Shown piece after piece: positions 1 through 64,000 of a stretch of 64,000 nucleotides of DNA (within the stretch, counting starts at the first letter, position 1; each line of letters starts with the position of its first letter). The notes beneath the pieces were generated by a model that saw only the letters and a list, made by a program, of their open reading frames with translations, ran no database searches and was not told the DNA's origin. Where the stretch lies: positions 4,122,980 to 4,186,979 of the forward strand of contig OZ253470.1 of assembly GCA_965261735.1 (NCBI GenBank), written 5' to 3'. Position numbers and translations under genes: made by a program. This DNA is from Alphaproteobacteria bacterium. GTDB taxonomy: Bacteria > Pseudomonadota > Alphaproteobacteria > SHVV01.

Positions 1-490
1 GCGTTCCGTTCCACGCCAGCATGACACGGCGACCAACGGCCTCGAAGGTACCGACGTAGGGGACGATCAGGATGGGCCGGCCGGACACGAGGGCGACCTC
101 CTCCGGCATGTCGATGACTTCGCGCTCGTCGCCCCCGCCGCGACCGCGCTGCCCAAGCACGACGAGGTCCGCGCAGTGAAACTGGTGCGCCGGAACGCGC
201 CAGTCGGAGCGTTCCTCGACACGCCATTCCGAGGCCAGTCCGTACTTCTGCGCTGCCTCCTCGAAGGCCGCCTTCATCTCATCCGCTTCCGCGCGCGCTT
301 GATCGATCTGCGGCTGAATGATGTCGCTACCGGCGTAGATGCCGGGATAGCTCGGGATGTAGGGTGGCGCGATGAAGTAAATGGCCGTGAGGTGCGCCTC
401 GTGGGCCTGAGCTAGGAGGCACGCGACATCCGTGCGCTCGCTCGAGCGCTCGCCGGGACCGAGATGAAGCAGGATATCCTTGATCGCCAT
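1..490 (-). CDS. Universal stress protein (UspA family), C-terminus cut by window edge
   Basis: Minus-strand translation from ATG at 490 reads MAIKDILLHLGPGERSSERTDVA...PILIVPYVG, typical UspA fold signature. It is not in the ORF track because it runs off the edge. Confidence 0.6.
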   Translation of the reverse strand, partial: MAIKDILLHLGPGERSSERTDVACLLAQAHEAHLTAIYFIAPPYIPSYPGIYAGSDIIQPQIDQARAEADEMKAAFEEAAQKYGLASEWRVEERSDWRVPAHQFHCADLVVLGQRGRGGGDEREVIDMPEEVALVSGRPILIVPYVGTFEAVGRRVMLAWNGT

Positions 491-556
491 GCGTGCTCTC
501 CTTTGACGGATTACCATCGCCGATAGCCCGTTCTAACCCGTTGAGGCGACTGCGCT

Positions 557-570
557 TTGATCTGGATCAA
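557..570. promoter_or_regulatory. FNR/FixK-type anaerobox TTGAT-N4-ATCAA (TTGATCTGGATCAA)
   Basis: Perfect match to the TTGAT-N4-ATCAA consensus in a GC-rich divergent promoter region, ~70 bp upstream of the usp start. usp genes are classical FixK/FNR targets. Confidence 0.5.
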
Positions 571-785
571 TCGCCCCGGCGGCGCCCGCGGTCGCTGGCC
601 ACTTAACGGCGAGGGTGTTATGAGTGGCTGCCCCGAGGGGCTCGCCGTCCTGTCTGCTCCCTTGCAGGCCCGGCGCGCGGTCGCGCCCCCAAGGCGATAT
701 TCATGACCGCTACGGAGGTTCGCTTCATGGCCGCCATCGGGCGACGTGCCGCTTGGTCGGTGGCGGCTTCACGCGACCCCGCGCG

Positions 786-1688
786 ATGAGCGGTACGGCG
801 CCGCACAGAGGCGCCGGCGACGCGAGCAGCTCCGCGGGCCGCGGAATCCTGCTCATGATGGCGAGCAGCTTCTTCCTGATCAGCAACGACGCCACGCTGA
901 AGTGGGTTTCCACGGACCTTCCGGTCGGCCAGATGCTCTTCATTCGGGGCTGCGTGACGCTGGCGATTGTCATTTTTTTCGTGTGGCGGGCCGGTGGGAT
1001 CATCGCGTTGCGCGTCGTCTATCCGCGCGCCCAGGCGGCGCGCGCCGGGCTCGTCGTGCTGGGTACGTTCCTGTTCATCAACGCGCTTCGCCTGATGCCC
1101 CTCGCGGATGCCGCCTCGCTCGGTTCCGTCGGCCCCATCATGATCGCGGCGCTGGCCCCGTTCATGCTTGGCGAGCAGGTCGGGTGGCGGCGATGGAGCG
1201 CCGTTGTCGTGGGGTTCCTGGGCGTCGTCATCATGCTGCGGCCGACCGGCGAGGGGTTGTATTGGGCGGCGCTGCTGCCGGTCGCCGCGGCCTCGACCGG
1301 GGCCGTGCGCGACATCATCACGCGCCGTATCATCCGGGCGGAATCGTCGATCGCGACGCTCTTCTACACCACGGTCGCCGTGACCGCCGGTGGCCTGGCC
1401 ACGGCCCCCTTTGGTTGGCAGACACCGCGTGCCGGCGATCTCGCGCTGCTGCTCATGACCGGCGTCATGCTCTCCGGCGCTCATTACCTCCAGATCGAGG
1501 CCTATCGTCACGCCGAGGCGGCGACCATCGCGCCGTTCCGCTACACCTCGCTGGTCTGGGCCACACTATTAGGCTTCCTCCTGTGGGGCGATGTGCCGGA
1601 ATCCTGGACGGTCGCGGGCGCCGCCCTCGTCGTCGGCAGCGGCCTCTACATCTTCCATCGCGAAACCGTGCGCGCACGCATGTCCTGA
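786..1688 (+). CDS. EamA/DMT family transporter (10 TM)
   Basis: Hydrophobic EamA-like repeats in ORF 624..1688. Start set at internal ATG 786 (MSGTAPHRG) ahead of the first TM; start is uncertain. Confidence 0.65.
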   Translation: MSGTAPHRGAGDASSSAGRGILLMMASSFFLISNDATLKWVSTDLPVGQMLFIRGCVTLAIVIFFVWRAGGIIALRVVYPRAQAARAGLVVLGTFLFINALRLMPLADAASLGSVGPIMIAALAPFMLGEQVGWRRWSAVVVGFLGVVIMLRPTGEGLYWAALLPVAAASTGAVRDIITRRIIRAESSIATLFYTTVAVTAGGLATAPFGWQTPRAGDLALLLMTGVMLSGAHYLQIEAYRHAEAATIAPFRYTSLVWATLLGFLLWGDVPESWTVAGAALVVGSGLYIFHRETVRARMS

Positions 1689-1698
1689 GCCGTTCGCG

Positions 1699-2637
1699 TC
1701 AGCCCGGCGCGAGGCAGCCCGCCAAGGACTCGGCAAGATTTCGCATGAGCGCGAAATAGGCGTCGGGTCCGGGCTCGAGGTTCACGCCGAGCGGGTCGAG
1801 GATGCCGGAACGGGCCGCGCTGCCGGCGACCAGCACCGGCAGCAGAGTTGGCGCGCTCGACGGTCCGCCGAAGACGCATGTGGTGCCCGATTCGAGGATA
1901 AGGCGTCGCAGGTCGCGCAGGCTTCGCGCCCCGGGTTGGGCGGCGGGATTGGCGGCGAGGGCCGCTACCGGCGCGATCGCGAAGCGCACTTCGAAATATT
2001 GATAGGCGTCGTGAAGAACCACGTAGGGGCGGCCGCGCGACGGCCCGAGCCGCGCTTGCAGTTCCGTCGTCAGGTCATCGAGTCGTCGTTCGAGCCGTTG
2101 CGCGTTGGCCTTGTACTGCTGGGCGTTCACCACATCGACTTCGCTCAGGACCTGGGAAGCGTGGCGCGCCATGTGCCGGGCGTTCTCAGGGTCGAGCCAG
2201 ACATGGGCATCGAGGCCGCGCGCGTCGGGACCGGCGGGCTCGTGTGCGACCGTGGGTCCGCGCACGAGTCCGCCGCGCCGCGCGAGCCTCCTGACGCCCG
2301 GTACAGCGGCGAGCGCGACGACGCGCGTTGCAGGGCCGAGGGCGGCGAGTGGCTTGGCGAGGAAGGTCTCGAGCTCTTCGCCGATCCAAAAGATCACATC
2401 GGCGGACTGAATGGCCTTGGCATCGGAGGGGCGGAGCGACATTTCGTGCGGTGACGCGGCGCCCCGGACGAGCAGGTGCGGCTCGCCAACCCCCTCCATG
2501 ATGGCGGCGACCAAGGCGTGCACCGGCGTGATCGTGACGACGACGCCAGGGGCTCCCGCCGCCGCCCCGAAGGGAAGGCAGAAGGCGGCGATCGCAGCCA
2601 CGATCGCCGAGGCCGGCGTATTGCTACCGTATCGCAT
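1699..2637 (-). CDS. znuA: Zinc ABC transporter substrate-binding protein ZnuA
   Basis: Internal start MRYGSNTPASAIVAAIAAF (signal peptide) in the 603-aa track ORF, His-rich loop, ZnuA/TroA family similarity. Divergent from zur-znuCB. Confidence 0.85.
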   Translation of the reverse strand: MRYGSNTPASAIVAAIAAFCLPFGAAAGAPGVVVTITPVHALVAAIMEGVGEPHLLVRGAASPHEMSLRPSDAKAIQSADVIFWIGEELETFLAKPLAALGPATRVVALAAVPGVRRLARRGGLVRGPTVAHEPAGPDARGLDAHVWLDPENARHMARHASQVLSEVDVVNAQQYKANAQRLERRLDDLTTELQARLGPSRGRPYVVLHDAYQYFEVRFAIAPVAALAANPAAQPGARSLRDLRRLILESGTTCVFGGPSSAPTLLPVLVAGSAARSGILDPLGVNLEPGPDAYFALMRNLAESLAGCLAPG

Positions 2638-2670
2638 CGCGTTGACGTTCCGCACTAGGCGAGCTGAATA

Positions 2671-2691
2671 ATATGATATAATATAACATAT
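2671..2691. promoter_or_regulatory. Zur box, AT-rich imperfect palindrome ATATGATATAATATAACATAT
   Basis: 21-nt AT-rich palindrome (18/21 symmetric) in the GC-rich znuA / zur divergent intergenic region. Confidence 0.6.
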
Positions 2692-2775
2692 CGTCGGCGA
2701 AGGATCGTGTAGTCGGACTCTTCTGTCGTTCTTCGCGACGGTGGTTGCTGGCGCACGAAGGGAAGCGCTCTGGCG

Positions 2776-3294
2776 ATGCCCACCGACACCTCGGTCCTCG
2801 TCGCGTTCAAGCCGCAGGCGCACGATCACGGCCGCTGCGTGCGCGACTCGCTGGCGGCGGCGGCGGAGGTCTGCGCCGCTCGCGGCCTCCGTTTCACGGC
2901 GTTGCGTCGGCGCGTCCTCGAGCTCGTGCTCGGCGGGCACGAGCCGGTGCGGGCGTACGATGTGCTCGACCAGCTGGGGAGCGAGCGCCGGCGCGCCGCC
3001 CCGCCCACGGTCTACCGCGCTCTCGAGTTCCTCCTCGCCAACGGATTGATTCATCGTATCGAGTCGTTGAGCGCTTATGTTGGGTGCGGCGAGCCACGGG
3101 TCCCGCACACCGGGCAATTCCTGATCTGCGGGGTCTGCGGCTCGGCGGCGGAACTCGGCGACCTCGACATCGCCGGCCTTGTCGTTAGCAAGGCGAAGCG
3201 ACTGGGCTTTCGCGTCCAGCGCCAATCCATCGAGGCCATGGGCGTTTGCCGCGCATGCGCCTCGCGTGCCCGGCGCGCGGGCCACGGAAAATAG
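2776..3294 (+). CDS. zur: Fur-family zinc uptake regulator Zur
   Basis: Fur-family fold, CxxC pairs (CGVCG, CRAC), located immediately upstream of znuC. Confidence 0.8.
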   Translation: MPTDTSVLVAFKPQAHDHGRCVRDSLAAAAEVCAARGLRFTALRRRVLELVLGGHEPVRAYDVLDQLGSERRRAAPPTVYRALEFLLANGLIHRIESLSAYVGCGEPRVPHTGQFLICGVCGSAAELGDLDIAGLVVSKAKRLGFRVQRQSIEAMGVCRACASRARRAGHGK

Positions 3295-3298
3295 GTCC

Positions 3299-4084
3299 AT
3301 GGCGGCGGACCCCCTGGTCGCGGCCACCGGCGTTTCGGTCCGCGTCGGCGGGCGGGCAGTGCTGGATCGCGTCGACCTCGACGTCTCGCGCGGTGAAATC
3401 GTCACCCTGATCGGCCCCAACGGCTCCGGCAAAACGACATTGGTCCGGGCGCTCCTCGGCCTCCTTGGGCCCGACGCCGGCACAGTCAGCCGCGCACCGC
3501 ATCTGCGCATCGGCTACGTACCGCAACACTTCAGCGTCGACAGTGCGCTACCCCTCACGGTCGGCCGTTTCCTGACGCTGTCGGCCAGGGCCAAACCTCG
3601 CCGCCTTGCCGAGGCGCTCGACGATGTCGGTGCTCCGGGCCTGTTGGAGAGTCCCGTGGACGGCATATCGGGGGGCGAGCTGCGGCGCGTGCTGCTCGCC
3701 CGCGCGCTGCTCGCCGACCCCGATCTGCTCGTCCTCGATGAGCCGAGCGCCGGGGTCGACGTCGCCGGCCAAGTGGGCCTCTACGCACTCATCCGGGAGT
3801 TGCGCGAGAGGCGCCACTGCGCCGTGCTCCTGGTTTCACACGATCTGCATCTGGTCATGGCCGCGACCGACCGGGTCTTTTGCCTCAACCGTCACGTGTG
3901 CTGCACCGGCGCGCCCGAATCGGTGCGCCGCCATCCCGAGTTCATCGCGCTGTTTGGGCCCGAATGGGGCGAGCTCATGGCGCCGTATGCCCACCGCCAC
4001 GATCATCACCACGCCCTGTCGGGCGAGCCGATACCGGAGGGCGGCGCGGGCGCCGCATCGACCGCCAACGCCGAGCCGTCGTAA
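3299..4084 (+). CDS. znuC: Zinc ABC transporter ATP-binding protein ZnuC
   Basis: Walker A GPNGSGKTT, ABC signature SGGELRR, Walker B LLVLDEP, C-terminal His-rich tail. Start ATG 3299 lies 5 nt after the zur stop. Confidence 0.85.
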   Translation: MAADPLVAATGVSVRVGGRAVLDRVDLDVSRGEIVTLIGPNGSGKTTLVRALLGLLGPDAGTVSRAPHLRIGYVPQHFSVDSALPLTVGRFLTLSARAKPRRLAEALDDVGAPGLLESPVDGISGGELRRVLLARALLADPDLLVLDEPSAGVDVAGQVGLYALIRELRERRHCAVLLVSHDLHLVMAATDRVFCLNRHVCCTGAPESVRRHPEFIALFGPEWGELMAPYAHRHDHHHALSGEPIPEGGAGAASTANAEPS

Positions 4085-4089
4085 GCGCC

Positions 4090-4893
4090 GTGCTCGACGA
4101 TTTCGTCATACGCGCGCTCGTTGCCGGCGTTGGCGTCGCCTTTGTGGCGGGGCCCATGGGCTGCTTCCTGGTCTGGCGGCGTATGACCTTTTTCGGCGCC
4201 GCGTTGGCTCACTCGGTACTGCTCGGCATCGCCCTCGGCCTGCTCATGACGATCAACGTCAACCTTGCCGTGGCCGCGGTCTGCGGCCTCGTCGCGCTGA
4301 TGCTCGTCGGGCTGGAACGCCGAGCGAGGCTGCCCACCGACACCCTTCTCGGCATCATCGCGCATTCGATGCTCGCGGTCGGCCTCGTCGCGATTTCGCT
4401 GATGGAGCCGGTACGCGTCGATCTCGTCGCGCTCCTCTTCGGCGACATTCTTGCGGTCACGGCGGGCGATCTCGCGCTCATCTACGCCGGCGGGGCGGCG
4501 GTCGTCGTCGTCCTCCTCGCCATCTGGCGGCCCCTGCTGTCACTGACCGTGCACGAGGAGCTGGCCCGCGTCGATGGCGTTGCGGTGGCGCGGACGAAGC
4601 TCCTGTTCACGCTGCTCATCGCAGTCACCATCGCGGTCGCGATGAAGCTTGTCGGCATCCTGCTCATCATCTCGATGCTGGTTGTTCCGGCGGCTGCGGC
4701 GCGGCGCGTGGCGGCCACACCGGAGGCGATGGCACTTATGGCCGCGGCCATCGGTTGCGCTGCCGTTGGTGGCGGTGTCGGCGCCTCGTTGGCCTGGGAT
4801 ACGCCCGCCGGACCCTCGATCGTCGTGGCGGCGACGGCGATGTTCGTGGCGGCGCTGATGGTACCGGCGCGGGGCGGCCCCGCTAGCCCTTGA
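4090..4893 (+). CDS. znuB: Zinc ABC transporter permease ZnuB
   Basis: Polytopic ABC-3 family permease. GTG start chosen just after the znuC stop, in frame with track ORF 3880..4893. Confidence 0.75.
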   Translation: MLDDFVIRALVAGVGVAFVAGPMGCFLVWRRMTFFGAALAHSVLLGIALGLLMTINVNLAVAAVCGLVALMLVGLERRARLPTDTLLGIIAHSMLAVGLVAISLMEPVRVDLVALLFGDILAVTAGDLALIYAGGAAVVVVLLAIWRPLLSLTVHEELARVDGVAVARTKLLFTLLIAVTIAVAMKLVGILLIISMLVVPAAAARRVAATPEAMALMAAAIGCAAVGGGVGASLAWDTPAGPSIVVAATAMFVAALMVPARGGPASP

Positions 4894-6308
4894 CGCAAAC
4901 GAGCGGCACCACCTTGGCTACCTTGCGCGCGAGCCCAGCCGCGGCGGTGACATCGACCACGGCGCTTACGTCCTTATAGGCGCCGGGAGCCTCCTCGGCG
5001 ACGCCGCGTTGGCTCGGGCTGCGAATCAGGATTCCGCGCTCGGCGAGTTCGTCGACGAGATGCCGGCCGCTCCAGGTTTTCTTGGCCTGATGGCGGCTCA
5101 TGCGCCGCCCCGCGCCGTGGCACGCGGAGCCGAACGCGGCCTCGGCCACCTCCGCGGGGCCGGCGAGGACGTAGGACGCCGTGCCTATGCTGCCGCCGAT
5201 CAGTACCGGCTGGCCCGCCCGGCGCAGGGAGTCGGGGATATCGGGGTGGCCCGGAGCGAGGGCCCGTGTCGCGCCCTTGCGGTGAACGAAGAGCTTCCTC
5301 GCGTCGCCGTCGACGACGTGTTCCTCAACCTTGCAGGTGTTGTGGGACACGTCGTAGAGCAGGCTCAGGCGCGCCTGCGGCAGCAGCCGGGCGAACACCT
5401 CGCGCATGAGATGCGTAATGATCTGGCGGTTGGCGAGGGCACAGTTGATGGCCGCGCGCATGGCGCCGAGGTAACTCTGGCCGACGTCCGAATCGATTCG
5501 GCGCGCAGGCGAGCTCCCGGTCCGGCAGGGCGATGCCGAACTGGCCGGCGCTAGCCGCCATCGAGCGCAAGTACTCGGTGCCGATCTGATGGCCGAGCCC
5601 GCGCGAGCCGCAATGGATGCTGATCACCAGGTCGCCGGCCGCGAGACCGAAGGCGCGGGCCGCTTCCGCGTCGTAGATCTCGGCGATTTCCTGAAGCTCG
5701 AGATAGTGGTTGCCCGAGCCTAGCGTTCCCATCTCCCGGCGCTGGCGCGCACGATCGGAGACGCGGTCGGACCGGGCCCCGGCGATACAACCCTGTTCCT
5801 CGATGCGCTCGAGGTCGCCGGTCTCGCCCCAGCCGCGCTCGACGGCCCAGCGCGCGCCGCCCTCGAGCATGGCGTCCATGGCGTCGTTATCGAGGGTGAT
5901 GGCGCCGGTGCTGCCCACGCCGGCTGGGATGTGCGCGAACAGGCCGTCGGCGAGAGCCACCTTGCACGACTCGATGTCGGCGGCCCTCAGACCCGTGTGC
6001 AGGGTGCGCACTCCACAGGAGATGTCGAAACCGACACCGCCAGCCGAGATCACCCCGCCTTCGGCCGGGTCGAAGGCGCCGACGCCACCGATCGGGAAGC
6101 CATAGCCCCAATGCGCGTCCGGCATGGCGTAGGCGGCCTGGACGATCCCCGGCAGGGTCGCGACATTGGTCAGTTGCTCGAATACGCGATCGTCCATGTC
6201 GCGCAGGAGCTCGGCCGAGGCGAACACCACCGCCGGCACGCGCATGTTGCCGAAGGGCTCGACCTCCCACTCGTGGGTGCTGGGCTCGTCTCCCCGCGCC
6301 ACTGGTAC
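4883..6308 (-). pseudogene. rtcB: RNA-splicing ligase RtcB, interrupted by a frameshift near 5325-5461
   Basis: ORF 5325..6434 carries the N-terminal and middle part of RtcB (MPDAHWGYGFPIGGV, GSGNHYLELQ, IHCGSRGLGHQ). ORF 4883..5461 carries the C-terminal part (SACHGAGR, NTCKVEEH) in another frame. Confidence 0.7.
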
Positions 6309-6310
6309 CG

Positions 6311-6553
6311 CTAGCGCTCTTCGTCCGAGTTTTCCTCGTCGGCCTTCAAGATCTCGTAGACCTGGACGACCGCACCCGCCAGCGGTCGCTCGAGATCGGC
6401 GCCGAGGTAGTCCTCCTCGGTCAACCACGTCCACGCCTCGACGAGCTCTGCCAGCGTGGCCCCGGTTTCGACGATGGCTGCGATGCGGCTATCCTTCAAA
6501 TCGCCCGTCACCGAGATCACCTCATCATGCGTCAGCCGCACCGCGCTATTCAT
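6311..6553 (-). CDS. Hypothetical 80-aa acidic protein between archease and rtcB
   Basis: Track ORF with ATG start and acidic C-terminal tail (KADEENSDEER), co-oriented inside an apparent archease-orf-rtcB operon. Confidence 0.4.
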   Translation of the reverse strand: MNSAVRLTHDEVISVTGDLKDSRIAAIVETGATLAELVEAWTWLTEEDYLGADLERPLAGAVVQVYEILKADEENSDEER

Positions 6554-6614
6554 GCCCTACCTCCCTGTCCCCTTGTGTCAGACGTCGACCACACATTGCG
6601 CGATCCACTGGCCC

Positions 6615-6995
6615 TCAGCCATCCCTATGGACGCTCAGCGCCGTATATGTTGCCCCCTTGGGCTCCACCGCCGGCCGGTGGCGGGCAACGTCAATCGCTT
6701 CGCCCCAGGCCGTCGCCACGAGCTCGCTGCCGTCGATGGCGACGTCGAAACGGGAGAACAGCATGTTTCGCGTGGCCATTTCGTAGATCACGGCATTCAA
6801 CCAATCCGCGAGTAGGAGCTCGGCATCGGGGTTGTCGCATGCGATCTCCACCGGAGATGACGGCGCCACCGATTCGAGCTCGGTCACCACGGCGGTGAGC
6901 GCGCGCGCGGATTCTGCGAAGGCCGACGCCTGCGAGTCACCGATGCCGCGAACGCCGATGTCGGCGCCGTGCGGAAAGTGCTCCCATCGGGCCAT
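6615..6995 (-). CDS. Archease (RtcB activator)
   Basis: N-terminal [17 protein letters not shown] matches the archease HxADxG signature, ~125 aa, upstream of rtcB. Confidence 0.75.
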
Positions 6996-7043
6996 CTCGC
7001 CTCCGCGTCACCGCACGGTAGGAGCGACGCCCTCGGCGGGTCG

Positions 7044-7057
7044 TTGATTTGGATCAA
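7044..7057. promoter_or_regulatory. FNR/FixK-type anaerobox TTGATTTGGATCAA upstream of the archease-rtcB operon
   Basis: Perfect TTGAT-N4-ATCAA, centred ~55 bp upstream of the archease start codon. Confidence 0.45.
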
Positions 7058-7067
7058 CCGGCATCGC

Positions 7068-7703
7068 CTACTCGCCCGGCACGCCAGGATGCTTGTAGTA
7101 GTGCCACAGAAAACGCGCCGCGGCGCTGCGATGCGGTCGCCAGGGCTCACCCGAAGCCCGCAGCTCTTCGCGCGTGGGCATGCTCGGAAGCCGCTTGAGC
7201 CGCTGCAGCGCCTTGCGTATCGCGAGGTCGTCCGCGGGCCAGATATCGCGCCGGCCGAGCGCGAACAAGAGATAGATCTCGGCGCTCCAGCGGCCGATCC
7301 CTTTGGCCCGCACGAGGTGGGCGATTGCCGCCTCGTCGTCCATGGTGGCAGCCGCGTCGAGGTCGAGGCGGCCCGCCACCAGGTCTTCCGCCAGCGCCAT
7401 GCCGTACGACATCTTTTGACGGCTGAGGCCAATCGCCCGCAGCGCGGCGGCGTCGAGGCCGAGGAAGGCCTCGGGCGTGAGCGGGGTTGCCGCGAGCCGC
7501 AGGCGGTCGATGATCGCGCGTGCCGAGGCGGCCGAGACCTGCTGCGCGGCGATGATCCGCATCAGGCCGGCGAAGCCGGGCTCCTGGTGCCGGACGGGTG
7601 GCACCCCGCAGGCACTGAATGCGCTCGCCAAATCGTCGTCGCGGGCCGCGAGCACCTCCAGCGCCGGTCTGAGCGCCTCGTCACATGGCGGCCGCGTGGT
7701 CAT
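7068..7703 (-). CDS. alkA: DNA-3-methyladenine glycosylase II / HhH-GPD family (AlkA-like)
   Basis: HhH-GPD region (VRAKGIGRWSAEIYLLFALGRRDIWPADDLAIRKAL). Start taken at MTTRPPC. Confidence 0.7.
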   Translation of the reverse strand: MTTRPPCDEALRPALEVLAARDDDLASAFSACGVPPVRHQEPGFAGLMRIIAAQQVSAASARAIIDRLRLAATPLTPEAFLGLDAAALRAIGLSRQKMSYGMALAEDLVAGRLDLDAAATMDDEAAIAHLVRAKGIGRWSAEIYLLFALGRRDIWPADDLAIRKALQRLKRLPSMPTREELRASGEPWRPHRSAAARFLWHYYKHPGVPGE

Positions 7704-7816
7704 CACCCTGCCACTCTCGCACACGCCGTCATCAGCCCTCCCACGCACCTTGATCAATGATGGGGAAGCGGCGATGATGCGGCAAGCCCCGCGGGGGCAG
7801 GGAAAGGGAGGAGCAG

Positions 7817-8515
7817 ATGGGCCTTACCGTCGACGAAACGCTGTCGCGGATCGACGAGATTCACGCCAAGAAGAAGTTCTGGGAGCACCCCATGTGGAAG
7901 GGGCTCCTGGACGGCTCGCACGATCTGCCCAAGGTCAGGGAGTTCGCGCGCCAGCACGGCATCATCCCGTTGCACAACCACAACTATCACGGCCGGCTCT
8001 ACGTCGTGTGCCCGGACCCCAAATGGCGCGAGATGATCGCCGAGGTGGTTTACGAGGAGGGCACCGGCGAGCTGTACGCCAGCGGCGTTCCCCACAACGA
8101 CCTCTACTACAACTTCGGCGAGGGGCTGGGCATCAGCCGCGACGAGATGTGGAACACCGACTACTGCGCGGGCGCGCTCGGTTTCAAGGCCTACTTCTCG
8201 TACATGTGTGGCAAGAACTTTCTCGAAGGCGTGGCCGCCCACATGCTGGCGGGCGAGGCGCAAGGGCCAGGCTACTTCGGCACGATCGCGGAGAACTTCA
8301 AGAGCAGCTTCGGGCTCGACGACAAGGGGGTGGCGTTCTGGACCGTCCACGACGTCGCCGACGAGGATCATTCTGGTATCGGCCGCCAGCTCCTCGACCG
8401 CTTCGCCACGACCGAGAAGGACCTGGAGACCGTGCTGCACGTCGTTCAGGAAACCGTCGACGTCATGCAGTTGATGGAGGACGACGTCTGGAGCTGCATG
8501 CGGAAAGCCAGTTAG
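7817..8515 (+). CDS. TenA/PqqC-like heme-oxygenase-fold protein (iron-containing redox enzyme family)
   Basis: 232-aa ORF with strong RBS (GGAGGAGCAG ATG). Helical TenA_C/PqqC-like sequence character. Family assignment is by pattern only. Confidence 0.5.
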   Translation: MGLTVDETLSRIDEIHAKKKFWEHPMWKGLLDGSHDLPKVREFARQHGIIPLHNHNYHGRLYVVCPDPKWREMIAEVVYEEGTGELYASGVPHNDLYYNFGEGLGISRDEMWNTDYCAGALGFKAYFSYMCGKNFLEGVAAHMLAGEAQGPGYFGTIAENFKSSFGLDDKGVAFWTVHDVADEDHSGIGRQLLDRFATTEKDLETVLHVVQETVDVMQLMEDDVWSCMRKAS

Positions 8516-8637
8516 GCGCGGCCGACGCTTTCGCGCTGGGGGCCGCTGGTGGCGGTGGGCAGGCCCGGGCACGCCCGGCCTGAGGCAACGTTCCACCGCG
8601 CAGTCGTTGCGCGCCGCCGGATGTTCGGGAGGCAGCC

Positions 8638-9912
8638 ATGAAACCGCCCAATGAGCTGAGTGCGCTCGAGGCGGCGGACGCGCTGGCGGCGGGCACCCTC
8701 ACCAGCGAGCAACTCATGGCCGCGTGCCTAGAGCGCGTGGCCGCCCGCGACGCCGAGATCGGCGCCTGGATTCACCTCGATCCCGAGCAGGCGCTGGCTG
8801 CTGCGCGTGCCCGCGACCGTGCGCCGCGGCAGGGCCCGCTGCACGGCCTTCCCGTCGGCATCAAGGACATCATCGACACGGCCGACATGCCGACCGCCTA
8901 CGGCACGCCCATCTACGAGGGCAACCGGCCGGCGTGGGATGCCGCCTGCGTGGCCCTCGTCCGCGCCGCCGGCGGCGTGGTCATGGGCAAGACCGTGACC
9001 ACCGAGTTCGCCGGGCACCATCCCGGCAAGACCGCCAATCCGCACAACACCGCCCATACGCCGGGGGGCTCATCGAGCGGCTCCGCGGCGGCGGTCGCGG
9101 ACTTCATGGTGCCGCTCGCGTTCGGCACTCAAACCGGCGGGTCGGTCATTCGACCGGCTTCATTTTCCGGGGTCGTCGGCTACAAGGCTACGCACGGCGC
9201 GCTCAGCCTCGCCGGCGTGAAGTGGTTCGCGCCCTCGCTCGACAGCCTCGGCGTGATGGCCCGCTCGGTCGCCGACGCCGCGTTGATGCGGGCGGCGCTG
9301 GCGGGCGCGCCGGCCACGCTTGCGTCACTCGAGCGGCCGCCCGCCATCGGCCTGTGCCGGACGCCGCAGTGGGAGCAGGCGGACGCAGCGACCCAGTCGG
9401 CCGTCGAGAATTCCGCGCGCAACCTCGCCCGCACCGGCGCCGAGGTGCGCGACGTCGAACTCCCGGACCTGTTCGCCGAGTTGATCGAGGTCCACGCGAG
9501 CGTGATGACTTACGAGTCGGCGCGCTCCTTCGCCCACGAGTACCGCGTCCATGGCGGCGCCCTGAGCGAGAACCTGACGCAGGTAATCGAAATGGGGCAC
9601 CGTACCTCCCTCGCCGAGTACGCCGCGGCGCTGGAGCAGGCGGAGCGCGGCCGCCGCGCGCTGGTCGACGTAATGACGGGGCTCGACGTCCTGCTCGTCC
9701 CCGCGGCGCCCGGCGAAGCGCCGCTCGGGCTCGAATTCACCGGCGATCCCCTGTTCAACCGCATCTGGACGCTGTTGCACGTGCCGGCGGTCGCTCTGCC
9801 CGGCCATACCGGCCCCAACGGCTTGCCCGTCGGCATACAGGTCGTGGGCCCGGTAGGCGGCGACGACCGGATGCTGGCCGTGGCCGCGTGGATGGAATCG
9901 CGAATACTCTGA
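8638..9912 (+). CDS. Amidase (amidase signature family)
   Basis: GGSSSGSAAAVA amidase signature motif, ~424 aa, RBS GGGAGG. Confidence 0.8.
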   Translation: MKPPNELSALEAADALAAGTLTSEQLMAACLERVAARDAEIGAWIHLDPEQALAAARARDRAPRQGPLHGLPVGIKDIIDTADMPTAYGTPIYEGNRPAWDAACVALVRAAGGVVMGKTVTTEFAGHHPGKTANPHNTAHTPGGSSSGSAAAVADFMVPLAFGTQTGGSVIRPASFSGVVGYKATHGALSLAGVKWFAPSLDSLGVMARSVADAALMRAALAGAPATLASLERPPAIGLCRTPQWEQADAATQSAVENSARNLARTGAEVRDVELPDLFAELIEVHASVMTYESARSFAHEYRVHGGALSENLTQVIEMGHRTSLAEYAAALEQAERGRRALVDVMTGLDVLLVPAAPGEAPLGLEFTGDPLFNRIWTLLHVPAVALPGHTGPNGLPVGIQVVGPVGGDDRMLAVAAWMESRIL

Positions 9913-9921
9913 CGCGTGGTC

Positions 9922-11328
9922 TCAGGCCGGCAGCGGAGGCCGGCGCTCGTACAGCGGGTTGGCCGCTTCGTACGCGCGGGCCGCCCTGAGCACCGCCGCA
10001 TCGGCGTACTTGGCGCCGACGATGTGCAACCCCACCGGCAGCCCGTCATCGGTGAAACCGCACGGCACGCTAATCGCCGGCTGGTGCGACAGGTTGAACG
10101 GGCTGCAGAACGGCGCAAAGGCACGCGGATCCTCGCCCTCGAACGCCTCGGGGTACCAACGATCGGCGGCAAAGGCGGGCACCGACACAGTCGGGGTCAG
10201 CAGCAGATCGTAGGTCTGATGGAAGCGTTGCATGTGGTGGCCGAGGGCGGCGCGGGCGTCGTCCGCGGTCAACAGGTCGGCGACGGACAGGCCCACGCCC
10301 TTTTCGGCCGCGTCGCGAACGTTGGGGCCGAGCAATTCCCTCTGTTCGGGCGTGAACTGGCGCACGCGGTATGCGCTGCGGCTGTACAGGTAGGTTTGAA
10401 GGACCCATAGCGGCGGCTCGAAACCGGGATCGGCTTCCTCCACCGTTGCGCCGAGGTCGGCAAAGACCCGCGCCGCCTTGGCGACGAGCTCGTGAACCTC
10501 CGGCTCGATGCCCTTGGCGTAGCCGAGCGCCGGGCTGTAGGCCACGCGCAGTCCGGCCACGCCGCCCTCGAGCCCGGCACTGTAGTCGACCCCGTCGCGC
10601 GGCAGCGCCAGCCAGTCGCGCCAATCCGCCTCGCACATCACCGTCATCATCAGCGCCGTATCGGCCACGGTCCTCGTCAACGCGCCGTAGCAGGCGATGG
10701 TGGCGACTCCCGCCGGCGGCCATGCGGGTACGCGCATGTTGGTGGCTTTCATGCCGACGAGGCCGGTGAAAGCGGCCGGAATGCGGATCGAGCCGCCGCC
10801 GTCGCTGCCGAGCCCCACGTGGCCCATGCCCGCGGCCACCGCCGCCGATGCGCCGCCGCTCGAGCCACCCGACGTCTTGTCGAGATTCCAGGGGTTACGT
10901 GTGATCCCGGTAAGCGGGCTATTGGTTGCCGGGCCGAGCGCGAACTCGGGCGATGTCGTCTTGCCCAGAATGACGGCTCCGTAGGCGCGCGCGCTCGCCG
11001 TCGTCGATGAGTCCTCGGCGGCCGGCGCGGGGTCCGACGTCTTCGAGCCAAAGCGGGTAGGCATGCCGGCGACGTGATGCGTGTCCTTGACCGACAGCGG
11101 GACGCCGTCGATCAGCCCTTGCGGCTCGCCCTTGGCCCAGCGCGCCTCCGACGCCCGCGCCGAGGCCATGGCGCCGTCCTCGTCGAGGTGGCAGAAAGCG
11201 TTGACGCGGCCGTCATAGGCGGCGATGCGCTCGAATGCGGCGCGCGTGGCATCGACCGGCGACAGGCTTTTGTTTCGGAAAGCCTCCACCAGCTCGGTGA
11301 GGGGCATGTAGGCGATATCGTCGGGCAT
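9922..11328 (-). CDS. Amidase (amidase signature family), paralog, convergent with the previous amidase
   Basis: GGSSGGASAAVAAG motif and conserved catalytic Ser region. Start taken at MPDDIAYMPLTEL. Confidence 0.8.
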   Translation of the reverse strand: MPDDIAYMPLTELVEAFRNKSLSPVDATRAAFERIAAYDGRVNAFCHLDEDGAMASARASEARWAKGEPQGLIDGVPLSVKDTHHVAGMPTRFGSKTSDPAPAAEDSSTTASARAYGAVILGKTTSPEFALGPATNSPLTGITRNPWNLDKTSGGSSGGASAAVAAGMGHVGLGSDGGGSIRIPAAFTGLVGMKATNMRVPAWPPAGVATIACYGALTRTVADTALMMTVMCEADWRDWLALPRDGVDYSAGLEGGVAGLRVAYSPALGYAKGIEPEVHELVAKAARVFADLGATVEEADPGFEPPLWVLQTYLYSRSAYRVRQFTPEQRELLGPNVRDAAEKGVGLSVADLLTADDARAALGHHMQRFHQTYDLLLTPTVSVPAFAADRWYPEAFEGEDPRAFAPFCSPFNLSHQPAISVPCGFTDDGLPVGLHIVGAKYADAAVLRAARAYEAANPLYERRPPLPA

Positions 11329-11438
11329 GGCGATTCCATTCGCTGGCGAGGAGCACGGGGGCCAGTATTGCGTCACCGGGTGCAGCCGATCAATGTCCTT
11401 TCGCGCCCCGACATCGCGATCCGCGGAGCGCCCGTCGG

Positions 11439-12416
11439 GTGGGCTTGCGCCGCCAGTCGGCGCGGGTTGTAATCGGGATTCACACTAGCGAAAGGAGCTC
11501 CGCCTTGCGCCGACCGGCGATCATCTCGGTGTGGCTACTCGCCTTCATGGTGCTGAGCGTCGGCGCTTGGGCCGCGGAAGAGCCCGTCGATCTCGAACTC
11601 GTTCTCGCCGTCGACGTCTCCGGCAGCATGGATTTCGAGGAGGCGAAACTGCAGCGCGAGGGCTATGTCGCCGCCCTTGCCCACCCCAAGGTCATCGACG
11701 CGATTACCCACGGCCCGCTCGGGCATATCGCGGTCATCTACGTGGAATGGGCCGGGTTTCAGCACAAGAACATCGCCGTCGATTGGACCCTGATCGGCGA
11801 CGAGACAAGCGCGCGTACGTTTTCGCAGGCACTATCAGAGGCGCCCTTGACGAGAGGGCGGCTGACCTCGATCAGCGGCGCCATCGAGTTCGCCATGCCG
11901 CTGTTCGACGACAACAGCTTCGATGGTACCCGCCGCGTGATCGACATATCGGGCGATGGTCCCAACAATAACGGGACGCTGGTGGTTCCCGCCCGTGATC
12001 GGGCGGCGGCGAGGCGCGTCACGGTCAACGGGCTGCCGATCGTCAACGGTCGGCTCGATCCGTTCGGCCGGCGCCAGCTCCCCGATCTCGACCTCTACTA
12101 CGTTCACTGCGTCATCGGCGGGCCCGGCGCCTTCGTCGTCGTCGCCGAGGACTTCACCTCGTTCGCCGCGGCCATCTTGAAAAAGCTGATCCTAGAGATC
12201 GCCGGGATGACACCGCCTCCGGCCGAGCGCCCTGCGGCAACGCCCGTTCGTCACGTATCCTGGCTACAGGGCGCCGAGAGGTCCTGGGGCGCCGCTCGCT
12301 ATTCCCCAATCGGGCCCGGCATTCACCCTGTGTCCGAGGGCTACGCGCCGGGGTGCGACGTCGGCGAGCGCCGCTTCCGCCAGTACTTCCAGAACCGGTT
12401 CGATATGCCGTTCTGA
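11439..12416 (+). CDS. DUF1194 (vWA-like) secreted protein
   Basis: Signal peptide, then LVLAVDVSGSMD (vWA MIDAS-like) and DISGDGPNNNG. True start probably downstream of 11439 (RBS AAGGAG at ~11491). Confidence 0.6.
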   Translation: MGLRRQSARVVIGIHTSERSSALRRPAIISVWLLAFMVLSVGAWAAEEPVDLELVLAVDVSGSMDFEEAKLQREGYVAALAHPKVIDAITHGPLGHIAVIYVEWAGFQHKNIAVDWTLIGDETSARTFSQALSEAPLTRGRLTSISGAIEFAMPLFDDNSFDGTRRVIDISGDGPNNNGTLVVPARDRAAARRVTVNGLPIVNGRLDPFGRRQLPDLDLYYVHCVIGGPGAFVVVAEDFTSFAAAILKKLILEIAGMTPPPAERPAATPVRHVSWLQGAERSWGAARYSPIGPGIHPVSEGYAPGCDVGERRFRQYFQNRFDMPF

Positions 12417-12452
12417 GGGCGGCTCGGCCCGGCCGGCCAAGCGAACCTCGGG

Positions 12453-13328
12453 TCAGGCGATGATCACCTCGTCGCCCTTGATTTGCGTGCGATGCATCAG
12501 GCGCCGGTCGGCGGCATCGAAGGGGTCGCGCCGGTGCATGACGGACAGGTTGTTCCAAATTAGCACGTCGCCGACGCGCCATTCGTGGCTCATGGCGAAG
12601 CGAAGGTCACCGGCGTGCGACCAGAGCTCGTCGAGGAGGGCCTCGCTCTCGCTCACTTCCATGCCAACGATGTACCCATGCGCCCGCCGGCCGAGGAAGA
12701 GCGCCCGGCGGCCGGTACGAGGGTTCGTGCGCACGAGCGGGTGACGGGCGCCCGGCGTGTCGCGGACATCGGTGATCTCGCCATAGCCCATGCGCCGCAT
12801 GCCGGCGCTGTTGTGCGCCGCATCGTGAATCGCATGGCGACCCTCGATCGCACGTTTCAGGCGCACAGGGAGCGCCTCGTAAGCCGCGTACATGTTTGCG
12901 AAGTAGGTGTTGCCGCCGGCGGCCGGTACCTGCAGGGCATAAAGGATGGCCGCCTTCGGGGGTACGTCGATGTAGGTCATGTCGGCGTGCCACACGGCTT
13001 CGCCGGCGCCGAGATTGCCCACCGGCCTGCCGCCCTCGACGACGTTGGAGATGACGTTGATCTGGAGAAAGTCGGGAAGGAATGGCTCGCCATAGGGATT
13101 GGGCCCGGGCAGGTCGAGTTCGCCGAAGTTCTCGCTGAAGGCGATAAGCTCGGGGTCGCTCAGACGCTGTTCGCGCACGACCAGGACGAGATGGTCGTGC
13201 CAGGCCTCGTGGATCACGGCCAACGCGCTCGCACCTAGCGGCTTCGACAGATCGGCGCCCTTGATTTCGGCGCCCAGAGGCCGGCCGTTCGGGATGACCG
13301 CAATGGCCTCATGGCTTGTTCGTGTCAC
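12453..13328 (-). CDS. TauD/TfdA family Fe(II)/2-oxoglutarate dioxygenase
   Basis: TauD-family motifs (WHADMTY, HxD...H facial triad context), 291 aa. Confidence 0.8.
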   Translation of the reverse strand: MTRTSHEAIAVIPNGRPLGAEIKGADLSKPLGASALAVIHEAWHDHLVLVVREQRLSDPELIAFSENFGELDLPGPNPYGEPFLPDFLQINVISNVVEGGRPVGNLGAGEAVWHADMTYIDVPPKAAILYALQVPAAGGNTYFANMYAAYEALPVRLKRAIEGRHAIHDAAHNSAGMRRMGYGEITDVRDTPGARHPLVRTNPRTGRRALFLGRRAHGYIVGMEVSESEALLDELWSHAGDLRFAMSHEWRVGDVLIWNNLSVMHRRDPFDAADRRLMHRTQIKGDEVIIA

Positions 13329-13438
13329 TGGGGCCCCTGGTGCATCGCGACGGCGCCCCGCATCCTAATCCAGATCAAGGCTAGGTGCACCGCGCCCGTC
13401 CTATTAGTGGTCAGGAGGAGATAGGAACAGGCGGTATC

Positions 13439-13576
13439 ATGAGCGAACTTCTTCCCTATTGGCGGCGGGTTAATTGGCGCGGCGCATTCGCGCTCGGCAG
13501 TCTGCTTGTCGTTGCCGTCGCCGGCTACGTCATTACGCTTATGGCGATCAACGGCGTAACTCACGGCAGCTTCTGA
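13439..13576 (+). CDS. Small single-TM hypothetical protein (45 aa)
   Basis: RBS AGGAGG 8 nt before the ATG. Hydrophobic helix LGSLLVVAVAGYVITLMAI. Short, unvalidated. Confidence 0.3.
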   Translation: MSELLPYWRRVNWRGAFALGSLLVVAVAGYVITLMAINGVTHGSF

Positions 13577-13636
13577 GCGGCGGACCCACGCTGGCAAACC
13601 GGGCTAACGGCTCGTTGCACATGCTATAGTCGACGC

Positions 13637-14500
13637 ATGAACGATGCGCCGAGTTCGACGGGCGTACACGCGCGGCTCGAAATATCGCGGCCGTGCCCGG
13701 CGCTCGGCGTCGAAGTCTCCGGCATCGACCTGTCGAAGCCGATGGATGACGGCCTGTTCGCCGAGGTGTTGCGGGCCTTCCACGACCATCTGATCCTCGT
13801 CTTTCGCGACCAGGCGCTGACGCCTGCGGCGCAAGTCGCGTTTTCGGCGCGCTTCGGGCCGGTCGAGCCCCACCCCCTGCGAGCCAGGCGCGGCATGGCC
13901 GGCCACCCTGAGGTGCTCCGCCTCGAGAATCGACCGGGCCAGCGCGGCGCGCGCAACGACTTCTGGCACTCGGATATTTCGTTCATGCCGAATCCGCCGC
14001 TCGCATCCATCCTCCATGCGCTCGAGGTGCCGGCGGGGTACGGCGATACGATGTTCTGCAACATGTACGCCGCGTATGACGCTCTGTCGCCGGGCATGCG
14101 GCAGATGCTCAATAGCTTGACGGCGCTCCACAGCGGCCAGGCGCTCGCGGCGCGCAACAACGATGGGGCGAGCGACGGGCTCCCGATCACCGACGTGCCG
14201 CCGTCGGAGGCGCATCCAGTGGTGCGCACGCATCCGGGTACGGGCCGCAAGGCGCTCTACATCAACCCCTACTTCGTCGAGCGCTTCACCGGCATGACGG
14301 TGGCCGAGAGCCAGCCGCTGATCGACTATCTGACGGCCGTTGCGACTCGGCCCGAGAACGTGTTCCGGCACCGCTGGCGCACGCAAGACCTGGTGATGTG
14401 GGACAACCGCTGCGCCATGCACTACGCCGTCCTCGATTACGGCGAGGATCACGTACGGCTCATGCAGCGCACGACCGCGGGCGGCGAGCGCCCGGCCTAG
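13637..14500 (+). CDS. TauD/TfdA family Fe(II)/2-oxoglutarate dioxygenase (paralog)
   Basis: Parallel motifs to the 12453..13328 protein (WHSDISF, ALEVPAGYGDTMFCNMYAAYDAL). Confidence 0.8.
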   Translation: MNDAPSSTGVHARLEISRPCPALGVEVSGIDLSKPMDDGLFAEVLRAFHDHLILVFRDQALTPAAQVAFSARFGPVEPHPLRARRGMAGHPEVLRLENRPGQRGARNDFWHSDISFMPNPPLASILHALEVPAGYGDTMFCNMYAAYDALSPGMRQMLNSLTALHSGQALAARNNDGASDGLPITDVPPSEAHPVVRTHPGTGRKALYINPYFVERFTGMTVAESQPLIDYLTAVATRPENVFRHRWRTQDLVMWDNRCAMHYAVLDYGEDHVRLMQRTTAGGERPA

Positions 14501-14526
14501 CCGGCCGCTCCCCGAACCCACGTCGC

Positions 14527-15681
14527 TCAGGCCGGGGCGGAGCCGCGGCCGAACCCGCGGACCTCCGTAATCAGCGCGCCGAGGCCGAACGCCAGGGCGG
14601 CGATCGTGATCAGCGTACCGAGCAGCGGAATGAACCCGATCAGGGCGAGGGCTACGAGGCCGATCACCACGAGCAGGATGCGGCCGCCCGGCGTCGCATC
14701 GCTGGTGCGCTTGAGAAGGTGCATTGCCTGCTGGCCGAGGGCCACCGCGCTGACCAGAAACCCGGTCAGGAGCGCGACGACCAGGATGGCGAGAAACACG
14801 ATCGCGAGCGGAATGCCGATAACGGTGATCATGAGAAGGACGATGGCCAGAGGCGTCGCGATCAGGAGCCCCAGGCCAAGGCCGAGCATTCCGAGCACCC
14901 GCCGCGGCTTGTCGCTCACCCGCCGCGCCGCGCCCAGGGTCACGGTCGGCAGGAGTAGGACCTGCACGGCGCCGAGCACCATCAGGCCGAGCAGGATCAC
15001 GATGCTCGAACCCCCGGTCAGGGAATGGGCGGTGCCCGTCATGCGCTCGGTCATGTCCGAGCTGATGAAGGTGACGTCGCCAAGAATCTGCGCGTCCGGG
15101 TGAATCTCGGCCTCGTTGGGGCCTCGGTACATCAGATTGCCCTTGATCACGGCCGTGGGGCCGATATCGATGTCCGAGCCATGCAGCGTGGCGTCGCCGC
15201 CGATCTCGCCGGAGATTTCGATGCGACGCCCGGCGGCATCGAGTTCCTTGGCGATGCTGCCGTCAATCTCGATGTGGGCACCTGCGAGCCAGGCTCGTCC
15301 GCCGATGCGCGAATTGGCGTTGAGTTTCACGTTCCTACCAGCTGCCATAAGGTCCCCGCCCACGCTGCCGCGCTGGTCGACATCGGCGCCGGCAACGCGC
15401 ACGTCACCATCCACGCTGGCTTCAACGATCACGTCACGACCGGCGGCCAGGACATCGCCCTTGACCGATTCGCCGACGCTCACCTCGCGACCGAAGGCGA
15501 CAACGTCGCCCGCGACCTCGGCATTGACGCTGACGTGCTCGCCGGCGGCGAACAGGTTGTCCTCCACGACTCCACGTTTGGTCACCGTGTTGCCGAACTC
15601 CTGTGCGGCGGCGTCCAAGCCGAGGCCTGGCACCAAGATGGTGACGCTGAGGACCGACCAAACAATGCCTCGTGCGACCAT
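14527..15681 (-). CDS. Secreted/membrane protein with bactofilin-like (polymer-forming) beta-helical repeats and C-terminal multi-TM domain
   Basis: Signal peptide. Repeated GDV/GD-V-x-V-x-A motifs typical of the bactofilin/DUF583 fold. C-terminal 4-5 hydrophobic helices. Confidence 0.5.
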   Translation of the reverse strand: MVARGIVWSVLSVTILVPGLGLDAAAQEFGNTVTKRGVVEDNLFAAGEHVSVNAEVAGDVVAFGREVSVGESVKGDVLAAGRDVIVEASVDGDVRVAGADVDQRGSVGGDLMAAGRNVKLNANSRIGGRAWLAGAHIEIDGSIAKELDAAGRRIEISGEIGGDATLHGSDIDIGPTAVIKGNLMYRGPNEAEIHPDAQILGDVTFISSDMTERMTGTAHSLTGGSSIVILLGLMVLGAVQVLLLPTVTLGAARRVSDKPRRVLGMLGLGLGLLIATPLAIVLLMITVIGIPLAIVFLAILVVALLTGFLVSAVALGQQAMHLLKRTSDATPGGRILLVVIGLVALALIGFIPLLGTLITIAALAFGLGALITEVRGFGRGSAPA

Positions 15682-15711
15682 TTTCGTTCCCCTTACTCCT
15701 TCGAACCGTGC

Positions 15712-16995
15712 TCAGGCGCTGTTCTGTCCACCGCCGCTGATGCGGCGGTAAATCCCCTGTGGCATCATGACGGCCTGGCTCGCCAATCTGCCGAGGTACT
15801 CGAGTCCGCGGACGAAGTAGGTGCCCGCCTGCAAACCACGCTCCTCGCGCTGAGTGGAGCGTTCGCTCTCGGCCTCCTCCAGCTTGTAGGCCAACGTGGC
15901 GACGATCCGCGCCGAGAGTTCTTCTTGGAGCGCCAAAGTGTCGGTCAGCTCGCGGTCGTAGCGCCCGCCCCATAGGTGGTAGCCGCTCGCGGTATCAACG
16001 AGTTGGGCCGTGACGCGGAGGTGATCGCCCGCGGCACGAACGCTTCCTTCGAGCCGATAGTGCGCCGGCGTTGGCTGTCGCCTGCTCGCGTCGCCCCCTG
16101 CCGGTCGCGCCGCCCGCGGCCGTAGTACGATGACCCGCATGCCCGTGTGCGCCGACAGAGCGACGATCAGGTCCTGTGTCAGTCCATCGCTGAATTCGTT
16201 CTGAGCCTCTTCATCGCCGATAGTGCGGAAAGGGAGCACGGCGATCGTGGGTTCGGCGAGCGTCGGCGGAGAAGGCGGGCTCGTGCCGATCACCCAGGCT
16301 ACGGAGAACACGACGACCAGCGCCACCCCTCGGACGATAAGCGGGCGCCAGTTGCGGCGCGGGCCCGTAGGCGCCTCGGATGCCGCATCCGACCGTTCGT
16401 CCTCGCGGCGCACCCGGTAGGTGCGCACCGGATCGGCGATGTTCTTTACGTTCCTTGCGCCGAGGTCCTCGTACGTCAGATCGAGCCTCGCCCGCACTTG
16501 GTCGAAGACCGTGCCTGAAAGACAGATGCCCCCCGGCGCGGCCAACTCCTGGAGCCGCGCGGCGACGTTGACCCCCTCGCCGAAGAGGTTGTCGCGCTCG
16601 ACCATGACGTCGCCAAGGTTGACGCCAATGCGAAACTCCATGCGCCGTTCGGGGGGCAGGGTCGCGCTCGCGTCCGCCAGACGTTGCTGGATCTCCGTGG
16701 CACACCGCACGGCCTCCACGGCGCTGTCGAACTCGGCGACCAGGCCGTCGCCGGCGGTGCTGAAGATGCGGCCGTGATGGGTGGCGATTCGTTCGTCGAT
16801 GAGGCGGCGGCTGGCGCTCAGCGCCCGAAGAGTCCCCTCCTCGTCGGCGCCCATCAGCCGACTATAGGCCGCCACATCGGCGCTTAGGATCGTCGTAAGC
16901 TTGCGTTTGACGGATTCAGTTTCGACGGCGGCCTCCACTTCGGGAGATCGACGCAGACTGGCGGCGAGAGTCCCTCGGTCCGCCGACCGGCACAA
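15712..16995 (-). CDS. Class III adenylate/guanylate cyclase (CHD domain) with TM helix and periplasmic C-terminal domain
   Basis: CHD motifs (KLTTILSADVAAYSRLMG, FRIGVNLGDVMVERDNLFGEGVNVAARLQ). TM WRPLIVRGVALVVVFSVAWVIG. IAVLPFRTIGDEEAQNEFSDGLTQDLIVALS periplasmic module common in rhizobial cyclases. Confidence 0.7.
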   Translation of the reverse strand: MCRSADRGTLAASLRRSPEVEAAVETESVKRKLTTILSADVAAYSRLMGADEEGTLRALSASRRLIDERIATHHGRIFSTAGDGLVAEFDSAVEAVRCATEIQQRLADASATLPPERRMEFRIGVNLGDVMVERDNLFGEGVNVAARLQELAAPGGICLSGTVFDQVRARLDLTYEDLGARNVKNIADPVRTYRVRREDERSDAASEAPTGPRRNWRPLIVRGVALVVVFSVAWVIGTSPPSPPTLAEPTIAVLPFRTIGDEEAQNEFSDGLTQDLIVALSAHTGMRVIVLRPRAARPAGGDASRRQPTPAHYRLEGSVRAAGDHLRVTAQLVDTASGYHLWGGRYDRELTDTLALQEELSARIVATLAYKLEEAESERSTQREERGLQAGTYFVRGLEYLGRLASQAVMMPQGIYRRISGGGQNSA

Positions 16996-17351
16996 CGGTA
17001 CCCCTCATCCGCCGACGCCGAGCATGCACTCGACGAGGGGAATCAGGTTGCTCGATACCATGTTGCAGATGAATGCGGCCTGTTCGACCGTGAGTAGCCC
17101 TTGGTCCAGCAATTCCAGTGCCCGTTGCGCGACGGGATGGATGTCCGGTGGAATTGGGCAGTTCATATCAAACCCCGCGATCTCGCGTCACGCGTGGGGT
17201 CGGCGCCACGATTGGCCGCCGACCAGCGCCGACAAACTCATGCACGCCATCCCGGAATGGCTGCCCGGCTCCATTGGATGTGGGTATTCTGGTCGCGATT
17301 CAAAAGACCCGAGCGATAATGGGCCGCCGTGCGGGATCGCCGTACCGCCTT

Positions 17352-17654
17352 TTATCCGGCCTCAGGCAATGGCGTCGTCCACACCACCCCGTTTTGCTTG
17401 TAGAAGGCGCTGGCTGCTTTTTTGAATTCCGCCATCTCCTGCTTGTCGCGGTGGAACTCGAACGCGGCCCGATCCTTGTAGCTCTCGAAGAGCATGTAGT
17501 GGTTGGGGTCGGCAACATCCTGATGCACCGCGAATCCGAGGCAGCCGGGCTCCTCGGTACGTGCGCGATAGGCATGAACGCGCATGAGCTTGTCGAATTC
17601 CTCGCGGTGCGCGGGGTCGACCTGAAGATCGACGAATACGGAAACGACGGTCAC
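17352..17654 (-). CDS. Antibiotic biosynthesis monooxygenase (ABM) domain protein
   Basis: ~100-aa ABM-like ferredoxin-fold sequence. GTG start with AGGAG RBS. The upstream part of track ORF 17352..17744 is probably non-coding. Confidence 0.55.
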   Translation of the reverse strand: MTVVSVFVDLQVDPAHREEFDKLMRVHAYRARTEEPGCLGFAVHQDVADPNHYMLFESYKDRAAFEFHRDKQEMAEFKKAASAFYKQNGVVWTTPLPEAG

Positions 17655-17777
17655 GGGCAGAGCTCCTCGATAGGCGCTAGCGAGCCGGCCGGTGGCGGCC
17701 GGCTCCCGTTTCGGCAACGCCCATGATGCACGCGCTGGCGCCAAGCTTCAACCTCGGCCCCGATCGAAGGCCGAACA

Positions 17778-18790
17778 TCACGGTGCCGGCGGCGACATGA
17801 TCACGAGACCCCAGGGCTGGCTGCCGACAGGGATTTTCTTGACGACGGTGAGGCGCCGAGTGTCGATGACCGCCACCTTGTTCTCGCCGATAATCGTGAC
17901 GTAGGCATAGCGCCCGTCGGGCCGGAACGCGACGTTGGCCAGCGACTGGCCCACCGGTATCCGCGCTACCTCACTGAACGTGGCGCCATCGACGACGGCG
18001 ACGAAGTTGTCGCCGATGTGGGTGATGTAGGCGAACCGGCCATCGGGCGTCCACGCCATCGTGACGGGCACGCCGCCGAGCTGCTGCGTGCCGCGTCGCG
18101 CCAGGGTCGCCGTCTCGAGGACGTCGTTGGTGCCCGCGCGCGCGGTCTGTACCCACACGGTGGCGCCGTCGGGTGCGACACGGAGCATGTGCGGCTTCGA
18201 GCCCGCCGGAAAGGTGGCTCGGTGCGTGATCGTGAAGCTCTGGAGGTCGAGCGCGGCCACGGTGTCCTGATCGCGCTCCGGGAAGAACGCGACCGTGCCG
18301 TCGGGCGAAAAGTCGAGGTCGCAGGGAAAGGCACCCGTCGAAATCTCGCGCACGAGGCGCAGGGTCTCGCGGTCGACGACGGCGATGATGTTCTCGCCGG
18401 CCGCGTTGACGAACACGTGGCGCCGGTCGGGGCTCAGCATGACGCTATGTGCCGGTCCCTTGCCGATCGCGAGCCGGTGCGCGATCTGCATCCGAGCGGG
18501 ATCGATGGCAATCAGCTCGACCGTGCCGGCGACCACATCGTAGGTCCAGATAAGCTTGCCGTCCCAGAACTCCTGTTCGTTCGATAGCCAGCGCACGCTC
18601 GCCCCCAGCGGCCGCGTGGCGACGACCTCGTGGGTCGCGGTATCGATAATGGTGACATCCTTGGACGCGGCGTTGAAGGCGTAAGCGTAGACCGGCGCGC
18701 AGGAGCGCTTGAGCGAGCGCGGGCGTGGCGCCCGCGAAGAGGCACGCGGCCATCAACAAGCCGAGCCAGGGGCGTATGGTTCTATTCATG
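17778..18790 (-). pseudogene. YVTN-family beta-propeller repeat protein, with a frameshift between signal peptide and mature domain
   Basis: Body ORF 17778..18596 holds the YVTN repeats. ATG at 18790 encodes signal peptide MNRTIRPWLGLLMAACLFAGATPALAQA in a different frame. The expected continuation PVYAYAFNAASKDVTIID lies in the body frame. Confidence 0.6.
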
Positions 18791-19802
18791 CTCCCTCCGT
18801 GGCTGTGGCGGCCCATAGCCTGTCCTCGTCCTCGACCAGGCGCAGCCCCTCGTCCTCGGTCAGGTAGCGGCGTACATTCTCGGCGCCGACGCGGGCGGCC
18901 TCGATCAGGCTGCCCGCGACGACCGACGAGTTGTGCGGCGAGCCGATGACATTGGCGAGCTCGAGGAAGGCGTAGTTGGTGCGAAATGCCTCGCCCGCCG
19001 CGGGCTCGGTCCACCAACAGTCGATGGCGGCCCGAAAATCCGGATGGCTCGCGAGGTGGGCGTAGAGGGCGGCCTCGTCGATGATCAGCCCGCGTGCCAC
19101 GTTGACGAGGATGGCGTGCGGCTCCATCCAGCCGAGCTCGCGCGCCCCGATCAGGCGATATGTCGTGCGGTTGAGGGCGAGAGCGATCACGACGACGTCG
19201 GCGCCGCGGACGACGACCTCGAGATCGTCGAGCGTCCCCATGAAGTCGACCGCTTCGCTTGTCGTGCCGTTGCGGTTGATCGCGCGAATCGTCATGCCCA
19301 GGCACCGCATGAGGCGAGCGACGGCCTTGCCGATGCCGCCGAACCCGAGGATCGCGCACGTGCCGCCGCGAAGCGTAGCCGTGCGTTCGTGCTGGTTGAA
19401 CGAGCGGCGCCTCAGGTTTTCGTGCTCCGGGATCAGCCTCTTGGCGGCCGCCAGCGCCATCGCGAGGGCGTGCTCGGCAACGGGCTCCGCAAACGCACCG
19501 GCGTTTCCGGCGAAGAGGATTCGGTCGGGCAACTCGGCCACGGGGAAATGGTCGATGCCGGCGGTCAACGCTTGTACGAGCTTAAGGCTCGTGAGGAGCG
19601 CGTATTCGTCGCCGCGCAGATCACTCGCGAGGTCCCATGCAATCAGCACCTCCGCCGCGGCGATAGCCGCGCCTCGCGAAGCGGGCGGAACATCGGCCAA
19701 GAAGGTGACCTGGGCTAACTCGGCCAGCAAGCCGGCGTAGACCTTGCGGGTGTCCTCTTCAGCCGCGTGCGTGACCAGGACCCGCCGTTCGCCTGCGCTC
19801 AA
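18786..19802 (-). CDS. D-isomer-specific 2-hydroxyacid dehydrogenase (NAD-binding)
   Basis: GFGGIGKAVARL Rossmann motif, catalytic R/E/H context. TTG start at 19802 (LSAGERRVLV) is uncertain. Confidence 0.7.
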   Translation of the reverse strand: MSAGERRVLVTHAAEEDTRKVYAGLLAELAQVTFLADVPPASRGAAIAAAEVLIAWDLASDLRGDEYALLTSLKLVQALTAGIDHFPVAELPDRILFAGNAGAFAEPVAEHALAMALAAAKRLIPEHENLRRRSFNQHERTATLRGGTCAILGFGGIGKAVARLMRCLGMTIRAINRNGTTSEAVDFMGTLDDLEVVVRGADVVVIALALNRTTYRLIGARELGWMEPHAILVNVARGLIIDEAALYAHLASHPDFRAAIDCWWTEPAAGEAFRTNYAFLELANVIGSPHNSSVVAGSLIEAARVGAENVRRYLTEDEGLRLVEDEDRLWAATATEGA

Positions 19803-19818
19803 TGTCCTCGGCCCCGTG

Positions 19819-19860
19819 AAAAGAAAAAAGGACCCCGCGCCAACCGTGCGGGGTCCCAGC
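19819..19860 (-). terminator. Rho-independent terminator after the binding-protein gene
   Basis: Hairpin GGACCCCGC-N-GCGGGGTCC followed on the minus strand by CCTTTTTTCTTTTC. Confidence 0.55.
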
Positions 19861-19875
19861 GTTTTCGCGCAGTAG

Positions 19876-21036
19876 TTAGCTTCCGGCTTGCCAGAAGTCC
19901 TCACGGATGTTGACGATCTCGCCGTTGAGCCAAGCGACCACGATGATGCCGCTGCGGATGGCTTCGCCTGACCCTTCCCATCCGATGTTTCCGCTCACGG
20001 TCTCGATCGACTTGGTTTTCGAGAACGCCTCGCGAATCGACTCCCGCGACAGGTCCTTGGCCGAGTTCATGATCTTCGCCATTTGCAGTGCCGCGTCGGT
20101 CGAGATGGCGGACCAGGTGCTGGGGTCCTCGTCGTACCGCTTCTTGTAGGCGGCGATGATGTTCTGCACGTAGGGTTTGGGATCGGTCGGGTCCCACATG
20201 CCGACGAAGAAGGTGTTGTTGACCGCATCACCCGCCATCTTCTTGTAGTCGGGATGGCTGGCACCGGGGCCGGCCACGATGGGCTGATTCATGCCGACAT
20301 CGCGTGCCTGGCGTACCATGATTCCCCCGTCAAAGGGCTGCTGGGCGGTGAAGATGAGGTCGACCCCAGCGGCGTTAATGCGGGTCACCTGGGCCGAGTA
20401 ATCCGTCTCCTTGCCCTTCGCCGTCACCTCCACGAGCTCGATCCCGTGCTCCTTGGCGGCATTGCGCATGGCGTTGGCGCGGGCAACCATGGCCTCGTCG
20501 TCAACCGACCATACGAGCGCCGCCTTCCGGACGTTGAATTTCTTCTTCAGGAGCGGCATCAGCACCGGCATCGTCGACCAATCCTGAGGCAGCGACCGGA
20601 AGGTCCACTTGTTGAACCCCTGCTTCCAGCGGCCACCCGAGGAAAACGCGTACATCGGGACCTCGTACTTGTCGGCCAAGTCATGAACGGCTTTGACCAC
20701 GGTGCCGGCGCCGACGTCGAGGATGATGGGCACGCCCGGGTCGCGGCCCAGCTTCTTGAACATGGTCACCGCGGTCGGCAGGTCGTCGTAAGGTGCGTCC
20801 GCCTTATAGAACTCCAAGGGGCGGCCGTGAATCCCGCCGGCGGCGTTGATCATATCCTGACCGGCGAGGGCGCCCTGAAACATGATCTTGCCCCAGTCGG
20901 CGGCGGCACCGCTGAAGCTCTCCATGAACGGAACGCGAATGGGATCGGCCGCCTGGGCCGGAGTTGCCAACGATCCGGCCGCGACAAGCCCTAAGGCTGC
21001 CAAAACCACCGATGTCGTGCGACGAATCGGGTGCAT
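19876..21036 (-). CDS. ABC transporter substrate-binding protein (Leu/Ile/Val-binding family, Peripla_BP_6)
   Basis: Signal peptide MHPIRRTTSVVLAALGLVAAGSLATPAQA and type I periplasmic binding fold. No cognate permease or ATPase in the window. Confidence 0.8.
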   Translation of the reverse strand: MHPIRRTTSVVLAALGLVAAGSLATPAQAADPIRVPFMESFSGAAADWGKIMFQGALAGQDMINAAGGIHGRPLEFYKADAPYDDLPTAVTMFKKLGRDPGVPIILDVGAGTVVKAVHDLADKYEVPMYAFSSGGRWKQGFNKWTFRSLPQDWSTMPVLMPLLKKKFNVRKAALVWSVDDEAMVARANAMRNAAKEHGIELVEVTAKGKETDYSAQVTRINAAGVDLIFTAQQPFDGGIMVRQARDVGMNQPIVAGPGASHPDYKKMAGDAVNNTFFVGMWDPTDPKPYVQNIIAAYKKRYDEDPSTWSAISTDAALQMAKIMNSAKDLSRESIREAFSKTKSIETVSGNIGWEGSGEAIRSGIIVVAWLNGEIVNIREDFWQAGS

Positions 21037-21241
21037 GTTTTTCTCCTCCTCTGCGATTCGGGGCCTGTGCGGGCCTCGCATGCCGGCGACAATGCTTCGC
21101 CGCGGCACTTAACCGTCAGTCTATAGGGGAAATGGGGGCGGGGAAAACGCGAATTCCGCGGCCTTTCCGGTCGCTCGGGCCGTTACTGGCAAGACCCCCC
21201 CCGCCCACGAGGGGACGGGGGTTTCACGACGTGTGTGTGGC

Positions 21242-22432
21242 TTAGGAGTCCCAGAACTCGGGTGGGACGACGATGACCTTGCCGTCCTTCCAGGTCAGGA
21301 TCAAGATCGACTCCCTGATCGCTTCGCCTTTGCCCTGTCCGCCGATGGCCTTGGCCCAGCCGACGTTGCCGCCCAGCGTATTGATGAACCCGGTTTTCGC
21401 GAAAGCCCGGCGAATGCCGTCGCGCGTCAGGTCCTCGGCGTTCCAGTTGATGACCCGGCCCATGGTCAGGGCGCCGTCGGTCGTGATCGCCGCCCAGGTG
21501 GTGATCTCCTCACCGTACTTTTCCTTGTAGCGGCGCTGCATTTCCTTGACCCAGGGCCTCGGGTCGAGCGGGTTGTACAGGCCGTAGAAGAAGGTGTTTT
21601 CGACCTTTCCCTGCGACATGCGCCAGTAGTCGTCGGCCGAGCCACCGGGACCGGCGAGGATCGGCTGGTTCATCCCCATCTCACGCGCCTGCTTGACCAT
21701 CAGGCCGCCGTCGAAGGCCTGCTGGGCGGTGACGATGAGCTGGACGTCGGCCGCCTTGAGCCTGGTGAGCTGGGCCGAGTAGTCGGTGTCCTTGCCCTTG
21801 GCCGCGGCCTCGATGACCTCGATCCCCTCCGCCTCGGCCGCCTTGCGCATGGCGTTGGCGCGCGCGACCATCGCCTCGTCATCGACCGACCAGATCACCC
21901 CCGCTTTCTTGATGTTGAACTTCTTCTTGAGCAACGGCACGAGAATGGGCACCGCCTCGGCCTCCTTGGGAAGCTGCCGGAAGATCCACGGGCTCCACTC
22001 GCCGGGCCAGTCGCCGCCAGAAGAAAAGGCGTAGTAGGGCACCTTGTGCTGCGTCGCCAGGTCGTGGGTGGCGAAGATGACCGTGCCCGCGCCGCCATCG
22101 AAGACGAGCGGAATGTTGGGATTGCGCGCGAGCTTCTTGAACATGGTGACGGACGCCGGCTTGTCGTCGTAGGGCGCGTCCGCGCGATAGAACTCGAGGC
22201 AACGGCCGTGCAGGCCACCGCGATCGTTGATCATCTCGGCGCCGATCACCGCCCCCTTGAACATGAGCTCGCCCCAGTCCGCGGCGGCACCGCTAAAGCT
22301 CGTCATGTGGGGGATGCGCACCGTCTTGCCGGCGTCGCACTCGGCTGCCTGCGCCGACGGCGTCGTCACTAGCGCGGCAGCCAGGGCAAACCCTGATGCC
22401 GCCAATACCGAGAATACTAGGCGTGCTCTCAT
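21242..22432 (-). CDS. ABC transporter substrate-binding protein (paralog of 19876..21036)
   Basis: ATG at 22432 with GGGAGG RBS. ~60-65% identical to its neighbour over the full length. The track ORF extends upstream as non-coding read-through. Confidence 0.8.
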   Translation of the reverse strand: MRARLVFSVLAASGFALAAALVTTPSAQAAECDAGKTVRIPHMTSFSGAAADWGELMFKGAVIGAEMINDRGGLHGRCLEFYRADAPYDDKPASVTMFKKLARNPNIPLVFDGGAGTVIFATHDLATQHKVPYYAFSSGGDWPGEWSPWIFRQLPKEAEAVPILVPLLKKKFNIKKAGVIWSVDDEAMVARANAMRKAAEAEGIEVIEAAAKGKDTDYSAQLTRLKAADVQLIVTAQQAFDGGLMVKQAREMGMNQPILAGPGGSADDYWRMSQGKVENTFFYGLYNPLDPRPWVKEMQRRYKEKYGEEITTWAAITTDGALTMGRVINWNAEDLTRDGIRRAFAKTGFINTLGGNVGWAKAIGGQGKGEAIRESILILTWKDGKVIVVPPEFWDS

Positions 22433-22587
22433 CGAAAACCTCCCTTTGATCCCGCCCGGTTGACCCCGGGAGGGCGTATTCCAAGTCCAGGAGCTGCACC
22501 TCGCAGGTCGGAAGCCAGCGAGTCTATACGCCAACTTTCGCCTAAGGAACCGGAAAAACCGCCGGCTCCGCAGGTCCGGGAACCCCG

Positions 22588-23973
22588 CTAGGAAGCGGCG
22601 CGCGCGGCTGCGACCGGCTCGTCGCTCGCGGGCAGGTCGGCCACCGCGGCAATCGATTCGATCTCGCGCAGACGGTCGAACAGCTCCTCGGCGCGCGGCT
22701 TCGCGTAAGCCGGGCCGACGCAGTCGTAAAACTTGTCCCACAGCTGATCGGCGCGGATCGGGTTGCGGGCGTGACCCAGCGCGTACTCGATCGCGCCGCT
22801 GTCGAGGACCTCGCCGGTGCCGAGGGTCATCGTGACCTGATCGTACGGCGCGAAAATCGCATCGGCCGGATGGCGCTCCTCGGTCGTGGTCATCGCGATC
22901 TTCTTCATGAACGCCTGCACGTCGCCGCGCCGAACGAAGGCATCGGTGAGCTCGGCGAGGCCGGCACGCCCAACAACGACCGGCGCGGTCATCGCGAACT
23001 CGAGGCTGAACTTGGCCTCGAGGCCGGTCTGCGGCTGATGGTTGCGTAGGACGGTGGCTTGCGTGCGCCCAATCAGGACCTCGATGCGGTCGATCTCGTC
23101 GGCGGCGAGCGGGCGCCGCGACAGCATGTCGAAGACGCCGTCGACGGCGCGATGGACGCAGTAGCACATCGGGTACTTCTTGATGTTCAGACCCTCTTCG
23201 ATGATGTGCCACTCGCGGCCCAGAGCCGGGGGCGAGTCGACGTCGACGCGACCCTGCGGCGAGAAGGCGCTGAGGAATCCGAGCGGGTGCTCGAAGGCAT
23301 CGGCCGCTGCCGTCATCCCCGCTGCCGCCAGCCGCGTCGCCACGATGCCGCCGCGCGCCGCCTGGCCGGCATGGTAGGGCTTTGTCATGGTGCCGAAATT
23401 AGCGCCGATTCCTGACGCGGCGGAGGCGGCGAGACCAAGTGCCATGGTCGCCACGCCAGAATCGAGCCGCCGAAGCACGGCGCTCGCCGCTGCGGCGGCA
23501 ATAACGCCAAAGATGGCCGTGGGATGCCAGCCCTTTTCGTGATGCTGATCGGCATCGCGGCGCGCCAGTTCGTGCCAAACCTCGTAACCGGCCACGAAAG
23601 CCGTCACCATGTCCCTACCCGTGGCGCCCGTGGCCTCGCCCTCGGCCAGGATCGCCGGCACCAGAACGGCGCTCGGGTGACCATTTAGCGCTACGTCGTC
23701 ATAGTCCAGCGCGTGCGCGGCGGTAGCGTTGATCAACGCCGCATCAGGTGCCGCAGCGCGGGCCGACGAGAAGCAGAGTCTCGCCTCGCCCGTCGCGTCC
23801 TGACGTGTCGTGCTGCGGACGATATCGGTTGCAGGCTCCCGGCTGCCGGCGATGAGCACGCCGGCGCAATCGGCGAAACCGGTGCGGACGATGTCGACCG
23901 CCGCGCCTGGCAGCTGATCGTAGCTCACGCCGGCGATGAACTCGCCCATCGCTCGTGTAAGACCTGTAGCCAT
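22588..23973 (-). CDS. MmgE/PrpD family protein (2-methylcitrate dehydratase-like)
   Basis: 461 aa, PrpD N- and C-domain character (CHELARRDADQHHEKGWHPTA). Divergent from the tcuA-like gene. Confidence 0.75.
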   Translation of the reverse strand: MATGLTRAMGEFIAGVSYDQLPGAAVDIVRTGFADCAGVLIAGSREPATDIVRSTTRQDATGEARLCFSSARAAAPDAALINATAAHALDYDDVALNGHPSAVLVPAILAEGEATGATGRDMVTAFVAGYEVWHELARRDADQHHEKGWHPTAIFGVIAAAAASAVLRRLDSGVATMALGLAASAASGIGANFGTMTKPYHAGQAARGGIVATRLAAAGMTAAADAFEHPLGFLSAFSPQGRVDVDSPPALGREWHIIEEGLNIKKYPMCYCVHRAVDGVFDMLSRRPLAADEIDRIEVLIGRTQATVLRNHQPQTGLEAKFSLEFAMTAPVVVGRAGLAELTDAFVRRGDVQAFMKKIAMTTTEERHPADAIFAPYDQVTMTLGTGEVLDSGAIEYALGHARNPIRADQLWDKFYDCVGPAYAKPRAEELFDRLREIESIAAVADLPASDEPVAAARAAS

Positions 23974-24206
23974 GCCGTACCCTCCGCGTTAGCGCGGCCG
24001 CGTCATGGCCGCGACGGGCGTCGCCGGGTCTAGTGCCCGGGCGATGATGCCCGAAATCGGCGCCGAACGCCATGCGACGCGGGTGGCTTGCGTTAGGACC
24101 GCCGCAGGCACGGGTTGACGGGGTGTGTGGCGGCTTGTATCGCTTTATCAAGGGTTCGCGCGGGCGGTCGTTGAGCCGACATGCGACAGGAGGGGAGGGT
24201 CGAAAC

Positions 24207-25676
24207 TTGGCCGACTATGACGTGATTGTGGTGGGTGCCGGAAACGCGGCGTGCGCGGCTGCCGTCTCCGCGCGCGAGCAGGGCGCGGCACGGGTCCTGT
24301 TGCTGGAGAAGGCATCGGAGGAGATGCGCGGCGGTAACACGCATTACAGCGGCGGCCTGCTGCGGATATTTTTTGACCGAACCGAGGACCTGCTGGCGGT
24401 TATTCCCGATGTCGAAAAGCAGGCGCCCGGCTTCGTCAAGGGCGTCCCGCCCTACCCGAAAGACGAGTTCTGGGCCGACCTACTGCGCGTTACCAATGGC
24501 CGAACCGACGCCGAGCTGGCGGAGATTCTCATTGGCCGTTCGCAGGACACCATCCGCTGGATGTCGGGCAAGGGCATCCGCATGGAGGCGTCCGTTTCGC
24601 TGACCGCGATCAAGATCGGCAACGAGATCAAATGGCCGACCGGCGCGGTCGTGAGGGCCATTCACGAGGGCGTCGGCCTATCGAAGATGTGGTTCGATAT
24701 TGCCGCTGAAAACGGCGTCGAGATCCTCTACGCGACGCGAGCCGGTTCGTTGTTGCAGGACAAGTCGGGCCGGGTCAGCGGGGTCGTCGCGCATGGACCC
24801 GACGGCGTGCGCGAGATCAGCGCCCGCTCGGTCGTGCTCGGCTGCGGCGGCTTCGAGTCGAACCCGGCATGGCGGGCCCGCTATCTCGGCCGACCGTGGG
24901 ATCACGCCAAGGTCCGCGGTACGCCCTTCAACACCGGTGACGGGCTGAGCATGGCGTTCGCCATGGGCGGTCAGCCCTACGGCCACTGGACCGGCTGCCA
25001 CTCGACGCCGATCAGTGCCGATGCACCGGCATACGGCGATCGCAAGCTGACCGACAAGACCAATCGCCTGTCGTATCCGTTCGGTATCCTGGTCAACAAT
25101 CTCGGCCTGCGCTTCTTCGACGAGGGCGAGGACTTCCAGTGGTACACCTACGCCAAGCTCGGCGGCATCATCCTCAACGAGCCGGGCGGGGTCGCCTACC
25201 AGATCTTCGATTCCAAGGTGACGCACCTGCTCGAAGGCCGCTACAAGACGACCGAGCCGATCGTTGCCGACACGCTCCATGAGCTGGTCGACAAACTTGC
25301 GGTCGACCACGCGCAGTGCCGCACGACGGTCGACGAATACAATGCGGCCGCCGGCAACGGCGCCTTCGACCCGACGATCAAGGACGGGCTCAGCACCAAC
25401 GGGCTCGCGCTGCCCAAGTCGAACTGGGCGCAGCGCCTCGATTCACCGCCGTTTCTTGCCTATCCGGTCACCGGCGGCGTCACCTTCACGTTCGGTGGCG
25501 TGCGCATCAACGAGCGCGCGCAGATCGTCGATGTCGGATGGCAGCCGATCCCCGGGTTGTATGCCTGCGGCGAGATGGTGGGCGGGCTATTCCACACCAA
25601 CTACCCGGGCGGCACCGGGCTCGTCTCCGGTGCCGTGTTCGGCCGCATCGCCGGGGCCGAGGCGGCCAACGCCTGA
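24207..25676 (+). CDS. tcuA: FAD-dependent tricarballylate dehydrogenase TcuA-like flavoprotein
   Basis: DYDVIVVGAGNAACAAAVSAREQGAARVLLLE FAD-binding N-terminus closely parallels Salmonella TcuA. TTG start with AGGAGGGG RBS. No tcuB nearby. Confidence 0.7.
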   Translation: MADYDVIVVGAGNAACAAAVSAREQGAARVLLLEKASEEMRGGNTHYSGGLLRIFFDRTEDLLAVIPDVEKQAPGFVKGVPPYPKDEFWADLLRVTNGRTDAELAEILIGRSQDTIRWMSGKGIRMEASVSLTAIKIGNEIKWPTGAVVRAIHEGVGLSKMWFDIAAENGVEILYATRAGSLLQDKSGRVSGVVAHGPDGVREISARSVVLGCGGFESNPAWRARYLGRPWDHAKVRGTPFNTGDGLSMAFAMGGQPYGHWTGCHSTPISADAPAYGDRKLTDKTNRLSYPFGILVNNLGLRFFDEGEDFQWYTYAKLGGIILNEPGGVAYQIFDSKVTHLLEGRYKTTEPIVADTLHELVDKLAVDHAQCRTTVDEYNAAAGNGAFDPTIKDGLSTNGLALPKSNWAQRLDSPPFLAYPVTGGVTFTFGGVRINERAQIVDVGWQPIPGLYACGEMVGGLFHTNYPGGTGLVSGAVFGRIAGAEAANA

Positions 25677-25682
25677 GGGACG

Positions 25683-26864
25683 ATGACGGTCCAGGTCCGC
25701 ATCCCCAGCGTCTTCATGCGCGGTGGCACGAGCCGCGCGTTGATGTTTCGCCGCGAGCACCTGCCGGACGACCCGGCCGACTGGGACGCCATTTTCCTTG
25801 CCGCCATCGGCAGCCCCGATCCCAATGGGCGCCAGCTCGACGGCATGGGCGGCGGCATATCGTCGCTGTCGAAGGTCGTGGTGGTTGGCCCGCCGAGTCG
25901 CGACGATGCCGACGTCGACTACACCTTCGGCCAGGTCGCGGTCGACAGGCCGATGGTCGACTACAGCGGCAATTGCGGCAACATGTCCTCGGCGGTCGGG
26001 CCCTTTGCGGTCGATGAGGGCCTCGTCACCCGCGCCGATTCCCCGGCCACGGTCCGCATCCATAACACCAACACCGGCAAGCTCATCGTCTCGCAATTCG
26101 CGCTCGAGGGGGGTGTAGCCGCGGTCGAGGGCGACTACGAGCTGCTCGGCGTGGCCGGGCACGGTGCCCGTATCCGATTGGAGTTCCTCGATCCTGGCGG
26201 TGCCGCCACGGGGCGCCTATTGCCGAGCGGACAGGTGACCGACGCGCTCGATATTCCCGGCCATCCCGCGGTGACGGTCTCGCTCGTGGATGCGACCAAC
26301 CCGTGCGTGTTCGTGGCCGCCGAGTCGCTCGGTCTCGCCGGAACCGAGCCGGCGGAGGCGCTCGAGGGGCGACCCGAGCTCCTCGAGCTGCTGGAGCACA
26401 TCCGCGCACACGCGGCCGTGCGCATGGGGCTGGCGACGAGCCCCGAGCAGGCCAGCGCGGCCTCGCCGAGCAACCCCAAGATCGGCGTGGTCGCGCCGCC
26501 GCAATCCGCGGCGACGCTATCGGGCGCGAGCCTCGATGCGGACGCCTTCGATGTCACGGCACGCATGATGTCGATGGGGCGGCCGCATCGCGCCGTGCCT
26601 CTTACCGGCGCCATGTGCCTGGCCGTGGCGGCGCGCATTCGCGGGACCGTCGTGCACCAGGTGACGCGCGCAGCGACCTCCGCCGAGGCCGACATTCGCG
26701 TCGGCCACCCCTCAGGCGTCACCGCGTTTGCGGCCGCGGTGTCGGAGGAGGGCGGCTGGCGCGCCGACAAGGTCGTCGTCTACCGTACGGCGCGGCGGTT
26801 GATGGAGGGCAGCGTGCTGGTGCCGCAGTCCAGGCTCACAGACAGCCGACGCGCGACGGCGTAA
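25683..26864 (+). CDS. PrpF/AcnD-accessory family protein (aconitate/methylaconitate or methylitaconate isomerase-like)
   Basis: 393 aa, diaminopimelate-epimerase-like fold family signature (MRGGTSRALMF, GNCGNMSSAVGPFA). Confidence 0.7.
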   Translation: MTVQVRIPSVFMRGGTSRALMFRREHLPDDPADWDAIFLAAIGSPDPNGRQLDGMGGGISSLSKVVVVGPPSRDDADVDYTFGQVAVDRPMVDYSGNCGNMSSAVGPFAVDEGLVTRADSPATVRIHNTNTGKLIVSQFALEGGVAAVEGDYELLGVAGHGARIRLEFLDPGGAATGRLLPSGQVTDALDIPGHPAVTVSLVDATNPCVFVAAESLGLAGTEPAEALEGRPELLELLEHIRAHAAVRMGLATSPEQASAASPSNPKIGVVAPPQSAATLSGASLDADAFDVTARMMSMGRPHRAVPLTGAMCLAVAARIRGTVVHQVTRAATSAEADIRVGHPSGVTAFAAAVSEEGGWRADKVVVYRTARRLMEGSVLVPQSRLTDSRRATA

Positions 26865-26890
26865 CAGGTTCGGCAAGCCCCGAGGATGCC

Positions 26891-27751
26891 ATGAAAGCAA
26901 CGACCACCCTGCGGGCCATGATCGGCCAGGATGAGACCTTCGTCGGGCCCGGCGTTTATGACGGGCTGAGCGCCCGCCTCGTCGAGCGCGCCGGTTTCGA
27001 CCTCGTCTACGCGAGCGGCGGCGCCATCGCGCGGAGCATGGGGTTTCCCGACCTCGGCCTGATCAGCATGGCCGAGGTCGCGGCGCGGCTGAACCTCATC
27101 ACGGACAGCGTTGCCCTGCCGGTGATCGCCGACGCAGACACCGGCTACGGCAACGCCCTCAACACGCGGCGCGCGATGCGCGAGTTTCAGCGCGCCGGCG
27201 TCGCCGGTCTGCACCTCGAGGACCAGACCTTCCCCAAGCGCTGCGGCCACTATGACGATAAGACGGTCGTTCCGACGGGCGAGATGGTGCAGAAGATTCG
27301 GGCCGCGCGCGACGCGCTCGCCGACGACGATCTCGTCCTCATCGCGCGCACCGACGCCCGCGCCGTCGAGGGCTTCGACCGTACGATAGAACGTGCGCAC
27401 GCCTATGCCGAAGCGGGTGCCGACGTGATTTTCTTCGAGGCCCCGCAAAGTGTCGAAGAGATCGAGCGGATCGGGCGCGAGCTGCCCTACCCCAAGCTCA
27501 TCAACATGTTCCAGGGCGGCAAAACGCCGCTCGTGCCAGTGGCGCGCTTGCGTGACTGGGGCTACCGCCTCGTCATTATCCCGTCGGACCTGCAGCGGGC
27601 CGCGCAACACGCGATGGAGGAGGCATTGGCGCTGATCAAGAGCGACGGCAACAGCGCGGCGATGAGCGACCGCCTGACCTCGTTCGAGGAGCGCGAGGCG
27701 ACCATCGGCACGCCCGAGTATCTCGAGCTCGACCGGCGCTATCGCGCCTAA
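26891..27751 (+). CDS. Isocitrate lyase/PEP mutase family lyase (methylisocitrate lyase / dimethylmalate lyase-like)
   Basis: ICL/PEPM signature region KRCGH and DADTGYG. ATG 26891 lies within track ORF 26303..27751. Confidence 0.75.
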   Translation: MKATTTLRAMIGQDETFVGPGVYDGLSARLVERAGFDLVYASGGAIARSMGFPDLGLISMAEVAARLNLITDSVALPVIADADTGYGNALNTRRAMREFQRAGVAGLHLEDQTFPKRCGHYDDKTVVPTGEMVQKIRAARDALADDDLVLIARTDARAVEGFDRTIERAHAYAEAGADVIFFEAPQSVEEIERIGRELPYPKLINMFQGGKTPLVPVARLRDWGYRLVIIPSDLQRAAQHAMEEALALIKSDGNSAAMSDRLTSFEEREATIGTPEYLELDRRYRA

Positions 27752-27769
27752 CCGCGGCGTGGTGGGCGC

Positions 27770-28357
27770 TCAGGCCGCCGCCACCTCGTCGATCGCCGGC
27801 CCGCTCGCACTGAAGGGCTCGCGCGCGAAAATACGGTGCACCATCGGCGCGAAAGCCTCCATCGGCATCGTATCGAAGGCCGGGTCGAAGGCGTTCTGAT
27901 CGTATCTGTGGCAGAAATCCACCGTGGCCTCGAAGCAGGGATGCCCGCGATACCGCTCGCGCACGTTTCGGTCTCCACCCATGTGATGGGCGAAATAGTA
28001 GCGCTGGAACAGGCCGTGTTGCTTGACCAGCCAGGTGTTGGACTCGGAGACGTACGGGCGCAGAATCGTGGCGGCAAACTCGGCGTGGTTGGCGGGCGCC
28101 AACATGTCACCGATATCGTGGAGGAGGGCGACGACGACCATCTCCTCGTCGGCGCCGTCTCGCGAGGCCAGGGTCGCGGACTGTAGGGAATGCTGGAGCC
28201 GATCGATCTTGAACCCGGAGCTCGAATGGGCGAGCGATTCGAGATGGTCGAGCACCCGTTCGGCCGTGCCCTCGATGAGCGGACTGTGCAGCCGCTCCAG
28301 CAATTCGTAGTCTTCGCGCGTGCCTTCCTCCATGCTGGTGAAGCTCACCGTCTCCAT
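27770..28357 (-). CDS. HD domain phosphohydrolase
   Basis: HD motif (LLHDIGD) with downstream His and Asp residues, 195 aa. Confidence 0.65.
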   Translation of the reverse strand: METVSFTSMEEGTREDYELLERLHSPLIEGTAERVLDHLESLAHSSSGFKIDRLQHSLQSATLASRDGADEEMVVVALLHDIGDMLAPANHAEFAATILRPYVSESNTWLVKQHGLFQRYYFAHHMGGDRNVRERYRGHPCFEATVDFCHRYDQNAFDPAFDTMPMEAFAPMVHRIFAREPFSASGPAIDEVAAA

Positions 28358-28483
28358 CTCGGTCTCCCTTGTGGGGTCGCGAACGGCCGCCTTCCGGACC
28401 GCTCGCGGCCACGATAGACTCCGCCGGGCCGACTTGTCGAGGTAGCGGCTCCGGCCCCCGTCTGCTCCTGTTGGGATGAGATC

Positions 28484-29194
28484 ATGTTCCTGCCGCTGAA
28501 GGACGACAACCCGCTCAAGATCATCCCCTACCAGTACGCCACGATCGGCATCATCGGGCTGTGCGCGCTGACGTTCCTGTGGCAGCTGTCGTTGACGTCG
28601 GCGGACGCGGAGCGCGCCATCGGCGGACTGGCCGTCGTGCCCGCCGCGCTGTTGGGGGGGCGCACCGACCTCTCGCTCGTGCCGCCAACGGCCACGCTGG
28701 TGACGTCGCTCTTCCTACACGGCGGCTGGCTCCACCTGATCAGCAACATGCTCTATCTGTGGGTGTTCGGCGACAACATCGAGGACGCGATGGGACACGG
28801 CCGCTTCGTCGCCTTCTTTCTCGTTTGCGGGGCCGTCGGCGGCCTCGCTCACGCGATCGTCAATGCGGATTCGACGATACCGACGATCGGCGCGAGCGGC
28901 GCGGTCTCCGGGGTGCTCGGCGCCTACCTCCTGCTCCACCCGCGCGTCCGCGTTCTGGTGCTGGTGTTCAAGTGGTTTCCGATACGCCTGCCGGCCTACG
29001 TCGTGCTCGGTGGCTGGATCATCTTGCAGGTTATCCCGGTGCTGCGCGGCTCAGGTGCCGGATCGGACGTCGCGTGGTGGGCCCATATCGCCGGCTTTGG
29101 CGCCGGCGTCGCCCTGATCGCGCCGATGCGGCGTAAGACGCTGCCGCTGCTCGACCGCGGCCCCGACGCGCGGCCGGGGCCCTGGGATCGCTGA
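28484..29194 (+). CDS. Rhomboid family intramembrane serine protease
   Basis: Catalytic GASGAVSGVLGAY (Ser) and AHIAGFGAG (His) motifs, 6-7 TM. Confidence 0.8.
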   Translation: MFLPLKDDNPLKIIPYQYATIGIIGLCALTFLWQLSLTSADAERAIGGLAVVPAALLGGRTDLSLVPPTATLVTSLFLHGGWLHLISNMLYLWVFGDNIEDAMGHGRFVAFFLVCGAVGGLAHAIVNADSTIPTIGASGAVSGVLGAYLLLHPRVRVLVLVFKWFPIRLPAYVVLGGWIILQVIPVLRGSGAGSDVAWWAHIAGFGAGVALIAPMRRKTLPLLDRGPDARPGPWDR

Positions 29195-29703
29195 GGAGGC
29201 TCGGGCCACGGCCCTATCCGGGGCGAAGGTCATTCTGTCGATCTATCGTCGTTTCGAAGCGCTGTACCGCTTCCACGAGGAAGGCCGGATACAGCGCGCA
29301 GGCTAGTAGCGGTCGCCATCCAGCACAGGGGAAGGCCCAACCGGCCGACCACGCAGATCTGGCGTAACATCGACCCGCGCCGCGTCCACCAGTTCCCCGA
29401 TCTCCCAAATGTGGTCAGTCACGCGCCCACCGCCATCGCTGGCGTGATCCGTAGCGCCTCGTGGACTCGGCAAAGTTGTACCATGCGGATGCAGTGTCGG
29501 CGCTTCACCCGCCTAACCAACGAGTTCAGCAAGAAGCTTTCGGAACCACAGGCGGCCATTGCCTTGTACGTCGCTTCCCGCGGCCTCATCAGGGACACGG
29601 GCTTTCCGGCGTCCACTCGCGGGCTAGGTGCTGGGCCTCGGCGATCTGAGCAGCTGCAACACTGGGGGCTTGTCGTCGGCGTATGCGAGCGCGAGCCTCA
29701 ACG

Positions 29704-30615
29704 TTAGAACCCGCAAAGTTGCCGTGTGATCGTTACAGTGCCGATCTCTGAGCCGTCGCGACGCAGATAGACATGCGCGAGCGTTGCGCCTGCCTCGATC
29801 CAGGGACGCAGGCCAGAGCAGTTGCTCTGCGTGAGGCTCGTCCGCATCGAGGTCGAGAGAGCATGCCTATCTACTGATAGCTCGTAGATGTAGCGGAACG
29901 TCGATCCCTGCCCTTCGACCTGTTGAAGAGTCGTTATCTCATCCACCTGCTGCGGCGTTGGAACCTCAGCCGCCATCTGTTGGAGTGCGGCATCAAGACC
30001 TTGGCTGCGGATCAGGGAGGCGAGAAGCACCGATTGCTGCTCAGTGCCTGCCTCGGCAACCCTCCGCTCTACCTCGACCTCGGCGTAGGCGGACAAATAG
30101 ACGCCTGCGACGATCATGACGATACCGGACACGACGCCACGGCCATCTGTTAGCAGGGGAATGGCCGGAATACGGTTCGCGGACACTTCGTTCTTGGAGC
30201 GCGTTGCCAGCAGCCAGAGGTTGCGCGACCGGGATGAACGCGAGCGCAGCCATCCGACCATGCCCATAAGCATCGCGCGACCGTTCCATGGCGATGATCC
30301 CGATGAAGTAGCCGACCAATACTAGGGTGACGAGCTGCACCGCCAATAAGACCCATAGGTACGCCCCAGCCATCGCGGGCAGTGAATTAAGCCAGATGAG
30401 TTGCGTCGCGGCAGCGAAGAGGAACAAAAGCCCGAGTATGCAAAGTATGGCGCCTGCCGCAATTCACCCTTGCCGCGCGCTACGATGCCCGCGACCACCG
30501 CGCCCAGGACAATGAGACCATAGCCAATTAATCGAAGGTCGTTTTCTGTCTGAAAGACTAGCTGGATGGCAATATCTTCAAGCATCCGCTTGCCATCTTG
30601 ATGCTGGCGAGGCAC
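29704..30615 (-). pseudogene. Degraded membrane protein gene, fragmented over three frames
   Basis: Three co-oriented overlapping ORFs (30322..30615, 30041..30427, 29704..30273) that together read as one membrane protein with TM helices. Local GC is lower than surroundings. Confidence 0.35.
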
Positions 30616-30806
30616 GGCATCGACGCCCCGCTGGAACTGCTCTAGCTAGCGACCGAACACGACGAGTCTGTAGCGAGAAATACGGCATGTCCGTTCTCGA
30701 CCGCGTTCTACGGACTACGCCAACTCATGCTTGGAGAGCGGGCGCGCTTGAGCGTCCTAGTTCGGCGCTCGGTGATCCGCCGGTTTTTCAAATCTGTCGA
30801 CGCAGC

Positions 30807-31781
30807 CTATGCCGGGCGCGCCGGGGTTACGCCAACCATGCTGTCGCGGGTGACAAGCGCCGCGAGCTGTGCCGCCGACCATCCCTCGGTGCCCGCGGGC
30901 CGCACCGGGATCACGATGTAGCGGAGGTCGGCCGTGCTGTCGACGACCCTAATCTCCGTGTGCGCCGGGAGCTCGGTGCCGAACTCCTCGAGCACGCCGC
31001 GCGGGTCGTTGACGACGCGCGAACGGTAGGCGCGGCTCTTGTACCAGGCGGGCGGTACGCCGAGCAGGGTACGCGGGTAGCACGAGCACAGCGTACAGAC
31101 GACGACGTGATGCAGGTCGGGCGTGTTCTCGAGTGCCAAGACCGGCGGCGATGCGCTCATATCGACGCCCTGGCGTGCCGCGGCGGCCTTGGCGTCGTCG
31201 AGAAACTCGGCACGGAAATCGGGCACGACCCAGGTTCGCGCCACCAGGCCGGCGCCGAGTGCAGGCGTGCGCGTTTCCATGTCGTTGATCTCGCGCTGGA
31301 CGTCCTCCGCGGTAAAGATCCTTTTGTCGATGAACAGCTCGCGAAGGGCCTCGGCGAGAATCTCATAGTCCCCCGGCGGCCGATCCGTATGTTCGATGGC
31401 CTCGTGCTCGCCCGGCGCATGAACGTGATCGCCCTGACCGATCATCGCCGCGCCGGGGGCCGTCGCCGCGTGGTCGGCCTCGAGCCGGGCCCTTACCGCC
31501 GCTACCTTCAACGCCACCTCCTCGTCGGTGATGGCCTCGCGCTCTACCATCAGGGTCTTGAGCGAGTTGACCCAGCGCTCGTAGTAGAGGAATCCCCAAT
31601 AGGTCTCGGCCGGCGTGTCCTCATTGACGCGCCGTGACTCATCGACGCGAAAGTAGGCGCGCGAGGGATGGGTGAGCAGCATCATCATCGCGTCGACCCG
31701 CCGATCGGTGATCGTGGGATCGTGCTCGGCTGTGTCGATGGGGTCGGCGTCGAGGCCGCCCACGTCATGGTGTCCGCGCAT
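30807..31781 (-). CDS. Nitrile hydratase-like protein, fused beta(N-terminal domain)-alpha architecture with CTLCSC metal-binding site
   Basis: N-terminus MRGHHDVGG resembles NHase beta. C-terminal half carries VVCTLCSCYPRTLLG, the NHase/SCNase alpha Cys-cluster. Start taken at the internal Met of ORF 30807..31829. Confidence 0.6.
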   Translation of the reverse strand: MRGHHDVGGLDADPIDTAEHDPTITDRRVDAMMMLLTHPSRAYFRVDESRRVNEDTPAETYWGFLYYERWVNSLKTLMVEREAITDEEVALKVAAVRARLEADHAATAPGAAMIGQGDHVHAPGEHEAIEHTDRPPGDYEILAEALRELFIDKRIFTAEDVQREINDMETRTPALGAGLVARTWVVPDFRAEFLDDAKAAAARQGVDMSASPPVLALENTPDLHHVVVCTLCSCYPRTLLGVPPAWYKSRAYRSRVVNDPRGVLEEFGTELPAHTEIRVVDSTADLRYIVIPVRPAGTEGWSAAQLAALVTRDSMVGVTPARPA

Positions 31782-32030
31782 GAGGAACCTCTTGGCCAAA
31801 GATGCGCCGGCGCTCGCGCTGAGCCGCAAGTATATTTTCCGCCGGCGCGGGGCTCAACGTCCTAACGACCGGCGGGGGTAGGGCCTGGGGCCGCCCCGGT
31901 TGGCGCGCGCCGGCTGCGACTCTATGATCCGGGCCGAACTGGGGGCGTCGCCGTTTCATCACAGGATACAGGACCGGGTGCCGAACCTGCCGGCGGGCGC
32001 GAACGCCCGACGCGCTGGGGCCTCGTCGCC

Positions 32031-33197
32031 GTGATCCTCTTCGCCGGCGTCGCCGCCGCGACGCAGATCGGCAAAGTGCCGCCCGCGATCCCGGACATCC
32101 GCGCCGAGCTCGCTCTCGGCATGGTCGGGGCGGGATGGGTTGCCTCGATCATCAACCTGACGAGCGCCCTGTTCGGTATCATTATCGGCGCCCTCGCCGA
32201 TGCGCTGGGTCACGCCCGCATGCTGACGACTGGGCTCGCGCTGATCGTCATAGGCTCGCTCGTGGGCGCCAGCGCCGACGCCGGCAGTCTGCTGCTTTTC
32301 ACACGCTTCCTAGAGGGTGCGGGCTATGTGAGCATTACCGTGGCGGCACCGTCGCTCCTCCTGAGCGCGACGGGCGGGCGCGGGCAGCGGCTCGTGCTCG
32401 GCATATGGAGCGGCAGGTTCCCGGCCGGCATAGGCGCCATGCTCGTGATCTCGCCACTCTTCCTGACACCTTACGGGTGGCGCGGCCTGTGGTACGCGAG
32501 CGCCGCGCTCTTGGCGGTGGCGCTTGCCCTCGTGGCTGCCGCCCAGCGCCCGCGGCGAGCGCCCGGCGCGCTTACCGCCCCGGCGCCACCACGCCGGATC
32601 GCCGAGCTCGGCAGCCCACTACGCAGCCGGGGCGCTTGGCTGTTAGCCGGTTCGCTGACGATGTGGAACCTGCAGTGGCTCGCCATCATCGCCTGGCTGC
32701 CGACTTTCCTGATCGAGAGCGAGGGCTATACGACCGCGGCCGCGGCCCTGGTGGTTGCGCTGGTCGTGATCGCCGAATTGCCGGGCAACGTGCTGGGCGG
32801 CGTATTGATGCATCGCGGCGTTCCGTGCTGGGTGCTCTTGGCCCTCGGCACGACGACGGCCGGCGCGGCGGCGATCGGGATATTTTCGGCGGCGGTTCCG
32901 GTCGGGCTCAAGCTGGTGTTGGCGCTGTGTTTCGCGTTCGTGGGCGGGCTCGTGCCGCCGGGCGTGATGGGCGCCGTGCCGACCCACGCGCCGACGCCGG
33001 GCCTCGTCGGCACGATCATCGGGGTCGTGGTTCAGGTCTCCAGCATCGGGGCCCTGACAGGGCCGCCACTGATCGCCGCCGCCGTCGTACTGCTCGGCGG
33101 CTGGCATGAGGCGAGCTGGCTCCTGCTTGGCGCCGGCGCCGTGGGTGCCGTTTTCGCGCTCTCGATCCGCTCGCTCGAGCTGCGAATGCAGACTTAA
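32031..33197 (+). CDS. MFS transporter
   Basis: 12 predicted TM, MFS motif-like loops. GTG start is homologous to the paralog start. Confidence 0.7.
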   Translation: MILFAGVAAATQIGKVPPAIPDIRAELALGMVGAGWVASIINLTSALFGIIIGALADALGHARMLTTGLALIVIGSLVGASADAGSLLLFTRFLEGAGYVSITVAAPSLLLSATGGRGQRLVLGIWSGRFPAGIGAMLVISPLFLTPYGWRGLWYASAALLAVALALVAAAQRPRRAPGALTAPAPPRRIAELGSPLRSRGAWLLAGSLTMWNLQWLAIIAWLPTFLIESEGYTTAAAALVVALVVIAELPGNVLGGVLMHRGVPCWVLLALGTTTAGAAAIGIFSAAVPVGLKLVLALCFAFVGGLVPPGVMGAVPTHAPTPGLVGTIIGVVVQVSSIGALTGPPLIAAAVVLLGGWHEASWLLLGAGAVGAVFALSIRSLELRMQT

Positions 33198-33342
33198 CCC
33201 CGGCACAAAAGGACGTTGGCCGCGAGCGGAGGCTCGCCTAACATCGCGCCGCCGGGAGGGGTATCGGGCCATTACACAGCACCCAACAGTGGCGCCGCAG
33301 GCAGCGTCCGCGGAGCCCGTCGCGCCGACGCGATGGGGCATT

Positions 33343-34515
33343 GTGGCCATCGCCGTGGCTGCCGGCGTGGTCGCCGCGACCCAAGTCGGCAAGGCGCCGC
33401 CGTCGCTCCCTGACATCCGCGCCGAACTTGCGGTCGGCATGGTCGGCGCGGGTTGGATCGTCTCGATACTGAACGCCACGACCGCCACCCTCGGTATCGC
33501 CATCGGCACCATCGCCGACCGCGTTGGCCACAACCGGGCGCTCGCCTTCGGCCTCGCCCTGCTGGCCATCGGCAGCCTGCTCGGTGGTATCGCCGGCAGC
33601 GCCGGCGCGATGCTTCTCACCCGTTTTCTCGAGGGCATCGGCTTCGTCTGCATCATCGTCGCGGCACCGTCCCTAATCGCCGAAGCCGCATCGCTCCGCC
33701 ACCAGCGTCTCGCCCTCGGCCTCTGGAGCGCCTACTTCCCGGCCGGGATGGGGGCGATGATGGTGGCCTCGCTGTTCGTCCTCGAACCCTACGGATGGCG
33801 CAGTCTGTGGTTTGCGTCCGCGGTGCTGATCCTGGTTTTCCTCATGGTTTTTCTGGTGGTGGCGGCGCGCGGGCGGCGCGGTGGGCGGTTGCCTAGCGGT
33901 GCCCGTGCCGGGCGTGGGCGCGCGCTCGCGGATGTCCGGCGGGCGCTGGCGCGGCCGGGACCTTGGCTGCTAGCGTTTACGTTCACCGCCTTTTCGTTGC
34001 AGTGGCTGGGGCTCCTCGCGTGGCTGCCCACCTTTCTCGTCGAGCAGGGCTACACCCGGGCGACGGCCGCGCTGGTGACGGCGGTGGTCGTCGTGCTCGA
34101 GGCCCCCGGCAACCTTATCGGCGGCTGGCTCCTGCATCGCGGCGCGTCGCGCTGGACCCTGATATCGGTGGCGATGCTCGCCATGGCCACAATGGGCGCG
34201 GCGATCCTCGTGCCAGCCGTACCGCCCGTCGCGAAGGTCGTCTTGGCCCTCGCCTTCACGCTGATCAGCGGTCTCGTGCCGGCGGCGGTGCTGTCGGGCG
34301 CGCCCGTTCATGCCGCTGCGCCCGGCCTGATCGGCACCGTCAACGGGGTCATCGCCCAAGGCTCGAACCTCGGCAGTCTCATGGGGCCACCAGCGTTCGC
34401 CGCCGTCGTCGTGGGGTTCGGCGGTTGGCAGCATGCGAGCTGGTTGATGCTCGGGGCCGGGCTCGTCGGCGTCCTTCTGGCCCTGGCCATCCGCCTCGTT
34501 GAAGAGCGCCTGTGA
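33343..34515 (+). CDS. MFS transporter (tandem paralog)
   Basis: Aligns along its full length with 32031..33197. GTG start at the equivalent position. Track ORF 33106..34515 begins upstream and overlaps the previous gene. Confidence 0.7.
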   Translation: MAIAVAAGVVAATQVGKAPPSLPDIRAELAVGMVGAGWIVSILNATTATLGIAIGTIADRVGHNRALAFGLALLAIGSLLGGIAGSAGAMLLTRFLEGIGFVCIIVAAPSLIAEAASLRHQRLALGLWSAYFPAGMGAMMVASLFVLEPYGWRSLWFASAVLILVFLMVFLVVAARGRRGGRLPSGARAGRGRALADVRRALARPGPWLLAFTFTAFSLQWLGLLAWLPTFLVEQGYTRATAALVTAVVVVLEAPGNLIGGWLLHRGASRWTLISVAMLAMATMGAAILVPAVPPVAKVVLALAFTLISGLVPAAVLSGAPVHAAAPGLIGTVNGVIAQGSNLGSLMGPPAFAAVVVGFGGWQHASWLMLGAGLVGVLLALAIRLVEERL

Positions 34516-34525
34516 GGAGGCGCGC

Positions 34526-35008
34526 CTACGCCCAGAGCCCGTGGCGGCGGTGCCACGCCTCCAGTGACTCGTCGGGGTAGTCGGCGAACGTCACGTCCTT
34601 TGCCCCCTCGGGGATGCGGACCCAAGGCGCCGCGGAGCCGGTCATCATGTGAACACGCTCCGGCGGCGCCAGCAGCGGCGTGTCGATGGCCGACGCGAAG
34701 GGGTAGATCCACTGCGGGTAGTGCTCGTTGGCCGCCCACAGGGCGGTGCCGCACGAGCCGCAGAAGAAGCGATGTGCGGTGCCGGTTTCGCCCGGTTTGA
34801 GGTCCGGCCGTCGCACGCGGTAGTCGACGATTCGATCGCCCCCGGTGACCGAGAGGGTTGCAGCCTCTCCCATGATGTTGATGGCGCTACCGCCGCCGCC
34901 GCCAACCTTGCGACAGATCGAGCAATAGCAGTGGAGGAACGGCTGCGGGGCGTGCGACTCGACGGTGAAGCGGACCGCGCCACAATGGCAGGAGCCTTCG
35001 AGCTGCAT
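34526..35008 (-). CDS. GFA family protein (glutathione-dependent formaldehyde-activating enzyme / CENP-V-like zinc protein)
   Basis: CHCGAV...CYCSIC...CGSCG Cys pattern of the GFA family. Confidence 0.75.
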   Translation of the reverse strand: MQLEGSCHCGAVRFTVESHAPQPFLHCYCSICRKVGGGGGSAINIMGEAATLSVTGGDRIVDYRVRRPDLKPGETGTAHRFFCGSCGTALWAANEHYPQWIYPFASAIDTPLLAPPERVHMMTGSAAPWVRIPEGAKDVTFADYPDESLEAWHRRHGLWA

Positions 35009-35142
35009 GGGCTGCCTCCGCGGATAAGCCCACGCCAGACGGGACGCGGGCCACCATTCTGCGGAGGGCGGTGGCGCGCCGCAAGGTCAAAGAAGCGTCC
35101 CGGGCGAGCTCTCCGTGGCGACGGGTCGGCGCGCCTCGCGCG

Positions 35143-35630
35143 TCAGCCGCTCTGGAAGAGCTGGAGAATTGTGCCCGGCCCGGCATTGGCGATCGACAGC
35201 GACTGCATGCCGAGCTGCTGCTTGATCTGGAACGCCTGCAGGTTGGCGCTTTCCTCGGCGAGGTCAGCGTCGACCAGGTTGCCGAGACCTTCCTTGAGAA
35301 TGTCGACGAGTTTGCCCGTGAAATCGGCCTGGATTTCGATCCGCTTCGAGGACGAGCCGAGCGCTGCCAGCCGCGTTTGATCAGGTAGCCGCTGCGTGGA
35401 AGGGCGAGCTTCCCTTGCTGCACGAGCGGCCATAGCGTTTCCGCGATCAACTCAGCGTTCCTGTCCTGCTTCTGAGCCGTCTGTGACGCAAGCCACTCTG
35501 CGAACGCACGCTCGCCGATGTCCTCGCCGACCGACTTGCGCAGCGCATTCAGCTTGCGGAGCTACCCCTTAGTCAGGGAGTTCACATCAATCACGTTGGA
35601 AGACATCTGTGTCATGAGTCTGTCTCCAGC
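35143..35630 (-). pseudogene. Flagellin gene remnant (C-terminal D0/D1 fragment, with a putative N-terminal stub in another frame)
   Basis: C-terminal NLQAFQIKQQLGMQSLSIANAGPGTILQLFQSG matches the conserved flagellin C-terminus. Upstream sequence shifts frame and lacks the central domains. Confidence 0.55.
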
Positions 35631-35725
35631 CTCAATGGTGCGGGAATTGCCGAGCCGCATATAGCAGCAAATAGTAGTGCGTGCCAGGATCATGCAGTCT
35701 TACCATGGCGACGCAGACACAACCT

Positions 35726-36070
35726 CTATTTCATGATGTAAAAAGCCAGCTTGTTTCCATCCAAGTCCCTGAAATACCCGCCGTAGAATCCGCCAGTGCC
35801 ACGCGGTCCAAGCGCCCCCTCGTCCTTCCCCCCGAGCTCAAGAGGCGTGGCATATAATGCATTAACCTGCTCTTCGCTTCCTGCTCTGAACGCAATCATC
35901 GTGCTATTGCCTACAGTAGCCGGGTTTCCATCGTAGGGCTTGATTGCGCAGAATGCCGTTTCACCCGATGGGGCCTCCCACTGGATGAAGGTTTCTGCTT
36001 CCGCCGTCCGCTTCGCGCCGATATCTCCGAGAAGCGCATCATAGAACCGACCGGCGCGTTCAATGTCGTT
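35726..36070 (-). pseudogene. VOC (glyoxalase/bleomycin-resistance) family gene, 5'-truncated by the IS1595-family insertion
   Basis: ~85% identical to the intact paralog 61333..61704 from residue NDIERAGRFYD onward. The apparent N-terminus MSRISR is encoded by the IS inverted repeat itself. Confidence 0.6.
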
Positions 36071-37099
36071 CCTGCTTATCCGTGACATTCATCCTGCGAT
36101 GAGGAGGCGGTAGGGCATCGGGTCGGTTCGGGCGGCGCTATGGACGAAGCGCGGGATCATCGTCTGGAGTTGATAACGGCGGTTGTAGCGCCAGGCGAAA
36201 CTGACGAGGTAGCGCCCGGTGTGATCGGGGCCGAGCTTGCGATAGGTCCCGGTGACCGTGCACTTGATGTTGCCGAGCGCCGTATTGACCCATTTGAATG
36301 ACGCCACGCGGGCCGCCTTGCGTCTCGAGCCGGTGCGGATTGCCCGATGGCTGCAGGTGGCCTCGTCGAGTGCGCTCCAGCAGCCCAAGCGGTCCGTCAC
36401 AACCGCCGCGCCGGGGGCCAGCCAGTGCTTGGCGCCGCGCGCGATCTCGCGCTTGCGGAAGCCCTTGACCGGCGCCAGCTTCAGCTTGCGCGGGCGCCCC
36501 TCGGGACTGGTCGAGACCGCCGCCACGAAGGGCGTTTTGCCCGCCGCGCCGCGGCCCCGCTTGCCGCCGGAGCGCACCCCGCCGAGATAGGCGTCGTCCA
36601 TCTCGACCCGCCCCGTAAGCGCCGTCTCCCCCTCGCGCCGCGCCATCACCGCCATGATCTTGTGCTTCACGGCCCAGGCCGTCGGCTGCTTGACCCCGAG
36701 ACGGCGGCCGAGTTCCACCGACGAGATGCCGTTCTTCGCCGTCACGATCAGGTGGATGGCGGCAAACCAGACTGTCAGCGGCAGCTTGGTCGCGTGGAAG
36801 ATCGTGCCCGCCGTGGGCGATGTCTGCTTCTTGCACCGGTTGCATTGATAGAGACCCCGACCCGCCAACACGCAATGCTCCCGATGGCCGCAGCAGGGGC
36901 AGACGAAGCCGCCCGGCCAGCGCAGCCGGACCAGCGCCGCGCGGCACTGCTCCTTGGTGCCGAAGGCCTCCCGAAACGCCTCGTCGTTCAGACCACGCAC
37001 GCGCGATGCAACCTTGAACCCCATAACCGTGACCCCCTCATACAGAACATATTGAGAACATACATCCCCATAGGCGGAGTGTCACGGATAAGCAGGAAA
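36070..37099 (-). mobile_element. IS1595-family insertion sequence (ISXO2-like)
   Basis: Perfect 18-19 bp terminal inverted repeats TTCCTGCTTATCCGTGACA at 36070-36089 and 37080-37099, flanking a single transposase. No clear target-site duplication. Confidence 0.8.
36089..37024 (-). CDS. IS1595-family transposase (zinc-ribbon + DDE)
   Basis: CPCCG...CNRCKKQ zinc ribbon and ISXO2-like DDE core, 311 aa. Confidence 0.85.
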   Translation of the reverse strand: MGFKVASRVRGLNDEAFREAFGTKEQCRAALVRLRWPGGFVCPCCGHREHCVLAGRGLYQCNRCKKQTSPTAGTIFHATKLPLTVWFAAIHLIVTAKNGISSVELGRRLGVKQPTAWAVKHKIMAVMARREGETALTGRVEMDDAYLGGVRSGGKRGRGAAGKTPFVAAVSTSPEGRPRKLKLAPVKGFRKREIARGAKHWLAPGAAVVTDRLGCWSALDEATCSHRAIRTGSRRKAARVASFKWVNTALGNIKCTVTGTYRKLGPDHTGRYLVSFAWRYNRRYQLQTMIPRFVHSAARTDPMPYRLLIAG

Positions 37100-37196
37100 T
37101 GTTTTGATGACGGACATGCCCATCCGCCCCTCTCGCGCGCAGATTCGCACATCTGCTTGAACCGAAGGCCATATGCTAATGGCGAGCAGTCAAACA

Positions 37197-37811
37197 CTAA
37201 GTTGCTTTTGTGTATGGCCCGAAAACCCAGTAGAAGATTGATACTTTTGTATCGAAAGCCGTTCCTCCAACAATTTCTCCTCCTTCATAGATCGATTGAT
37301 CGCCAAAATACTTTTTTACGGCATCCGTCAACGCCATTACGCTGTGCGGCATGCAGCGCTCTATTTCACGCCTGTATTTTACGATCCCTCCTAGTTCTTC
37401 TGAAGGAACCGAGTAAGGGTGTGTGGCTAATAGCAATGTCATAATTTCTGGACTCACGTGTTTACCTTCCGAATAATCTATCATTTTCTTGACATCTTTC
37501 TGCACCTTTGTTGGATATTTATTTTCCGCTTTATTCGTGAACATATCGAAGGAATACATCGCCTTGGCTTCGACGAGCATGACCGGACTTGAATCTTCAA
37601 TTATGGCTAAATCAAATCTTTTCCATTCGCGGGCTATTTGAATGTTCTCTTCATCTCTCATTAAGCTCTGCAGGCTATACGCGATACGGTCGCGGATGGT
37701 TAGCTCTATTTTACCGGTTAGTGCTAGGTAAGCCAATTCGTTGCAGTCGAAGTCTGTATGTAGGTTCTTCATGGCTGAACAGAATAGTTTCGGCCAGTTA
37801 TGACGTGTCAT
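37197..37811 (-). CDS. Hypothetical low-GC protein, candidate PD-(D/E)xK-fold nuclease
   Basis: ~40% GC gene in a ~68% GC genome. FDLAIIEDSSPVMLVEAKAM fits the hhhD...hhhExK nuclease motif. No family recognised. Confidence 0.4.
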   Translation of the reverse strand: MTRHNWPKLFCSAMKNLHTDFDCNELAYLALTGKIELTIRDRIAYSLQSLMRDEENIQIAREWKRFDLAIIEDSSPVMLVEAKAMYSFDMFTNKAENKYPTKVQKDVKKMIDYSEGKHVSPEIMTLLLATHPYSVPSEELGGIVKYRREIERCMPHSVMALTDAVKKYFGDQSIYEGGEIVGGTAFDTKVSIFYWVFGPYTKAT

Positions 37812-38041
37812 ATTTAAATTACCTTTCTGTTATGCGATCTTACTGCAGCAGTTATCTTAAACACTAAGGGTATCCGTCATCATGAGCTGCGCCTGGTTTG
37901 GCGGGGGCCATTTCGCTTGATTCATGCCGCCATGGCTGACTGCTTGAGCATGGCGTAGTGGCGAGCTATTGTCAAAAGTTGGTGACGCAGGTTTCAGGCG
38001 GCGCGTTCGGTTAGCTTTTCTCCGTCCTTGAATTTGACGCC

Positions 38042-38821
38042 TTGAATGATGTCGGCGATCTGGTGCGAGCCGTCCAGGCGACGCCACTTCTTGCTGGCCG
38101 ACTGGCACAGCGGGCCACGCAGCGCACCGAGGCGCTGGAGCGTCTCGAAGCCGATCTCGAAACACTGATGCAGGTGGAGGGCCTGGCCATGCGCCCCGGC
38201 CCTCGCCAACCAATCGACGCGGCATTGGTCTCGCTCCTGTGCGAGGCCATTCTGACCCGCTGGACGGTGGAATTCCGCTACCTCGCCCAGTCGACAAGGA
38301 GATCAAGCCGCCAGCGTGTCGAGCCATACGGTTTGCTCTACGGCACCCGCGCCTTTCTGGTCGGGCGGACCGACTGGAGCGAGGAACCGCGCCTCTGGCG
38401 CCTTGCCAACATCGGCGATGCCCGGATCACCGGCGAGCGGTTCGAGCGGGACCCGGAATTCGACCTGCAGCACTACTCCAGACGGTCGTTCGGCACGTTC
38501 CAGGAAAAACCCGTTCAGGTGACCCTGCGTTTCGATGCCAAGGCAGCGCCGGACGCCTCGGCCTTCCTCTTCCACCCGGACCAGTCCATCGAAAAGCACA
38601 GCGACGGCACGCTCACGGTGCGCTTCAAGGCCGGCGGCATCAACGAGATGTGCTGGCATCTGGTCACTTGGGGCGAGAGCGTCACCGTTGAGAAGCCCGT
38701 CCGGCTGCGCCACCGCCTGGCCAGGATGTGCGCATCGCTCGCTGCGCATCCAGGATGTGCGCATCGCTCGCTGCGCATCATGGGGAAGATGCAAGTCCTT
38801 GAATTTCTTGGGCCGATTTAA
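38042..38821 (+). CDS. WYL-domain protein (WYL + WCX-like C-terminal), apparently lacking the N-terminal HTH, with a 29-bp tandem duplication altering the 3' end
   Basis: FRYLAQ...RVEPYGLLYGTRAFLVG WYL core. No HTH upstream. 3' end contains a perfect 29-bp direct duplication. Confidence 0.55.
   Translation: MNDVGDLVRAVQATPLLAGRLAQRATQRTEALERLEADLETLMQVEGLAMRPGPRQPIDAALVSLLCEAILTRWTVEFRYLAQSTRRSSRQRVEPYGLLYGTRAFLVGRTDWSEEPRLWRLANIGDARITGERFERDPEFDLQHYSRRSFGTFQEKPVQVTLRFDAKAAPDASAFLFHPDQSIEKHSDGTLTVRFKAGGINEMCWHLVTWGESVTVEKPVRLRHRLARMCASLAAHPGCAHRSLRIMGKMQVLEFLGPI
38722..38779. repeat. Perfect 29-bp tandem duplication (CAGGATGTGCGCATCGCTCGCTGCGCATC x2)
   Basis: Directly read in sequence. Length is not a multiple of 3, so it frameshifts the WYL-protein C-terminus. 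Confidence 0.8.
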
Positions 38822-39421
38822 GGCAATGTCGCGCCGGGCGGATATTCAACATTGCGAACAGAAGAAAATTGTGGGCCCTCCGGAAACGGCGGGAATGAAT
38901 GGCTCGAACACTACGTTCACGTGTTGATCGATCCGAGGACCGGCCAGATCTTCTACATCTGCCGGGTGAAGGCGGCAGGGTCTTCGCTCACGCCGATGGC
39001 ACGGTAACGGAAGACGATAACGACGCCGGGGATGGTGACGCGTTGTCTCCCAGGCGCAAGGTCATTCGACCGATAAGAAGCAACAGCCTGGAGCCGATCT
39101 ACGTCATACACAGGCACGGTATGCCGAAGGTCCTTGTCAGCGTTGGATGGACAAGGCCCACCTTGCCCGACAGCGCATCTTGATCAACTGCAGTCCCGGA
39201 CATTCCGCTTTGTCTTGCGGACGATTTTCCGAACAACGCTTCATGTATACGACCGAATATGCCGTATCTATGTGTTAGCGTCCCTCCATTGCATCAATCT
39301 GGACTGCGCCATACTGGCCGTTTGCGAATGAAGCCTGCTCGCCGTTAATCCTGCGAATAAGGCCTCAACTCTTTACTCACAGGCGCTGACGGGAGACGAG
39401 GTTGCGACAGGGGGACATCCG

Positions 39422-39970
39422 ATGAATACCGAAGCCGGAAACCCGGACCCAGAACATCCAGGCCCGATCCATGCCGGCTGGAACACATCTGAATTCTTTG
39501 AAAATGCCACAGCAGAGGACGTGGCGCATTGCTTGGGATCCGGCGCGGATGTGCAGGCGCGTGACAAGTACGGATGCTCGCCCCTGCACTTTGCGGCTCG
39601 CCTCGGCTCTCTGGAGGTGATCGCGGCGTTGCTCGCCGCCGGCGTCGATCCAAAAGCGTCTGCCGAAGATGGACGCATCCCCCTGCATTTTGCGGCTCGC
39701 TGGGGCTCCCCGGGGGCAGTCGCGGCGCTGCTCGCCGCTGGTGCCGACCTGAAAGCATGCGACAGGCGTAGACGCACACCGTTGTTCTGGGCAGCACTTC
39801 GCGACTGCTCTTGTGCGGTTATGGCGCTGCTCGCCGCCAGCGCCGATCCGAAGGCGTGTGCCGAAGACGGATGCTCGCCCCTGCACGTCGCGGCTCGCTG
39901 GGGCTCTCCGGATGCGATCGCGGCGCTGATCGCCGCGCGTGCTCTTGGTCGTGATGAACGAGGCGTTTGA
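39422..39970 (+). CDS. Ankyrin-repeat protein (4-5 repeats)
   Basis: Repeated GCSPLHFAARLGSLEVIAALLAAGVDPKA units. Confidence 0.65.
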   Translation: MNTEAGNPDPEHPGPIHAGWNTSEFFENATAEDVAHCLGSGADVQARDKYGCSPLHFAARLGSLEVIAALLAAGVDPKASAEDGRIPLHFAARWGSPGAVAALLAAGADLKACDRRRRTPLFWAALRDCSCAVMALLAASADPKACAEDGCSPLHVAARWGSPDAIAALIAARALGRDERGV

Positions 39971-40410
39971 AACCCTGGAGATCTGGGAAGCAGAGCGTAG
40001 CGCAGTCGTGGAAGCGCTGACTGCGCCGGGAAGCAAGGCACGCAATAGACGCGGCTCCTTGGCCGTCTCTAAGTTCAAGCAAATTGGGAAACGGGTGTGG
40101 CCCAGCAATCATAGGACGGGTATGCGGCTCGACCCGGAGTTGACGGGACCGTGTGGCTATTCTGGCGGAGTCTGGCCGGTCTGTTGTCCTCTGAGCTCGA
40201 CGAGACCGATTCCCAAGCCACAAACTATCAACGGCGGCGTGATCTTCTCCCGTTGGATTGGTCGATCCTTAGGTTGTGGATTGAGGAGGGCGGGAGATGG
40301 CAAGAAACCGTCAATGCACTGACATTCAAACCGGACCACTTTTAGGGGGTCACTCCAAATTTTATCGGGATTACCAACAGTTTTTCCTTGCTTTCAGAAA
40401 GAAACAAGAG

Positions 40411-40869
40411 ATGTGTGCGTACTATTCGCCGGCTATCTATTCCCTTATTGATCACCGCGGGGACATGGCCCAATACGGAACGACCGTTGAGGCGTGCCCG
40501 GATACTATTGACGAGGTTCTCAAGGCACGAAACATGGGTGAGACAGTACATGAAGGTTGCTCTCCCTCATCACTTCCCCCGAACAGTCAATCTTTGTCTG
40601 ATATGATCGCATCGGATGACTGTACTGCCGCCGCATTACATCTGGCATGTTTTGTCGGTTTCCTTGCCCTCAAATCAGGCTCTGCCACCATTGAGGAAGT
40701 ACTGGGGGACACCGGCCTCATCCATGAGATGGTACACCGCATGTGTAGCGTAGATGAAGAGGATGATTATCCGTTCATCGAGAGCCAGGAGGAATTGGCG
40801 GATATGGCTCACCGCATAGAGCGGACAATACCTGGTTACCCATTCACACCCACTATGTATCGTCCTTGA
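40411..40869 (+). CDS. Hypothetical protein
   Basis: ORF in a lower-GC stretch (~50% GC). No recognised domain. Confidence 0.3.
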   Translation: MCAYYSPAIYSLIDHRGDMAQYGTTVEACPDTIDEVLKARNMGETVHEGCSPSSLPPNSQSLSDMIASDDCTAAALHLACFVGFLALKSGSATIEEVLGDTGLIHEMVHRMCSVDEEDDYPFIESQEELADMAHRIERTIPGYPFTPTMYRP

Positions 40870-41637
40870 CCATCGCAATAGGCGCATTCGTGGTGGTGAG
40901 CCAACCACTGGCGGGACCGTGGCGCATTCGGTGAGGACCATGCACGAGCGCGTGCGTCACCGGAGCCGACAGGCGACGGCTTGCCCGAGCACTTCAGCGT
41001 GGGGGACCGGGAGAGTCTCGCCAACCTCGACCCCGGCGCCCGTCAACGGGTACTGGACAAGCACCGGGCCATGGAGGCCGTGCAGAGCGGCGAGATCCTC
41101 GAACACCACGCGGACGCCTTTCAGCATGCAGAGCAGGGACAGATCGCGGCACAGCAGGTGCAATTCGAGCAACAGCGGATCCAGGCCGCGCTCGTCAGCG
41201 GGACACCTGCCGCGGCCGCTCCGCTCACGGGCTATCTGCTCGGCGCGCCCGAGGCCCATTGGAGCGATGCGGTCTCGTTCAGCGTCCGTTTCTTTGCATC
41301 GCTCATCCCATGTCCTCCTTTTCCGCTGTCTGATTAGCTGCCGCGCGGGCGGAAAACAGCAGCGCGCAAAGAGGTCTCGCACCTGGAGGCTCGGGTAGAC
41401 GGGTGTGCCTATTATCGGCAGGGGGCGGCCTACAAGGAGGGACGAGTGAAGAACCCAGACAAGTTTCGAGAACTCGTGTATGCCCCGCGGATATGTCCAA
41501 ATATGACGCATCCGCGTGTTAGTGTCTCTTTTCGCAAATGCCAGCCCCAGATGAATGTGCAGTTGAAGTAACGTCAGGGGTGGACATAGCAAAGTTCGCC
41601 GGGCGGCAAGAATCTAAAGCACGAAAAGAGGCATGAA

Positions 41638-41898
41638 ATGGATCTAGAAGATACGAAACCTACGCCGGTCCCAGAACCCCATCTCTTCGACAACGACAAA
41701 TTGCGGCTAGATGCTCCATATCGTCTTCTGTCAGTTTCGGGAGTGGACACTCTCCCATCGAAGCAGGCCCTGGCTGTGACTTTGGAATTTTCCGGCCCTC
41801 AGGAACCCCTGACTTTTGTCCTGTCGCTTCCTGCGGCGGCGCAAATGGTGAATCAGCTTCGAATGGCCGTTGACGAGTGTATGTATCAGATTTACTGA
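41638..41898 (+). CDS. Hypothetical small protein (86 aa)
   Basis: ATG with AAAAGAGG RBS. No recognised domain. Confidence 0.35.
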   Translation: MDLEDTKPTPVPEPHLFDNDKLRLDAPYRLLSVSGVDTLPSKQALAVTLEFSGPQEPLTFVLSLPAAAQMVNQLRMAVDECMYQIY

Positions 41899-42304
41899 AT
41901 GCAGCCCCCGCACCAGGCCCCTTAAAGCCGTAACAGGTCCTGTTGCGGATGACCCCTCTCTTGCGCAACGCCCTGCAGAACCTTTTCAGGAACAGGCCAG
42001 GTCCGGGCGCCGGGTGACTCCGATTGGCGTCTGCACTCTCGCGATCCCGCCCGCCATATCGTGGGTGATGTGGGAAGCAACACTGCCGTACGTGCTCGGC
42101 GTCGAGGCGCTGTGGGCGGGGGTATGGGCGTTCGCCGGGGCGGGCGCGGCCTGGAGAGTGTTTCAGTGGGGATTGGTTGCCGCGGTAGTGGCAGCGATCT
42201 ACTGGTTCCTGTCCAACCTCTCGTGAGGCCGCGCTCCGCCCCGGCGGGAGGTTGGGGATGCTGCGCGCCTTGGCCGACGGGACTGTTTTTGAAAGGATCA
42301 GATT

Positions 42305-42691
42305 ATGAGCGACGAGAAAATCATCATCGGGATTGAACACGCGCTTCTGACTCTCGCGCGGGCAGATCAAATTCTTGAGGACATTACCCCGTCCAGAGAG
42401 AGTGATGAGGATGATGAGGGTGATGATGTGATCCCGTGGCAGGCCGCACACGTGTGGATCTTCAGGGCGATGAGCTTGCTGATAGATTCACTGGATGGTA
42501 TCGAAACGGTGACCTTTTCGTCGGATGAAAGAATTCCCATTGCAAAAACCACCCAACCCTATGCGTACTTGCCCGCCCGGTATGCAGCGATAGCGGACAG
42601 GTACAAGGACCAAGCCCGCGAGGTTGAGGATCTTTTTGATGAGATTAAGGATGATTTGCGCGAATCTTCTTCTCTCGATGACGATGAGTAG
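42305..42691 (+). CDS. Hypothetical acidic protein (128 aa, Asp/Glu-rich tail)
   Basis: ORF with highly acidic termini (SRESDEDDEGDD ... SSLDDDE). A possible anti-restriction-like or DNA-mimic composition, which is speculative. Confidence 0.3.
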   Translation: MSDEKIIIGIEHALLTLARADQILEDITPSRESDEDDEGDDVIPWQAAHVWIFRAMSLLIDSLDGIETVTFSSDERIPIAKTTQPYAYLPARYAAIADRYKDQAREVEDLFDEIKDDLRESSSLDDDE

Positions 42692-42722
42692 CCGGCGCCG
42701 CGCTCACCAAACTGAGGCGGCA

Positions 42723-43214
42723 ATGCGGTACGAACAAAGTGGACGGCCACGATTGAAGTCTTCCGTCAGGACCGGGTGCATGTATGCGCTCGCGGCGGTC
42801 CTTGTCGCCGGCTTGGCGAGCCCGTCCTTTGCCGGCAAGCGCCATCGTCATCATCACGGCCACCACCACGGCTATGCTGCGGCAGCCATGGCCGGTTTCG
42901 GCATGTTGAGTTTGATGCTGAGCCGCCCGAGGGCGGACTATTACCGGTATGGAGGGTGGATGCCCACGAGGATCTATGGTCATCCACCAACAGTCCACGT
43001 CGTGCCGCAGGTGCGATATGTCGTTAGGCCAACACCACCATCGCGAATAGCTCCCGTCCGGCAACGCGCAACACTGCCTCCGGGCTGTCTGATGATCCGT
43101 GAATATCAGACGCGGATCATCATCGGCGGACGAGAGGTTGAGGCCTACGGCGATGCGTGTATGCAGCCCGATGGATCCTGGAGGCGCGGGCCACCCAAGC
43201 TTGTGCCTCACTGA
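42723..43214 (+). CDS. Secreted His-rich small protein
   Basis: Signal-peptide-like MYALAAVLVAGLASPSFAG followed by KRHRHHHGHHHG. Start is uncertain. Confidence 0.35.
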   Translation: MRYEQSGRPRLKSSVRTGCMYALAAVLVAGLASPSFAGKRHRHHHGHHHGYAAAAMAGFGMLSLMLSRPRADYYRYGGWMPTRIYGHPPTVHVVPQVRYVVRPTPPSRIAPVRQRATLPPGCLMIREYQTRIIIGGREVEAYGDACMQPDGSWRRGPPKLVPH

Positions 43215-43232
43215 CCTCTGGATAGTCGTGAG

Positions 43233-44038
43233 GGTGCTGTCAACTTAACGAAGGCAGGTCGCAGTTGAACGTCTGAACTGAGCGGCTCAAGCAGCAGCGG
43301 TCACGGTCCGCCACGTGTTCATCGCGTCACCGCGGAATTGGCGCATTGTCTTGCGAGTGATCAGATGACGTTGGACATTGAAGGTGTTGTAGATGGCGGC
43401 GTGGGTGGAGAGAAACCTTTGCGCCGATCCTGATGACTTGAAGCCCTGCATCCTGCGTTCTCGTTGTCGAACCGGCAGGTGCGAATTCTCCGCCCGATTA
43501 TTGCTCCGTCCGCCGGTAACGTGTTTCCCCGTCATGTTGAGATCACGCAATGCTGCCCCGTAAGATGGCAGTTTATCGGTCACCACCTTATTCGGCGCAT
43601 ACCCCTGCTTCTTGAGCAGTTTGCGCATCAGCTTGAGTGCTGCTTTCTTGTTCCTCCGGGACTGAACCGGGATATCCAGCACCTCACCCTCGCTGTCCAC
43701 CGCCCGCCATAGATACATCCGTTTTCCGTTGATGGAGGAAAACACCTCATCAAGGTGCCACCGGTCGTCTGGTCGAGGGCGTGATTGTCTCAGTTTTCGG
43801 GCATAGGCCTGCCCAAACTTTAAAGACCAGCGCCGTATCGTCTCGTAAGAAACATCGACACCACGTTCAGCGAGCAGATCCTCCACATCGCGGTAACTGA
43901 GCGGAAACCGGAAACACAGCCAGACGGCGCGCTGGATTATCTCTGCAGGAAACCGATGTCGGCGGTAGCTGATCTTGTTCATAACAGGAAGCTACTCGCC
44001 ACCCGCAGCTGACACCAGCCAGTTACCGTGACAGCACC
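43233..44038 (-). mobile_element. IS6-family insertion sequence
   Basis: ~806 bp. Terminal inverted repeats GGTGCTGTCA... at 43233 and (reverse complement) at 44038. Single IS6-type transposase. Confidence 0.7.
43287..43982 (-). CDS. IS6-family transposase
   Basis: MNKISYRRHRFP N-terminus and DDE region typical of IS6/IS26-like transposases, 231 aa. Confidence 0.85.
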   Translation of the reverse strand: MNKISYRRHRFPAEIIQRAVWLCFRFPLSYRDVEDLLAERGVDVSYETIRRWSLKFGQAYARKLRQSRPRPDDRWHLDEVFSSINGKRMYLWRAVDSEGEVLDIPVQSRRNKKAALKLMRKLLKKQGYAPNKVVTDKLPSYGAALRDLNMTGKHVTGGRSNNRAENSHLPVRQRERRMQGFKSSGSAQRFLSTHAAIYNTFNVQRHLITRKTMRQFRGDAMNTWRTVTAAA

Positions 44039-44155
44039 GATCGCCGAAGCGGTGCCCGAGGAAGATCCGGCCGAGCTCATCCGTGAAGTGCTGATTCTCG
44101 AAAGGGAAATCACAAAGGGACTCGAATTACTCTTGGCAGAGGTGGAGGGCCAGTA

Positions 44156-45976
44156 ATGGGCGAGCAATCTGCTTTCACGATCGAATCGAACGACTTGGCG
44201 ATCGCCCAGATTTTCAAGGATTTCTACGCCGTCCCCGACTTCCAGCGCGAATACGTCTGGGAGCGCGAGCACGTCGAGAAGCTCCTCGAGGACGTGCTCG
44301 ATGAGTTCTATGACGAAGATGCTCGGCTGATCGAAGGCCCAGAATACTTCCTGGGCAGCATTGTCTCCTGCCGTGACCATGAAGGGATCTTTCATCTCAT
44401 CGACGGCCAACAACGGATGACGACCATCTACCTTGTTCTGTGCGCTGCGCGTGACGCCTTGAGAGATGCCGACGATAAGCCCACGCGGGTCCTCGAGGCG
44501 CAAATTTCCTACACCTACTCCGATCCCAAAACGGGCGAAGACGTAGAGCGACATCGGCTCACCCTTCAGTACGAGGACAGCGATGGCATCTTGGAAAAAC
44601 TCGTAAAGGCTGACCAACCAGTCTCAGGCCTTCCTGAAACCACGGAGTCCGTGAGGAAGATACTCGCCGCCTATCGGACGATTCGAGAGTTTTTCTCGGT
44701 AAACCTGAGGGACGAACCAGCCGCGATCAAGAGATTCCTGGTGGCCTTCACCGGCCGCATCAAGCTGATCCGCATCCTCACACCGACGATCACCAACGCC
44801 CTGAAGGTGTTCGAGACCATTAACGATCGTGGAGTGGGCTTGAACGCCGTGGATCTCCTGAAGAACCTCCTCTTCATGAAGACGTCCACCGAGGATTATC
44901 CGAAGCTCAAGGATCGTTGGTAAATCCTGATCGACGTTCTCGATGACTGTGGCGAAAAGCCGCTGCGGTTTCTTCGTTACTACATCATGTCGCACTACGA
45001 GATCGACTATAGCCGCAGCATTCGCGAAGACGAAATCTACGACTGGTTCGTCAAGAATACGGAGGTCTGCGGCATCGACCATGATCCACTCGGTTTTGCT
45101 GAAGCGTTAACCGAGTGCGCACGGGCACACGCCAATTTCCTCTCTTCCAAGGACCGCCAGGGCAACGACAACCGATATCTTCGGAACCTCACCCTGCTCG
45201 GCGGCGCGCTTCGCCAGCAGCACATCCTCCTCCTTGCCGGTCGCCATCTCGCGCCCGATCTCTTCGACCAGCTGTGTCGCACCATCGAGAGCCTTTTCTT
45301 CTGTTACATCATCACGCGCGAACCGACCAAGACCTTCGAGCGAAATTTCGCCCGATGGTCGGGGGAGTTGCGCAGCTGCGAATACGCGGCCGCCCTTGAT
45401 GCCTTCCTGAACAAATATCTCATAGCGGACCTACGGGGGCGCACCGAACGGTTCGACTTCGCCTTCCGGGAACTCACACAATGGAACATCCAGCAGTACC
45501 GCATGCGGTACATCCTGGCGAAGCTCACCGAGTACATCGAGGAACAGGCATGGGGCAGCCCCACCTACGCCCAACTGGACCGCTACACGGACAAATCGGT
45601 CCACGTCGAGCACATACTGCCGCAGACACCCACTGCGGAGGTTCGGGAGGCATTCGACAAACCGGGCGAGTATGATGACTACCTCAGCCGGCTCGGTAAC
45701 CTTACGCTGCTGGAGAAGACCATCAACAGCTCGGTCTCCAACGGCAGCTATACCGACAAGGGGCCGGGGTATAGGCAGTCCTCTTTCCTGCTTACCAAGT
45801 CGCTAGCCGAGAAGCCGCACGTCGGGACCAACACTCAGCTGAACCGGGCGGTGGCCGATCTGATTCAGTTCGATTGCTGGAACTCGCAGACGATCGTACA
45901 GCGCCAGGAAATGCTGACCGCGCTGGCGCGAAAGGTATGGGACATGCCGTCGGGCACCAAGGAGGCAACGGGATGA
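44156..45976 (+). pseudogene. DUF262 (ParB/Srx-like, DGQQR) + DUF1524 (HNH-like) GmrSD-family type IV restriction-like gene, split by an in-frame TAA at 44921-44923
   Basis: ORF 44156..44923 has DGQQR (DUF262). ORF 44987..45976 has VEHILPQ (DUF1524). Both are in the same frame, separated by one stop codon. Confidence 0.6.
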
Positions 45977-47271
45977 TTTGGCCCCCAGTGCCCCTTGAGA
46001 AGCTCGCGCGTGCTTCTGGCGGAAGCACACCCAAGCGTAACAACGATTCCTATTGGAATGGCGATGTCCCTTGGGTGACCCCTTCAGACTTGCCAGCACC
46101 AGGAGCATCGATCGTCGATGTGGAGGACACCAAGGACCACATCACACAGGAGGGGCTCAATTCCTGTTCCGCCCTGCTCTTGCCGCCTGAAACGGTGCTC
46201 TTCTCCTCCCGCGCGACCATTGGGAAAATCGGTATTGCCAAGGTTCCTTTAGCGACCAACCAGGGCTTTGCGAATTTCACGCCCAACCTTGGTGTTGAGC
46301 CAAAGTATCTTGCATATGCGCTTCGGTATTTTACGCCACAGATCACCGCACTGGCCGGTTCTACTACCTTCAAGGAAGTGAGCCGGGGCGCGATCCGCAA
46401 ATTCCAGATCCCTCTCCCGCCCCCTTCGGAGCAGAAGCGAATCGTCGAAATTCTCGATCAGGCCGATGCGCTCCAGCGTGAATGTGCAGAGGCGGACGCA
46501 AAGAAACAGCGTATCCTACCAGCGCTATTCACGAGAATGTTCGGAGACCCGGCTACCAACCCCATGGGGTGGCCGACCGCACCGATGGGTGATGTTGTTG
46601 AGATTGGTACAAAACTTGTTGATCCAAACGGGAGTACGTATCTCGATCTGCCGCATATTGGTGGAGAAGAAATCGAAAAGAACACCGGCCGCATCCTTTC
46701 TACTAAATTAGTACGCGATAGCAAACTTCGAAGCAGCAAATTTCATTTCACGCGGGAACATATTCTTTATTCGAAGATTCGTCCTTATCTAAATAAAGTT
46801 TCCTATCCCGGTTTCGAAGGACTTTGTAGCGCGGACATTTACCCTCTACGTCCAAAAGATAACCACACCACAACATGGTATCTTGTAGCGCTTCTTCGCT
46901 CAACGTCCTTCCTCTGCTATGCAAACTTGCATTCAGAGCGGCTGCGAATGCATAAGTTGAATCGCGAGCAGTTGGGAGCGTTCAAAACACCTTTGCCCGA
47001 TCCTGAGTTACTGGAGGCTTTCGAGCAACGGGCACAGTCATTGGCCACATTTGACGTTAGTCGTTTTCACCGAGCTCGTGAAACGAAAACATTGTTCCAC
47101 GTCATCATTCATCGATCCTTCTCTGGCGAGCTCACCGCCAAATGGCGCGACAGCCACACCGATGAGCTATTGCGAGAAGCTCAGGAACAAGCGGAGGCGC
47201 TGGAGACGGTGTGTGCCGGAACCTCGACCGGCCCCCGCCGCGGACGGCCTTTGAAAGCGGTGTCATGTTGA
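45973..47271 (+). CDS. hsdS: Type I restriction-modification specificity subunit HsdS (two TRDs), orphan
   Basis: Conserved S-subunit central and C-terminal repeats (FQIPLPPPSEQKRIVEILD, TPLPDPELLEAFEQ). The second TRD is markedly AT-rich. No hsdM or hsdR in the window. Confidence 0.8.
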   Translation: MIWPPVPLEKLARASGGSTPKRNNDSYWNGDVPWVTPSDLPAPGASIVDVEDTKDHITQEGLNSCSALLLPPETVLFSSRATIGKIGIAKVPLATNQGFANFTPNLGVEPKYLAYALRYFTPQITALAGSTTFKEVSRGAIRKFQIPLPPPSEQKRIVEILDQADALQRECAEADAKKQRILPALFTRMFGDPATNPMGWPTAPMGDVVEIGTKLVDPNGSTYLDLPHIGGEEIEKNTGRILSTKLVRDSKLRSSKFHFTREHILYSKIRPYLNKVSYPGFEGLCSADIYPLRPKDNHTTTWYLVALLRSTSFLCYANLHSERLRMHKLNREQLGAFKTPLPDPELLEAFEQRAQSLATFDVSRFHRARETKTLFHVIIHRSFSGELTAKWRDSHTDELLREAQEQAEALETVCAGTSTGPRRGRPLKAVSC

Positions 47272-48944
47272 CAGCGATTCGCCTCGGCAATTTCAAGGCA
47301 TTCGGGGCGACCCAACGGGTGCCTTTGAAGCCCCTCACTCTAGTCTTTGGCCCCAATAGTGCCGGCAAATCGAGCATTATTCACAGTTTGGCGCTCGCAC
47401 ACGAGGCCCGTCGAAGCGGAAATCTCGACGCTTTCCGGACCGACGTCGGCGGCACATCGATCGATCTGGGCGGCTTTCGCCAGTATGTGTTTCGCCGCGA
47501 CCCTTCCCATCGTGTCGAGTTGGCGATGGAAATCGATGTCTCCAAGCTCTCTGGACGGTTGGCAGAAATACTGGCGCCCATACGCACCGCAGCAGTGTCG
47601 GTCAATTTCGGTTTACCTGTGGATGATCACGGTTATGCGCCAAGCGACGCATTGACTGAATTAGAGAGTTATAAGGTCGAAGGGGATGGGTCCGATCTAC
47701 TACGTATGAGCAGGCGCCCAGGCGGCAATCTCCATCTTGATCGTCTGGCGAACGAACATCCAGTGTTTCGCCAAGTCCTCAAGGCGATCGTCGAGACGGG
47801 CACTACCACTTCCGAACTCAGGAACGAAGACCAAAAGGTCCTTGATGAGACCATCGCCGACCTTATTCCGATGCTAAAGGTCAAAGCCGGGCGTTTTCTC
47901 CCAGATGGAATAGAGGGCACTTCGGAACAGGCCGAGAGTGGGGCCGCCGAAGCCATGCTCTTCCCCGTCGGTCGCGGCAGCAGATCAGAGGATCTGGCCG
48001 GTGCAGTTCGCTTCTATTTGCCGCGCATTCTGAATGAGTTGATCGGTGGGCTGGATCATGAGGTCGGTGAACAGATAGAGCGGCTTCAATATCTAGGGCC
48101 GCTTCGCTCGTACCCGCCCCGCCATCTGGCGTTTTCCGAACACGACGACGCGAACTGGCACGCCGGGGGCGGCTATGCGTGGGACGTGCTCCGGCGAGAC
48201 TGGATGGTCAGGGAGCAAGTCAACAAGTGGCTTGGGGCTAATTGGCTCAAGACCAACTACCAACTTGTGCTACGGGAATTTGTCGCGATGGATCAACTTG
48301 ACAAACCGCTTTCAACTGCATTCGAGACCTTTGAAGGCGACGACCAAGTCCTTGACCTTGAGGTAGATTACGATCATTCGAGCGGAGAACCTTCAGGTCA
48401 ATACCCGGTTATTAAAGACGCTGACGAAGCAATATCTCGCATCCGAACGTGTATCGAAATGTCCGACATCGACAAATTAGCGGAGTTAATCCTTGTCGAT
48501 CAAAGCACGGAGACCGTGGTTAGCCACCGGGACGTCGGCATCGGCATCTCGCAGGTTTTGCCGGTCCTTGTCTCGTGCTACGGCCTTCGCGACCAGATCG
48601 TCGCGATCGAGCAGCCGGAGATCCATCTGCACCCAGCGCTTCAGGCCGAGCTAGGCGATGTCTTTATTCAGTCGGCGCTCGGCGACAATAACAATGCCTT
48701 CGTTCTAGAGACCCATTCCGAACATTTGATCCTCAGGATCATGCGCCGAATTCGCGACACCGCCGATGATAGACTCCCTTCCGGTGTTCCTGCCGTCAAG
48801 CCCGACGACGTTTCGGTGATTTTTGTTGAACAAACGAAGGTGGGAGCAATCGTTCGGGTGCTCCAACTCGACACCGACGGCGAGTTTACCGATTCCTGGC
48901 CAGGCGGTTTCTTTGAAGAGGGCTTCAGAGAACGGTTCACTTAA
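47265..48944 (+). CDS. ABC-type AAA ATPase (AAA_15/21-like with DUF3696-like C-terminus), defense-associated
   Basis: N-terminal LTAIRLGNFKAF...FGPNSAGKSS Walker A. Distal Walker B/D-loop IVAIEQPEIHLHPALQ. ~560 aa, OLD/RecF-like split ATPase layout. Confidence 0.7.
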   Translation: MLTAIRLGNFKAFGATQRVPLKPLTLVFGPNSAGKSSIIHSLALAHEARRSGNLDAFRTDVGGTSIDLGGFRQYVFRRDPSHRVELAMEIDVSKLSGRLAEILAPIRTAAVSVNFGLPVDDHGYAPSDALTELESYKVEGDGSDLLRMSRRPGGNLHLDRLANEHPVFRQVLKAIVETGTTTSELRNEDQKVLDETIADLIPMLKVKAGRFLPDGIEGTSEQAESGAAEAMLFPVGRGSRSEDLAGAVRFYLPRILNELIGGLDHEVGEQIERLQYLGPLRSYPPRHLAFSEHDDANWHAGGGYAWDVLRRDWMVREQVNKWLGANWLKTNYQLVLREFVAMDQLDKPLSTAFETFEGDDQVLDLEVDYDHSSGEPSGQYPVIKDADEAISRIRTCIEMSDIDKLAELILVDQSTETVVSHRDVGIGISQVLPVLVSCYGLRDQIVAIEQPEIHLHPALQAELGDVFIQSALGDNNNAFVLETHSEHLILRIMRRIRDTADDRLPSGVPAVKPDDVSVIFVEQTKVGAIVRVLQLDTDGEFTDSWPGGFFEEGFRERFT

Positions 48945-48946
48945 AG

Positions 48947-49915
48947 GTGTTGGAATTGTTTTACGAATACGCGATCACGCCAGAAGTTTTCGACCCAGCC
49001 TTCTTAGCAGAAAACGGGGCGAACCCTGTGGTTATCACTCAGCTTCTCCGTGGAATTTGCGAAAACGAAATGATCGCCGTCCTGCATAAGAACGGATGGA
49101 GCAGAGACATTGCACAACGCATTGGTAGTGTGCCTTCACAGAAAAACAGAAACAAGCTCATGACGTTGTTGTCGGGTCTCAAGGACCGAAATCGGTTGGT
49201 ACGGCACCCAAAAGGACCGAACCATCCAAACGACAAATTGGAATGGCTGGTATTAGCTCGCGAAGCTCACAATCGTGCGCCACTTGACGCGCTCATGCTC
49301 ACCCCTGAATTGCTCAAGATTAGTGGCATGAATGATGAAATTTTGATTGAAGTTGATAGTGCGTTGGATTCGCGGGCTTGGCTTGCTCGAAAACGATCCG
49401 AGACAATCAAACAACGAGAAGAGGATTATCGAGGCTTGTTTCCGAAAATCCTGCGTCACTCAAAACGGCTTTACCTCATCGACCGCTTCTTCAGGCCCGA
49501 ACTGCGTCAATGGACTGACACGATTAAGATTTGCGACTCATTGATGGGGCAACGTGGCGGAGAACCGCTTCAGGGCATTATCGAGATACACACTGGCGAT
49601 CCTTCAAAGCGATGTTCGCCTCAACACGAAGCGGCGGCATGGGAACGTTGGAAGAGAGCGGAGTTCGTTCCAAATTTCCGCCACACGTTGTCAGTCGGGA
49701 TGTGGAAGAGATGCGACGACGGCAAACGCGTACATGACCGCTTCCTGATAACGGATCAGGTGGGGTTCTCGATTGCTGGTGGATTGGATTGCCTAAGGCC
49801 GCCATTTGGCACTCCGTCCGATACGATCTGGACACTGATGGATGAAGAGGAGCGACAGCTTTGGCTGAGCAAGTTTAGGGCGGACACAAGCCCTTACGAG
49901 AAAATTGAACCGTAG
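48947..49915 (+). CDS. Hypothetical 322-aa protein, partner of the ATPase (candidate effector)
   Basis: Starts 3 nt after the ATPase stop, co-oriented. No recognisable domain. Possible D...EVD...K nuclease-like motif. Confidence 0.5.
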   Translation: MLELFYEYAITPEVFDPAFLAENGANPVVITQLLRGICENEMIAVLHKNGWSRDIAQRIGSVPSQKNRNKLMTLLSGLKDRNRLVRHPKGPNHPNDKLEWLVLAREAHNRAPLDALMLTPELLKISGMNDEILIEVDSALDSRAWLARKRSETIKQREEDYRGLFPKILRHSKRLYLIDRFFRPELRQWTDTIKICDSLMGQRGGEPLQGIIEIHTGDPSKRCSPQHEAAAWERWKRAEFVPNFRHTLSVGMWKRCDDGKRVHDRFLITDQVGFSIAGGLDCLRPPFGTPSDTIWTLMDEEERQLWLSKFRADTSPYEKIEP

Positions 49916-50074
49916 CAGCGGTGAGCGAAATGTGAGGCGGCCTCGCCTTTTCGGACAGCTTGGCGGCTGAGTTAAGGTGTGACAACTTACAGCCCAAAAG
50001 GGCTATCTACACGAACATATACAGCGTTGCTCAATCCTCCTGATAATTACGATGTTACAATAGCTTGGCCTGTC

Positions 50075-50160
50075 CGCCATCAAAACAAATGGGACTGTTA
50101 ACCGTGTTTCATAAGGGAGGATCTGGCTCATCTTTGTTTGATGTTAAGCCGCTTGGCGTT
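50075..50160. repeat. Left ~86-bp terminal inverted repeat of nested IS21-family element (starts TGT)
   Basis: Reverse complement is ~95% identical to 54165-54250. Confidence 0.7.
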
Positions 50161-50341
50161 GATGGCCCAAGCGGTGGTTTTGGGTGGTCAGTTTTTGATC
50201 CTTTTTCCCTTTTTGTCAACGGCGGCGGGAATATGTACCGGGGCGGCGCTGCAAAAATGATGGAGTGGACGCCTCCTCCCGACGGCATCTGCATGTGCCA
50301 AGGTGGTGTTGTAGTTCGACCCCCTGAAGGAGGAGGCATCC

Positions 50342-51364
50342 GTGGAACAGGTTACCATCGTCGGGATTGATTTGGCGAAGCGCAGCTTTCAGCTTCATGG
50401 TGCTGGGGCGGACGGCTCTGTCGTGTTCCGCAGGAAGCTGAGCCGGGAGAGATTGCTGGACTTTCTCGCTTCTCAGCCGCGCTGCGTGGTCGCGATGGAG
50501 GCTTGCGCGGGCGCTCACCAATGGGGCCGCGAGATCGGAGAGCTCGGCCACGAGGTGAGGTTGCTCCCGCCGGTCTACGTCAAGCCGTTCGTGAAGCGGC
50601 ATAAGAACGACATGGCGGATGCAGAGGCGATCTGCGAGGCGGCGCAGCGCCCGACGATGCGCTTCGTGGCGGTGAAGACGAAAGAACAGCAGGCCAGGGG
50701 AATGCTGTTCCACACGCGCGACCTTCTGGTGCGCCAGCGCACGCAGACGATCAACGCGTTGCGGGGCCACCTGGCGGAGTTTGGCGTTGTCGCGCCGCAG
50801 GGACCGGCTCATGTCGATCGGCTGGCATCGGCCCTCCAGGGTCCAGGTTCAGGGCTGCCAGGATCGGTCCGTGAGCTGGGCGCCCTTCTGCTCGATCGGA
50901 TCGAGGACCTCGATGCGAAGATCGACGGATTGAGGAGGGAGCTCCGCGCCCGCGCGTGTCAGGACGAAGAGGCGGCACGGCTCATGACGATCCCCGGCAT
51001 TGGGCCGATCACCGCAATGGCAATCCAGGCCTTCGCACCGCCGATGGAGAGCTTCCGACGCGGCCGCGACTTCGCGGCCTGGCTCGGGCTCGTGCCGCGA
51101 CAGCACACGACCGGCGGCAAGCCAAGGCTTGGCAGGATATCGAAGATGGGCCAACGCGATCTGCGGCGGCTGTTGATCACGGGCGCCATGGCTGTGGTCA
51201 GCTGGGCGGCTCGGCGTGGCGCGACGAACGACCCCTGGCTGGCCAGGATGCTGGCCCGCAAGCCGAGAATGCTGGTCGCGGTGGCGCTGGCCAACCGGAT
51301 GGCACGCATCATCTGGGCGCTGACAACGAAGAAGGAGAGCTACCGGGCTCCCGCCGCCGCCTGA
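50342..51364 (+). CDS. IS110-family transposase
   Basis: N-terminal DEDD/RuvC-like (VGIDLAKRSFQL) and C-terminal conserved region (MTIPGIGPITAMAIQA). ~390 bp non-coding downstream. Confidence 0.85.
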   Translation: MEQVTIVGIDLAKRSFQLHGAGADGSVVFRRKLSRERLLDFLASQPRCVVAMEACAGAHQWGREIGELGHEVRLLPPVYVKPFVKRHKNDMADAEAICEAAQRPTMRFVAVKTKEQQARGMLFHTRDLLVRQRTQTINALRGHLAEFGVVAPQGPAHVDRLASALQGPGSGLPGSVRELGALLLDRIEDLDAKIDGLRRELRARACQDEEAARLMTIPGIGPITAMAIQAFAPPMESFRRGRDFAAWLGLVPRQHTTGGKPRLGRISKMGQRDLRRLLITGAMAVVSWAARRGATNDPWLARMLARKPRMLVAVALANRMARIIWALTTKKESYRAPAAA

Positions 51365-51771
51365 GAGGACGGCGAAAGGCGGAGAGCCGTCGGGGATGTG
51401 GGCAGGTCGGAGGACAGGTAAGGGCAAACGGTCAATCGAGACGGGATCGGGAAAACCAGTCGTGGTACACGGAGCTTTCAAGCCCGCAAAAATGATCTTG
51501 GACCCGGTCCGCGCATCTCCATACAGGCCCGCGGCGTCAAACCAGCCGCATCATGAGGCCGGACAGATGACTGCACCTGACCGCATGTGCCGAACCGTCC
51601 GAAGAAAGGCTTGCATCAACGGAGGCGTCCACAGATGTACCACGGGCTCGGTGGTAGCTTGTCCGCATAGTCCATGGGAGGGACCCGCGCGCGGGGCGAC
51701 GCGCCCTCCGCGCGGCTGGCGGCGGCCCGCGCGTGAGAGGGGCGTGTGGGCCCACGCGGGCAAGCGGGGGG

Positions 51772-52536
51772 TTATTCGGACGGTTGCCGGCGTCGTGACC
51801 GGCTCTGCTTGAGCCGGTAGCTCTCGCCGTTCATCTCCAGGATATGGACATGGTGGGTGATGCGGTCGAGCAGCGCGCCGGTGAGGCGCTCGCTGGCGAA
51901 GACCGTCGTCCATTCCTGGAAGGGCAGGTTTGAGGTCACGATGGTGGCGCCGTTCTCGTAGCGCCGGCTGAAGACGTCGAACAGCAGCTCGCTTCCGGTC
52001 TGCGACAGGGGCACGTAGCCGAGCTCGTCGACGATCAGGAGATTGACCCTGGCGAGCTGGGCCTGGAGTCGGAGCAGCCTCTTCTCGTCGCGCGCCTCGA
52101 TCAGCTCGTGGACCAGGTGGGGGGCGGTGGCGAAGCGCACGCCGAGGCCCTTCTGGCAGGCGGCGAGGCCGAGGGCGAGAGCGACATGGGTCTTTCCGAC
52201 GCCGCTCGGGCCGAGCAGGATTACGTTCTCGCGGCGCGCGATGTACTCGCCGCGGGCGAGATCCAGCACCAGCATCTTGTTGAGCGCCGGGATCGCCTTG
52301 AAGTCGAAGCTCTCGAGCTGTTTGACGACAGGGAACCCGGCCTGCTTGATACGCCGTTCGACGAGGCGGCGCTCGCGGTCGATCAGCTCCAGCTCCACCA
52401 GCCGGGCCAGGAACTGCACATGATCCAGGCCCTCGGCCGCGCACTGGCGCGCCAGTTTCTCGTATTCCCGCAGGAAGGTCGGCAGCTTCAGCCTCTTCAG
52501 GTGATGTTCGAGCAGGATGCGGGGGGCCTCAGCCAT
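51772..52536 (-). CDS. istB: IS21-family helper ATPase IstB
   Basis: Walker A GPSGVGKTH, Walker B LLIVDELGY. Start at MAEAPRILLEHHL. Confidence 0.85.
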   Translation of the reverse strand: MAEAPRILLEHHLKRLKLPTFLREYEKLARQCAAEGLDHVQFLARLVELELIDRERRLVERRIKQAGFPVVKQLESFDFKAIPALNKMLVLDLARGEYIARRENVILLGPSGVGKTHVALALGLAACQKGLGVRFATAPHLVHELIEARDEKRLLRLQAQLARVNLLIVDELGYVPLSQTGSELLFDVFSRRYENGATIVTSNLPFQEWTTVFASERLTGALLDRITHHVHILEMNGESYRLKQSRSRRRQPSE

Positions 52537-54031
52537 GGCCGGCCCCTCCGGCCAGCAGGATGGCGTAGTCGGCGCTCCGCGTGGCGGCGACGAAGGGCTG
52601 GGGCAGGTGCGGATAGCGCGACAGGTCGAGATGCACGGGCCGCCTCTCGATGCGCGCCAGCAGGAGATGCTTGACCGCATCGAAGCCGATCAGGCGCCGC
52701 TTCACCGCGTCGCGCACCGCGGCCGCCACCTGCCGTTCCGGGAAGTCTTCGTGCAGGCGCAGCACCTGGATGTATTCGCGCTTGCCGCGCGGGCCGAAGC
52801 GGGCTTCGAGGAGGCGGCGCAGCGTGTCGAAGGCGGGATCGAGCTTCCATCCCCGCAGCGGCGCCGCCTGGTCCAGGGCGCCCGGCTTCTTCTCCAGCAG
52901 CGACAGATAGTGCAGCGGGTCGTAGATGACGTCGCCGCGGACATAGGAGCGCCGATGGCGGGCGACGATCTCGGCGCCGAGCGCGATCTCGACCCGGTCG
53001 ACATAGCCCTTCACCATGACCTTCTTGTGGGCGTGCGCCGCCGGCGCCGAGTAGTCCACCAGCCGGTAGCGCACCAGGGCCGTGGACGAGATCTGGCCCG
53101 GCACATGCTCGCAAGCCTCGAAGGGAACCGCCGGCAGATCGCGCAGGGCCTCGAGATCGGCCAGCGCCGCCGCCGCCTGCCCCCCTGCCTCCAGCGCGTC
53201 GAGCCGCTCAAGGCAGCGCGCCAGCAGCCGCTCGTTCAGGACCGACAGGTCATGCACCTTCGGGATCGGCACCATGAACCGGCGCCGTGCCGTCTTCACC
53301 AGGGCCTCGACCTTGCCCTTGTCGTTGCCCTTGCCGGGCCGGCCGAAGCGGTCGCGGAACAGGTAGTGCGATTGCAGATGCGTGAACGCCTGCGTGCGCC
53401 GACGCGTGCCGTCGCCCAGGATCCTCGCCACCGCAAGCGTCGTGTTGTCATAGAGGATCGATCGCGGCACACCGCCGAGGAAGGCGAAGGCGCTGACATG
53501 GCCGTCCAGGAAGGCCTCCGTCGTCTCCCTCGGATAGGCCTTGACGAACCAGACGTTGGAATGGGGCAGGATCAGGCAGAAGAAGGCAACCTTCTCCCGC
53601 CTGCCCCCGACCTCCACCACCGCCTCGCCGAAGTCGACCTGGGCATGGCCCGGCGGGTGATGCAGCGGCACAAAAGCCTCGCGCGTCGACTGCCGCCGAG
53701 CCCGGACATAGTCCTTCACGATGGTATAGCCGCCGGTGAACCCGTGCTCGTCCCGTAGCCGCTCGAATATCCGGTGCGCCGTGTGGCGCTGCTTGCGCGG
53801 CACGTCCGGATCCGTGTCCGCCTCCAGGATCGCGTCGACGATGCCGGTGAACCCGTCCAGCTTGGGCCGCCGGACCGGCTTCGTCCGGCGGTAGCCCGGT
53901 GGCGCCGAGTAGGTCAGCATCTTCTTCACCGTGCGACGGTCGATGCCGAACCGCCGGCCCGCCTCGTGATGACTCAGACCCTCGTCGACAACCGCCAGTC
54001 GAACCGCCGCATAGAGCTCCACGCCGTACAT
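52529..54031 (-). CDS. istA: IS21-family transposase IstA
   Basis: HTH N-terminus, DDE core (HAQVDFGE ... LYDN). Overlaps istB by 8 nt. Confidence 0.85.
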   Translation of the reverse strand: MYGVELYAAVRLAVVDEGLSHHEAGRRFGIDRRTVKKMLTYSAPPGYRRTKPVRRPKLDGFTGIVDAILEADTDPDVPRKQRHTAHRIFERLRDEHGFTGGYTIVKDYVRARRQSTREAFVPLHHPPGHAQVDFGEAVVEVGGRREKVAFFCLILPHSNVWFVKAYPRETTEAFLDGHVSAFAFLGGVPRSILYDNTTLAVARILGDGTRRRTQAFTHLQSHYLFRDRFGRPGKGNDKGKVEALVKTARRRFMVPIPKVHDLSVLNERLLARCLERLDALEAGGQAAAALADLEALRDLPAVPFEACEHVPGQISSTALVRYRLVDYSAPAAHAHKKVMVKGYVDRVEIALGAEIVARHRRSYVRGDVIYDPLHYLSLLEKKPGALDQAAPLRGWKLDPAFDTLRRLLEARFGPRGKREYIQVLRLHEDFPERQVAAAVRDAVKRRLIGFDAVKHLLLARIERRPVHLDLSRYPHLPQPFVAATRSADYAILLAGGAGHG

Positions 54032-54164
54032 CTCGTGCCCCTCGTCGCAACCGACAAGGGACCATGAGTGGCACAATTTTGCGCCGCCGCGACCGGACCG
54101 CCCGGCCGCCTCGCGTGGAGCATTATTCCTCCGCCGTTAACAACCGCCGCTTGAACCATCAAAG

Positions 54165-54250
54165 CCAAGCGGCTTAACATCAAACAAAGATGAGCCAGAT
54201 CCTCCCTTATGAAACACGCTCAACAGTCCCATTTGTTTTGATGACGGACA
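54165..54250. repeat. Right ~86-bp terminal inverted repeat of nested IS21-family element (ends ACA)
   Basis: Matches the reverse complement of 50075-50160 with 3-4 mismatches. Confidence 0.7.
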
Positions 54251-54313
54251 GGCAGGCCCGCGCGGAAGCACCTTGATCGCCCAGCCGGAAGCGCCTTGTT
54301 CGAGTGCGGGGCG

Positions 54314-55558
54314 CTAGGCCGCGCGCTTATCGAAACGCCGGGTCCGCCTGCGGCGCTTGCGGGGGCTCGGTGCCGGTCGAGGCGCCGCGCCCTTGCCGTT
54401 ATTGCCCGACGCGGCCACAGTCTCGTCCGGCGCCTCGCCGACAACCCGCAATGACTCTTTGATCAACCGCTCGATCGCGCGCAGTTGCGGCCGCTCGCTG
54501 GCATCGCAGAACGAGATCGCGATGCCCGCGGCGCCCGCGCGCGCGGTGCGGCCGATCCGGTGAACGTAGCATTCGGGCTCGTTCGGCAGCTCGTAATTGA
54601 TGACGTGGGTGACGTCGTCGACGTCAAGCCCGCGCGCGGCGACATCGGTGGCCACCAGCACCCGCACTTCTCCGGTGCGGAAGTTTTCGAGCGCCCGTTG
54701 GCGCGCATTTTGGGACTTATTGCCATGCAGCGCATCGGCACTGACCCCGCCAAGGGCGAGCCGTTTGACCACCTGGTTGGCGCCGCGTTTGGTGCGCGTA
54801 AATACCAGCACCTTTTTGAGATCGGGTGCGGCAAGAAGCTTGGCCAGAAGATCGCGTTTCGAGGCCGTGGCGAGGTGATGGACGTGTTGCTCGACGCGCT
54901 CCACCGCCACCCTCTTGGCCGCGATTTCGACCCGTTCAGGCTCGAACAGGACCTCGCCGGCGAGCTTCGCAACCTCGGCCGGCATGGTCGCCGAAAAGAG
55001 CTGTGTCTGCCGCTCATCAGGCAGCATCGCCACGATCTTACGCACGTCGCGGATGAAGCCCATGTCGAACATGCGGTCGGCCTCGTCGATGATGAGGTAT
55101 TCGCACTGGCTCAAATCGGCGCGGCGCTGCTGCGCGAGATCGAGAAGCCGGCCCGGCGTGGCAACCAGAATGTCGACGCTGCGGCGCAGCGCCTCGATCT
55201 GGGGCCGCTGGGGGACGCCGCCCATGACGACCGCCTGGCGAAATTGCAGGTGCCGCCCATAGGTCTTGATGCTGCTGGAGATCTGTAGCGCGAGTTCGCG
55301 CGTGGGCGCGAGAATTAGCGCTCGCGTCGTCCACGGCGAAGCCTTGACGCCGTCTTCGACGAGGTTCTGCAGAAGCGGCAGCGTGAACGCCGCTGTCTTG
55401 CCGGTGCCCGTCTGGGCGATACCGAGCAGATCCATGCCGTCCAGCAGGTACGGAATGGCGCGACGTTGAATGGGGGTGGGGGTGTCGTACTGCGCGTCTT
55501 CAAGCGCGCGTAAAAGCCGCTCGGAGAGCCCGAGTTCGGCGAAAGCTGAAACTGTCAA
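54314..55558 (-). CDS. rhlE: DEAD-box ATP-dependent RNA helicase (RhlE-like) with basic C-terminal tail
   Basis: Q-motif, AQTGTGKTAAF, DEAD (IIDEADRM), SAT, HRIGRTARAG. TTG start with AAGGA RBS. Confidence 0.8.
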   Translation of the reverse strand: MTVSAFAELGLSERLLRALEDAQYDTPTPIQRRAIPYLLDGMDLLGIAQTGTGKTAAFTLPLLQNLVEDGVKASPWTTRALILAPTRELALQISSSIKTYGRHLQFRQAVVMGGVPQRPQIEALRRSVDILVATPGRLLDLAQQRRADLSQCEYLIIDEADRMFDMGFIRDVRKIVAMLPDERQTQLFSATMPAEVAKLAGEVLFEPERVEIAAKRVAVERVEQHVHHLATASKRDLLAKLLAAPDLKKVLVFTRTKRGANQVVKRLALGGVSADALHGNKSQNARQRALENFRTGEVRVLVATDVAARGLDVDDVTHVINYELPNEPECYVHRIGRTARAGAAGIAISFCDASERPQLRAIERLIKESLRVVGEAPDETVAASGNNGKGAAPRPAPSPRKRRRRTRRFDKRAA

Positions 55559-55863
55559 AGATACAAATTCCTTGTTACGGAGACCCGGCGCGCGCGGAGG
55601 CGAGCGATCAGGGCTAACCGTGTCCTTCTTTTCCACGCGCACTTAGATCAGACGGGGATTGGATGAAATATCCTCGCGGTAATAAGCCCGTTTCGACGGG
55701 CAGATCGCGCGACCGCGAGGAACGCTGCCTTTCAAATGAGCCCTCCCGCCTCGAAAGTCAAGGTGTGGGCCGAAAATCGGATCGTCAAACGTCGAGCACC
55801 AGGTCGGTCGTAAGGGGTGCGAGTCTCGCATGGCAGTGATGTCTGCGGCTTGGTTCGTTGAGT

Positions 55864-57130
55864 TCAGGCAGCGATTGCCATGGCTGCTGCACGTGGACTG
55901 ATGTTGTCGTTGGCCGGTGTGTCGGTTGCGCTGATCAGGGCCTTCCATGCGCGCTCGAAGCGGCCGGATTTGATCAGGGCGCGGAAGGTCAGAACAGCCT
56001 GTCCGCCGACGATCCGCCAGCGCATGCCGGAGCGCTTCATTTGCTGTGTCACCAGGGTCTTGTTGGCAGCCTCGACCACGCCTGAGCCGATGGCGATGCC
56101 CTCTTCCTTCAGGGCGTGGTAGCGCATGCGATGGCGATGCTTGCGGAAGAAGGCGAGTTCCCGCTCGGTCTCGGCCCGGTCCGGCGCAGCGGCGGCATCG
56201 CGAAGGTGGCGCAGCGCCCGGATCACCTTGGCGACGCCACGGGGATCGTGACGGAGGATCTCGCGGTACTTCTCGAACCAGCCGGGCGCCACGGCATGGT
56301 CGGACGCGGTTTGCAGATGTTCGCAAGCATGCCAGAAGTCGATCACCTCGGTTTCGGGCGACAGGGTCTCCAGGAAGGTCCAGTTGTCGGCGGCGCCATC
56401 GGCGATAGCGACGATCCCGATCTCGGGGCGTGCTCGCCTGATGTGTGCGACTTCGCTTGCAAGCTGCGCCTTCAGCGTGAGCTTGCCGCTCTCCGGCATG
56501 CGGCCGGGATAGAGGGTCTTCAGGCGCTTGCCCTCGGCGTCGTGGAAGGGAGACCGTGCCGCAGGCGGCCTCGCGCAAGGAGGCCTTGGCGCGACCGTCC
56601 TCGCCGGGTCTCAGCGGCACCATGACGCCGTCGAGGGAGACCGAGGCGGTGGTCGCGTCCTGCGGTATGCCCTCGGCCTCACGGATGCTGCCCAGCGTCT
56701 CCGGGCCGAGGCTCTCCCAGCATTCGTGCATGCTCAGGGTCAGGCGCTGCAGGGTGCTCACCGACGGCGTCATGGCGCCGGTCTTCGCAAAGAACGCCGC
56801 CGCTTCCCGGGCCGTGCAGTGACCCATCATCAGCAGACCGAGCTCGGCCGCCGGCCGCGTCAGGTAATCGTCGACGAGGCCCAGGCTCTCGTCGACCGGC
56901 ACCGGCGATGCCCCGCTCGCGCCGCTGCGGTAACGCGCTCGCCGGTAGGTCACCGGACCGAGCGAGGTCATGATCGTCTTCGGCGTCACCGCGACCCGGA
57001 ACCAGCTCTGCCCGTCCCGCTCGATCCGGGAAGCGCCATCGTCCCGGTTCTCGATGACGGCGCCCATGACATCGCGAGCGAACTCGTTCGTGGCCTCACG
57101 CACCCGCAACTCGACCTCCTCGGGCGCCTC
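55864..57130 (-). pseudogene. ISKra4-like family transposase interrupted by a frameshift near 56500
   Basis: C-terminal part in ORF 55864..56499 (WHACEHL, GSGVVEAANKTLVTQQMKRSGMRW). N-terminal part continues in another frame within track ORF 55643..57232. Confidence 0.5.
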
Positions 57131-57352
57131 GGGGCGCGGCTCGGAACAACCAGGTGGTGAAGTGCCCGCTCGAGGTTCACAAGCCTTGATGGCGAAACAT
57201 ATCTGACGCCTCCAACCGGTGCATTTGGGCAAGGCTGGACTGTTGCGATTATCTTTACGTGGGAGGCTCCGCCGTGAAGCCGCGGTATTGTCGTCCCCGT
57301 GTTGGTGTCATGGGGCAGCCTATGCCGTGAAGAAGCCCGGCAGCGGTGCCGG

Positions 57353-58717
57353 TCAATTGTCAGGGGCCGCTGCTGTTTCACATCCGGTATGGCTTCCATC
57401 GAAATGGCGAATGCCGGGATTTGGAGTTTCGCCAAGCGGTGCGGCGGGTCCGATGCGCGCCGCCGCCAAGTCCCGCCAGCGAGTGGTGTAGCGCGGGGAC
57501 AACCGTTCCTGGCGCATTCGCCACTCTGCATCCCTGGCCGTAAGCCCGAGAGCGATGGAGCCCCGCCCGAAGCGCTCGTTGATCCTGTCCATAGCCTGCA
57601 TCAACCGGCCGTTCTCCAGCGGCCCGTCCTGAAACAGCGACCCAACCGCATCGTCGGCCGGCGACAGGTCAAGCAGCATCACGCCGGCCTTGCGGTAGGC
57701 AAAGCCCTCGCGCCAGAGGCGTTCGAATATTCGCAACGCCGCCGCGACGATAACGCGGCTGTCGGCGGTTGGCGCCGGGAACGCTGCAGATGCGGCGGTC
57801 GTGTATTGCGGGGCGGCGGTATCGAACCTGTCGGTCGCGATGGATACCTGAAGATTGCCACAGACCTGATCGGACTGACGGATCTTCTCCGCCGTCCTTT
57901 CCGCGAAGGATACGATGGCGTCGCGAACCTGTCCCCGATCGGTAATCGCCCGGCTGAAGCTTCGCGAACAGCAGGTGGTCTGTTTGACGGCGGGCTGTGT
58001 CTCCAACTCATGACAGGCGATGCCGCGCAGCTCGTGCACCGTCCTGAGCCCGGTCACTCCCATGCGCTGGCGCACCCAGCCATCGGGCGCATCGCGCAGG
58101 TCCAGCGCGGTCCCGATACCGCGCCCGGCCAGCATCCTCGACCAACGGCCGCCGATGCCCCAGACATCGCCCGCGGCGGTCCTGGAGAGCGCCGGGCCGA
58201 CCCAGGCGGGGTTGCCCGACAGGTCGAGAACCCCTCCCGTCCGTGGCGCGCTTTTCGCGATCCTGTTGGCGATCTTGGCCAGGGTCTTGGTCGGGCCGAT
58301 CCCGATCGATACCGGGATGCCGGTCCAGCGGCGGACCCGGGTACGAAGATCGTGGCACCACCGGGTCAGGTCGGGCACCGCCAGGCAGTCGAGATCGAGG
58401 AAGCTCTCGTCGATACTGTAGACCTCGATGCGCGGCGCCTCGGCGGCCAGGATGCTCATCACCCGTTCCGACAGGTCGCCATAGAGCGCGTAGTTCGAGG
58501 ACAGCACGGTGACATCGTGGCGTTCGACGAGGCGCTTCGCCTGGAACAGCGGGACGCCCATGGCGATGCCGAGCGCCTTGGCCTCCTGGGAGCGGGCGAC
58601 GATGCAGCCATCGTTGTTGGACAGCACGACGATGGGGCGGCCGGAGAGCGAAGGTTGGAACACCCGCTCGCACGAGGCATAGAAGTTGTTGCAATCGACC
58701 AGGCCGACCGTGGTCAT
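57353..58717 (-). CDS. umuC: Error-prone Y-family DNA polymerase V subunit UmuC
   Basis: [20 protein letters not shown] start, palm/finger motifs (SIDESFLDL). The C-terminal tail may be affected by the adjacent IS. Confidence 0.8.
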
Positions 58718-58721
58718 GGAC

Positions 58722-59171
58722 CTAACGCGCGCAGTGCTTGCGGATGCTGTGGGTAACGACGCCCCAGGCCTCGCAACCGGCATCGTCGAGGGCGATATCG
58801 GGAAAATCCGGGTTCTCGGCGTAGAGGATCAGGGCGCCATTGCTCTTTCTCAGGCGTTTGACCGTCAGCTCGCCATGCAGGACGGCGATGACGATATCGT
58901 CGGCCTGGGGCACGATGGCGCGGTCGACAACGAGAAGGTCGCCGTCGAAAATCCCGGCGTCGCGCATGGACTCGCCCTGCGCGCGGATGAAAAAGGTGGC
59001 CGCCGGGCGGCGGATCAGATGCAGATTGAGATCAAGCTTGCCCTCGATATGGTCGTCGGCGGGGCTTGGAAAACCGGCCGGCACCCTGGAGCCGTAAAGC
59101 GGCAGGGCGAGTTCGGAGGGCTGATCGGTGAAACGATGCAAGGGGACGACCTTCAATATCAATAGGAACAT
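58722..59171 (-). CDS. umuD: UmuD (LexA-like S24 peptidase)
   Basis: S24 catalytic Ser (GESM) and Lys (KRL) context. 5 bp upstream of umuC. Confidence 0.8.
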
Positions 59172-59180
59172 AACATGAAT
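59166..59180. promoter_or_regulatory. Putative alphaproteobacterial-type SOS box GAACATAACATGAAT (GAAC-N7-GAAT)
   Basis: Direct-repeat LexA box consensus GAAC-N7-GAAC with one mismatch, overlapping the umuD start codon. Confidence 0.35.
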
Positions 59181-59465
59181 TTAGTGGCCAATTGTCAAGA
59201 TGGCGTGGCGTGTTGAGGGCTCTCGCGATCCAAACGCTCTGGCACATAGGCCATTTGCGATTCCATGAGGCCATCTGGACTTGAAATCGCCCCTAAGAGC
59301 GGCGTTTCTCGTCGTGTTCGTGGCCAGGGCAAGGCCGTGCCGTTTCTATGAGGTCGATGAGAGAGGGTGTTAGTTTTGCCGCACGCGTTGCGGCTATTCG
59401 CGGCCCATTTCGCGCACAACCGGCAACAGCCGCCATATCATGCGGGCCAGAGAGGGAAGAAGACC

Positions 59466-59894
59466 ATGAGGAAACGAATGCATGGCATCCGTGCCGGCGC
59501 CGTTCTGGCAATCCTTGTGCTCGCGATGGCTCCGGCGTCGCGGGCGGGCACGCCGTCCTGCCCGGCCGGGTTTGAAGAGTTCACCGAGTACCGGCTGTTC
59601 TTCGGGCGTAGCCGGGCAGATGTGGAAGTCGTGAGCGACAAGGCCTGGCGGGGATTTCTCGCCGCGGAGATCACGCCGCGTTTCCCCGGCGGTCTGACCG
59701 TTCTGGACGCCGCCGGGCAGTGGCGCGACGGATCAGGCGCGATCATGCGGGAGAGGACGAAGCTGGTGATTGTCCTGGCCAAGCCGGCTGCTGCGGAGGT
59801 GCGGCACACGGTGGAGATTGCGGAGGCGTACAAGCGTTCATTCGGCCAGGAGGCCGTATTGCGTACGATCACGCCGGCCTGCGTGTCGTTTTAG
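59466..59894 (+). CDS. Secreted DUF3574-like protein
   Basis: Signal peptide MRKRMHGIRAGAVLAILVLAMAPASRAG. Family call is by sequence pattern only. Confidence 0.4.
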   Translation: MRKRMHGIRAGAVLAILVLAMAPASRAGTPSCPAGFEEFTEYRLFFGRSRADVEVVSDKAWRGFLAAEITPRFPGGLTVLDAAGQWRDGSGAIMRERTKLVIVLAKPAAAEVRHTVEIAEAYKRSFGQEAVLRTITPACVSF

Positions 59895-60047
59895 GACTTT
59901 GCACCCTTCGACCCCGGACGCGCTGGTCGGCGCGGGCGAGGCTGAAACGCGAGTGGTGAGCGCTGGAGGATGCCGTGAGGCGGCGGCACGAGGCAGCCAG
60001 GTGCCTGCCGTCTCTGCGAGGCCGGAGAGGAGCTGCGCCCGGAGCCG

Positions 60048-61016
60048 CTAGTTGGCTTTGAAGGCGTCGATTATCGCGGCGCCGCCGGCGCCCGCGGCGG
60101 CAGACCATTCGGCCGACATGGTCGCGCCGATCTCCGCGAGGTCGGCGGCGAGCCGCTCACCCGGCGCCAGCACGCTCATGCCGTTGTCCCTTAGCTGTGC
60201 CATATACCAATCGGTCAACTCGCGTGCTCGCGTCGTGCCGGCCGCTTCCGCCAACAACGACGCCGAACGCAGGCAGTTCCGGGTTTGCGCGTCGAGCGCG
60301 TCGAAGGCGTCCATGTTCACGAACACATAGTTGCGCGGCAGCCAGGCCCGGACGTCGTAGAAATAGCTCATATGCTCCCAGACCTTGTGGTCGTAACCGG
60401 TCGAGCTCGACGACATGAAGGCGTCCGCCACACCGCTCGCCAGCGCCTGCCTGAGCTCTGCCGCCTCGACATGCACCGGCAGCATTTTGGCAAGCTCTGC
60501 CAGTCTCGCGGTCGCGGCGTTGTTGGTGCGGAACCTGATCCCGCCCATGTCGGCGACACCGCCGATCTCACGTTTGAAATACATCCCCTGCGGTGGCCAG
60601 GGGACGGCGTAGAGCAGTACCAGATTCTGCTCGGCGAGGATCTCGGTCAACTTGCCCCTGGCCGCCTGCCAAAGCCGATCGGATGCCTCGAAGGACGATG
60701 CCAGGAACGGCACCGAGTCGAACCCGAAGACGGCATTCTCATTCTGGTGCGCGCTCAACAACCGCTCACCGATGGGAGCCCGGCCGGTCTGTACGGCGCG
60801 TTTGATCTCACCGCCCTTGAACAGGGTGCCGCCGCCATGCACTACGATCTCAAGATCGCCCCCGGTGCACACGCCCACTGCCTCGGCAAACAGCTTGCCG
60901 TTTTGCGTGTGGTAATTGGAATCCACATACGCCGTCGGCATGTCCCATTTGTCGGCCGCGTGGACGGTGCCCGCCGAGAGGGCCAAGCCTGCAGCCAGTC
61001 CCGTCAACCATTTCAT
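60048..61016 (-). CDS. TRAP transporter substrate-binding protein (DctP family)
   Basis: Signal peptide MKWLTGLAAGLALSAGTVHA and DctP-like fold. No dctQM in the window. Confidence 0.7.
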   Translation of the reverse strand: MKWLTGLAAGLALSAGTVHAADKWDMPTAYVDSNYHTQNGKLFAEAVGVCTGGDLEIVVHGGGTLFKGGEIKRAVQTGRAPIGERLLSAHQNENAVFGFDSVPFLASSFEASDRLWQAARGKLTEILAEQNLVLLYAVPWPPQGMYFKREIGGVADMGGIRFRTNNAATARLAELAKMLPVHVEAAELRQALASGVADAFMSSSSTGYDHKVWEHMSYFYDVRAWLPRNYVFVNMDAFDALDAQTRNCLRSASLLAEAAGTTRARELTDWYMAQLRDNGMSVLAPGERLAADLAEIGATMSAEWSAAAGAGGAAIIDAFKAN

Positions 61017-61332
61017 CGTCAAGTCTCTCATTGTGTGTATGCCGTGCCCGGCGGCGATAACGGCAATCCAAAAGCACTATCGCCGCCTGTAGCGCTCATG
61101 GGAACGCCATTCTTGAGCATCCGAAAGGCCAATTGCGCCACGTTACTGGCGTAATAACCTAAACTTCAACACCTGTCGGATTTTCCGGGGCCACCCCACC
61201 ATCTGATCAGCAGGGGGGGGTGCTAGGGTGCGCCGTATTGGTAACTGATTGATATAAAGCTAATTTTTGATATACCTCTTAAAGCAGCTGGAATTCCTGG
61301 GTTGCTCCCGCATTTTGAGGAAGGATCGCGAA

Positions 61333-61704
61333 ATGATCGGAAACTTGATTCTAGGTGCAAACGATATTGAACGCGCTGGCCGGTTCTATGATTCGCTTCT
61401 CGGGGATATCGGAGCGAAGCGGACAACGGAAGCAGAAACTTTCATCCGGTGGGAGGCCCCATCGGGTGAAACGACATTCTGCGTAGCCAAGCCCTACGAT
61501 GGAGACCCGGCTACTGTAGGCAACGGCACAATGATTGCGCTCAAAGTCGAAAGCGAAGAGCAGGTGAATGCATTACATGCCAAGGCTCTTGAGCTCGGGG
61601 GGAAGGACGAGGGGGCACCCGGCCCGCGTGGCACTAGCGGATTCTACGGCGGGTATTTCAGGGACCTGGATGGAAACAAGCTGGCTTTCTACATCATGAA
61701 ATAG
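61333..61704 (+). CDS. VOC (glyoxalase/bleomycin-resistance/dioxygenase) family protein, intact paralog
   Basis: MIGNLILGANDIERAGRFYD...LAFYIMK. RBS GAAGGA. Paralog of the truncated copy at 35726. Confidence 0.7.
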   Translation: MIGNLILGANDIERAGRFYDSLLGDIGAKRTTEAETFIRWEAPSGETTFCVAKPYDGDPATVGNGTMIALKVESEEQVNALHAKALELGGKDEGAPGPRGTSGFYGGYFRDLDGNKLAFYIMK

Positions 61705-62426
61705 GAGTTGTGGGAGACCTCGCTCGGTGGCTCAAACCGTTTTCCTCTGACAACGCCGGTGCGCCGGAAGGCGTGCCGGGCCGTGGGCGGGGTATAGACC
61801 GCGCAGCCCGGCCCGACCGGCCGTCGATCTTCATCTGCCTGCGGCCGCTGAAGATGCAATAGGTCTCCTAGGGCTCGTGGTGATGAAGCAGGAGCTGTGC
61901 TTCAGGCGGGATTTCCGCGCACAAAGAACTGGGCGTCTATCATGGCGAGCTGGTTGGCAAGAGCGATGTCATGAGGGCGTTCCTGGCCCAATCCGAGGTG
62001 AGCGGTGACTATGATTTCTCGAGGATTACCGCGGTTGTGGACATGATCGTCTCGGATTGTACGGTCCTCAGGGAGTCAGTGTGGATTGCCGACCCGGAGG
62101 CGTCGTAGGCGGTGGCTGCACCTTGCAAGATCCGGGATTGTCGTGAGGTTGACGGTTCGAGACAGAAGACATCCTCCGGGCGAAGATGTCCCCGGCCTTC
62201 CGGAGTGCGCGGTCATAGGCAGCAAGAAAACCATAGACGAATGAGCCTGATCCCGCCGTCGATGCCTTCCACCCGCCCCGCGTGCGTTCACGAATCGGGG
62301 CGTGGCCTTGACGCAGCGTTGGCATTGAACCGTTCGGCGGGCTCCGGCCATGATTGCTCCATCGGTCCGATCCGGCCCGGCGCGACCCGTACCCGGCGGC
62401 TTATCAATTGCCCGGGGATATTCGCC

Positions 62427-63851
62427 ATGACCACGATCCGTTGCCTGGCCGCCGTCGCCGGTCTTCTTGTCCTCGCGTGTTGCACGCGCGTCGAGAACAC
62501 CCATCTGTCATCGCCCGTCCTGCCGATGCAGGAGCCCACCCACGCCGCGCAGGCACCGGTTCTCGACCTTGACAATATCCTGCTTGTCGGCGCGGCGGCC
62601 GCGCCCGCGGTCGATGCGCTGCCGCCGGCCGCCCGTCACGGCCGGGCTTCCGTTCACCATGGCGAGCTGCCCAACGCTGTAAGGCGGGCCGAACTGGTCG
62701 CCTATCTGCATGAGGACGCGATTTCTTACGTACCCACCGGTGCCGAGGCGGGCTTCGACGAGCAGCTGTTTCCCGACGGTCTCCTGCTGCGATTTGCGGC
62801 TGACCCGCCGATTGTCCGCGTCGCAGAAGGCACCCCGCCGGAACTCGTCGACGAGGCCGTACGCATTGTGCAGATCCTGAACATGGCCCTGCCGCGTGAC
62901 TGGCAGATCGGCTTCGGCGACGAGCCCGGACCAGCCGGGACGGCCGAGCCGGGCCCCTCGGAGGTCATTATAGCGTTCGCAGCGCAGGAGGATTGGCCGG
63001 AAGAGGTCCGGCCCCCTGAGGGCGAGGACATCGGCCTCGCCCTGCCGCGTTATGAGCTTTATGCAACCGGCGATCCGGATCGGCCCTTTAACCTCGAGAT
63101 CACGGGCGGGCGAATTTGGATCGATCCGACGCGCACCGAGGGCGACGAGCGGCTGGGCGTCATTGCCCACGAGCTCATTCATGTCCTCGGGCGCGCCCAT
63201 CCCGACCCGGCACGGTTCCCCGACAGCATCATGGTCGCAGGCGGTGGCGACGGTCCGACGGAGCACATCCTCCACCCGCTCGACCGCGCGGCGCTGCTCG
63301 CGGTCTACAGCCGTGTCGAGCCTGGCGGTACGCCGGACGCCATCGACCTCGGGCCGTGGGCCGACACCTCCACGCATATCTATGGCGTGCTCGGCCTGCC
63401 CACGGGCGAGGTCGCCTTCGGGGCGGCTTTCTCGAACGGCCTCCTACGGCCCTGGGCTTCCGGCCCAGCGCCCGACACCGCACTTGCGGAGAACCCGAGC
63501 CTTGCCGGAACCGCGCGCTGGTCTGGACGTCTACTCGGGCTTACCCCCGCGGCGGAGATTGTCGCCGGGGTCGCCGACCTCGCCGTCCACCTTGAATCCC
63601 TCGATGGCGACTTGAATTTCACCGGACTGGAATACTGGCCCGAGGGCGCCGCGCCCGGCGCCGTCGGCACGGGGTCGATGTGGCGGGACGGCGATCTCGG
63701 CTACCGCGTCGAAGTACGGGGCAACACCTTCCTCCGGGCCGGGGGAGACGCCGGAACGGTGACCGGTGCGTTCTTCGGACCGGAGCACGAGGGCATGGGC
63801 GGCGTCATCGCGCGCGAGGACCTCGCGGCCGGGTTCGGCGGTATCCGCTGA
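62427..63851 (+). CDS. Lipoprotein with metzincin-type HEXXHXXGXXH zinc-binding motif and C-terminal TbpB/fHbp-like beta-barrel domain
   Basis: Lipobox LVLACC. HELIHVLGRAH metzincin motif. C-terminal TGAFFGPEHEGMGGVI...AAGFGG resembles the surface-lipoprotein 8-strand barrel. Confidence 0.5.
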   Translation: MTTIRCLAAVAGLLVLACCTRVENTHLSSPVLPMQEPTHAAQAPVLDLDNILLVGAAAAPAVDALPPAARHGRASVHHGELPNAVRRAELVAYLHEDAISYVPTGAEAGFDEQLFPDGLLLRFAADPPIVRVAEGTPPELVDEAVRIVQILNMALPRDWQIGFGDEPGPAGTAEPGPSEVIIAFAAQEDWPEEVRPPEGEDIGLALPRYELYATGDPDRPFNLEITGGRIWIDPTRTEGDERLGVIAHELIHVLGRAHPDPARFPDSIMVAGGGDGPTEHILHPLDRAALLAVYSRVEPGGTPDAIDLGPWADTSTHIYGVLGLPTGEVAFGAAFSNGLLRPWASGPAPDTALAENPSLAGTARWSGRLLGLTPAAEIVAGVADLAVHLESLDGDLNFTGLEYWPEGAAPGAVGTGSMWRDGDLGYRVEVRGNTFLRAGGDAGTVTGAFFGPEHEGMGGVIAREDLAAGFGGIR

Positions 63852-64000
63852 TCCTTTCGGTCTCGGCGGTGCGACGCTCGCTGCTTTGTCAGGGCAGGGC
63901 CTTCGCCCCTTCTCGCACGCTATCCGCCTAAAGTCCGGCCCGGACACACGAACTGAAGTGGCTGAGACGACCGCCGAGGCAAGACGCGTAGGTCGGACGC

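Follow-up and report, generated by a model that had tools for sequence, protein, structure and literature searches.

A Menshen-like pair of ATPase and effector genes, a probable anti-phage module, at the end of a truncated Type I restriction-modification operon

In the window, by which we mean the whole stretch of 64,000 nucleotides that was analysed, two ORFs follow each other on the + strand. One encodes an ATPase of 559 aa (47265-48944) and the other a partner protein of 322 aa (48947-49915), just as the original prediction of a ~560-aa ATPase with a co-oriented 322-aa partner had it. The ATPase starts with ATG at 47265, a longer GTG ORF from 47211 being the alternative. For the partner the start is either GTG 48947 (322 aa) or TTG 48956 (319 aa), which leaves a gap of 2-11 nt after the ATPase; the TTG position is the start in most homologues, and an AAAGG stands 8 nt before it. 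The pair is kept in more than 100 loci, and when it is compared with one of them that is 84-87% identical (L005), the ATPase gene shows a dN/dS of 0.07 and the partner gene one of 0.21. Judged by this conservation and by dN/dS, both genes are real.

The DNA upstream looks like the remnant of a Type I restriction-modification (R-M) operon, with signs of decay. An IS6-family element lies at 43233-44038 on the - strand, with a 231-aa transposase gene at 43287-43982 (DDE_Tnp_IS240, 5e-38) and terminal inverted repeats of 17 nt at 43233-43249 and 44022-44038. At its edge, at 44039-44041, begins the homology of the window to the operons of L005 and of a sister contig, L109; the last ~118 bp of an hsdM gene (44041-44158, + strand) align to the hsdM 3' end in both, and tblastn of the window found no further hsdM and no hsdR. 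In our reading of these alignments, hsdR and most of hsdM have been deleted by IS6. A GmrSD-like type IV restriction gene with DUF262 and DUF1524, whose presence had been correctly noticed before, follows on the + strand (44156-45976; GmrSD_N 3e-37, GmrSD_C 3e-27). It is split into two ORFs of the same frame by a TAA at 44921-44923, where L005 and L018 have AAA or AAG, and it is intact in L109 (606 aa); by this comparison we take the window copy to be a pseudogene, inactivated by the nonsense codon. Then comes hsdS, the gene of a Type I specificity subunit of 432 aa (45973-47271, + strand, ATG 45973; Methylase_S 2e-34, PADLOC Specificity_I 2e-80), for which the gene call in L109 is also 432 aa. 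The hsdS stop and the ATPase ATG share the letters ATGTTGA at 47265-47271. The operon hsdR-hsdM-GmrSD-hsdS-ATPase-partner is intact in L005 and nearly intact in L109. The hsdS gene is present as claimed, but it is not an unrelated orphan, being part of the same conserved operon as the pair. No promoter signal above chance was found upstream of the window pair, and the operon promoter is lost in the window.

Downstream, an IS21-family element that is not part of the system occupies 50068-54253 on the - strand (istA 52529-54076, istB 51772-52680, 112-nt terminal inverted repeats), and its insertion site is identical in L109. Nested in its end, on the + strand, is an IS110-family element (50260-51634; Transposase_20, DEDD_Tnp_IS110). 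This stretch of 1375 bp is missing from L109 while the flanks are 98.7-99.9% identical, hence the IS110 insertion is specific to the window. The mobile elements had been seen as the brackets of a two-gene cassette. The IS6 element and the nested IS21/IS110 are indeed there, but the pair between them is the 3' end of a Type I R-M operon truncated by IS6. The truncated WYL regulator that had also been mentioned is found at 38042-38821, lacking its HTH, but 9 kb away and beyond the IS6 element.

The 559-aa protein is an ABC ATPase of the SMC/OLD class that belongs to the NsnB / HEC-03 / PDC-M55 group. It carries the Walker A motif GPNSAGKSS and the Walker B motif IVAIEQPEIHLHP, and AAA_15/AAA_21 is followed by a C-terminal DUF3696 tail; DUF3696 scores 22.0 bits in the window protein, exactly at the cutoff, and is recorded in most relatives. 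The best-scoring PADLOC models are PDC-M55A (8e-43), NsnB (4e-42) and HEC-03B (1.7e-37), the NsnB match covering residues 1-552 and profile positions 1-334 of 345, and AriA models match at 2e-19. The fold is that of ABC/SMC proteins, with an SMC head as the top structural match, as for NsnB. E449-Q450, G425xG427 and WPGGFFEE are invariant in the relatives, so that Walker B ends in E-Q instead of D-E, and R281, also invariant in the family, is only a candidate for an arginine replacing the Q-loop. The family counts more than 5,000 relatives, and members linked to R-M genes can make up just a fraction of it.

The partner had been called a protein with no recognisable domain. This holds for single-sequence HMM searches, in which the ATPase matches AAA_15/AAA_21, DUF3696 and PADLOC defence models, whereas no Pfam, PADLOC or NCBIfam model matches the window partner even at E<=10. 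It does not hold for structure and family-level searches, which assign a PIN-like and a PLD-fold domain. In the structure model (pLDDT 87.7) the PIN-like domain takes up residues ~1-148, and a C-terminal domain of MIT_C/PLD fold residues ~150-322. Toprim/DUF4435 and HNH domains are absent, as had been noted. Foldseek matches the PLD fold to PLD3, Nuc and PLD2 at a probability of 0.95-1.0, lipid enzymes of this fold scoring equal to PLD nucleases, and Pfam MIT_C is matched by 18 of 70 partner relatives. In the model, D179 immediately follows the second strand of the C-terminal domain (174-178), and H263-D264-R265 immediately precedes its fifth (266-269). Across 70 sequences that are 20-37% identical to the window partner, H263 and R265 never vary, and an acidic residue always occupies position 179 (D in 69, E in 1); T269, D/N270 and Q271 are conserved as well. 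The family motif is H263-x-R265-x4-D/N270, with arginine in all 70 where the HxK(x)4D motif of HKD nucleases would have lysine, and proven PLD nucleases use a catalytic HxK. A candidate active site is thus D179...H263-x-R265-x4-D270. In the N-terminal domain E7 is the sole strongly conserved acidic residue (D or E in 91%), and given this residue the PIN-like domain may not necessarily be inactive. On the model we predict a nuclease-like effector, nuclease activity being what we infer from it.

The co-occurrence of the two genes, which the original prediction proposed as a check, is nearly complete: the ATPase lies directly 5' of the partner in 55 of 56 related loci. Among the 31 loci whose upstream DNA extends for at least 9 kb, a sample biased toward the closer part of the family, 29 have hsdM and hsdS upstream on the same strand and the pair at the 3' end, a near-exclusive siting of the kind known for PrrC-like genes. 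Directly 5' of the ATPase, in 55 loci, stands either hsdS or cargo (pP_pnuc_1, DUF3800, protein kinase, AAA_15 with DUF2130, DUF3644, RhuM). About two thirds of the related operons have 1-4 kb of such unrelated cargo between hsdS and the ATPase; where the two genes adjoin, the hsdS stop overlaps the ATPase start, and this coupling occurs in the window, L001 and L005. A DUF262 protein, searched for by tblastn with the N-terminal half of the window GmrSD and by Pfam on 10 intervening ORFs, is found in only 5 of the 31 loci, where it is of the GmrSD type with DUF1524 and lies between hsdM and hsdS. The pair occurs from Alphaproteobacteria to Planctomycetota, Nitrospirota and Bacillota, and whole operons are 85-95% identical between phyla, with just 31-50% for hsdS. 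Pairwise identities correlate between ATPase and hsdM with rho 0.88 and between partner and ATPase with rho 0.62, and the pair is present in two Type I lineages whose hsdM are ~33% identical to each other. By this gene order, the pair appears as the conserved tail of Type I R-M operons of the form hsdR-hsdM-(GmrSD)-hsdS-(variable cargo)-ATPase-effector. However, stand-alone pairs exist in L097 and L006, and distant relatives of the pair adjoin RAMP genes rather than R-M genes. Because of the variable cargo and the stand-alone pairs, an obligate physical link of the pair to the R-M enzyme is disfavoured.

The closest described system is Menshen. The window ATPase matches PADLOC NsnB over its full length at 4e-42. 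The motifs reported for NsnB are a replaced Walker B D-E, an R in place of the Q-loop, SGG changed to GxG and a DUF3696 tail (PMC12065111), and the ATPase has this set, with R281 as the candidate for the second of them. The partner follows the plan of NsnC, whose "inPIN + PB-PLD1" architecture was described in 2025 (Li et al., NAR 2025, PMC12065111): it has a PIN-like domain without the PIN acidic tetrad, and a PLD-like domain that we set beside PB-PLD1 by its description, D/E behind strand 2 and HDR ahead of strand 5 (PMC12065111). The order from ATPase to effector and the near-abutting genes are also alike. There are nevertheless clear differences. NsnA (ParB-DUF262 + ParBDB) adjoins the ATPase in none of the loci examined, the pair here closes Type I R-M operons, and the ATPase, with 559 aa against 345 NsnB profile positions, is ~200 aa longer. 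Since the published census of Menshen took NsnA as its seed, it would by design miss a clade of the window type.

HEC-03, an ABC ATPase with a PIN protein, was shown by experiment to protect, a function that requires both genes (Payne et al., bioRxiv 10.1101/2024.01.29.577857). It resembles our pair as a two-gene system of a related ATPase (PADLOC HEC-03B, 1.7e-37) and an effector of PIN-type fold, embedded in other defence operons. However, its effector is a VapC-like PIN protein without a PLD-like domain, the PADLOC model of that effector fails to hit the partner even at E<=10, and HEC-03 was found within Hma systems rather than at the tail of Type I R-M operons. The paper names the ATPase HEC-03A and PADLOC names it HEC-03B, so that the letters appear to be swapped. 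PDC-M55 and PDC-M56 are PADLOC candidates drawn from cassettes embedded in R-M, BREX and DISARM systems, and PDC-M55A is the best model for the ATPase; PDC-M55, however, is a cassette of three families (FAM_00005>>FAM_02935>>FAM_00004), and its non-ATPase models do not match the partner. In PARIS (AriA-AriB), Septu (PtuA-PtuB) and Gabija an OLD-class ABC ATPase likewise holds a nuclease effector and gates it. This effector is of the Toprim/DUF4435 or HNH type instead of PIN-like plus PLD-like, the DUF3696 tail is absent, and linkage to Type I R-M is not constitutive. Membership of the pair in PARIS was considered and rejected, an AriB-type Toprim/DUF4435 effector being absent. PrrC, RloC and RloA-RloB are defence genes that reside within Type I R-M operons (PrrC almost exclusively so) and suggest a logic of guarding the restriction enzyme. 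Their effectors are unrelated to the partner in sequence and fold, PrrC and RloC being single-chain ATPase-anticodon nucleases and RloB Toprim-like.

The locus had been proposed as a candidate uncharacterised anti-phage system. An anti-phage ATPase with its effector, of the OLD/ABC class, it very likely is, but its kind has already been described: the pair is related to Menshen and HEC-03, and it is the context that differs from Menshen. We think it quite probable that the two genes make up a Menshen-like anti-phage module at the conserved end of Type I R-M operons, and that the window operon is a remnant of one. AlphaFold 3 models of NsnB4-NsnC2 place the inPIN domain between the DUF3696 tails. 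By analogy with the published models of Menshen, Septu and PARIS, ATPase oligomers would hold the effector through their DUF3696 tails and its PIN-like domain; an infection cue would alter ATP binding or hydrolysis, the effector would be freed or activated, and its PLD-like domain would cut phosphodiester bonds of nucleic acid, which would stop the phage or the infected cell.

What the cue might be is more difficult to judge. The anti-restriction protein Ocr sets off PARIS, and we regard this as a lead for the R-M link of the pair, not as a test. If PrrC and PARIS are a guide, anti-restriction proteins that inhibit the Type I enzyme could be the trigger, and we would give a cue tied to this enzyme a little less than an even chance. 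It is tempting to go further and to speculate that in this clade the Type I complex has replaced NsnA as the sensor, the pair then serving the restriction enzyme as a built-in guard or as its second stage, with a PLD-like effector that is fired upon a blocked enzyme or failed restriction. This may be so, although we hold it rather unlikely; if true, the operon of seven to ten kb would as a whole make up a single immune system of two integrated layers, which moves between phyla in one piece.

The pair may instead work autonomously as a second defence layer, in the manner of abortive infection or of a toxin-antitoxin system, as HEC-03 or PARIS would, with an R-M enzyme that does no sensing and an embedding that favours co-transfer and co-expression. 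The two genes of HEC-03 suffice when cloned alone, R-M, BREX and DISARM operons harbour many defence genes with no known interplay, and the cargo that parts hsdS from the ATPase in most loci, the pairs that stand alone and the RAMP-linked distant relatives all suit this explanation. In contrast, the linkage to hsdM and hsdS in 29 of 31 loci, with the pair invariably co-oriented and at the 3' end, the correlation of ATPase with hsdM, the overlap of hsdS stop and ATPase start wherever both adjoin, and the mostly nonsynonymous changes of the partner after the loss of hsdR and hsdM in the window lineage speak against full autonomy. In our opinion it is a serious contender that falls just short of being favoured. 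Taken to its extreme, the same linkage could mean that both proteins are accessory subunits of the Type I enzyme, in translocation, restriction alleviation or cleavage, for example, and no separate immune module at all; the constant position at the operon end, the co-variation of the ATPase with hsdM/hsdR and the translational coupling to hsdS in three loci would fit. We consider this very improbable: the R-M-linked members are a fraction at most of the large ATPase family, the named families nearest to it consist of stand-alone defence ATPases, some pairs stand alone or beside RAMP genes, and other defence cargo is tolerated between hsdS and the pair. It is somewhat less improbable, but still unlikely, that the partner is no nuclease and that its MIT_C-like domain binds membrane or phospholipid, or serves as a regulator or adaptor, killing being due to membrane damage or to another protein. 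The MIT_C domain of MITD1 is known as a membrane-binding PLD fold that lacks the HKD motif, and not for catalysis, the partner family has HxR and not HxK, and lipid enzymes of the PLD fold score as high as the nucleases. Yet the invariant H263 and R265, the near-invariant D179 and the conserved T269, D/N270 and Q271 look more like the lining of a catalytic pocket than like a patch on the surface. NsnC, moreover, uses the same domain in an effector slot where PB-PLD1 is interchangeable with BECR RNases and Toprim nucleases (PMC12065111).

Whatever the role of the family elsewhere, the window copy of this presumed Menshen-like module might be a non-functional relic that is heading for pseudogenisation, and here we see the scales as evenly balanced. 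The deletion of hsdR/hsdM by IS6, the nonsense codon in GmrSD and the loss of the operon promoter, with no promoter-like site above chance left, all point to a relic. So do the substitutions relative to the sister contig L109: the partner has 11 nonsynonymous and 3 synonymous changes (Fisher p=0.02 against the ATPase), and 10 of these 11 arose on the window side, among them G41E and I116L, which alter positions that do not vary in 28/28 close relatives. P180R in the window partner adjoins D179. In the ATPase, W86L, L339F and P523Q fall on positions invariant in 24/24 relatives. However, the substitution counts are small, and the ATPase differs from that of L109 mostly by synonymous changes (15 vs 9). 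Both ORFs are of full length, with no frameshift or stop, and the candidate catalytic residues are all kept (K35, E449 and H484 in the ATPase; D179, H263 and R265 in the partner). The ORFs of the window pair are thus intact, and full selection is probably no longer acting on them.

The two same-strand ORFs of the original prediction are indeed present: an ABC ATPase gene at 47265-48944 (+; ATG start, 559 aa) and its partner at 48947-49915 (+; GTG start, 322 aa). In most homologues of the partner the start lies at the position of a TTG at 48956, 8 nt past AAAGG, and the stop of hsdS overlaps the start of the ATPase as ATGTTGA. Both are real genes: over 100 loci contain the two side by side, and dN/dS is 0.07 for the ATPase and 0.21 for the partner against an 84-87% identical locus in a Thalassospiraceae MAG (L005).

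The proposed class of the ATPase is borne out by HMM searches, in which the Pfam models AAA_15 (2e-18), AAA_21 (3e-16) and DUF3696 (exactly at cutoff) all matched, as did the PADLOC defence ATPase models PDC-M55A (8e-43), NsnB (4e-42, full length) and HEC-03B (2e-37); AriA (2e-19) and GajA rank far below these three. Invariant across 25 relatives are the Walker A motif GPNSAGKS, R281, the GxG signature (G425, G427), a Walker B ending in E449-Q450, H484 and the C-terminal WPGGFFEE. These motifs fit the deviations reported for NsnB, the Menshen ATPase, in which the Walker B D-E is replaced, an arginine stands for the Q-loop and GxG for SGG (PMC12065111). The invariant R281 is our candidate for the Q-loop-replacing arginine. 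The family is large: a cutoff of E<=1e-10 brings in over 5,300 proteins, and its usual name in the source databases is "DUF3696 domain-containing protein".

The partner had been described as lacking any recognisable domain. This holds for single-sequence HMM searches, where the window protein matched nothing in Pfam, PADLOC or NCBIfam even at E<=10, and a profile of the family likewise matched nothing among PDB sequences. It does not hold for structure: the AlphaFold model (29-sequence input, pLDDT 87.7) has two domains, one PIN-like and one PLD-like. When the C-terminal half was compared with known structures, PLD-superfamily proteins, nucleases among them, came second in order of likeness (SauUSI 9.3, NucT 9.2, NgoAVII 8.4, Zucchini 8.4, Nuc 8.0, Tdp1 7.3, BfiI 7.0), and Foldseek was consistent with a PLD fold. 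Conservation was measured over 70 sequences, 20-37% identical to the window protein. W100, H263 and R265 never vary, residue 179 is always acidic (D in 69 sequences, E in one), and T269, D/N270 and Q271 are conserved; in the model a strand at 174-178 leads into D179, and H263-D264-R265 precedes a strand at 266-269. Computation yields a predicted effector of two domains, with a PLD fold that bears a conserved D...HxR...D/N constellation. Eighteen of the 70 relatives match Pfam MIT_C (best 1.1e-6), with no second recurrent family, so the sequence evidence agrees with the domain reading based on structure. The N-terminal domain has a single strongly conserved acidic residue, E7, which fits an "inactive PIN" reading but does not prove it. 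The partner family can now be identified as Menshen-type effectors, PIN-like plus MIT_C/PLD-like, each the mate of an NsnB-type ATPase.

Nor is the family rare, as the 38 relatives returned by a word-indexed protein search had made it appear. Counted as clusters at 50% identity, an exhaustive profile search gave 1,801 representatives at E<=1e-3, 783 of these at E<=1e-10, and most of the 150 matches listed are full length, about 320 aa. In Moorella naiadis (L016:10001-10984) the partner is apparently interrupted, with a stop-to-stop ORF of 227 aa, though tblastn aligns it over its full length.

We inspected the neighbourhoods of the partner in 101 genomic and metagenomic loci, the metagenome scan using a 14-sequence subset of the alignment. 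The co-occurrence expected of a two-gene system is found: of the 56 loci that have enough sequence, 55 have the ATPase immediately 5' of the partner, and of the 31 that offer 9 kb or more, 29 have same-strand hsdM and hsdS upstream of the pair. The usual layout is hsdR-hsdM-(GmrSD)-hsdS-(variable cargo)-ATPase-partner. Among the exceptions to it are a stand-alone pair adjoining a WCX-domain regulator (L097), a pair without hsd genes (L006) and a truncated locus (L093). Gene linkage, the class of the ATPase with its motifs intact, and operon membership are shown here, all by computation. The hosts are Thalassospiraceae, Nitrospirales, Syntrophobacteraceae, Desulfobacterales and Planctomycetota, and further Moorella, Hydrogenedentes, Poribacteria and Binatia. 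Across loci the identities of ATPase and hsdM are correlated (rho 0.88), and the pair occurs in both of two Type I lineages that share about 33% identity in hsdM. Whole operons are 85-95% identical between different phyla while their hsdS genes are just 31-50% identical; hence the operon moves as a unit, with swapping of specificity.

The junction of hsdS and ATPase is a hotspot for other defence-type cargo, namely pP_pnuc_1 (a pPIWI-associated nuclease), DUF3800, a Ser/Thr kinase, an OLD-type AAA_15 ATPase with DUF2130, DUF3644 and RhuM (L007:7216-8352, L008:7499-8323, L009:5621-7668, L017:5093-8232, L013:6653-8131, L018:7795-8328). A hidden gene for NsnA, the ParB-DUF262 sensor of Menshen, was not found among the intervening ORFs examined in relatives, which are unrelated cargo. 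One subclade has a conserved 629-aa ORF starting 11-17 nt beyond the stop of the partner (L007:10995-12368, L012:10995-12884, L040:7046-8935, L042:1306-3195, L043:10989-12878, L045:2002-3891, L051:2393-4252), with weak similarity to the HsdR helicase region and followed in some loci by an ORF of 1,200-1,470 aa. This ORF may encode a third component or belong to a neighbouring system; as a general third component it is rejected, being absent from most loci. More distant partner-like proteins still come after a related ATPase. In two such loci, from a Nodosilinea MAG (L022:3703-10417) and an Anaerolineales MAG (L025:3797-10648; Pfam MIT_C 5.5e-5), RAMP-superfamily genes lie directly upstream of the ATPase and its distant MIT_C-like partner, and the same type of module may here be linked to machinery like that of type III CRISPR.

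How the pair relates to known systems can now be judged. It has the ATPase and the effector of Menshen but not the sensor, in place of which it has a fixed position ending Type I R-M operons; since NsnA is lacking, we stop short of classing it as Menshen itself. With HEC-03 (ABC ATPase plus PIN-domain protein) it shares the ATPase, whereas the effector model is not matched. The suggestion of an uncharacterised anti-phage system therefore stands in part. The inPIN plus PB-PLD1-type architecture was already published in 2025 (PMC12065111); the new element is their combination in a large clade, unannotated and without NsnA, that is fixed to the tail of Type I R-M operons. The partner family, with its roughly 1,800 clusters, has no model in Pfam, NCBIfam or PADLOC v2, and the module therefore escapes the defence-annotation tools now in use. 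The pair is also a concrete, testable case of ATPase-effector modules being joined to one upstream system or another, which is ParB-DUF262 for Menshen, Type I R-M for this clade and RAMP proteins for the two distant loci. Further, the partner makes it possible to test whether a PLD/MIT_C fold with HxR is catalytic, a question which the Menshen paper asks of MITD1 and BrxL (PMC12065111).

By analogy, the ATPase oligomer would clamp the PIN-like domain of the effector between its DUF3696 tails, as in the published AlphaFold 3 model of NsnB4-NsnC2 (PMC12065111). The effector might then be activated or released in an ATP-dependent manner, as in Septu and PARIS, and its PLD-like domain would cleave nucleic acid. 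HEC-03 is proven to be defensive and needs both genes (bioRxiv 10.1101/2024.01.29.577857). As to the Type I R-M link, we only tentatively propose that the pair senses through the enzyme, or senses that the enzyme is inhibited. The link could equally be no more than embedding. That defence genes may be embedded in R-M operons is an idea published in 2024 (bioRxiv 10.1101/2024.01.29.577857).

For the window genome the practical message is smaller, as the locus looks like a decaying remnant of a Type I R-M operon with the pair. The locus had been taken for an IS-bracketed cassette. A sister contig (L109) has hsdR, which an IS3-type element has cut, then hsdM, a GmrSD gene (DUF262 plus DUF1524) that is intact at 606 aa, hsdS, ATPase, partner and IS21, followed by the genes found downstream in the window, and L005 has a complete hsdR-hsdM-GmrSD-hsdS-ATPase-partner operon. 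In the window an 806-bp IS6 element (43233-44038) stands in place of all that lay to the left of the final ~118 bp of hsdM. Given this replacement and the intact operons of relatives, the cassette is the leftover 3' end of a Type I R-M operon; tblastn found no hsdR or hsdM elsewhere in the 64 kb. The window GmrSD has a single in-frame nonsense change, AAA to TAA, at 44921-44923 (AAA in L005). An IS110 (50260-51634) sits in the terminal-repeat region of the IS21 end, with ~3 bp shared at the junction; it is absent from L109, a recent and window-specific insertion. Neither the DNA nor the proteins of the cassette matched a plasmid collection, the IS21 part alone matching alphaproteobacterial plasmids (72-77%). 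Between window and L109 the island (44039-50259) is 98.65% identical, with 84 evenly spread substitutions and no indels, while the flank right of the IS110 insertion (51635-60323) is 99.92% identical. This ~17-fold gap in divergence suggests a separate history of the island, e.g. recombination or faster evolution.

Both ORFs of the pair are intact in the window and keep every candidate catalytic residue. The window copy nevertheless looks like one under relaxed constraint following the loss of the R-M genes, judging from small substitution counts. Against L109 the partner has 11 nonsynonymous and 3 synonymous changes, the ATPase 9 and 15 (Fisher's test p=0.02, on small counts), and for 10 of these 11 partner changes the window has the derived state. 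Among them, G41E and I116L fall at sites invariant in 28 of 28 close relatives, and three nucleotide changes within 13 nt (49068-49080) alter three residues of a conserved motif, turning NGMISDL, which includes G41, into NEMIAVL. A172S and P180R, the latter adjoining D179, are common to window and L109; the window ATPase deviates by W86L, L339F and P523Q. A promoter scan upstream of the window cassette gave no signal above chance. The L109 partner, called at 251 aa, is not truncated: the call is a start-codon artefact of the gene caller and the ORF is intact.

The truncated WYL regulator that had been noticed is confirmed as a 259-aa ORF at 38042-38821 (+) with WYL (7e-10) and WCX (6e-14) domains and without the N-terminal HTH; it lies 9 kb upstream of the pair, on the far side of IS6. 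A WCX-domain regulator recurs beside the stand-alone pair of L097. Nearby are an IS1595-family transposase (36089-37024, -) and an adjoining 204-aa ORF (37197-37811, -), whose weak, sub-threshold HSDR_N_2 match (E 0.002) means that it could be a stray restriction-subunit fragment. A gene for an ankyrin-repeat protein (39422-39970, +; Ank 1.5e-24) spans 3.8 copies of a 99-bp tandem repeat (39557-39936), which is unusual in bacteria.

What the first reader, a model, noticed from the sequence alone, without database searches (positions are those of the whole stretch)
50075..54250. Nested insertion sequences: IS21-family element with unusually long (~86 bp) terminal inverted repeats containing an IS110-family element
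Segments 50075-50160 and 54165-54250 are near-perfect inverted copies beginning TGT and ending ACA, the IS21-family terminal dinucleotide pattern. istA/istB occupy the right two-thirds. An IS110-type transposase (plus strand) lies between the left IR and the istB stop. There is no obvious target-site duplication at the outer ends. IS110-family elements are known to target the ends or repeats of other elements.
Basis: partly seen in the sequence, partly recalled or inferred. Interest (0 to 1): 0.55.

Follow-up and report, generated by a model that had tools for sequence, protein, structure and literature searches.

The report
Three nested insertion sequences, one RNA-guided
This is an ordinary IS21-type jumping gene carrying a small RNA-guided jumping gene (IS1111/IS110 type) that homes to one spot in the IS21 end, and the "unusually long" repeats are leftover ends of a third, unrelated element.

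Summary
The inverted repeat is real, and longer than reported: 112 nt, 94% identical (50068-50179 / 54142-54253). It does not belong to the IS21. In 21 other copies the IS21 stops at TGTCAACGG (50214) and TGTTAACGG (54142, reverse strand), with unrelated flanks.

The long arms are two right-end stubs (143 and 108 nt) of a widespread IS3/IS481-type element. They face each other.

The IS21 is 2551 bp when empty. It has roughly 25-bp imperfect terminal repeats, and 4 of 10 empty copies show 6-bp target duplications.

44-46 bp inside its right end sits a 1378-bp IS1111-type (IS110 family) element, 50258-51635. It has 12-bp sub-terminal repeats, 7+3 bp terminal extensions, an intact 340-aa DEDD transposase and a 3' non-coding region.

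That region folds into two internal loops. One loop complements both strands of the IS21 target (GCAAAAA^TGTACCACG). The other complements the element's own joined ends. In four relatives the same loop positions change to match their own flanks.

All ten copies seen occupy this one site in the same orientation. They differ by at most 0.65%, while their host IS21 copies differ by 2-5%. The same chromosomal locus in two other assemblies holds the IS21 without the insert.

Verdict: a new member of a known kind. The nesting is confirmed; the "long IS21 repeats" reading is refuted.

The parts
50071..50213 (-). Stub L: last 143 nt (right end) of an IS3/IS481-type element. Its terminus TGTCCG lies at 50071. 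It includes the last orfB codons (..KLTTQNHRLGHQRQAA*) read on the minus strand. The first 109 nt form the left arm of the 'long IR'.
   Evidence: BLAST to the reference copy L057: nt 1369-1513 at 94.5%. At 66 sites (64 in the 59 fetched stretches, 2 in the window) the flanks diverge exactly before TGTCCG. The reference has orfA (HTH_Tnp_1) and orfB (rve), and the IS3 model passes its cutoff.
50214..50257 (-). Outer 44 bp of the IS21 right end (TGTCAACGGCGGCGGGAATATGTACC...), cut off from the rest of the IS21 by the IS1111-type insert.
   Evidence: Twelve empty IS21 copies carry this stretch joined directly to window 51636 onward. Flanks diverge at 50214 in all copies.
50258..51635 (+). IS1111-type (IS110 family) RNA-guided insertion sequence, 1378 bp. 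Boundaries follow the family's 7+3 bp extension rule; a 3-bp ATG shared by both junctions makes them ambiguous by up to 3 bp.
   Evidence: Composite (3929 bp) minus empty IS21 (2551 bp) equals 1378 bp. It is a presence/absence difference at the orthologous locus L085/L086.
50265..50276 (+). Left sub-terminal inverted repeat, GTGGACGCCTCC.
   Evidence: Perfect 12-bp inverted match with 51621-51632. Relatives carry GTGGATGCCCC at the same place.
50342..51364 (+). Transposase/recombinase gene, 340 aa, GTG start preceded by AGGAGG.
   Evidence: Pfam DEDD_Tnp_IS110 and Transposase_20. NCBIfam 'IS110 family RNA-guided transposase', 322 bits against a cutoff of 140. Distant match to the ISCro4 and IS621 transposase structures.
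51444..51510 (+). Predicted target-binding stem-loop of the seekRNA/bridge RNA. The 5' guide 51461-51469 (CGTGGTACA) complements the target top strand TGTACCACG. The 3' guide 51486-51494 (GCAAAAATG) complements the bottom strand. The two overlap at TG.
   Evidence: Exact matches. Matches this long occur in 11 and 25 of 20000 shuffles. The consensus structure leaves both segments in an internal loop. The segments co-vary with the flanks in four relatives.
51511..51574 (+). Predicted donor-binding stem-loop. 51517-51522 (CTCCAT) complements the left end ATGGAG. 51563-51570 (ACAGATGA) equals the joined right end/left end sequence ACAGA|TGA.
   Evidence: The 3' donor segment tracks the right end in relatives with no mismatch in three (ACACATGA, ATACATGA twice). 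In L083 only a 5-nt exact match was found by the script; the full ACACACG match, including the CG core, is read by eye. Structure.
51621..51632 (+). Right sub-terminal inverted repeat, GGAGGCGTCCAC.
51636..54142 (-). Main body of the IS21-family element. istB 51772-52536 (254 aa); istA 52529-54031 (500 aa); left terminus TGTTAACGGCGGAGGAATAATG read from 54142 on the minus strand.
   Evidence: Pfam IstB_IS21, rve and Mu-transpos_C_2. NCBIfam IS21 transposase and IstB helper both above cutoff. 98.4-99.2% identical to empty copies.
54143..54250 (+). Stub R: last 108 nt (right end) of the same IS3/IS481-type element, with its terminus ...GGACA at 54250. It encodes ..RRLNHQSQAA* on the plus strand and forms the right arm of the 'long IR'.
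   Evidence: BLAST to L057 nt 1404-1513 at 99.1%. The same stub/IS21 junction is present at the orthologous locus L085/L086.

Best explanation
The region is a three-layer nest of insertion sequences.

Layer 1 consists of two relic right ends of an IS3/IS481-type element, 143 and 108 nt, from two different copies and pointing towards each other. They produce the long inverted repeat and play no part in the elements inside them.

Layer 2 is a standard IS21-family element, 2551 bp without its passenger. It encodes istA and istB and has roughly 25-bp imperfect TGT-ended terminal repeats. Each end carries two copies of an AAWWTGYNCC motif.

Layer 3 is a 1378-bp IS1111-type member of the IS110 family. 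It is inserted 44-46 bp inside the IS21 right end, within the inner copy of that motif (GCAAAAA^TGTACCACG), and in the opposite orientation to istAB. It carries a seekRNA/bridge RNA in its 3' non-coding region. One internal loop pairs with both strands of the IS21 site. A second loop pairs with the element's own joined ends.

The DEDD recombinase would therefore insert the excised circle site-specifically into IS21 copies, making this an element that lives inside another mobile element.

Shown: the boundaries, the family features, the guide-target matches with their co-variation, a single shared site and orientation in 10 copies, and presence/absence at one orthologous locus. Inferred: that an RNA is actually made and that it guides the recombination.

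The IS21 has no 6-bp duplication here and sits between stubs from two IS3-type copies. The flanks were therefore most likely joined by recombination between IS21 copies, or by IS-adjacent rearrangement, rather than by a simple insertion. That step is inferred and carries only about 50% confidence.
For: IS21 ends:
- 9 composite loci and 12 empty loci all begin at TGTCAACGG (window 50214) and end at TGTTAACGG (54142), with unrelated flanks.
- Empty copies show 6-bp duplications in 4 of 10 cases: AGGCTG, GACAGG, TTGAGG, CCGACA.

Arms are IS3-type right ends:
- A 23-mer from the arm occurs in 59 stretches of MAG DNA.
- Similarity always starts at TGTCCG and runs into the 3' end of orfB.
- The window stubs match reference nt 1369-1513 and 1404-1513.
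- orfA and orfB carry the expected domains.

IS1111-type insert:
- The empty site reads ...GCAAAAATG|TACCACGG; the occupied site reads ...GCAAAAATG|ATGGAGTGGACGCCTCC....GGAGGCGTCCACAGATG|TACCACGG.
- It has a 12-bp sub-terminal repeat, extensions summing to 10 bp, and its long non-coding region downstream of tnp. These are the family criteria in PMC11187229 and PMC11208160.

Guides:
- 9-nt and 9-10-nt matches to the two target strands overlap at the core, with the top-strand complement lying 5' of the bottom-strand complement. This is the order reported for IS1111-type seekRNAs.
- The consensus fold of six relatives has two stem-loops with internal loops; 13 of 50 pairs show compensatory changes.
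- In a guide-versus-target cross-matrix the diagonal scores are 18/16/12/16/12 against 6-9 off the diagonal.
- The donor guide tracks the right-end sequence in relatives.

Repeated homing:
- 10 copies share the same site and orientation. Eight are identical or differ at one base, and the window copy equals L007, 0.58% away.
- Their IS21 hosts differ by 2-5%, while the window's IS21 is only 0.8-1.6% from empty copies.
- The orthologous locus in L085/L086 (helicase 100% aa, DNA 99.1%) has an intact target and no insert.
Against: - No RNA or transposition data exist; expression and processing of the seekRNA are inferred.
- Rfam has no matching family: nothing relevant at E<=1.
- The comparison set for structure is only six sequences.
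- Some IS21 divergence between loci could come from gene conversion or from repeat collapse in metagenome assemblies. L001 and L004 are the same locus yet differ by 4.6%, and a 344-bp conversion patch is visible in L085. The 'independent insertion' argument therefore rests on magnitude, not on a clean tree.
- IS110-family excision is scarless, so the empty orthologous locus does not show which state came first.
- The origin of the two facing IS3-type stubs is not resolved. Neither the window nor L085 shows the product expected from a simple IS21 insertion into an intact IS3-type copy.
Confidence: 0.85

Rival explanations
1. One reading: the 86-112 bp inverted repeats are the terminal repeats of the IS21-family element, which would then span 50071-54250.
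For: The arms begin TGT and end ACA and bracket istA/istB.
Against: - All 21 other copies of this IS21 end at 50214 and 54142 and lack the arms. Four empty copies have 6-bp duplications directly at those ends.
- The arm sequence is the right end of a 1512-bp two-ORF element and contains that element's orfB stop codon.
- The arms are absent from 19 other IS21 loci.
Confidence: 0.02
2. The IS1111-type element entered one IS21 copy once, and the composite then spread as a unit by IS21 transposition (hitch-hiking). The shared site would reflect common descent, not repeated RNA-guided homing.
For: Both IS21 termini are intact in the composite, so IstA/IstB could in principle move it. Every junction is identical in all copies.
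Against: - The insert copies differ by 0-0.65%, but their IS21 hosts differ by 2-5%. The window's host is closest to empty copies.
- None of the three complete composites has a 6-bp duplication, against 4 of 10 empty copies.
- The orthologous locus differs only by the precise 1378-bp element.
- The guide sequences match the site.
- Some hitch-hiking in addition to homing is not excluded.
Confidence: 0.1
3. The two facing IS3-type right ends, with everything between them, form a composite or MITE-like unit mobilised by the IS3-type transposase.
For: Two ends in inverted orientation with TG...CA termini. The three bases outside each terminus, GCC and GGC, are reverse complements of each other.
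Against: - There is no direct duplication at the outer ends: GCC on the left, GGC on the right.
- The arrangement occurs only here. The orthologous locus has stub R but not stub L.
- Both ends are right ends, they differ at 7 of 112 positions, and their flanks are unrelated.
Confidence: 0.03

Closest known systems
IS1111-group elements of the IS110 family with seekRNA/bridge RNA (ISEc11, ISKpn4, ISPa11; PMC11187229, PMC11208160)
   Same: - DEDD plus Transposase_20 recombinase.
- 12-bp sub-terminal inverted repeats with 7+3 bp terminal extensions.
- Long non-coding region downstream of tnp.
- Two guide segments that overlap in the target, the top-strand complement lying 5' of the bottom-strand complement.
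- A second loop that matches the element's own ends.
- One specific target and one orientation.
   Different: - The target is new: the inner repeat of an IS21-family right end.
- The transposase is at most 69% identical to the nearest plasmid-borne relatives and only distantly related to the solved IS621 and ISCro4 proteins.
- Nothing has been tested experimentally.
IS4321/IS5075 in the 38-bp terminal repeats of Tn21-family transposons, and IS1383 in the inverted repeats of IS1384 (both known here only as titles in the reference lists of PMC11187229 and PMC11208160)
   Same: An IS1111-type element that uses the end of another transposable element as its specific site, in a fixed orientation.
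   Different: The host is an IS21-family element. The site lies 44-46 bp inside the terminus, in the second copy of the terminal motif, not in the terminal repeat proper. I could not read those papers here, so the comparison rests on their titles and on general knowledge.
IS21 family (IS21, IS408, IS5376 and relatives)
   Same: - Overlapping istA (HTH plus DDE) and istB (AAA+ helper).
- TGT...ACA termini.
- Repeated motifs inside both ends.
- 6-bp target duplication, within the family's 4-8 bp range (general knowledge).
   Different: Nothing unusual once the IS3-type stubs are removed: 2551 bp with roughly 25-bp imperfect repeats.
IS3 / IS481 families (the outer stubs)
   Same: - TG...CA termini.
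- orfA (HTH_Tnp_1) followed by orfB (rve).
- The NCBIfam IS3 model passes its cutoff.
- Plasmid relatives at about 74% DNA identity are annotated 'IS3 family transposase'.
   Different: - orfB has its own HTH and starts at an ATGA overlap with orfA.
- It scores higher on the IS481 model, though just under that model's cutoff.
- Intact copies show 8-12 bp flank duplications, longer than the 3-5 bp usual for IS3 (general knowledge).

Membership tests
IS1111 group of the IS110 family | DEDD (RuvC-like) N-terminal domain plus IS110-type C-terminal domain | tested here: met
   PF01548 at 1.7e-14 and PF02371 at 1.1e-24. NF033542 scores 322 bits against a cutoff of 140.
IS1111 group of the IS110 family | Sub-terminal inverted repeats, usually 11-13 bp and perfect or near-perfect (PMC11187229) | tested here: met
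   GTGGACGCCTCC at 50265-50276 against 51621-51632: 12 bp, perfect.
IS1111 group of the IS110 family | Asymmetric terminal extensions beyond the repeats, 7 bp on the left and 3 bp on the right (PMC11187229) | tested here: met
   From the empty-site comparison, 10 bp in total lie between the repeats and the flanks. This fits 7+3 and gives 50258-51635. The split itself is ambiguous because of the shared ATG.
IS1111 group of the IS110 family | Longer non-coding region downstream of tnp | tested here: met
   84 bp upstream (50258-50341) against 271 bp downstream (51365-51635).
IS1111 group of the IS110 family | seekRNA with a top-strand complement 5' of a bottom-strand complement, the two overlapping in the target (PMC11187229) | tested here: met
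   51461-51469 complements TGTACCACG. 51486-51494 equals GCAAAAATG. They overlap at TG. The pattern co-varies in relatives.
IS1111 group of the IS110 family | The RNA is made, binds the transposase and is needed for movement; a circular intermediate forms | not testable with these tools
   Requires RNA-seq or RIP and a transposition assay.
IS1111 group of the IS110 family | One specific target site and orientation, with no target duplication | tested here: met
   10 of 10 copies sit at the same base in the same orientation. Only the 3-bp core is shared by the two junctions.
IS21 family | istA (DDE transposase) followed by an overlapping istB (AAA+ helper) | tested here: met
   NF033546 scores 263 bits (cutoff 160) and NF038214 scores 284 bits (cutoff 200). 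The genes overlap by 8 bp.
IS21 family | Terminal inverted repeats ending in TG/CA, with extra repeated motifs inside the ends | tested here: met
   TGTCAACGGCGGCGGGAATATGTACC against TGTTAACGGCGGAGGAATAATGCTCC. A second AAAATGTACC / AAATTGTGCC motif lies further in.
IS21 family | Target-site duplication of 4-8 bp | tested here: met
   6 bp in 4 of 10 empty copies. None is present at the window copy.
   The arms are absent from 19 other loci and belong to another element.
IS3 family (outer stubs) | Two ORFs (orfA with HTH, orfB with DDE rve) and TG...CA ends | tested here: met
   Reference copy L057.
IS3 family (outer stubs) | Short target duplication of 3-5 bp (general knowledge) | tested here: not met
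   6 of 32 intact copies show 8-12 bp duplications, 2 show 3 bp, and the rest show none of 3 bp or more. The element is therefore filed only as 'IS3/IS481-type'.

The most novel reading that the evidence does not exclude
This IS1111-type element may be a dedicated hyperparasite of one IS21 lineage. Its guide is aimed at the inner transposase-binding repeat of the IS21 right end, so each insertion gains a multi-copy, horizontally mobile safe site and may also cripple or tax the host IS21.

Its guide-coding DNA may also act as a half target. That would explain the fourfold tandem array of its last 143 bp in L005, whose joints lie exactly at the ATG core. If so, this would be a natural trace of half-match bridge recombination.
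Probability: 0.3. Interest if true: 0.45.

Novelty: new member of a known kind. Interest (0 to 1): 0.3.

Why it matters
It removes a false lead: there is no IS21 with giant terminal repeats. It also supplies a clean natural example of RNA-guided homing by an IS1111-type element, complete with its target, empty sites, an orthologous presence/absence pair and co-varying relatives.

Such sets help in learning the guide rules of IS1111-type bridge/seek RNAs, which are less well mapped than those of IS621. They also bear on how mobile elements parasitise each other in IS-rich genomes.

For annotation, the lesson is that long inverted repeats around an IS can be stubs of another element.

Tried and rejected
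- Rfam scan of 49500-54800 at E<=1 found only three weak microRNA-model hits and no bridge/seek RNA family.
- A megablast of the whole region against plasmids found no close relative, only 72-83% partial hits.
- Exact-protein look-ups failed for IstA with either start codon, for the 322-aa neighbour and for the AAA ATPase. The helicase look-up with a TTG start succeeded.
- A JGI metagenome scan for the left end of the IS1111-type element gave 0 matches.
- I considered the arms as a palindromic MITE, an sRNA or terminator, or island att sites. All were rejected once the 59-stretch scan showed them to be the orfB-proximal end of a 1512-bp IS.
- I considered a simple IS21 insertion into one IS3-type copy. 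This was rejected because both stubs are right ends, there is no 6-bp duplication, and no other IS3-type sequence lies in the window.
- I looked for a general association between IS21 and IS3-type ends and found none in 19 other loci.
- My automated guide finder picked spurious short matches for some relatives, so I replaced it with an alignment-based comparison.

Full report
**Observation.** The inverted repeat is real. The repeat finder reports arms at 50068-50179 and 54142-54253, 112 nt and 94% complementary, by far the longest pair in the region. A 22-mer from the arm occurs exactly twice in the 64-kb window and never in shuffles. Between the arms lie an IS110-family transposase gene (50342-51364, +), istB (51772-52536, -) and istA (52529-54031, -). 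Pfam and NCBIfam confirm all three above the curated cutoffs. The repeat is longer than stated, and the TGT/ACA termini are at 50071 and 54250.

**Where the IS21 really ends.** Exact-protein look-ups gave nine other loci carrying the identical IS110-type transposase (L001-L009). They also gave ten loci carrying the identical IstB without any IS110 gene (L010-L019). In every one, similarity to the window starts at 50214 (TGTCAACGGCGG...) and stops at 54142 (TGTTAACGGCGG... on the other strand), and the flanks differ each time. The empty element is 2551 bp. Four of the ten empty copies carry perfect 6-bp target duplications directly at these ends. The IS21 is therefore ordinary, with roughly 25-bp imperfect terminal repeats. 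The 112-nt arms lie outside it, with a 34-nt spacer (50180-50213) on the left side only.

**What the arms are.** A 23-mer from the arm occurs in 59 stretches of the genome collection. Most are in Alphaproteobacteria MAGs, including about 35 sites on one Micropepsaceae chromosome. Aligned on the match, all copies diverge from their flanks just before TGTCCGTCATC. Nearly all continue inward with the same sequence as the window arms plus the 34-nt spacer.

A complete copy (L057) is about 1512 bp. It has orfA (HTH_Tnp_1) and orfB (rve, with HTH_23/HTH_32), and the NCBIfam IS3 model passes its cutoff. Relatives on plasmids are annotated as IS3-family transposases. The arms contain the last codons and the stop of orfB. 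Window 50070-50213 matches nt 1369-1513 of the reference at 94.5%. Window 54142-54251 matches nt 1404-1513 at 99.1%. No other part of that element is in the window.

Both arms are therefore right ends, from two different copies, facing each other. This is why they look like one very long inverted repeat. Their outer flanks carry no direct duplication. Nineteen other IS21 loci contain no IS3-type sequence.

**The inner element.** Comparing occupied and empty IS21 copies fixes the insert. The empty site reads ...GCGCAAAAATG|TACCACGGGC.... The occupied site reads ...GCAAAAATG|ATGGAGTGGACGCCTCC......GGAGGCGTCCACAGATG|TACCACGG....

The insert has perfect 12-bp sub-terminal inverted repeats. Ten bp of terminal extension fit the 7+3 rule, giving 50258-51635 and 1378 bp. 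It has 84 bp upstream of tnp and 271 bp downstream. These are the features that Siddiquee et al. (PMC11187229) and Durrant et al. (PMC11208160) use to separate the IS1111 group from the IS110 group.

The composite length of 3929 bp equals 2551 + 1378. The insertion point is 44-46 bp inside the IS21 right terminus, in the inner of two AA(A/T)ATGTACC motifs. The corresponding motif at the left end (GCAAAATTGTGCCACT, three mismatches) is not occupied.

**Guide RNA.** Within the 3' non-coding region, 51461-51469 (CGTGGTACA) is the exact complement of the target top strand TGTACCACG. 51486-51494 (GCAAAAATG; 10 nt in empty copies) equals the top strand, and so complements the bottom strand. The two matches overlap at TG. 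In 20000 dinucleotide shuffles, matches this long arose 11 and 25 times respectively, and both at 7 nt or more arose 9 times. The order, top-strand complement 5' of bottom-strand complement with overlapping matches, is the one reported for IS1111-type seekRNAs.

A second pair matches the element's own ends. 51517-51522 (CTCCAT) complements the left end ATGGAG. 51563-51570 (ACAGATGA) equals the joined ends ACAGA|TGA.

I fetched six plasmid-borne relatives, 66-70% identical in protein. Five share the scaffold. RNAalifold places the two variable pairs in the internal loops of two consecutive stem-loops, and 13 of 50 pairs show compensatory changes.

In the four relatives with clean ends, the variable segments match their own flanks. 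In a guide-versus-target matrix the diagonal is 18/16/12/16/12 against 6-9 elsewhere. The donor segment follows each element's right end with no mismatch in three relatives: ACACATGA in one and ATACATGA in two. In L083 the script found only a 5-nt exact match. By eye, its guide ACACACG matches a right end followed by a CG core. Rfam has no family for this RNA. That an RNA is made and used remains an inference.

**Repeated homing versus one ancestral event.** All ten copies sit at the same base in the same orientation, in at least seven different IS21 loci. Eight copies are identical or differ at one base. The window copy equals L007 and differs from the others by 8 substitutions, 0.58%.

Their host IS21 sequences differ by 2-5%. 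The window's IS21 is 0.8-1.6% from empty copies but 3.5-5.1% from other hosts. Several hosts have broken istA or istB while the insert stays intact.

The same chromosomal locus was found in two other assemblies (L085, L086). The helicase is identical, the DNA is 99.1% identical, and the IS3-type stub/IS21 junction is the same. Both carry the IS21 with an intact target and no insert.

Two caveats apply. Gene conversion among IS21 copies is visible as a 344-bp patch with 23 differences. Metagenome assemblies can also blur repeats. Even so, the contrast is large and favours repeated site-specific insertion. Excision is scarless in this family, so the direction of the change at the orthologous locus cannot be determined.

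**History of the stubs.** The stub R/IS21 left-end junction is shared with L085 and L086, but the right flank differs. Neither state is what a simple insertion of IS21 into an intact IS3-type copy would leave, and no 6-bp duplication is present. The most economical account is recombination between two IS21 copies, each lying in a different IS3-type copy, or an IS-adjacent rearrangement. This is inference only.

**Comparison and verdict.** The inner element meets every sequence-level criterion of the IS1111 group. It works like ISEc11 and its relatives. Its choice of another element's end as a target parallels IS4321/IS5075 in Tn21-family repeats and IS1383 in IS1384 repeats, both known here only from reference lists. 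The IS21 is a plain family member.

The outer stubs are IS3/IS481-type. Their intact copies show unusually long duplications of 8-12 bp, so I do not file them firmly under IS3.

The finding is a new member of a known kind. The nesting is right, the "unusually long IS21 repeats" reading is wrong, and the interest is modest.

Noticed in passing
L005 7151-7722 (equivalent to window 51495-51637): The last 143 bp of the IS1111-type element (donor loop, right sub-terminal repeat and ATG core) occur four times in tandem. Every internal joint reads ...GTCCACAGATG|ATCTTGGACCC.... That is the right end joined to the base just after the element's own guide-coding DNA GCAAAAATG, as if that DNA had served as a half target. 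This could also be an assembly artefact.
   Followed up: partly
L085 / L086 11246-13978 versus window 54313-50214: The orthologous locus in two other assemblies has the same helicase, the same IS3-type stub and the same IS21, but lacks the 1378-bp insert and has a different right flank. Its IS21 carries a 344-bp patch (window 52093-52436) with 23 differences, while the window matches the common IS21 type. This looks like gene conversion between IS21 copies.
   Followed up: yes
L020-L078 (IS3/IS481-type element; reference L057 5901-7412): Intact copies show 8-12 bp direct flank duplications in 6 of 32 cases, which is long for the IS3 family. orfB has its own HTH and nearly reaches the IS481 model cutoff. 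Head-to-tail joints (L038) and 2292-bp tandem units (L068) occur on a Micropepsaceae MAG chromosome.
   Followed up: partly
window 47265-49915 (+), inside a lower-GC block at about 44000-50200: A 559-aa AAA_15/AAA_21/DUF3696 ATPase matches the candidate anti-phage defence models PDC-M55A, NsnB and HEC-03B (E about 1e-42). It is followed by a 322-aa protein with no Pfam or PADLOC hit. GC content is 50-58%, against about 65-70% to the right of the IS nest.
   Followed up: partly
window 55643-57232 (-): This long ORF has only a weak N-terminal UPF0236 match (the family of ISLre2-type transposases, from general knowledge). The segment 55812-57147 is inverted relative to L085/L086, which also carry extra IS copies nearby.
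   Followed up: no
L004 near the equivalent of window 51467-51485: One copy of the IS1111-type element has a 19-nt insertion that duplicates the small hairpin between the two target guides. It may be real or a sequencing error.
   Followed up: no
window 29470-29485: GCAAAGTTGTACCATG resembles the IS21 target motif with 3 mismatches. It may be the end of another, diverged IS21-like element.
   Followed up: no
L008 4616-4803: The left end of an IS21 abuts an inverted 188-bp fragment of the IS1111-type element. This is another sign of frequent rearrangement among these elements.
   Followed up: no
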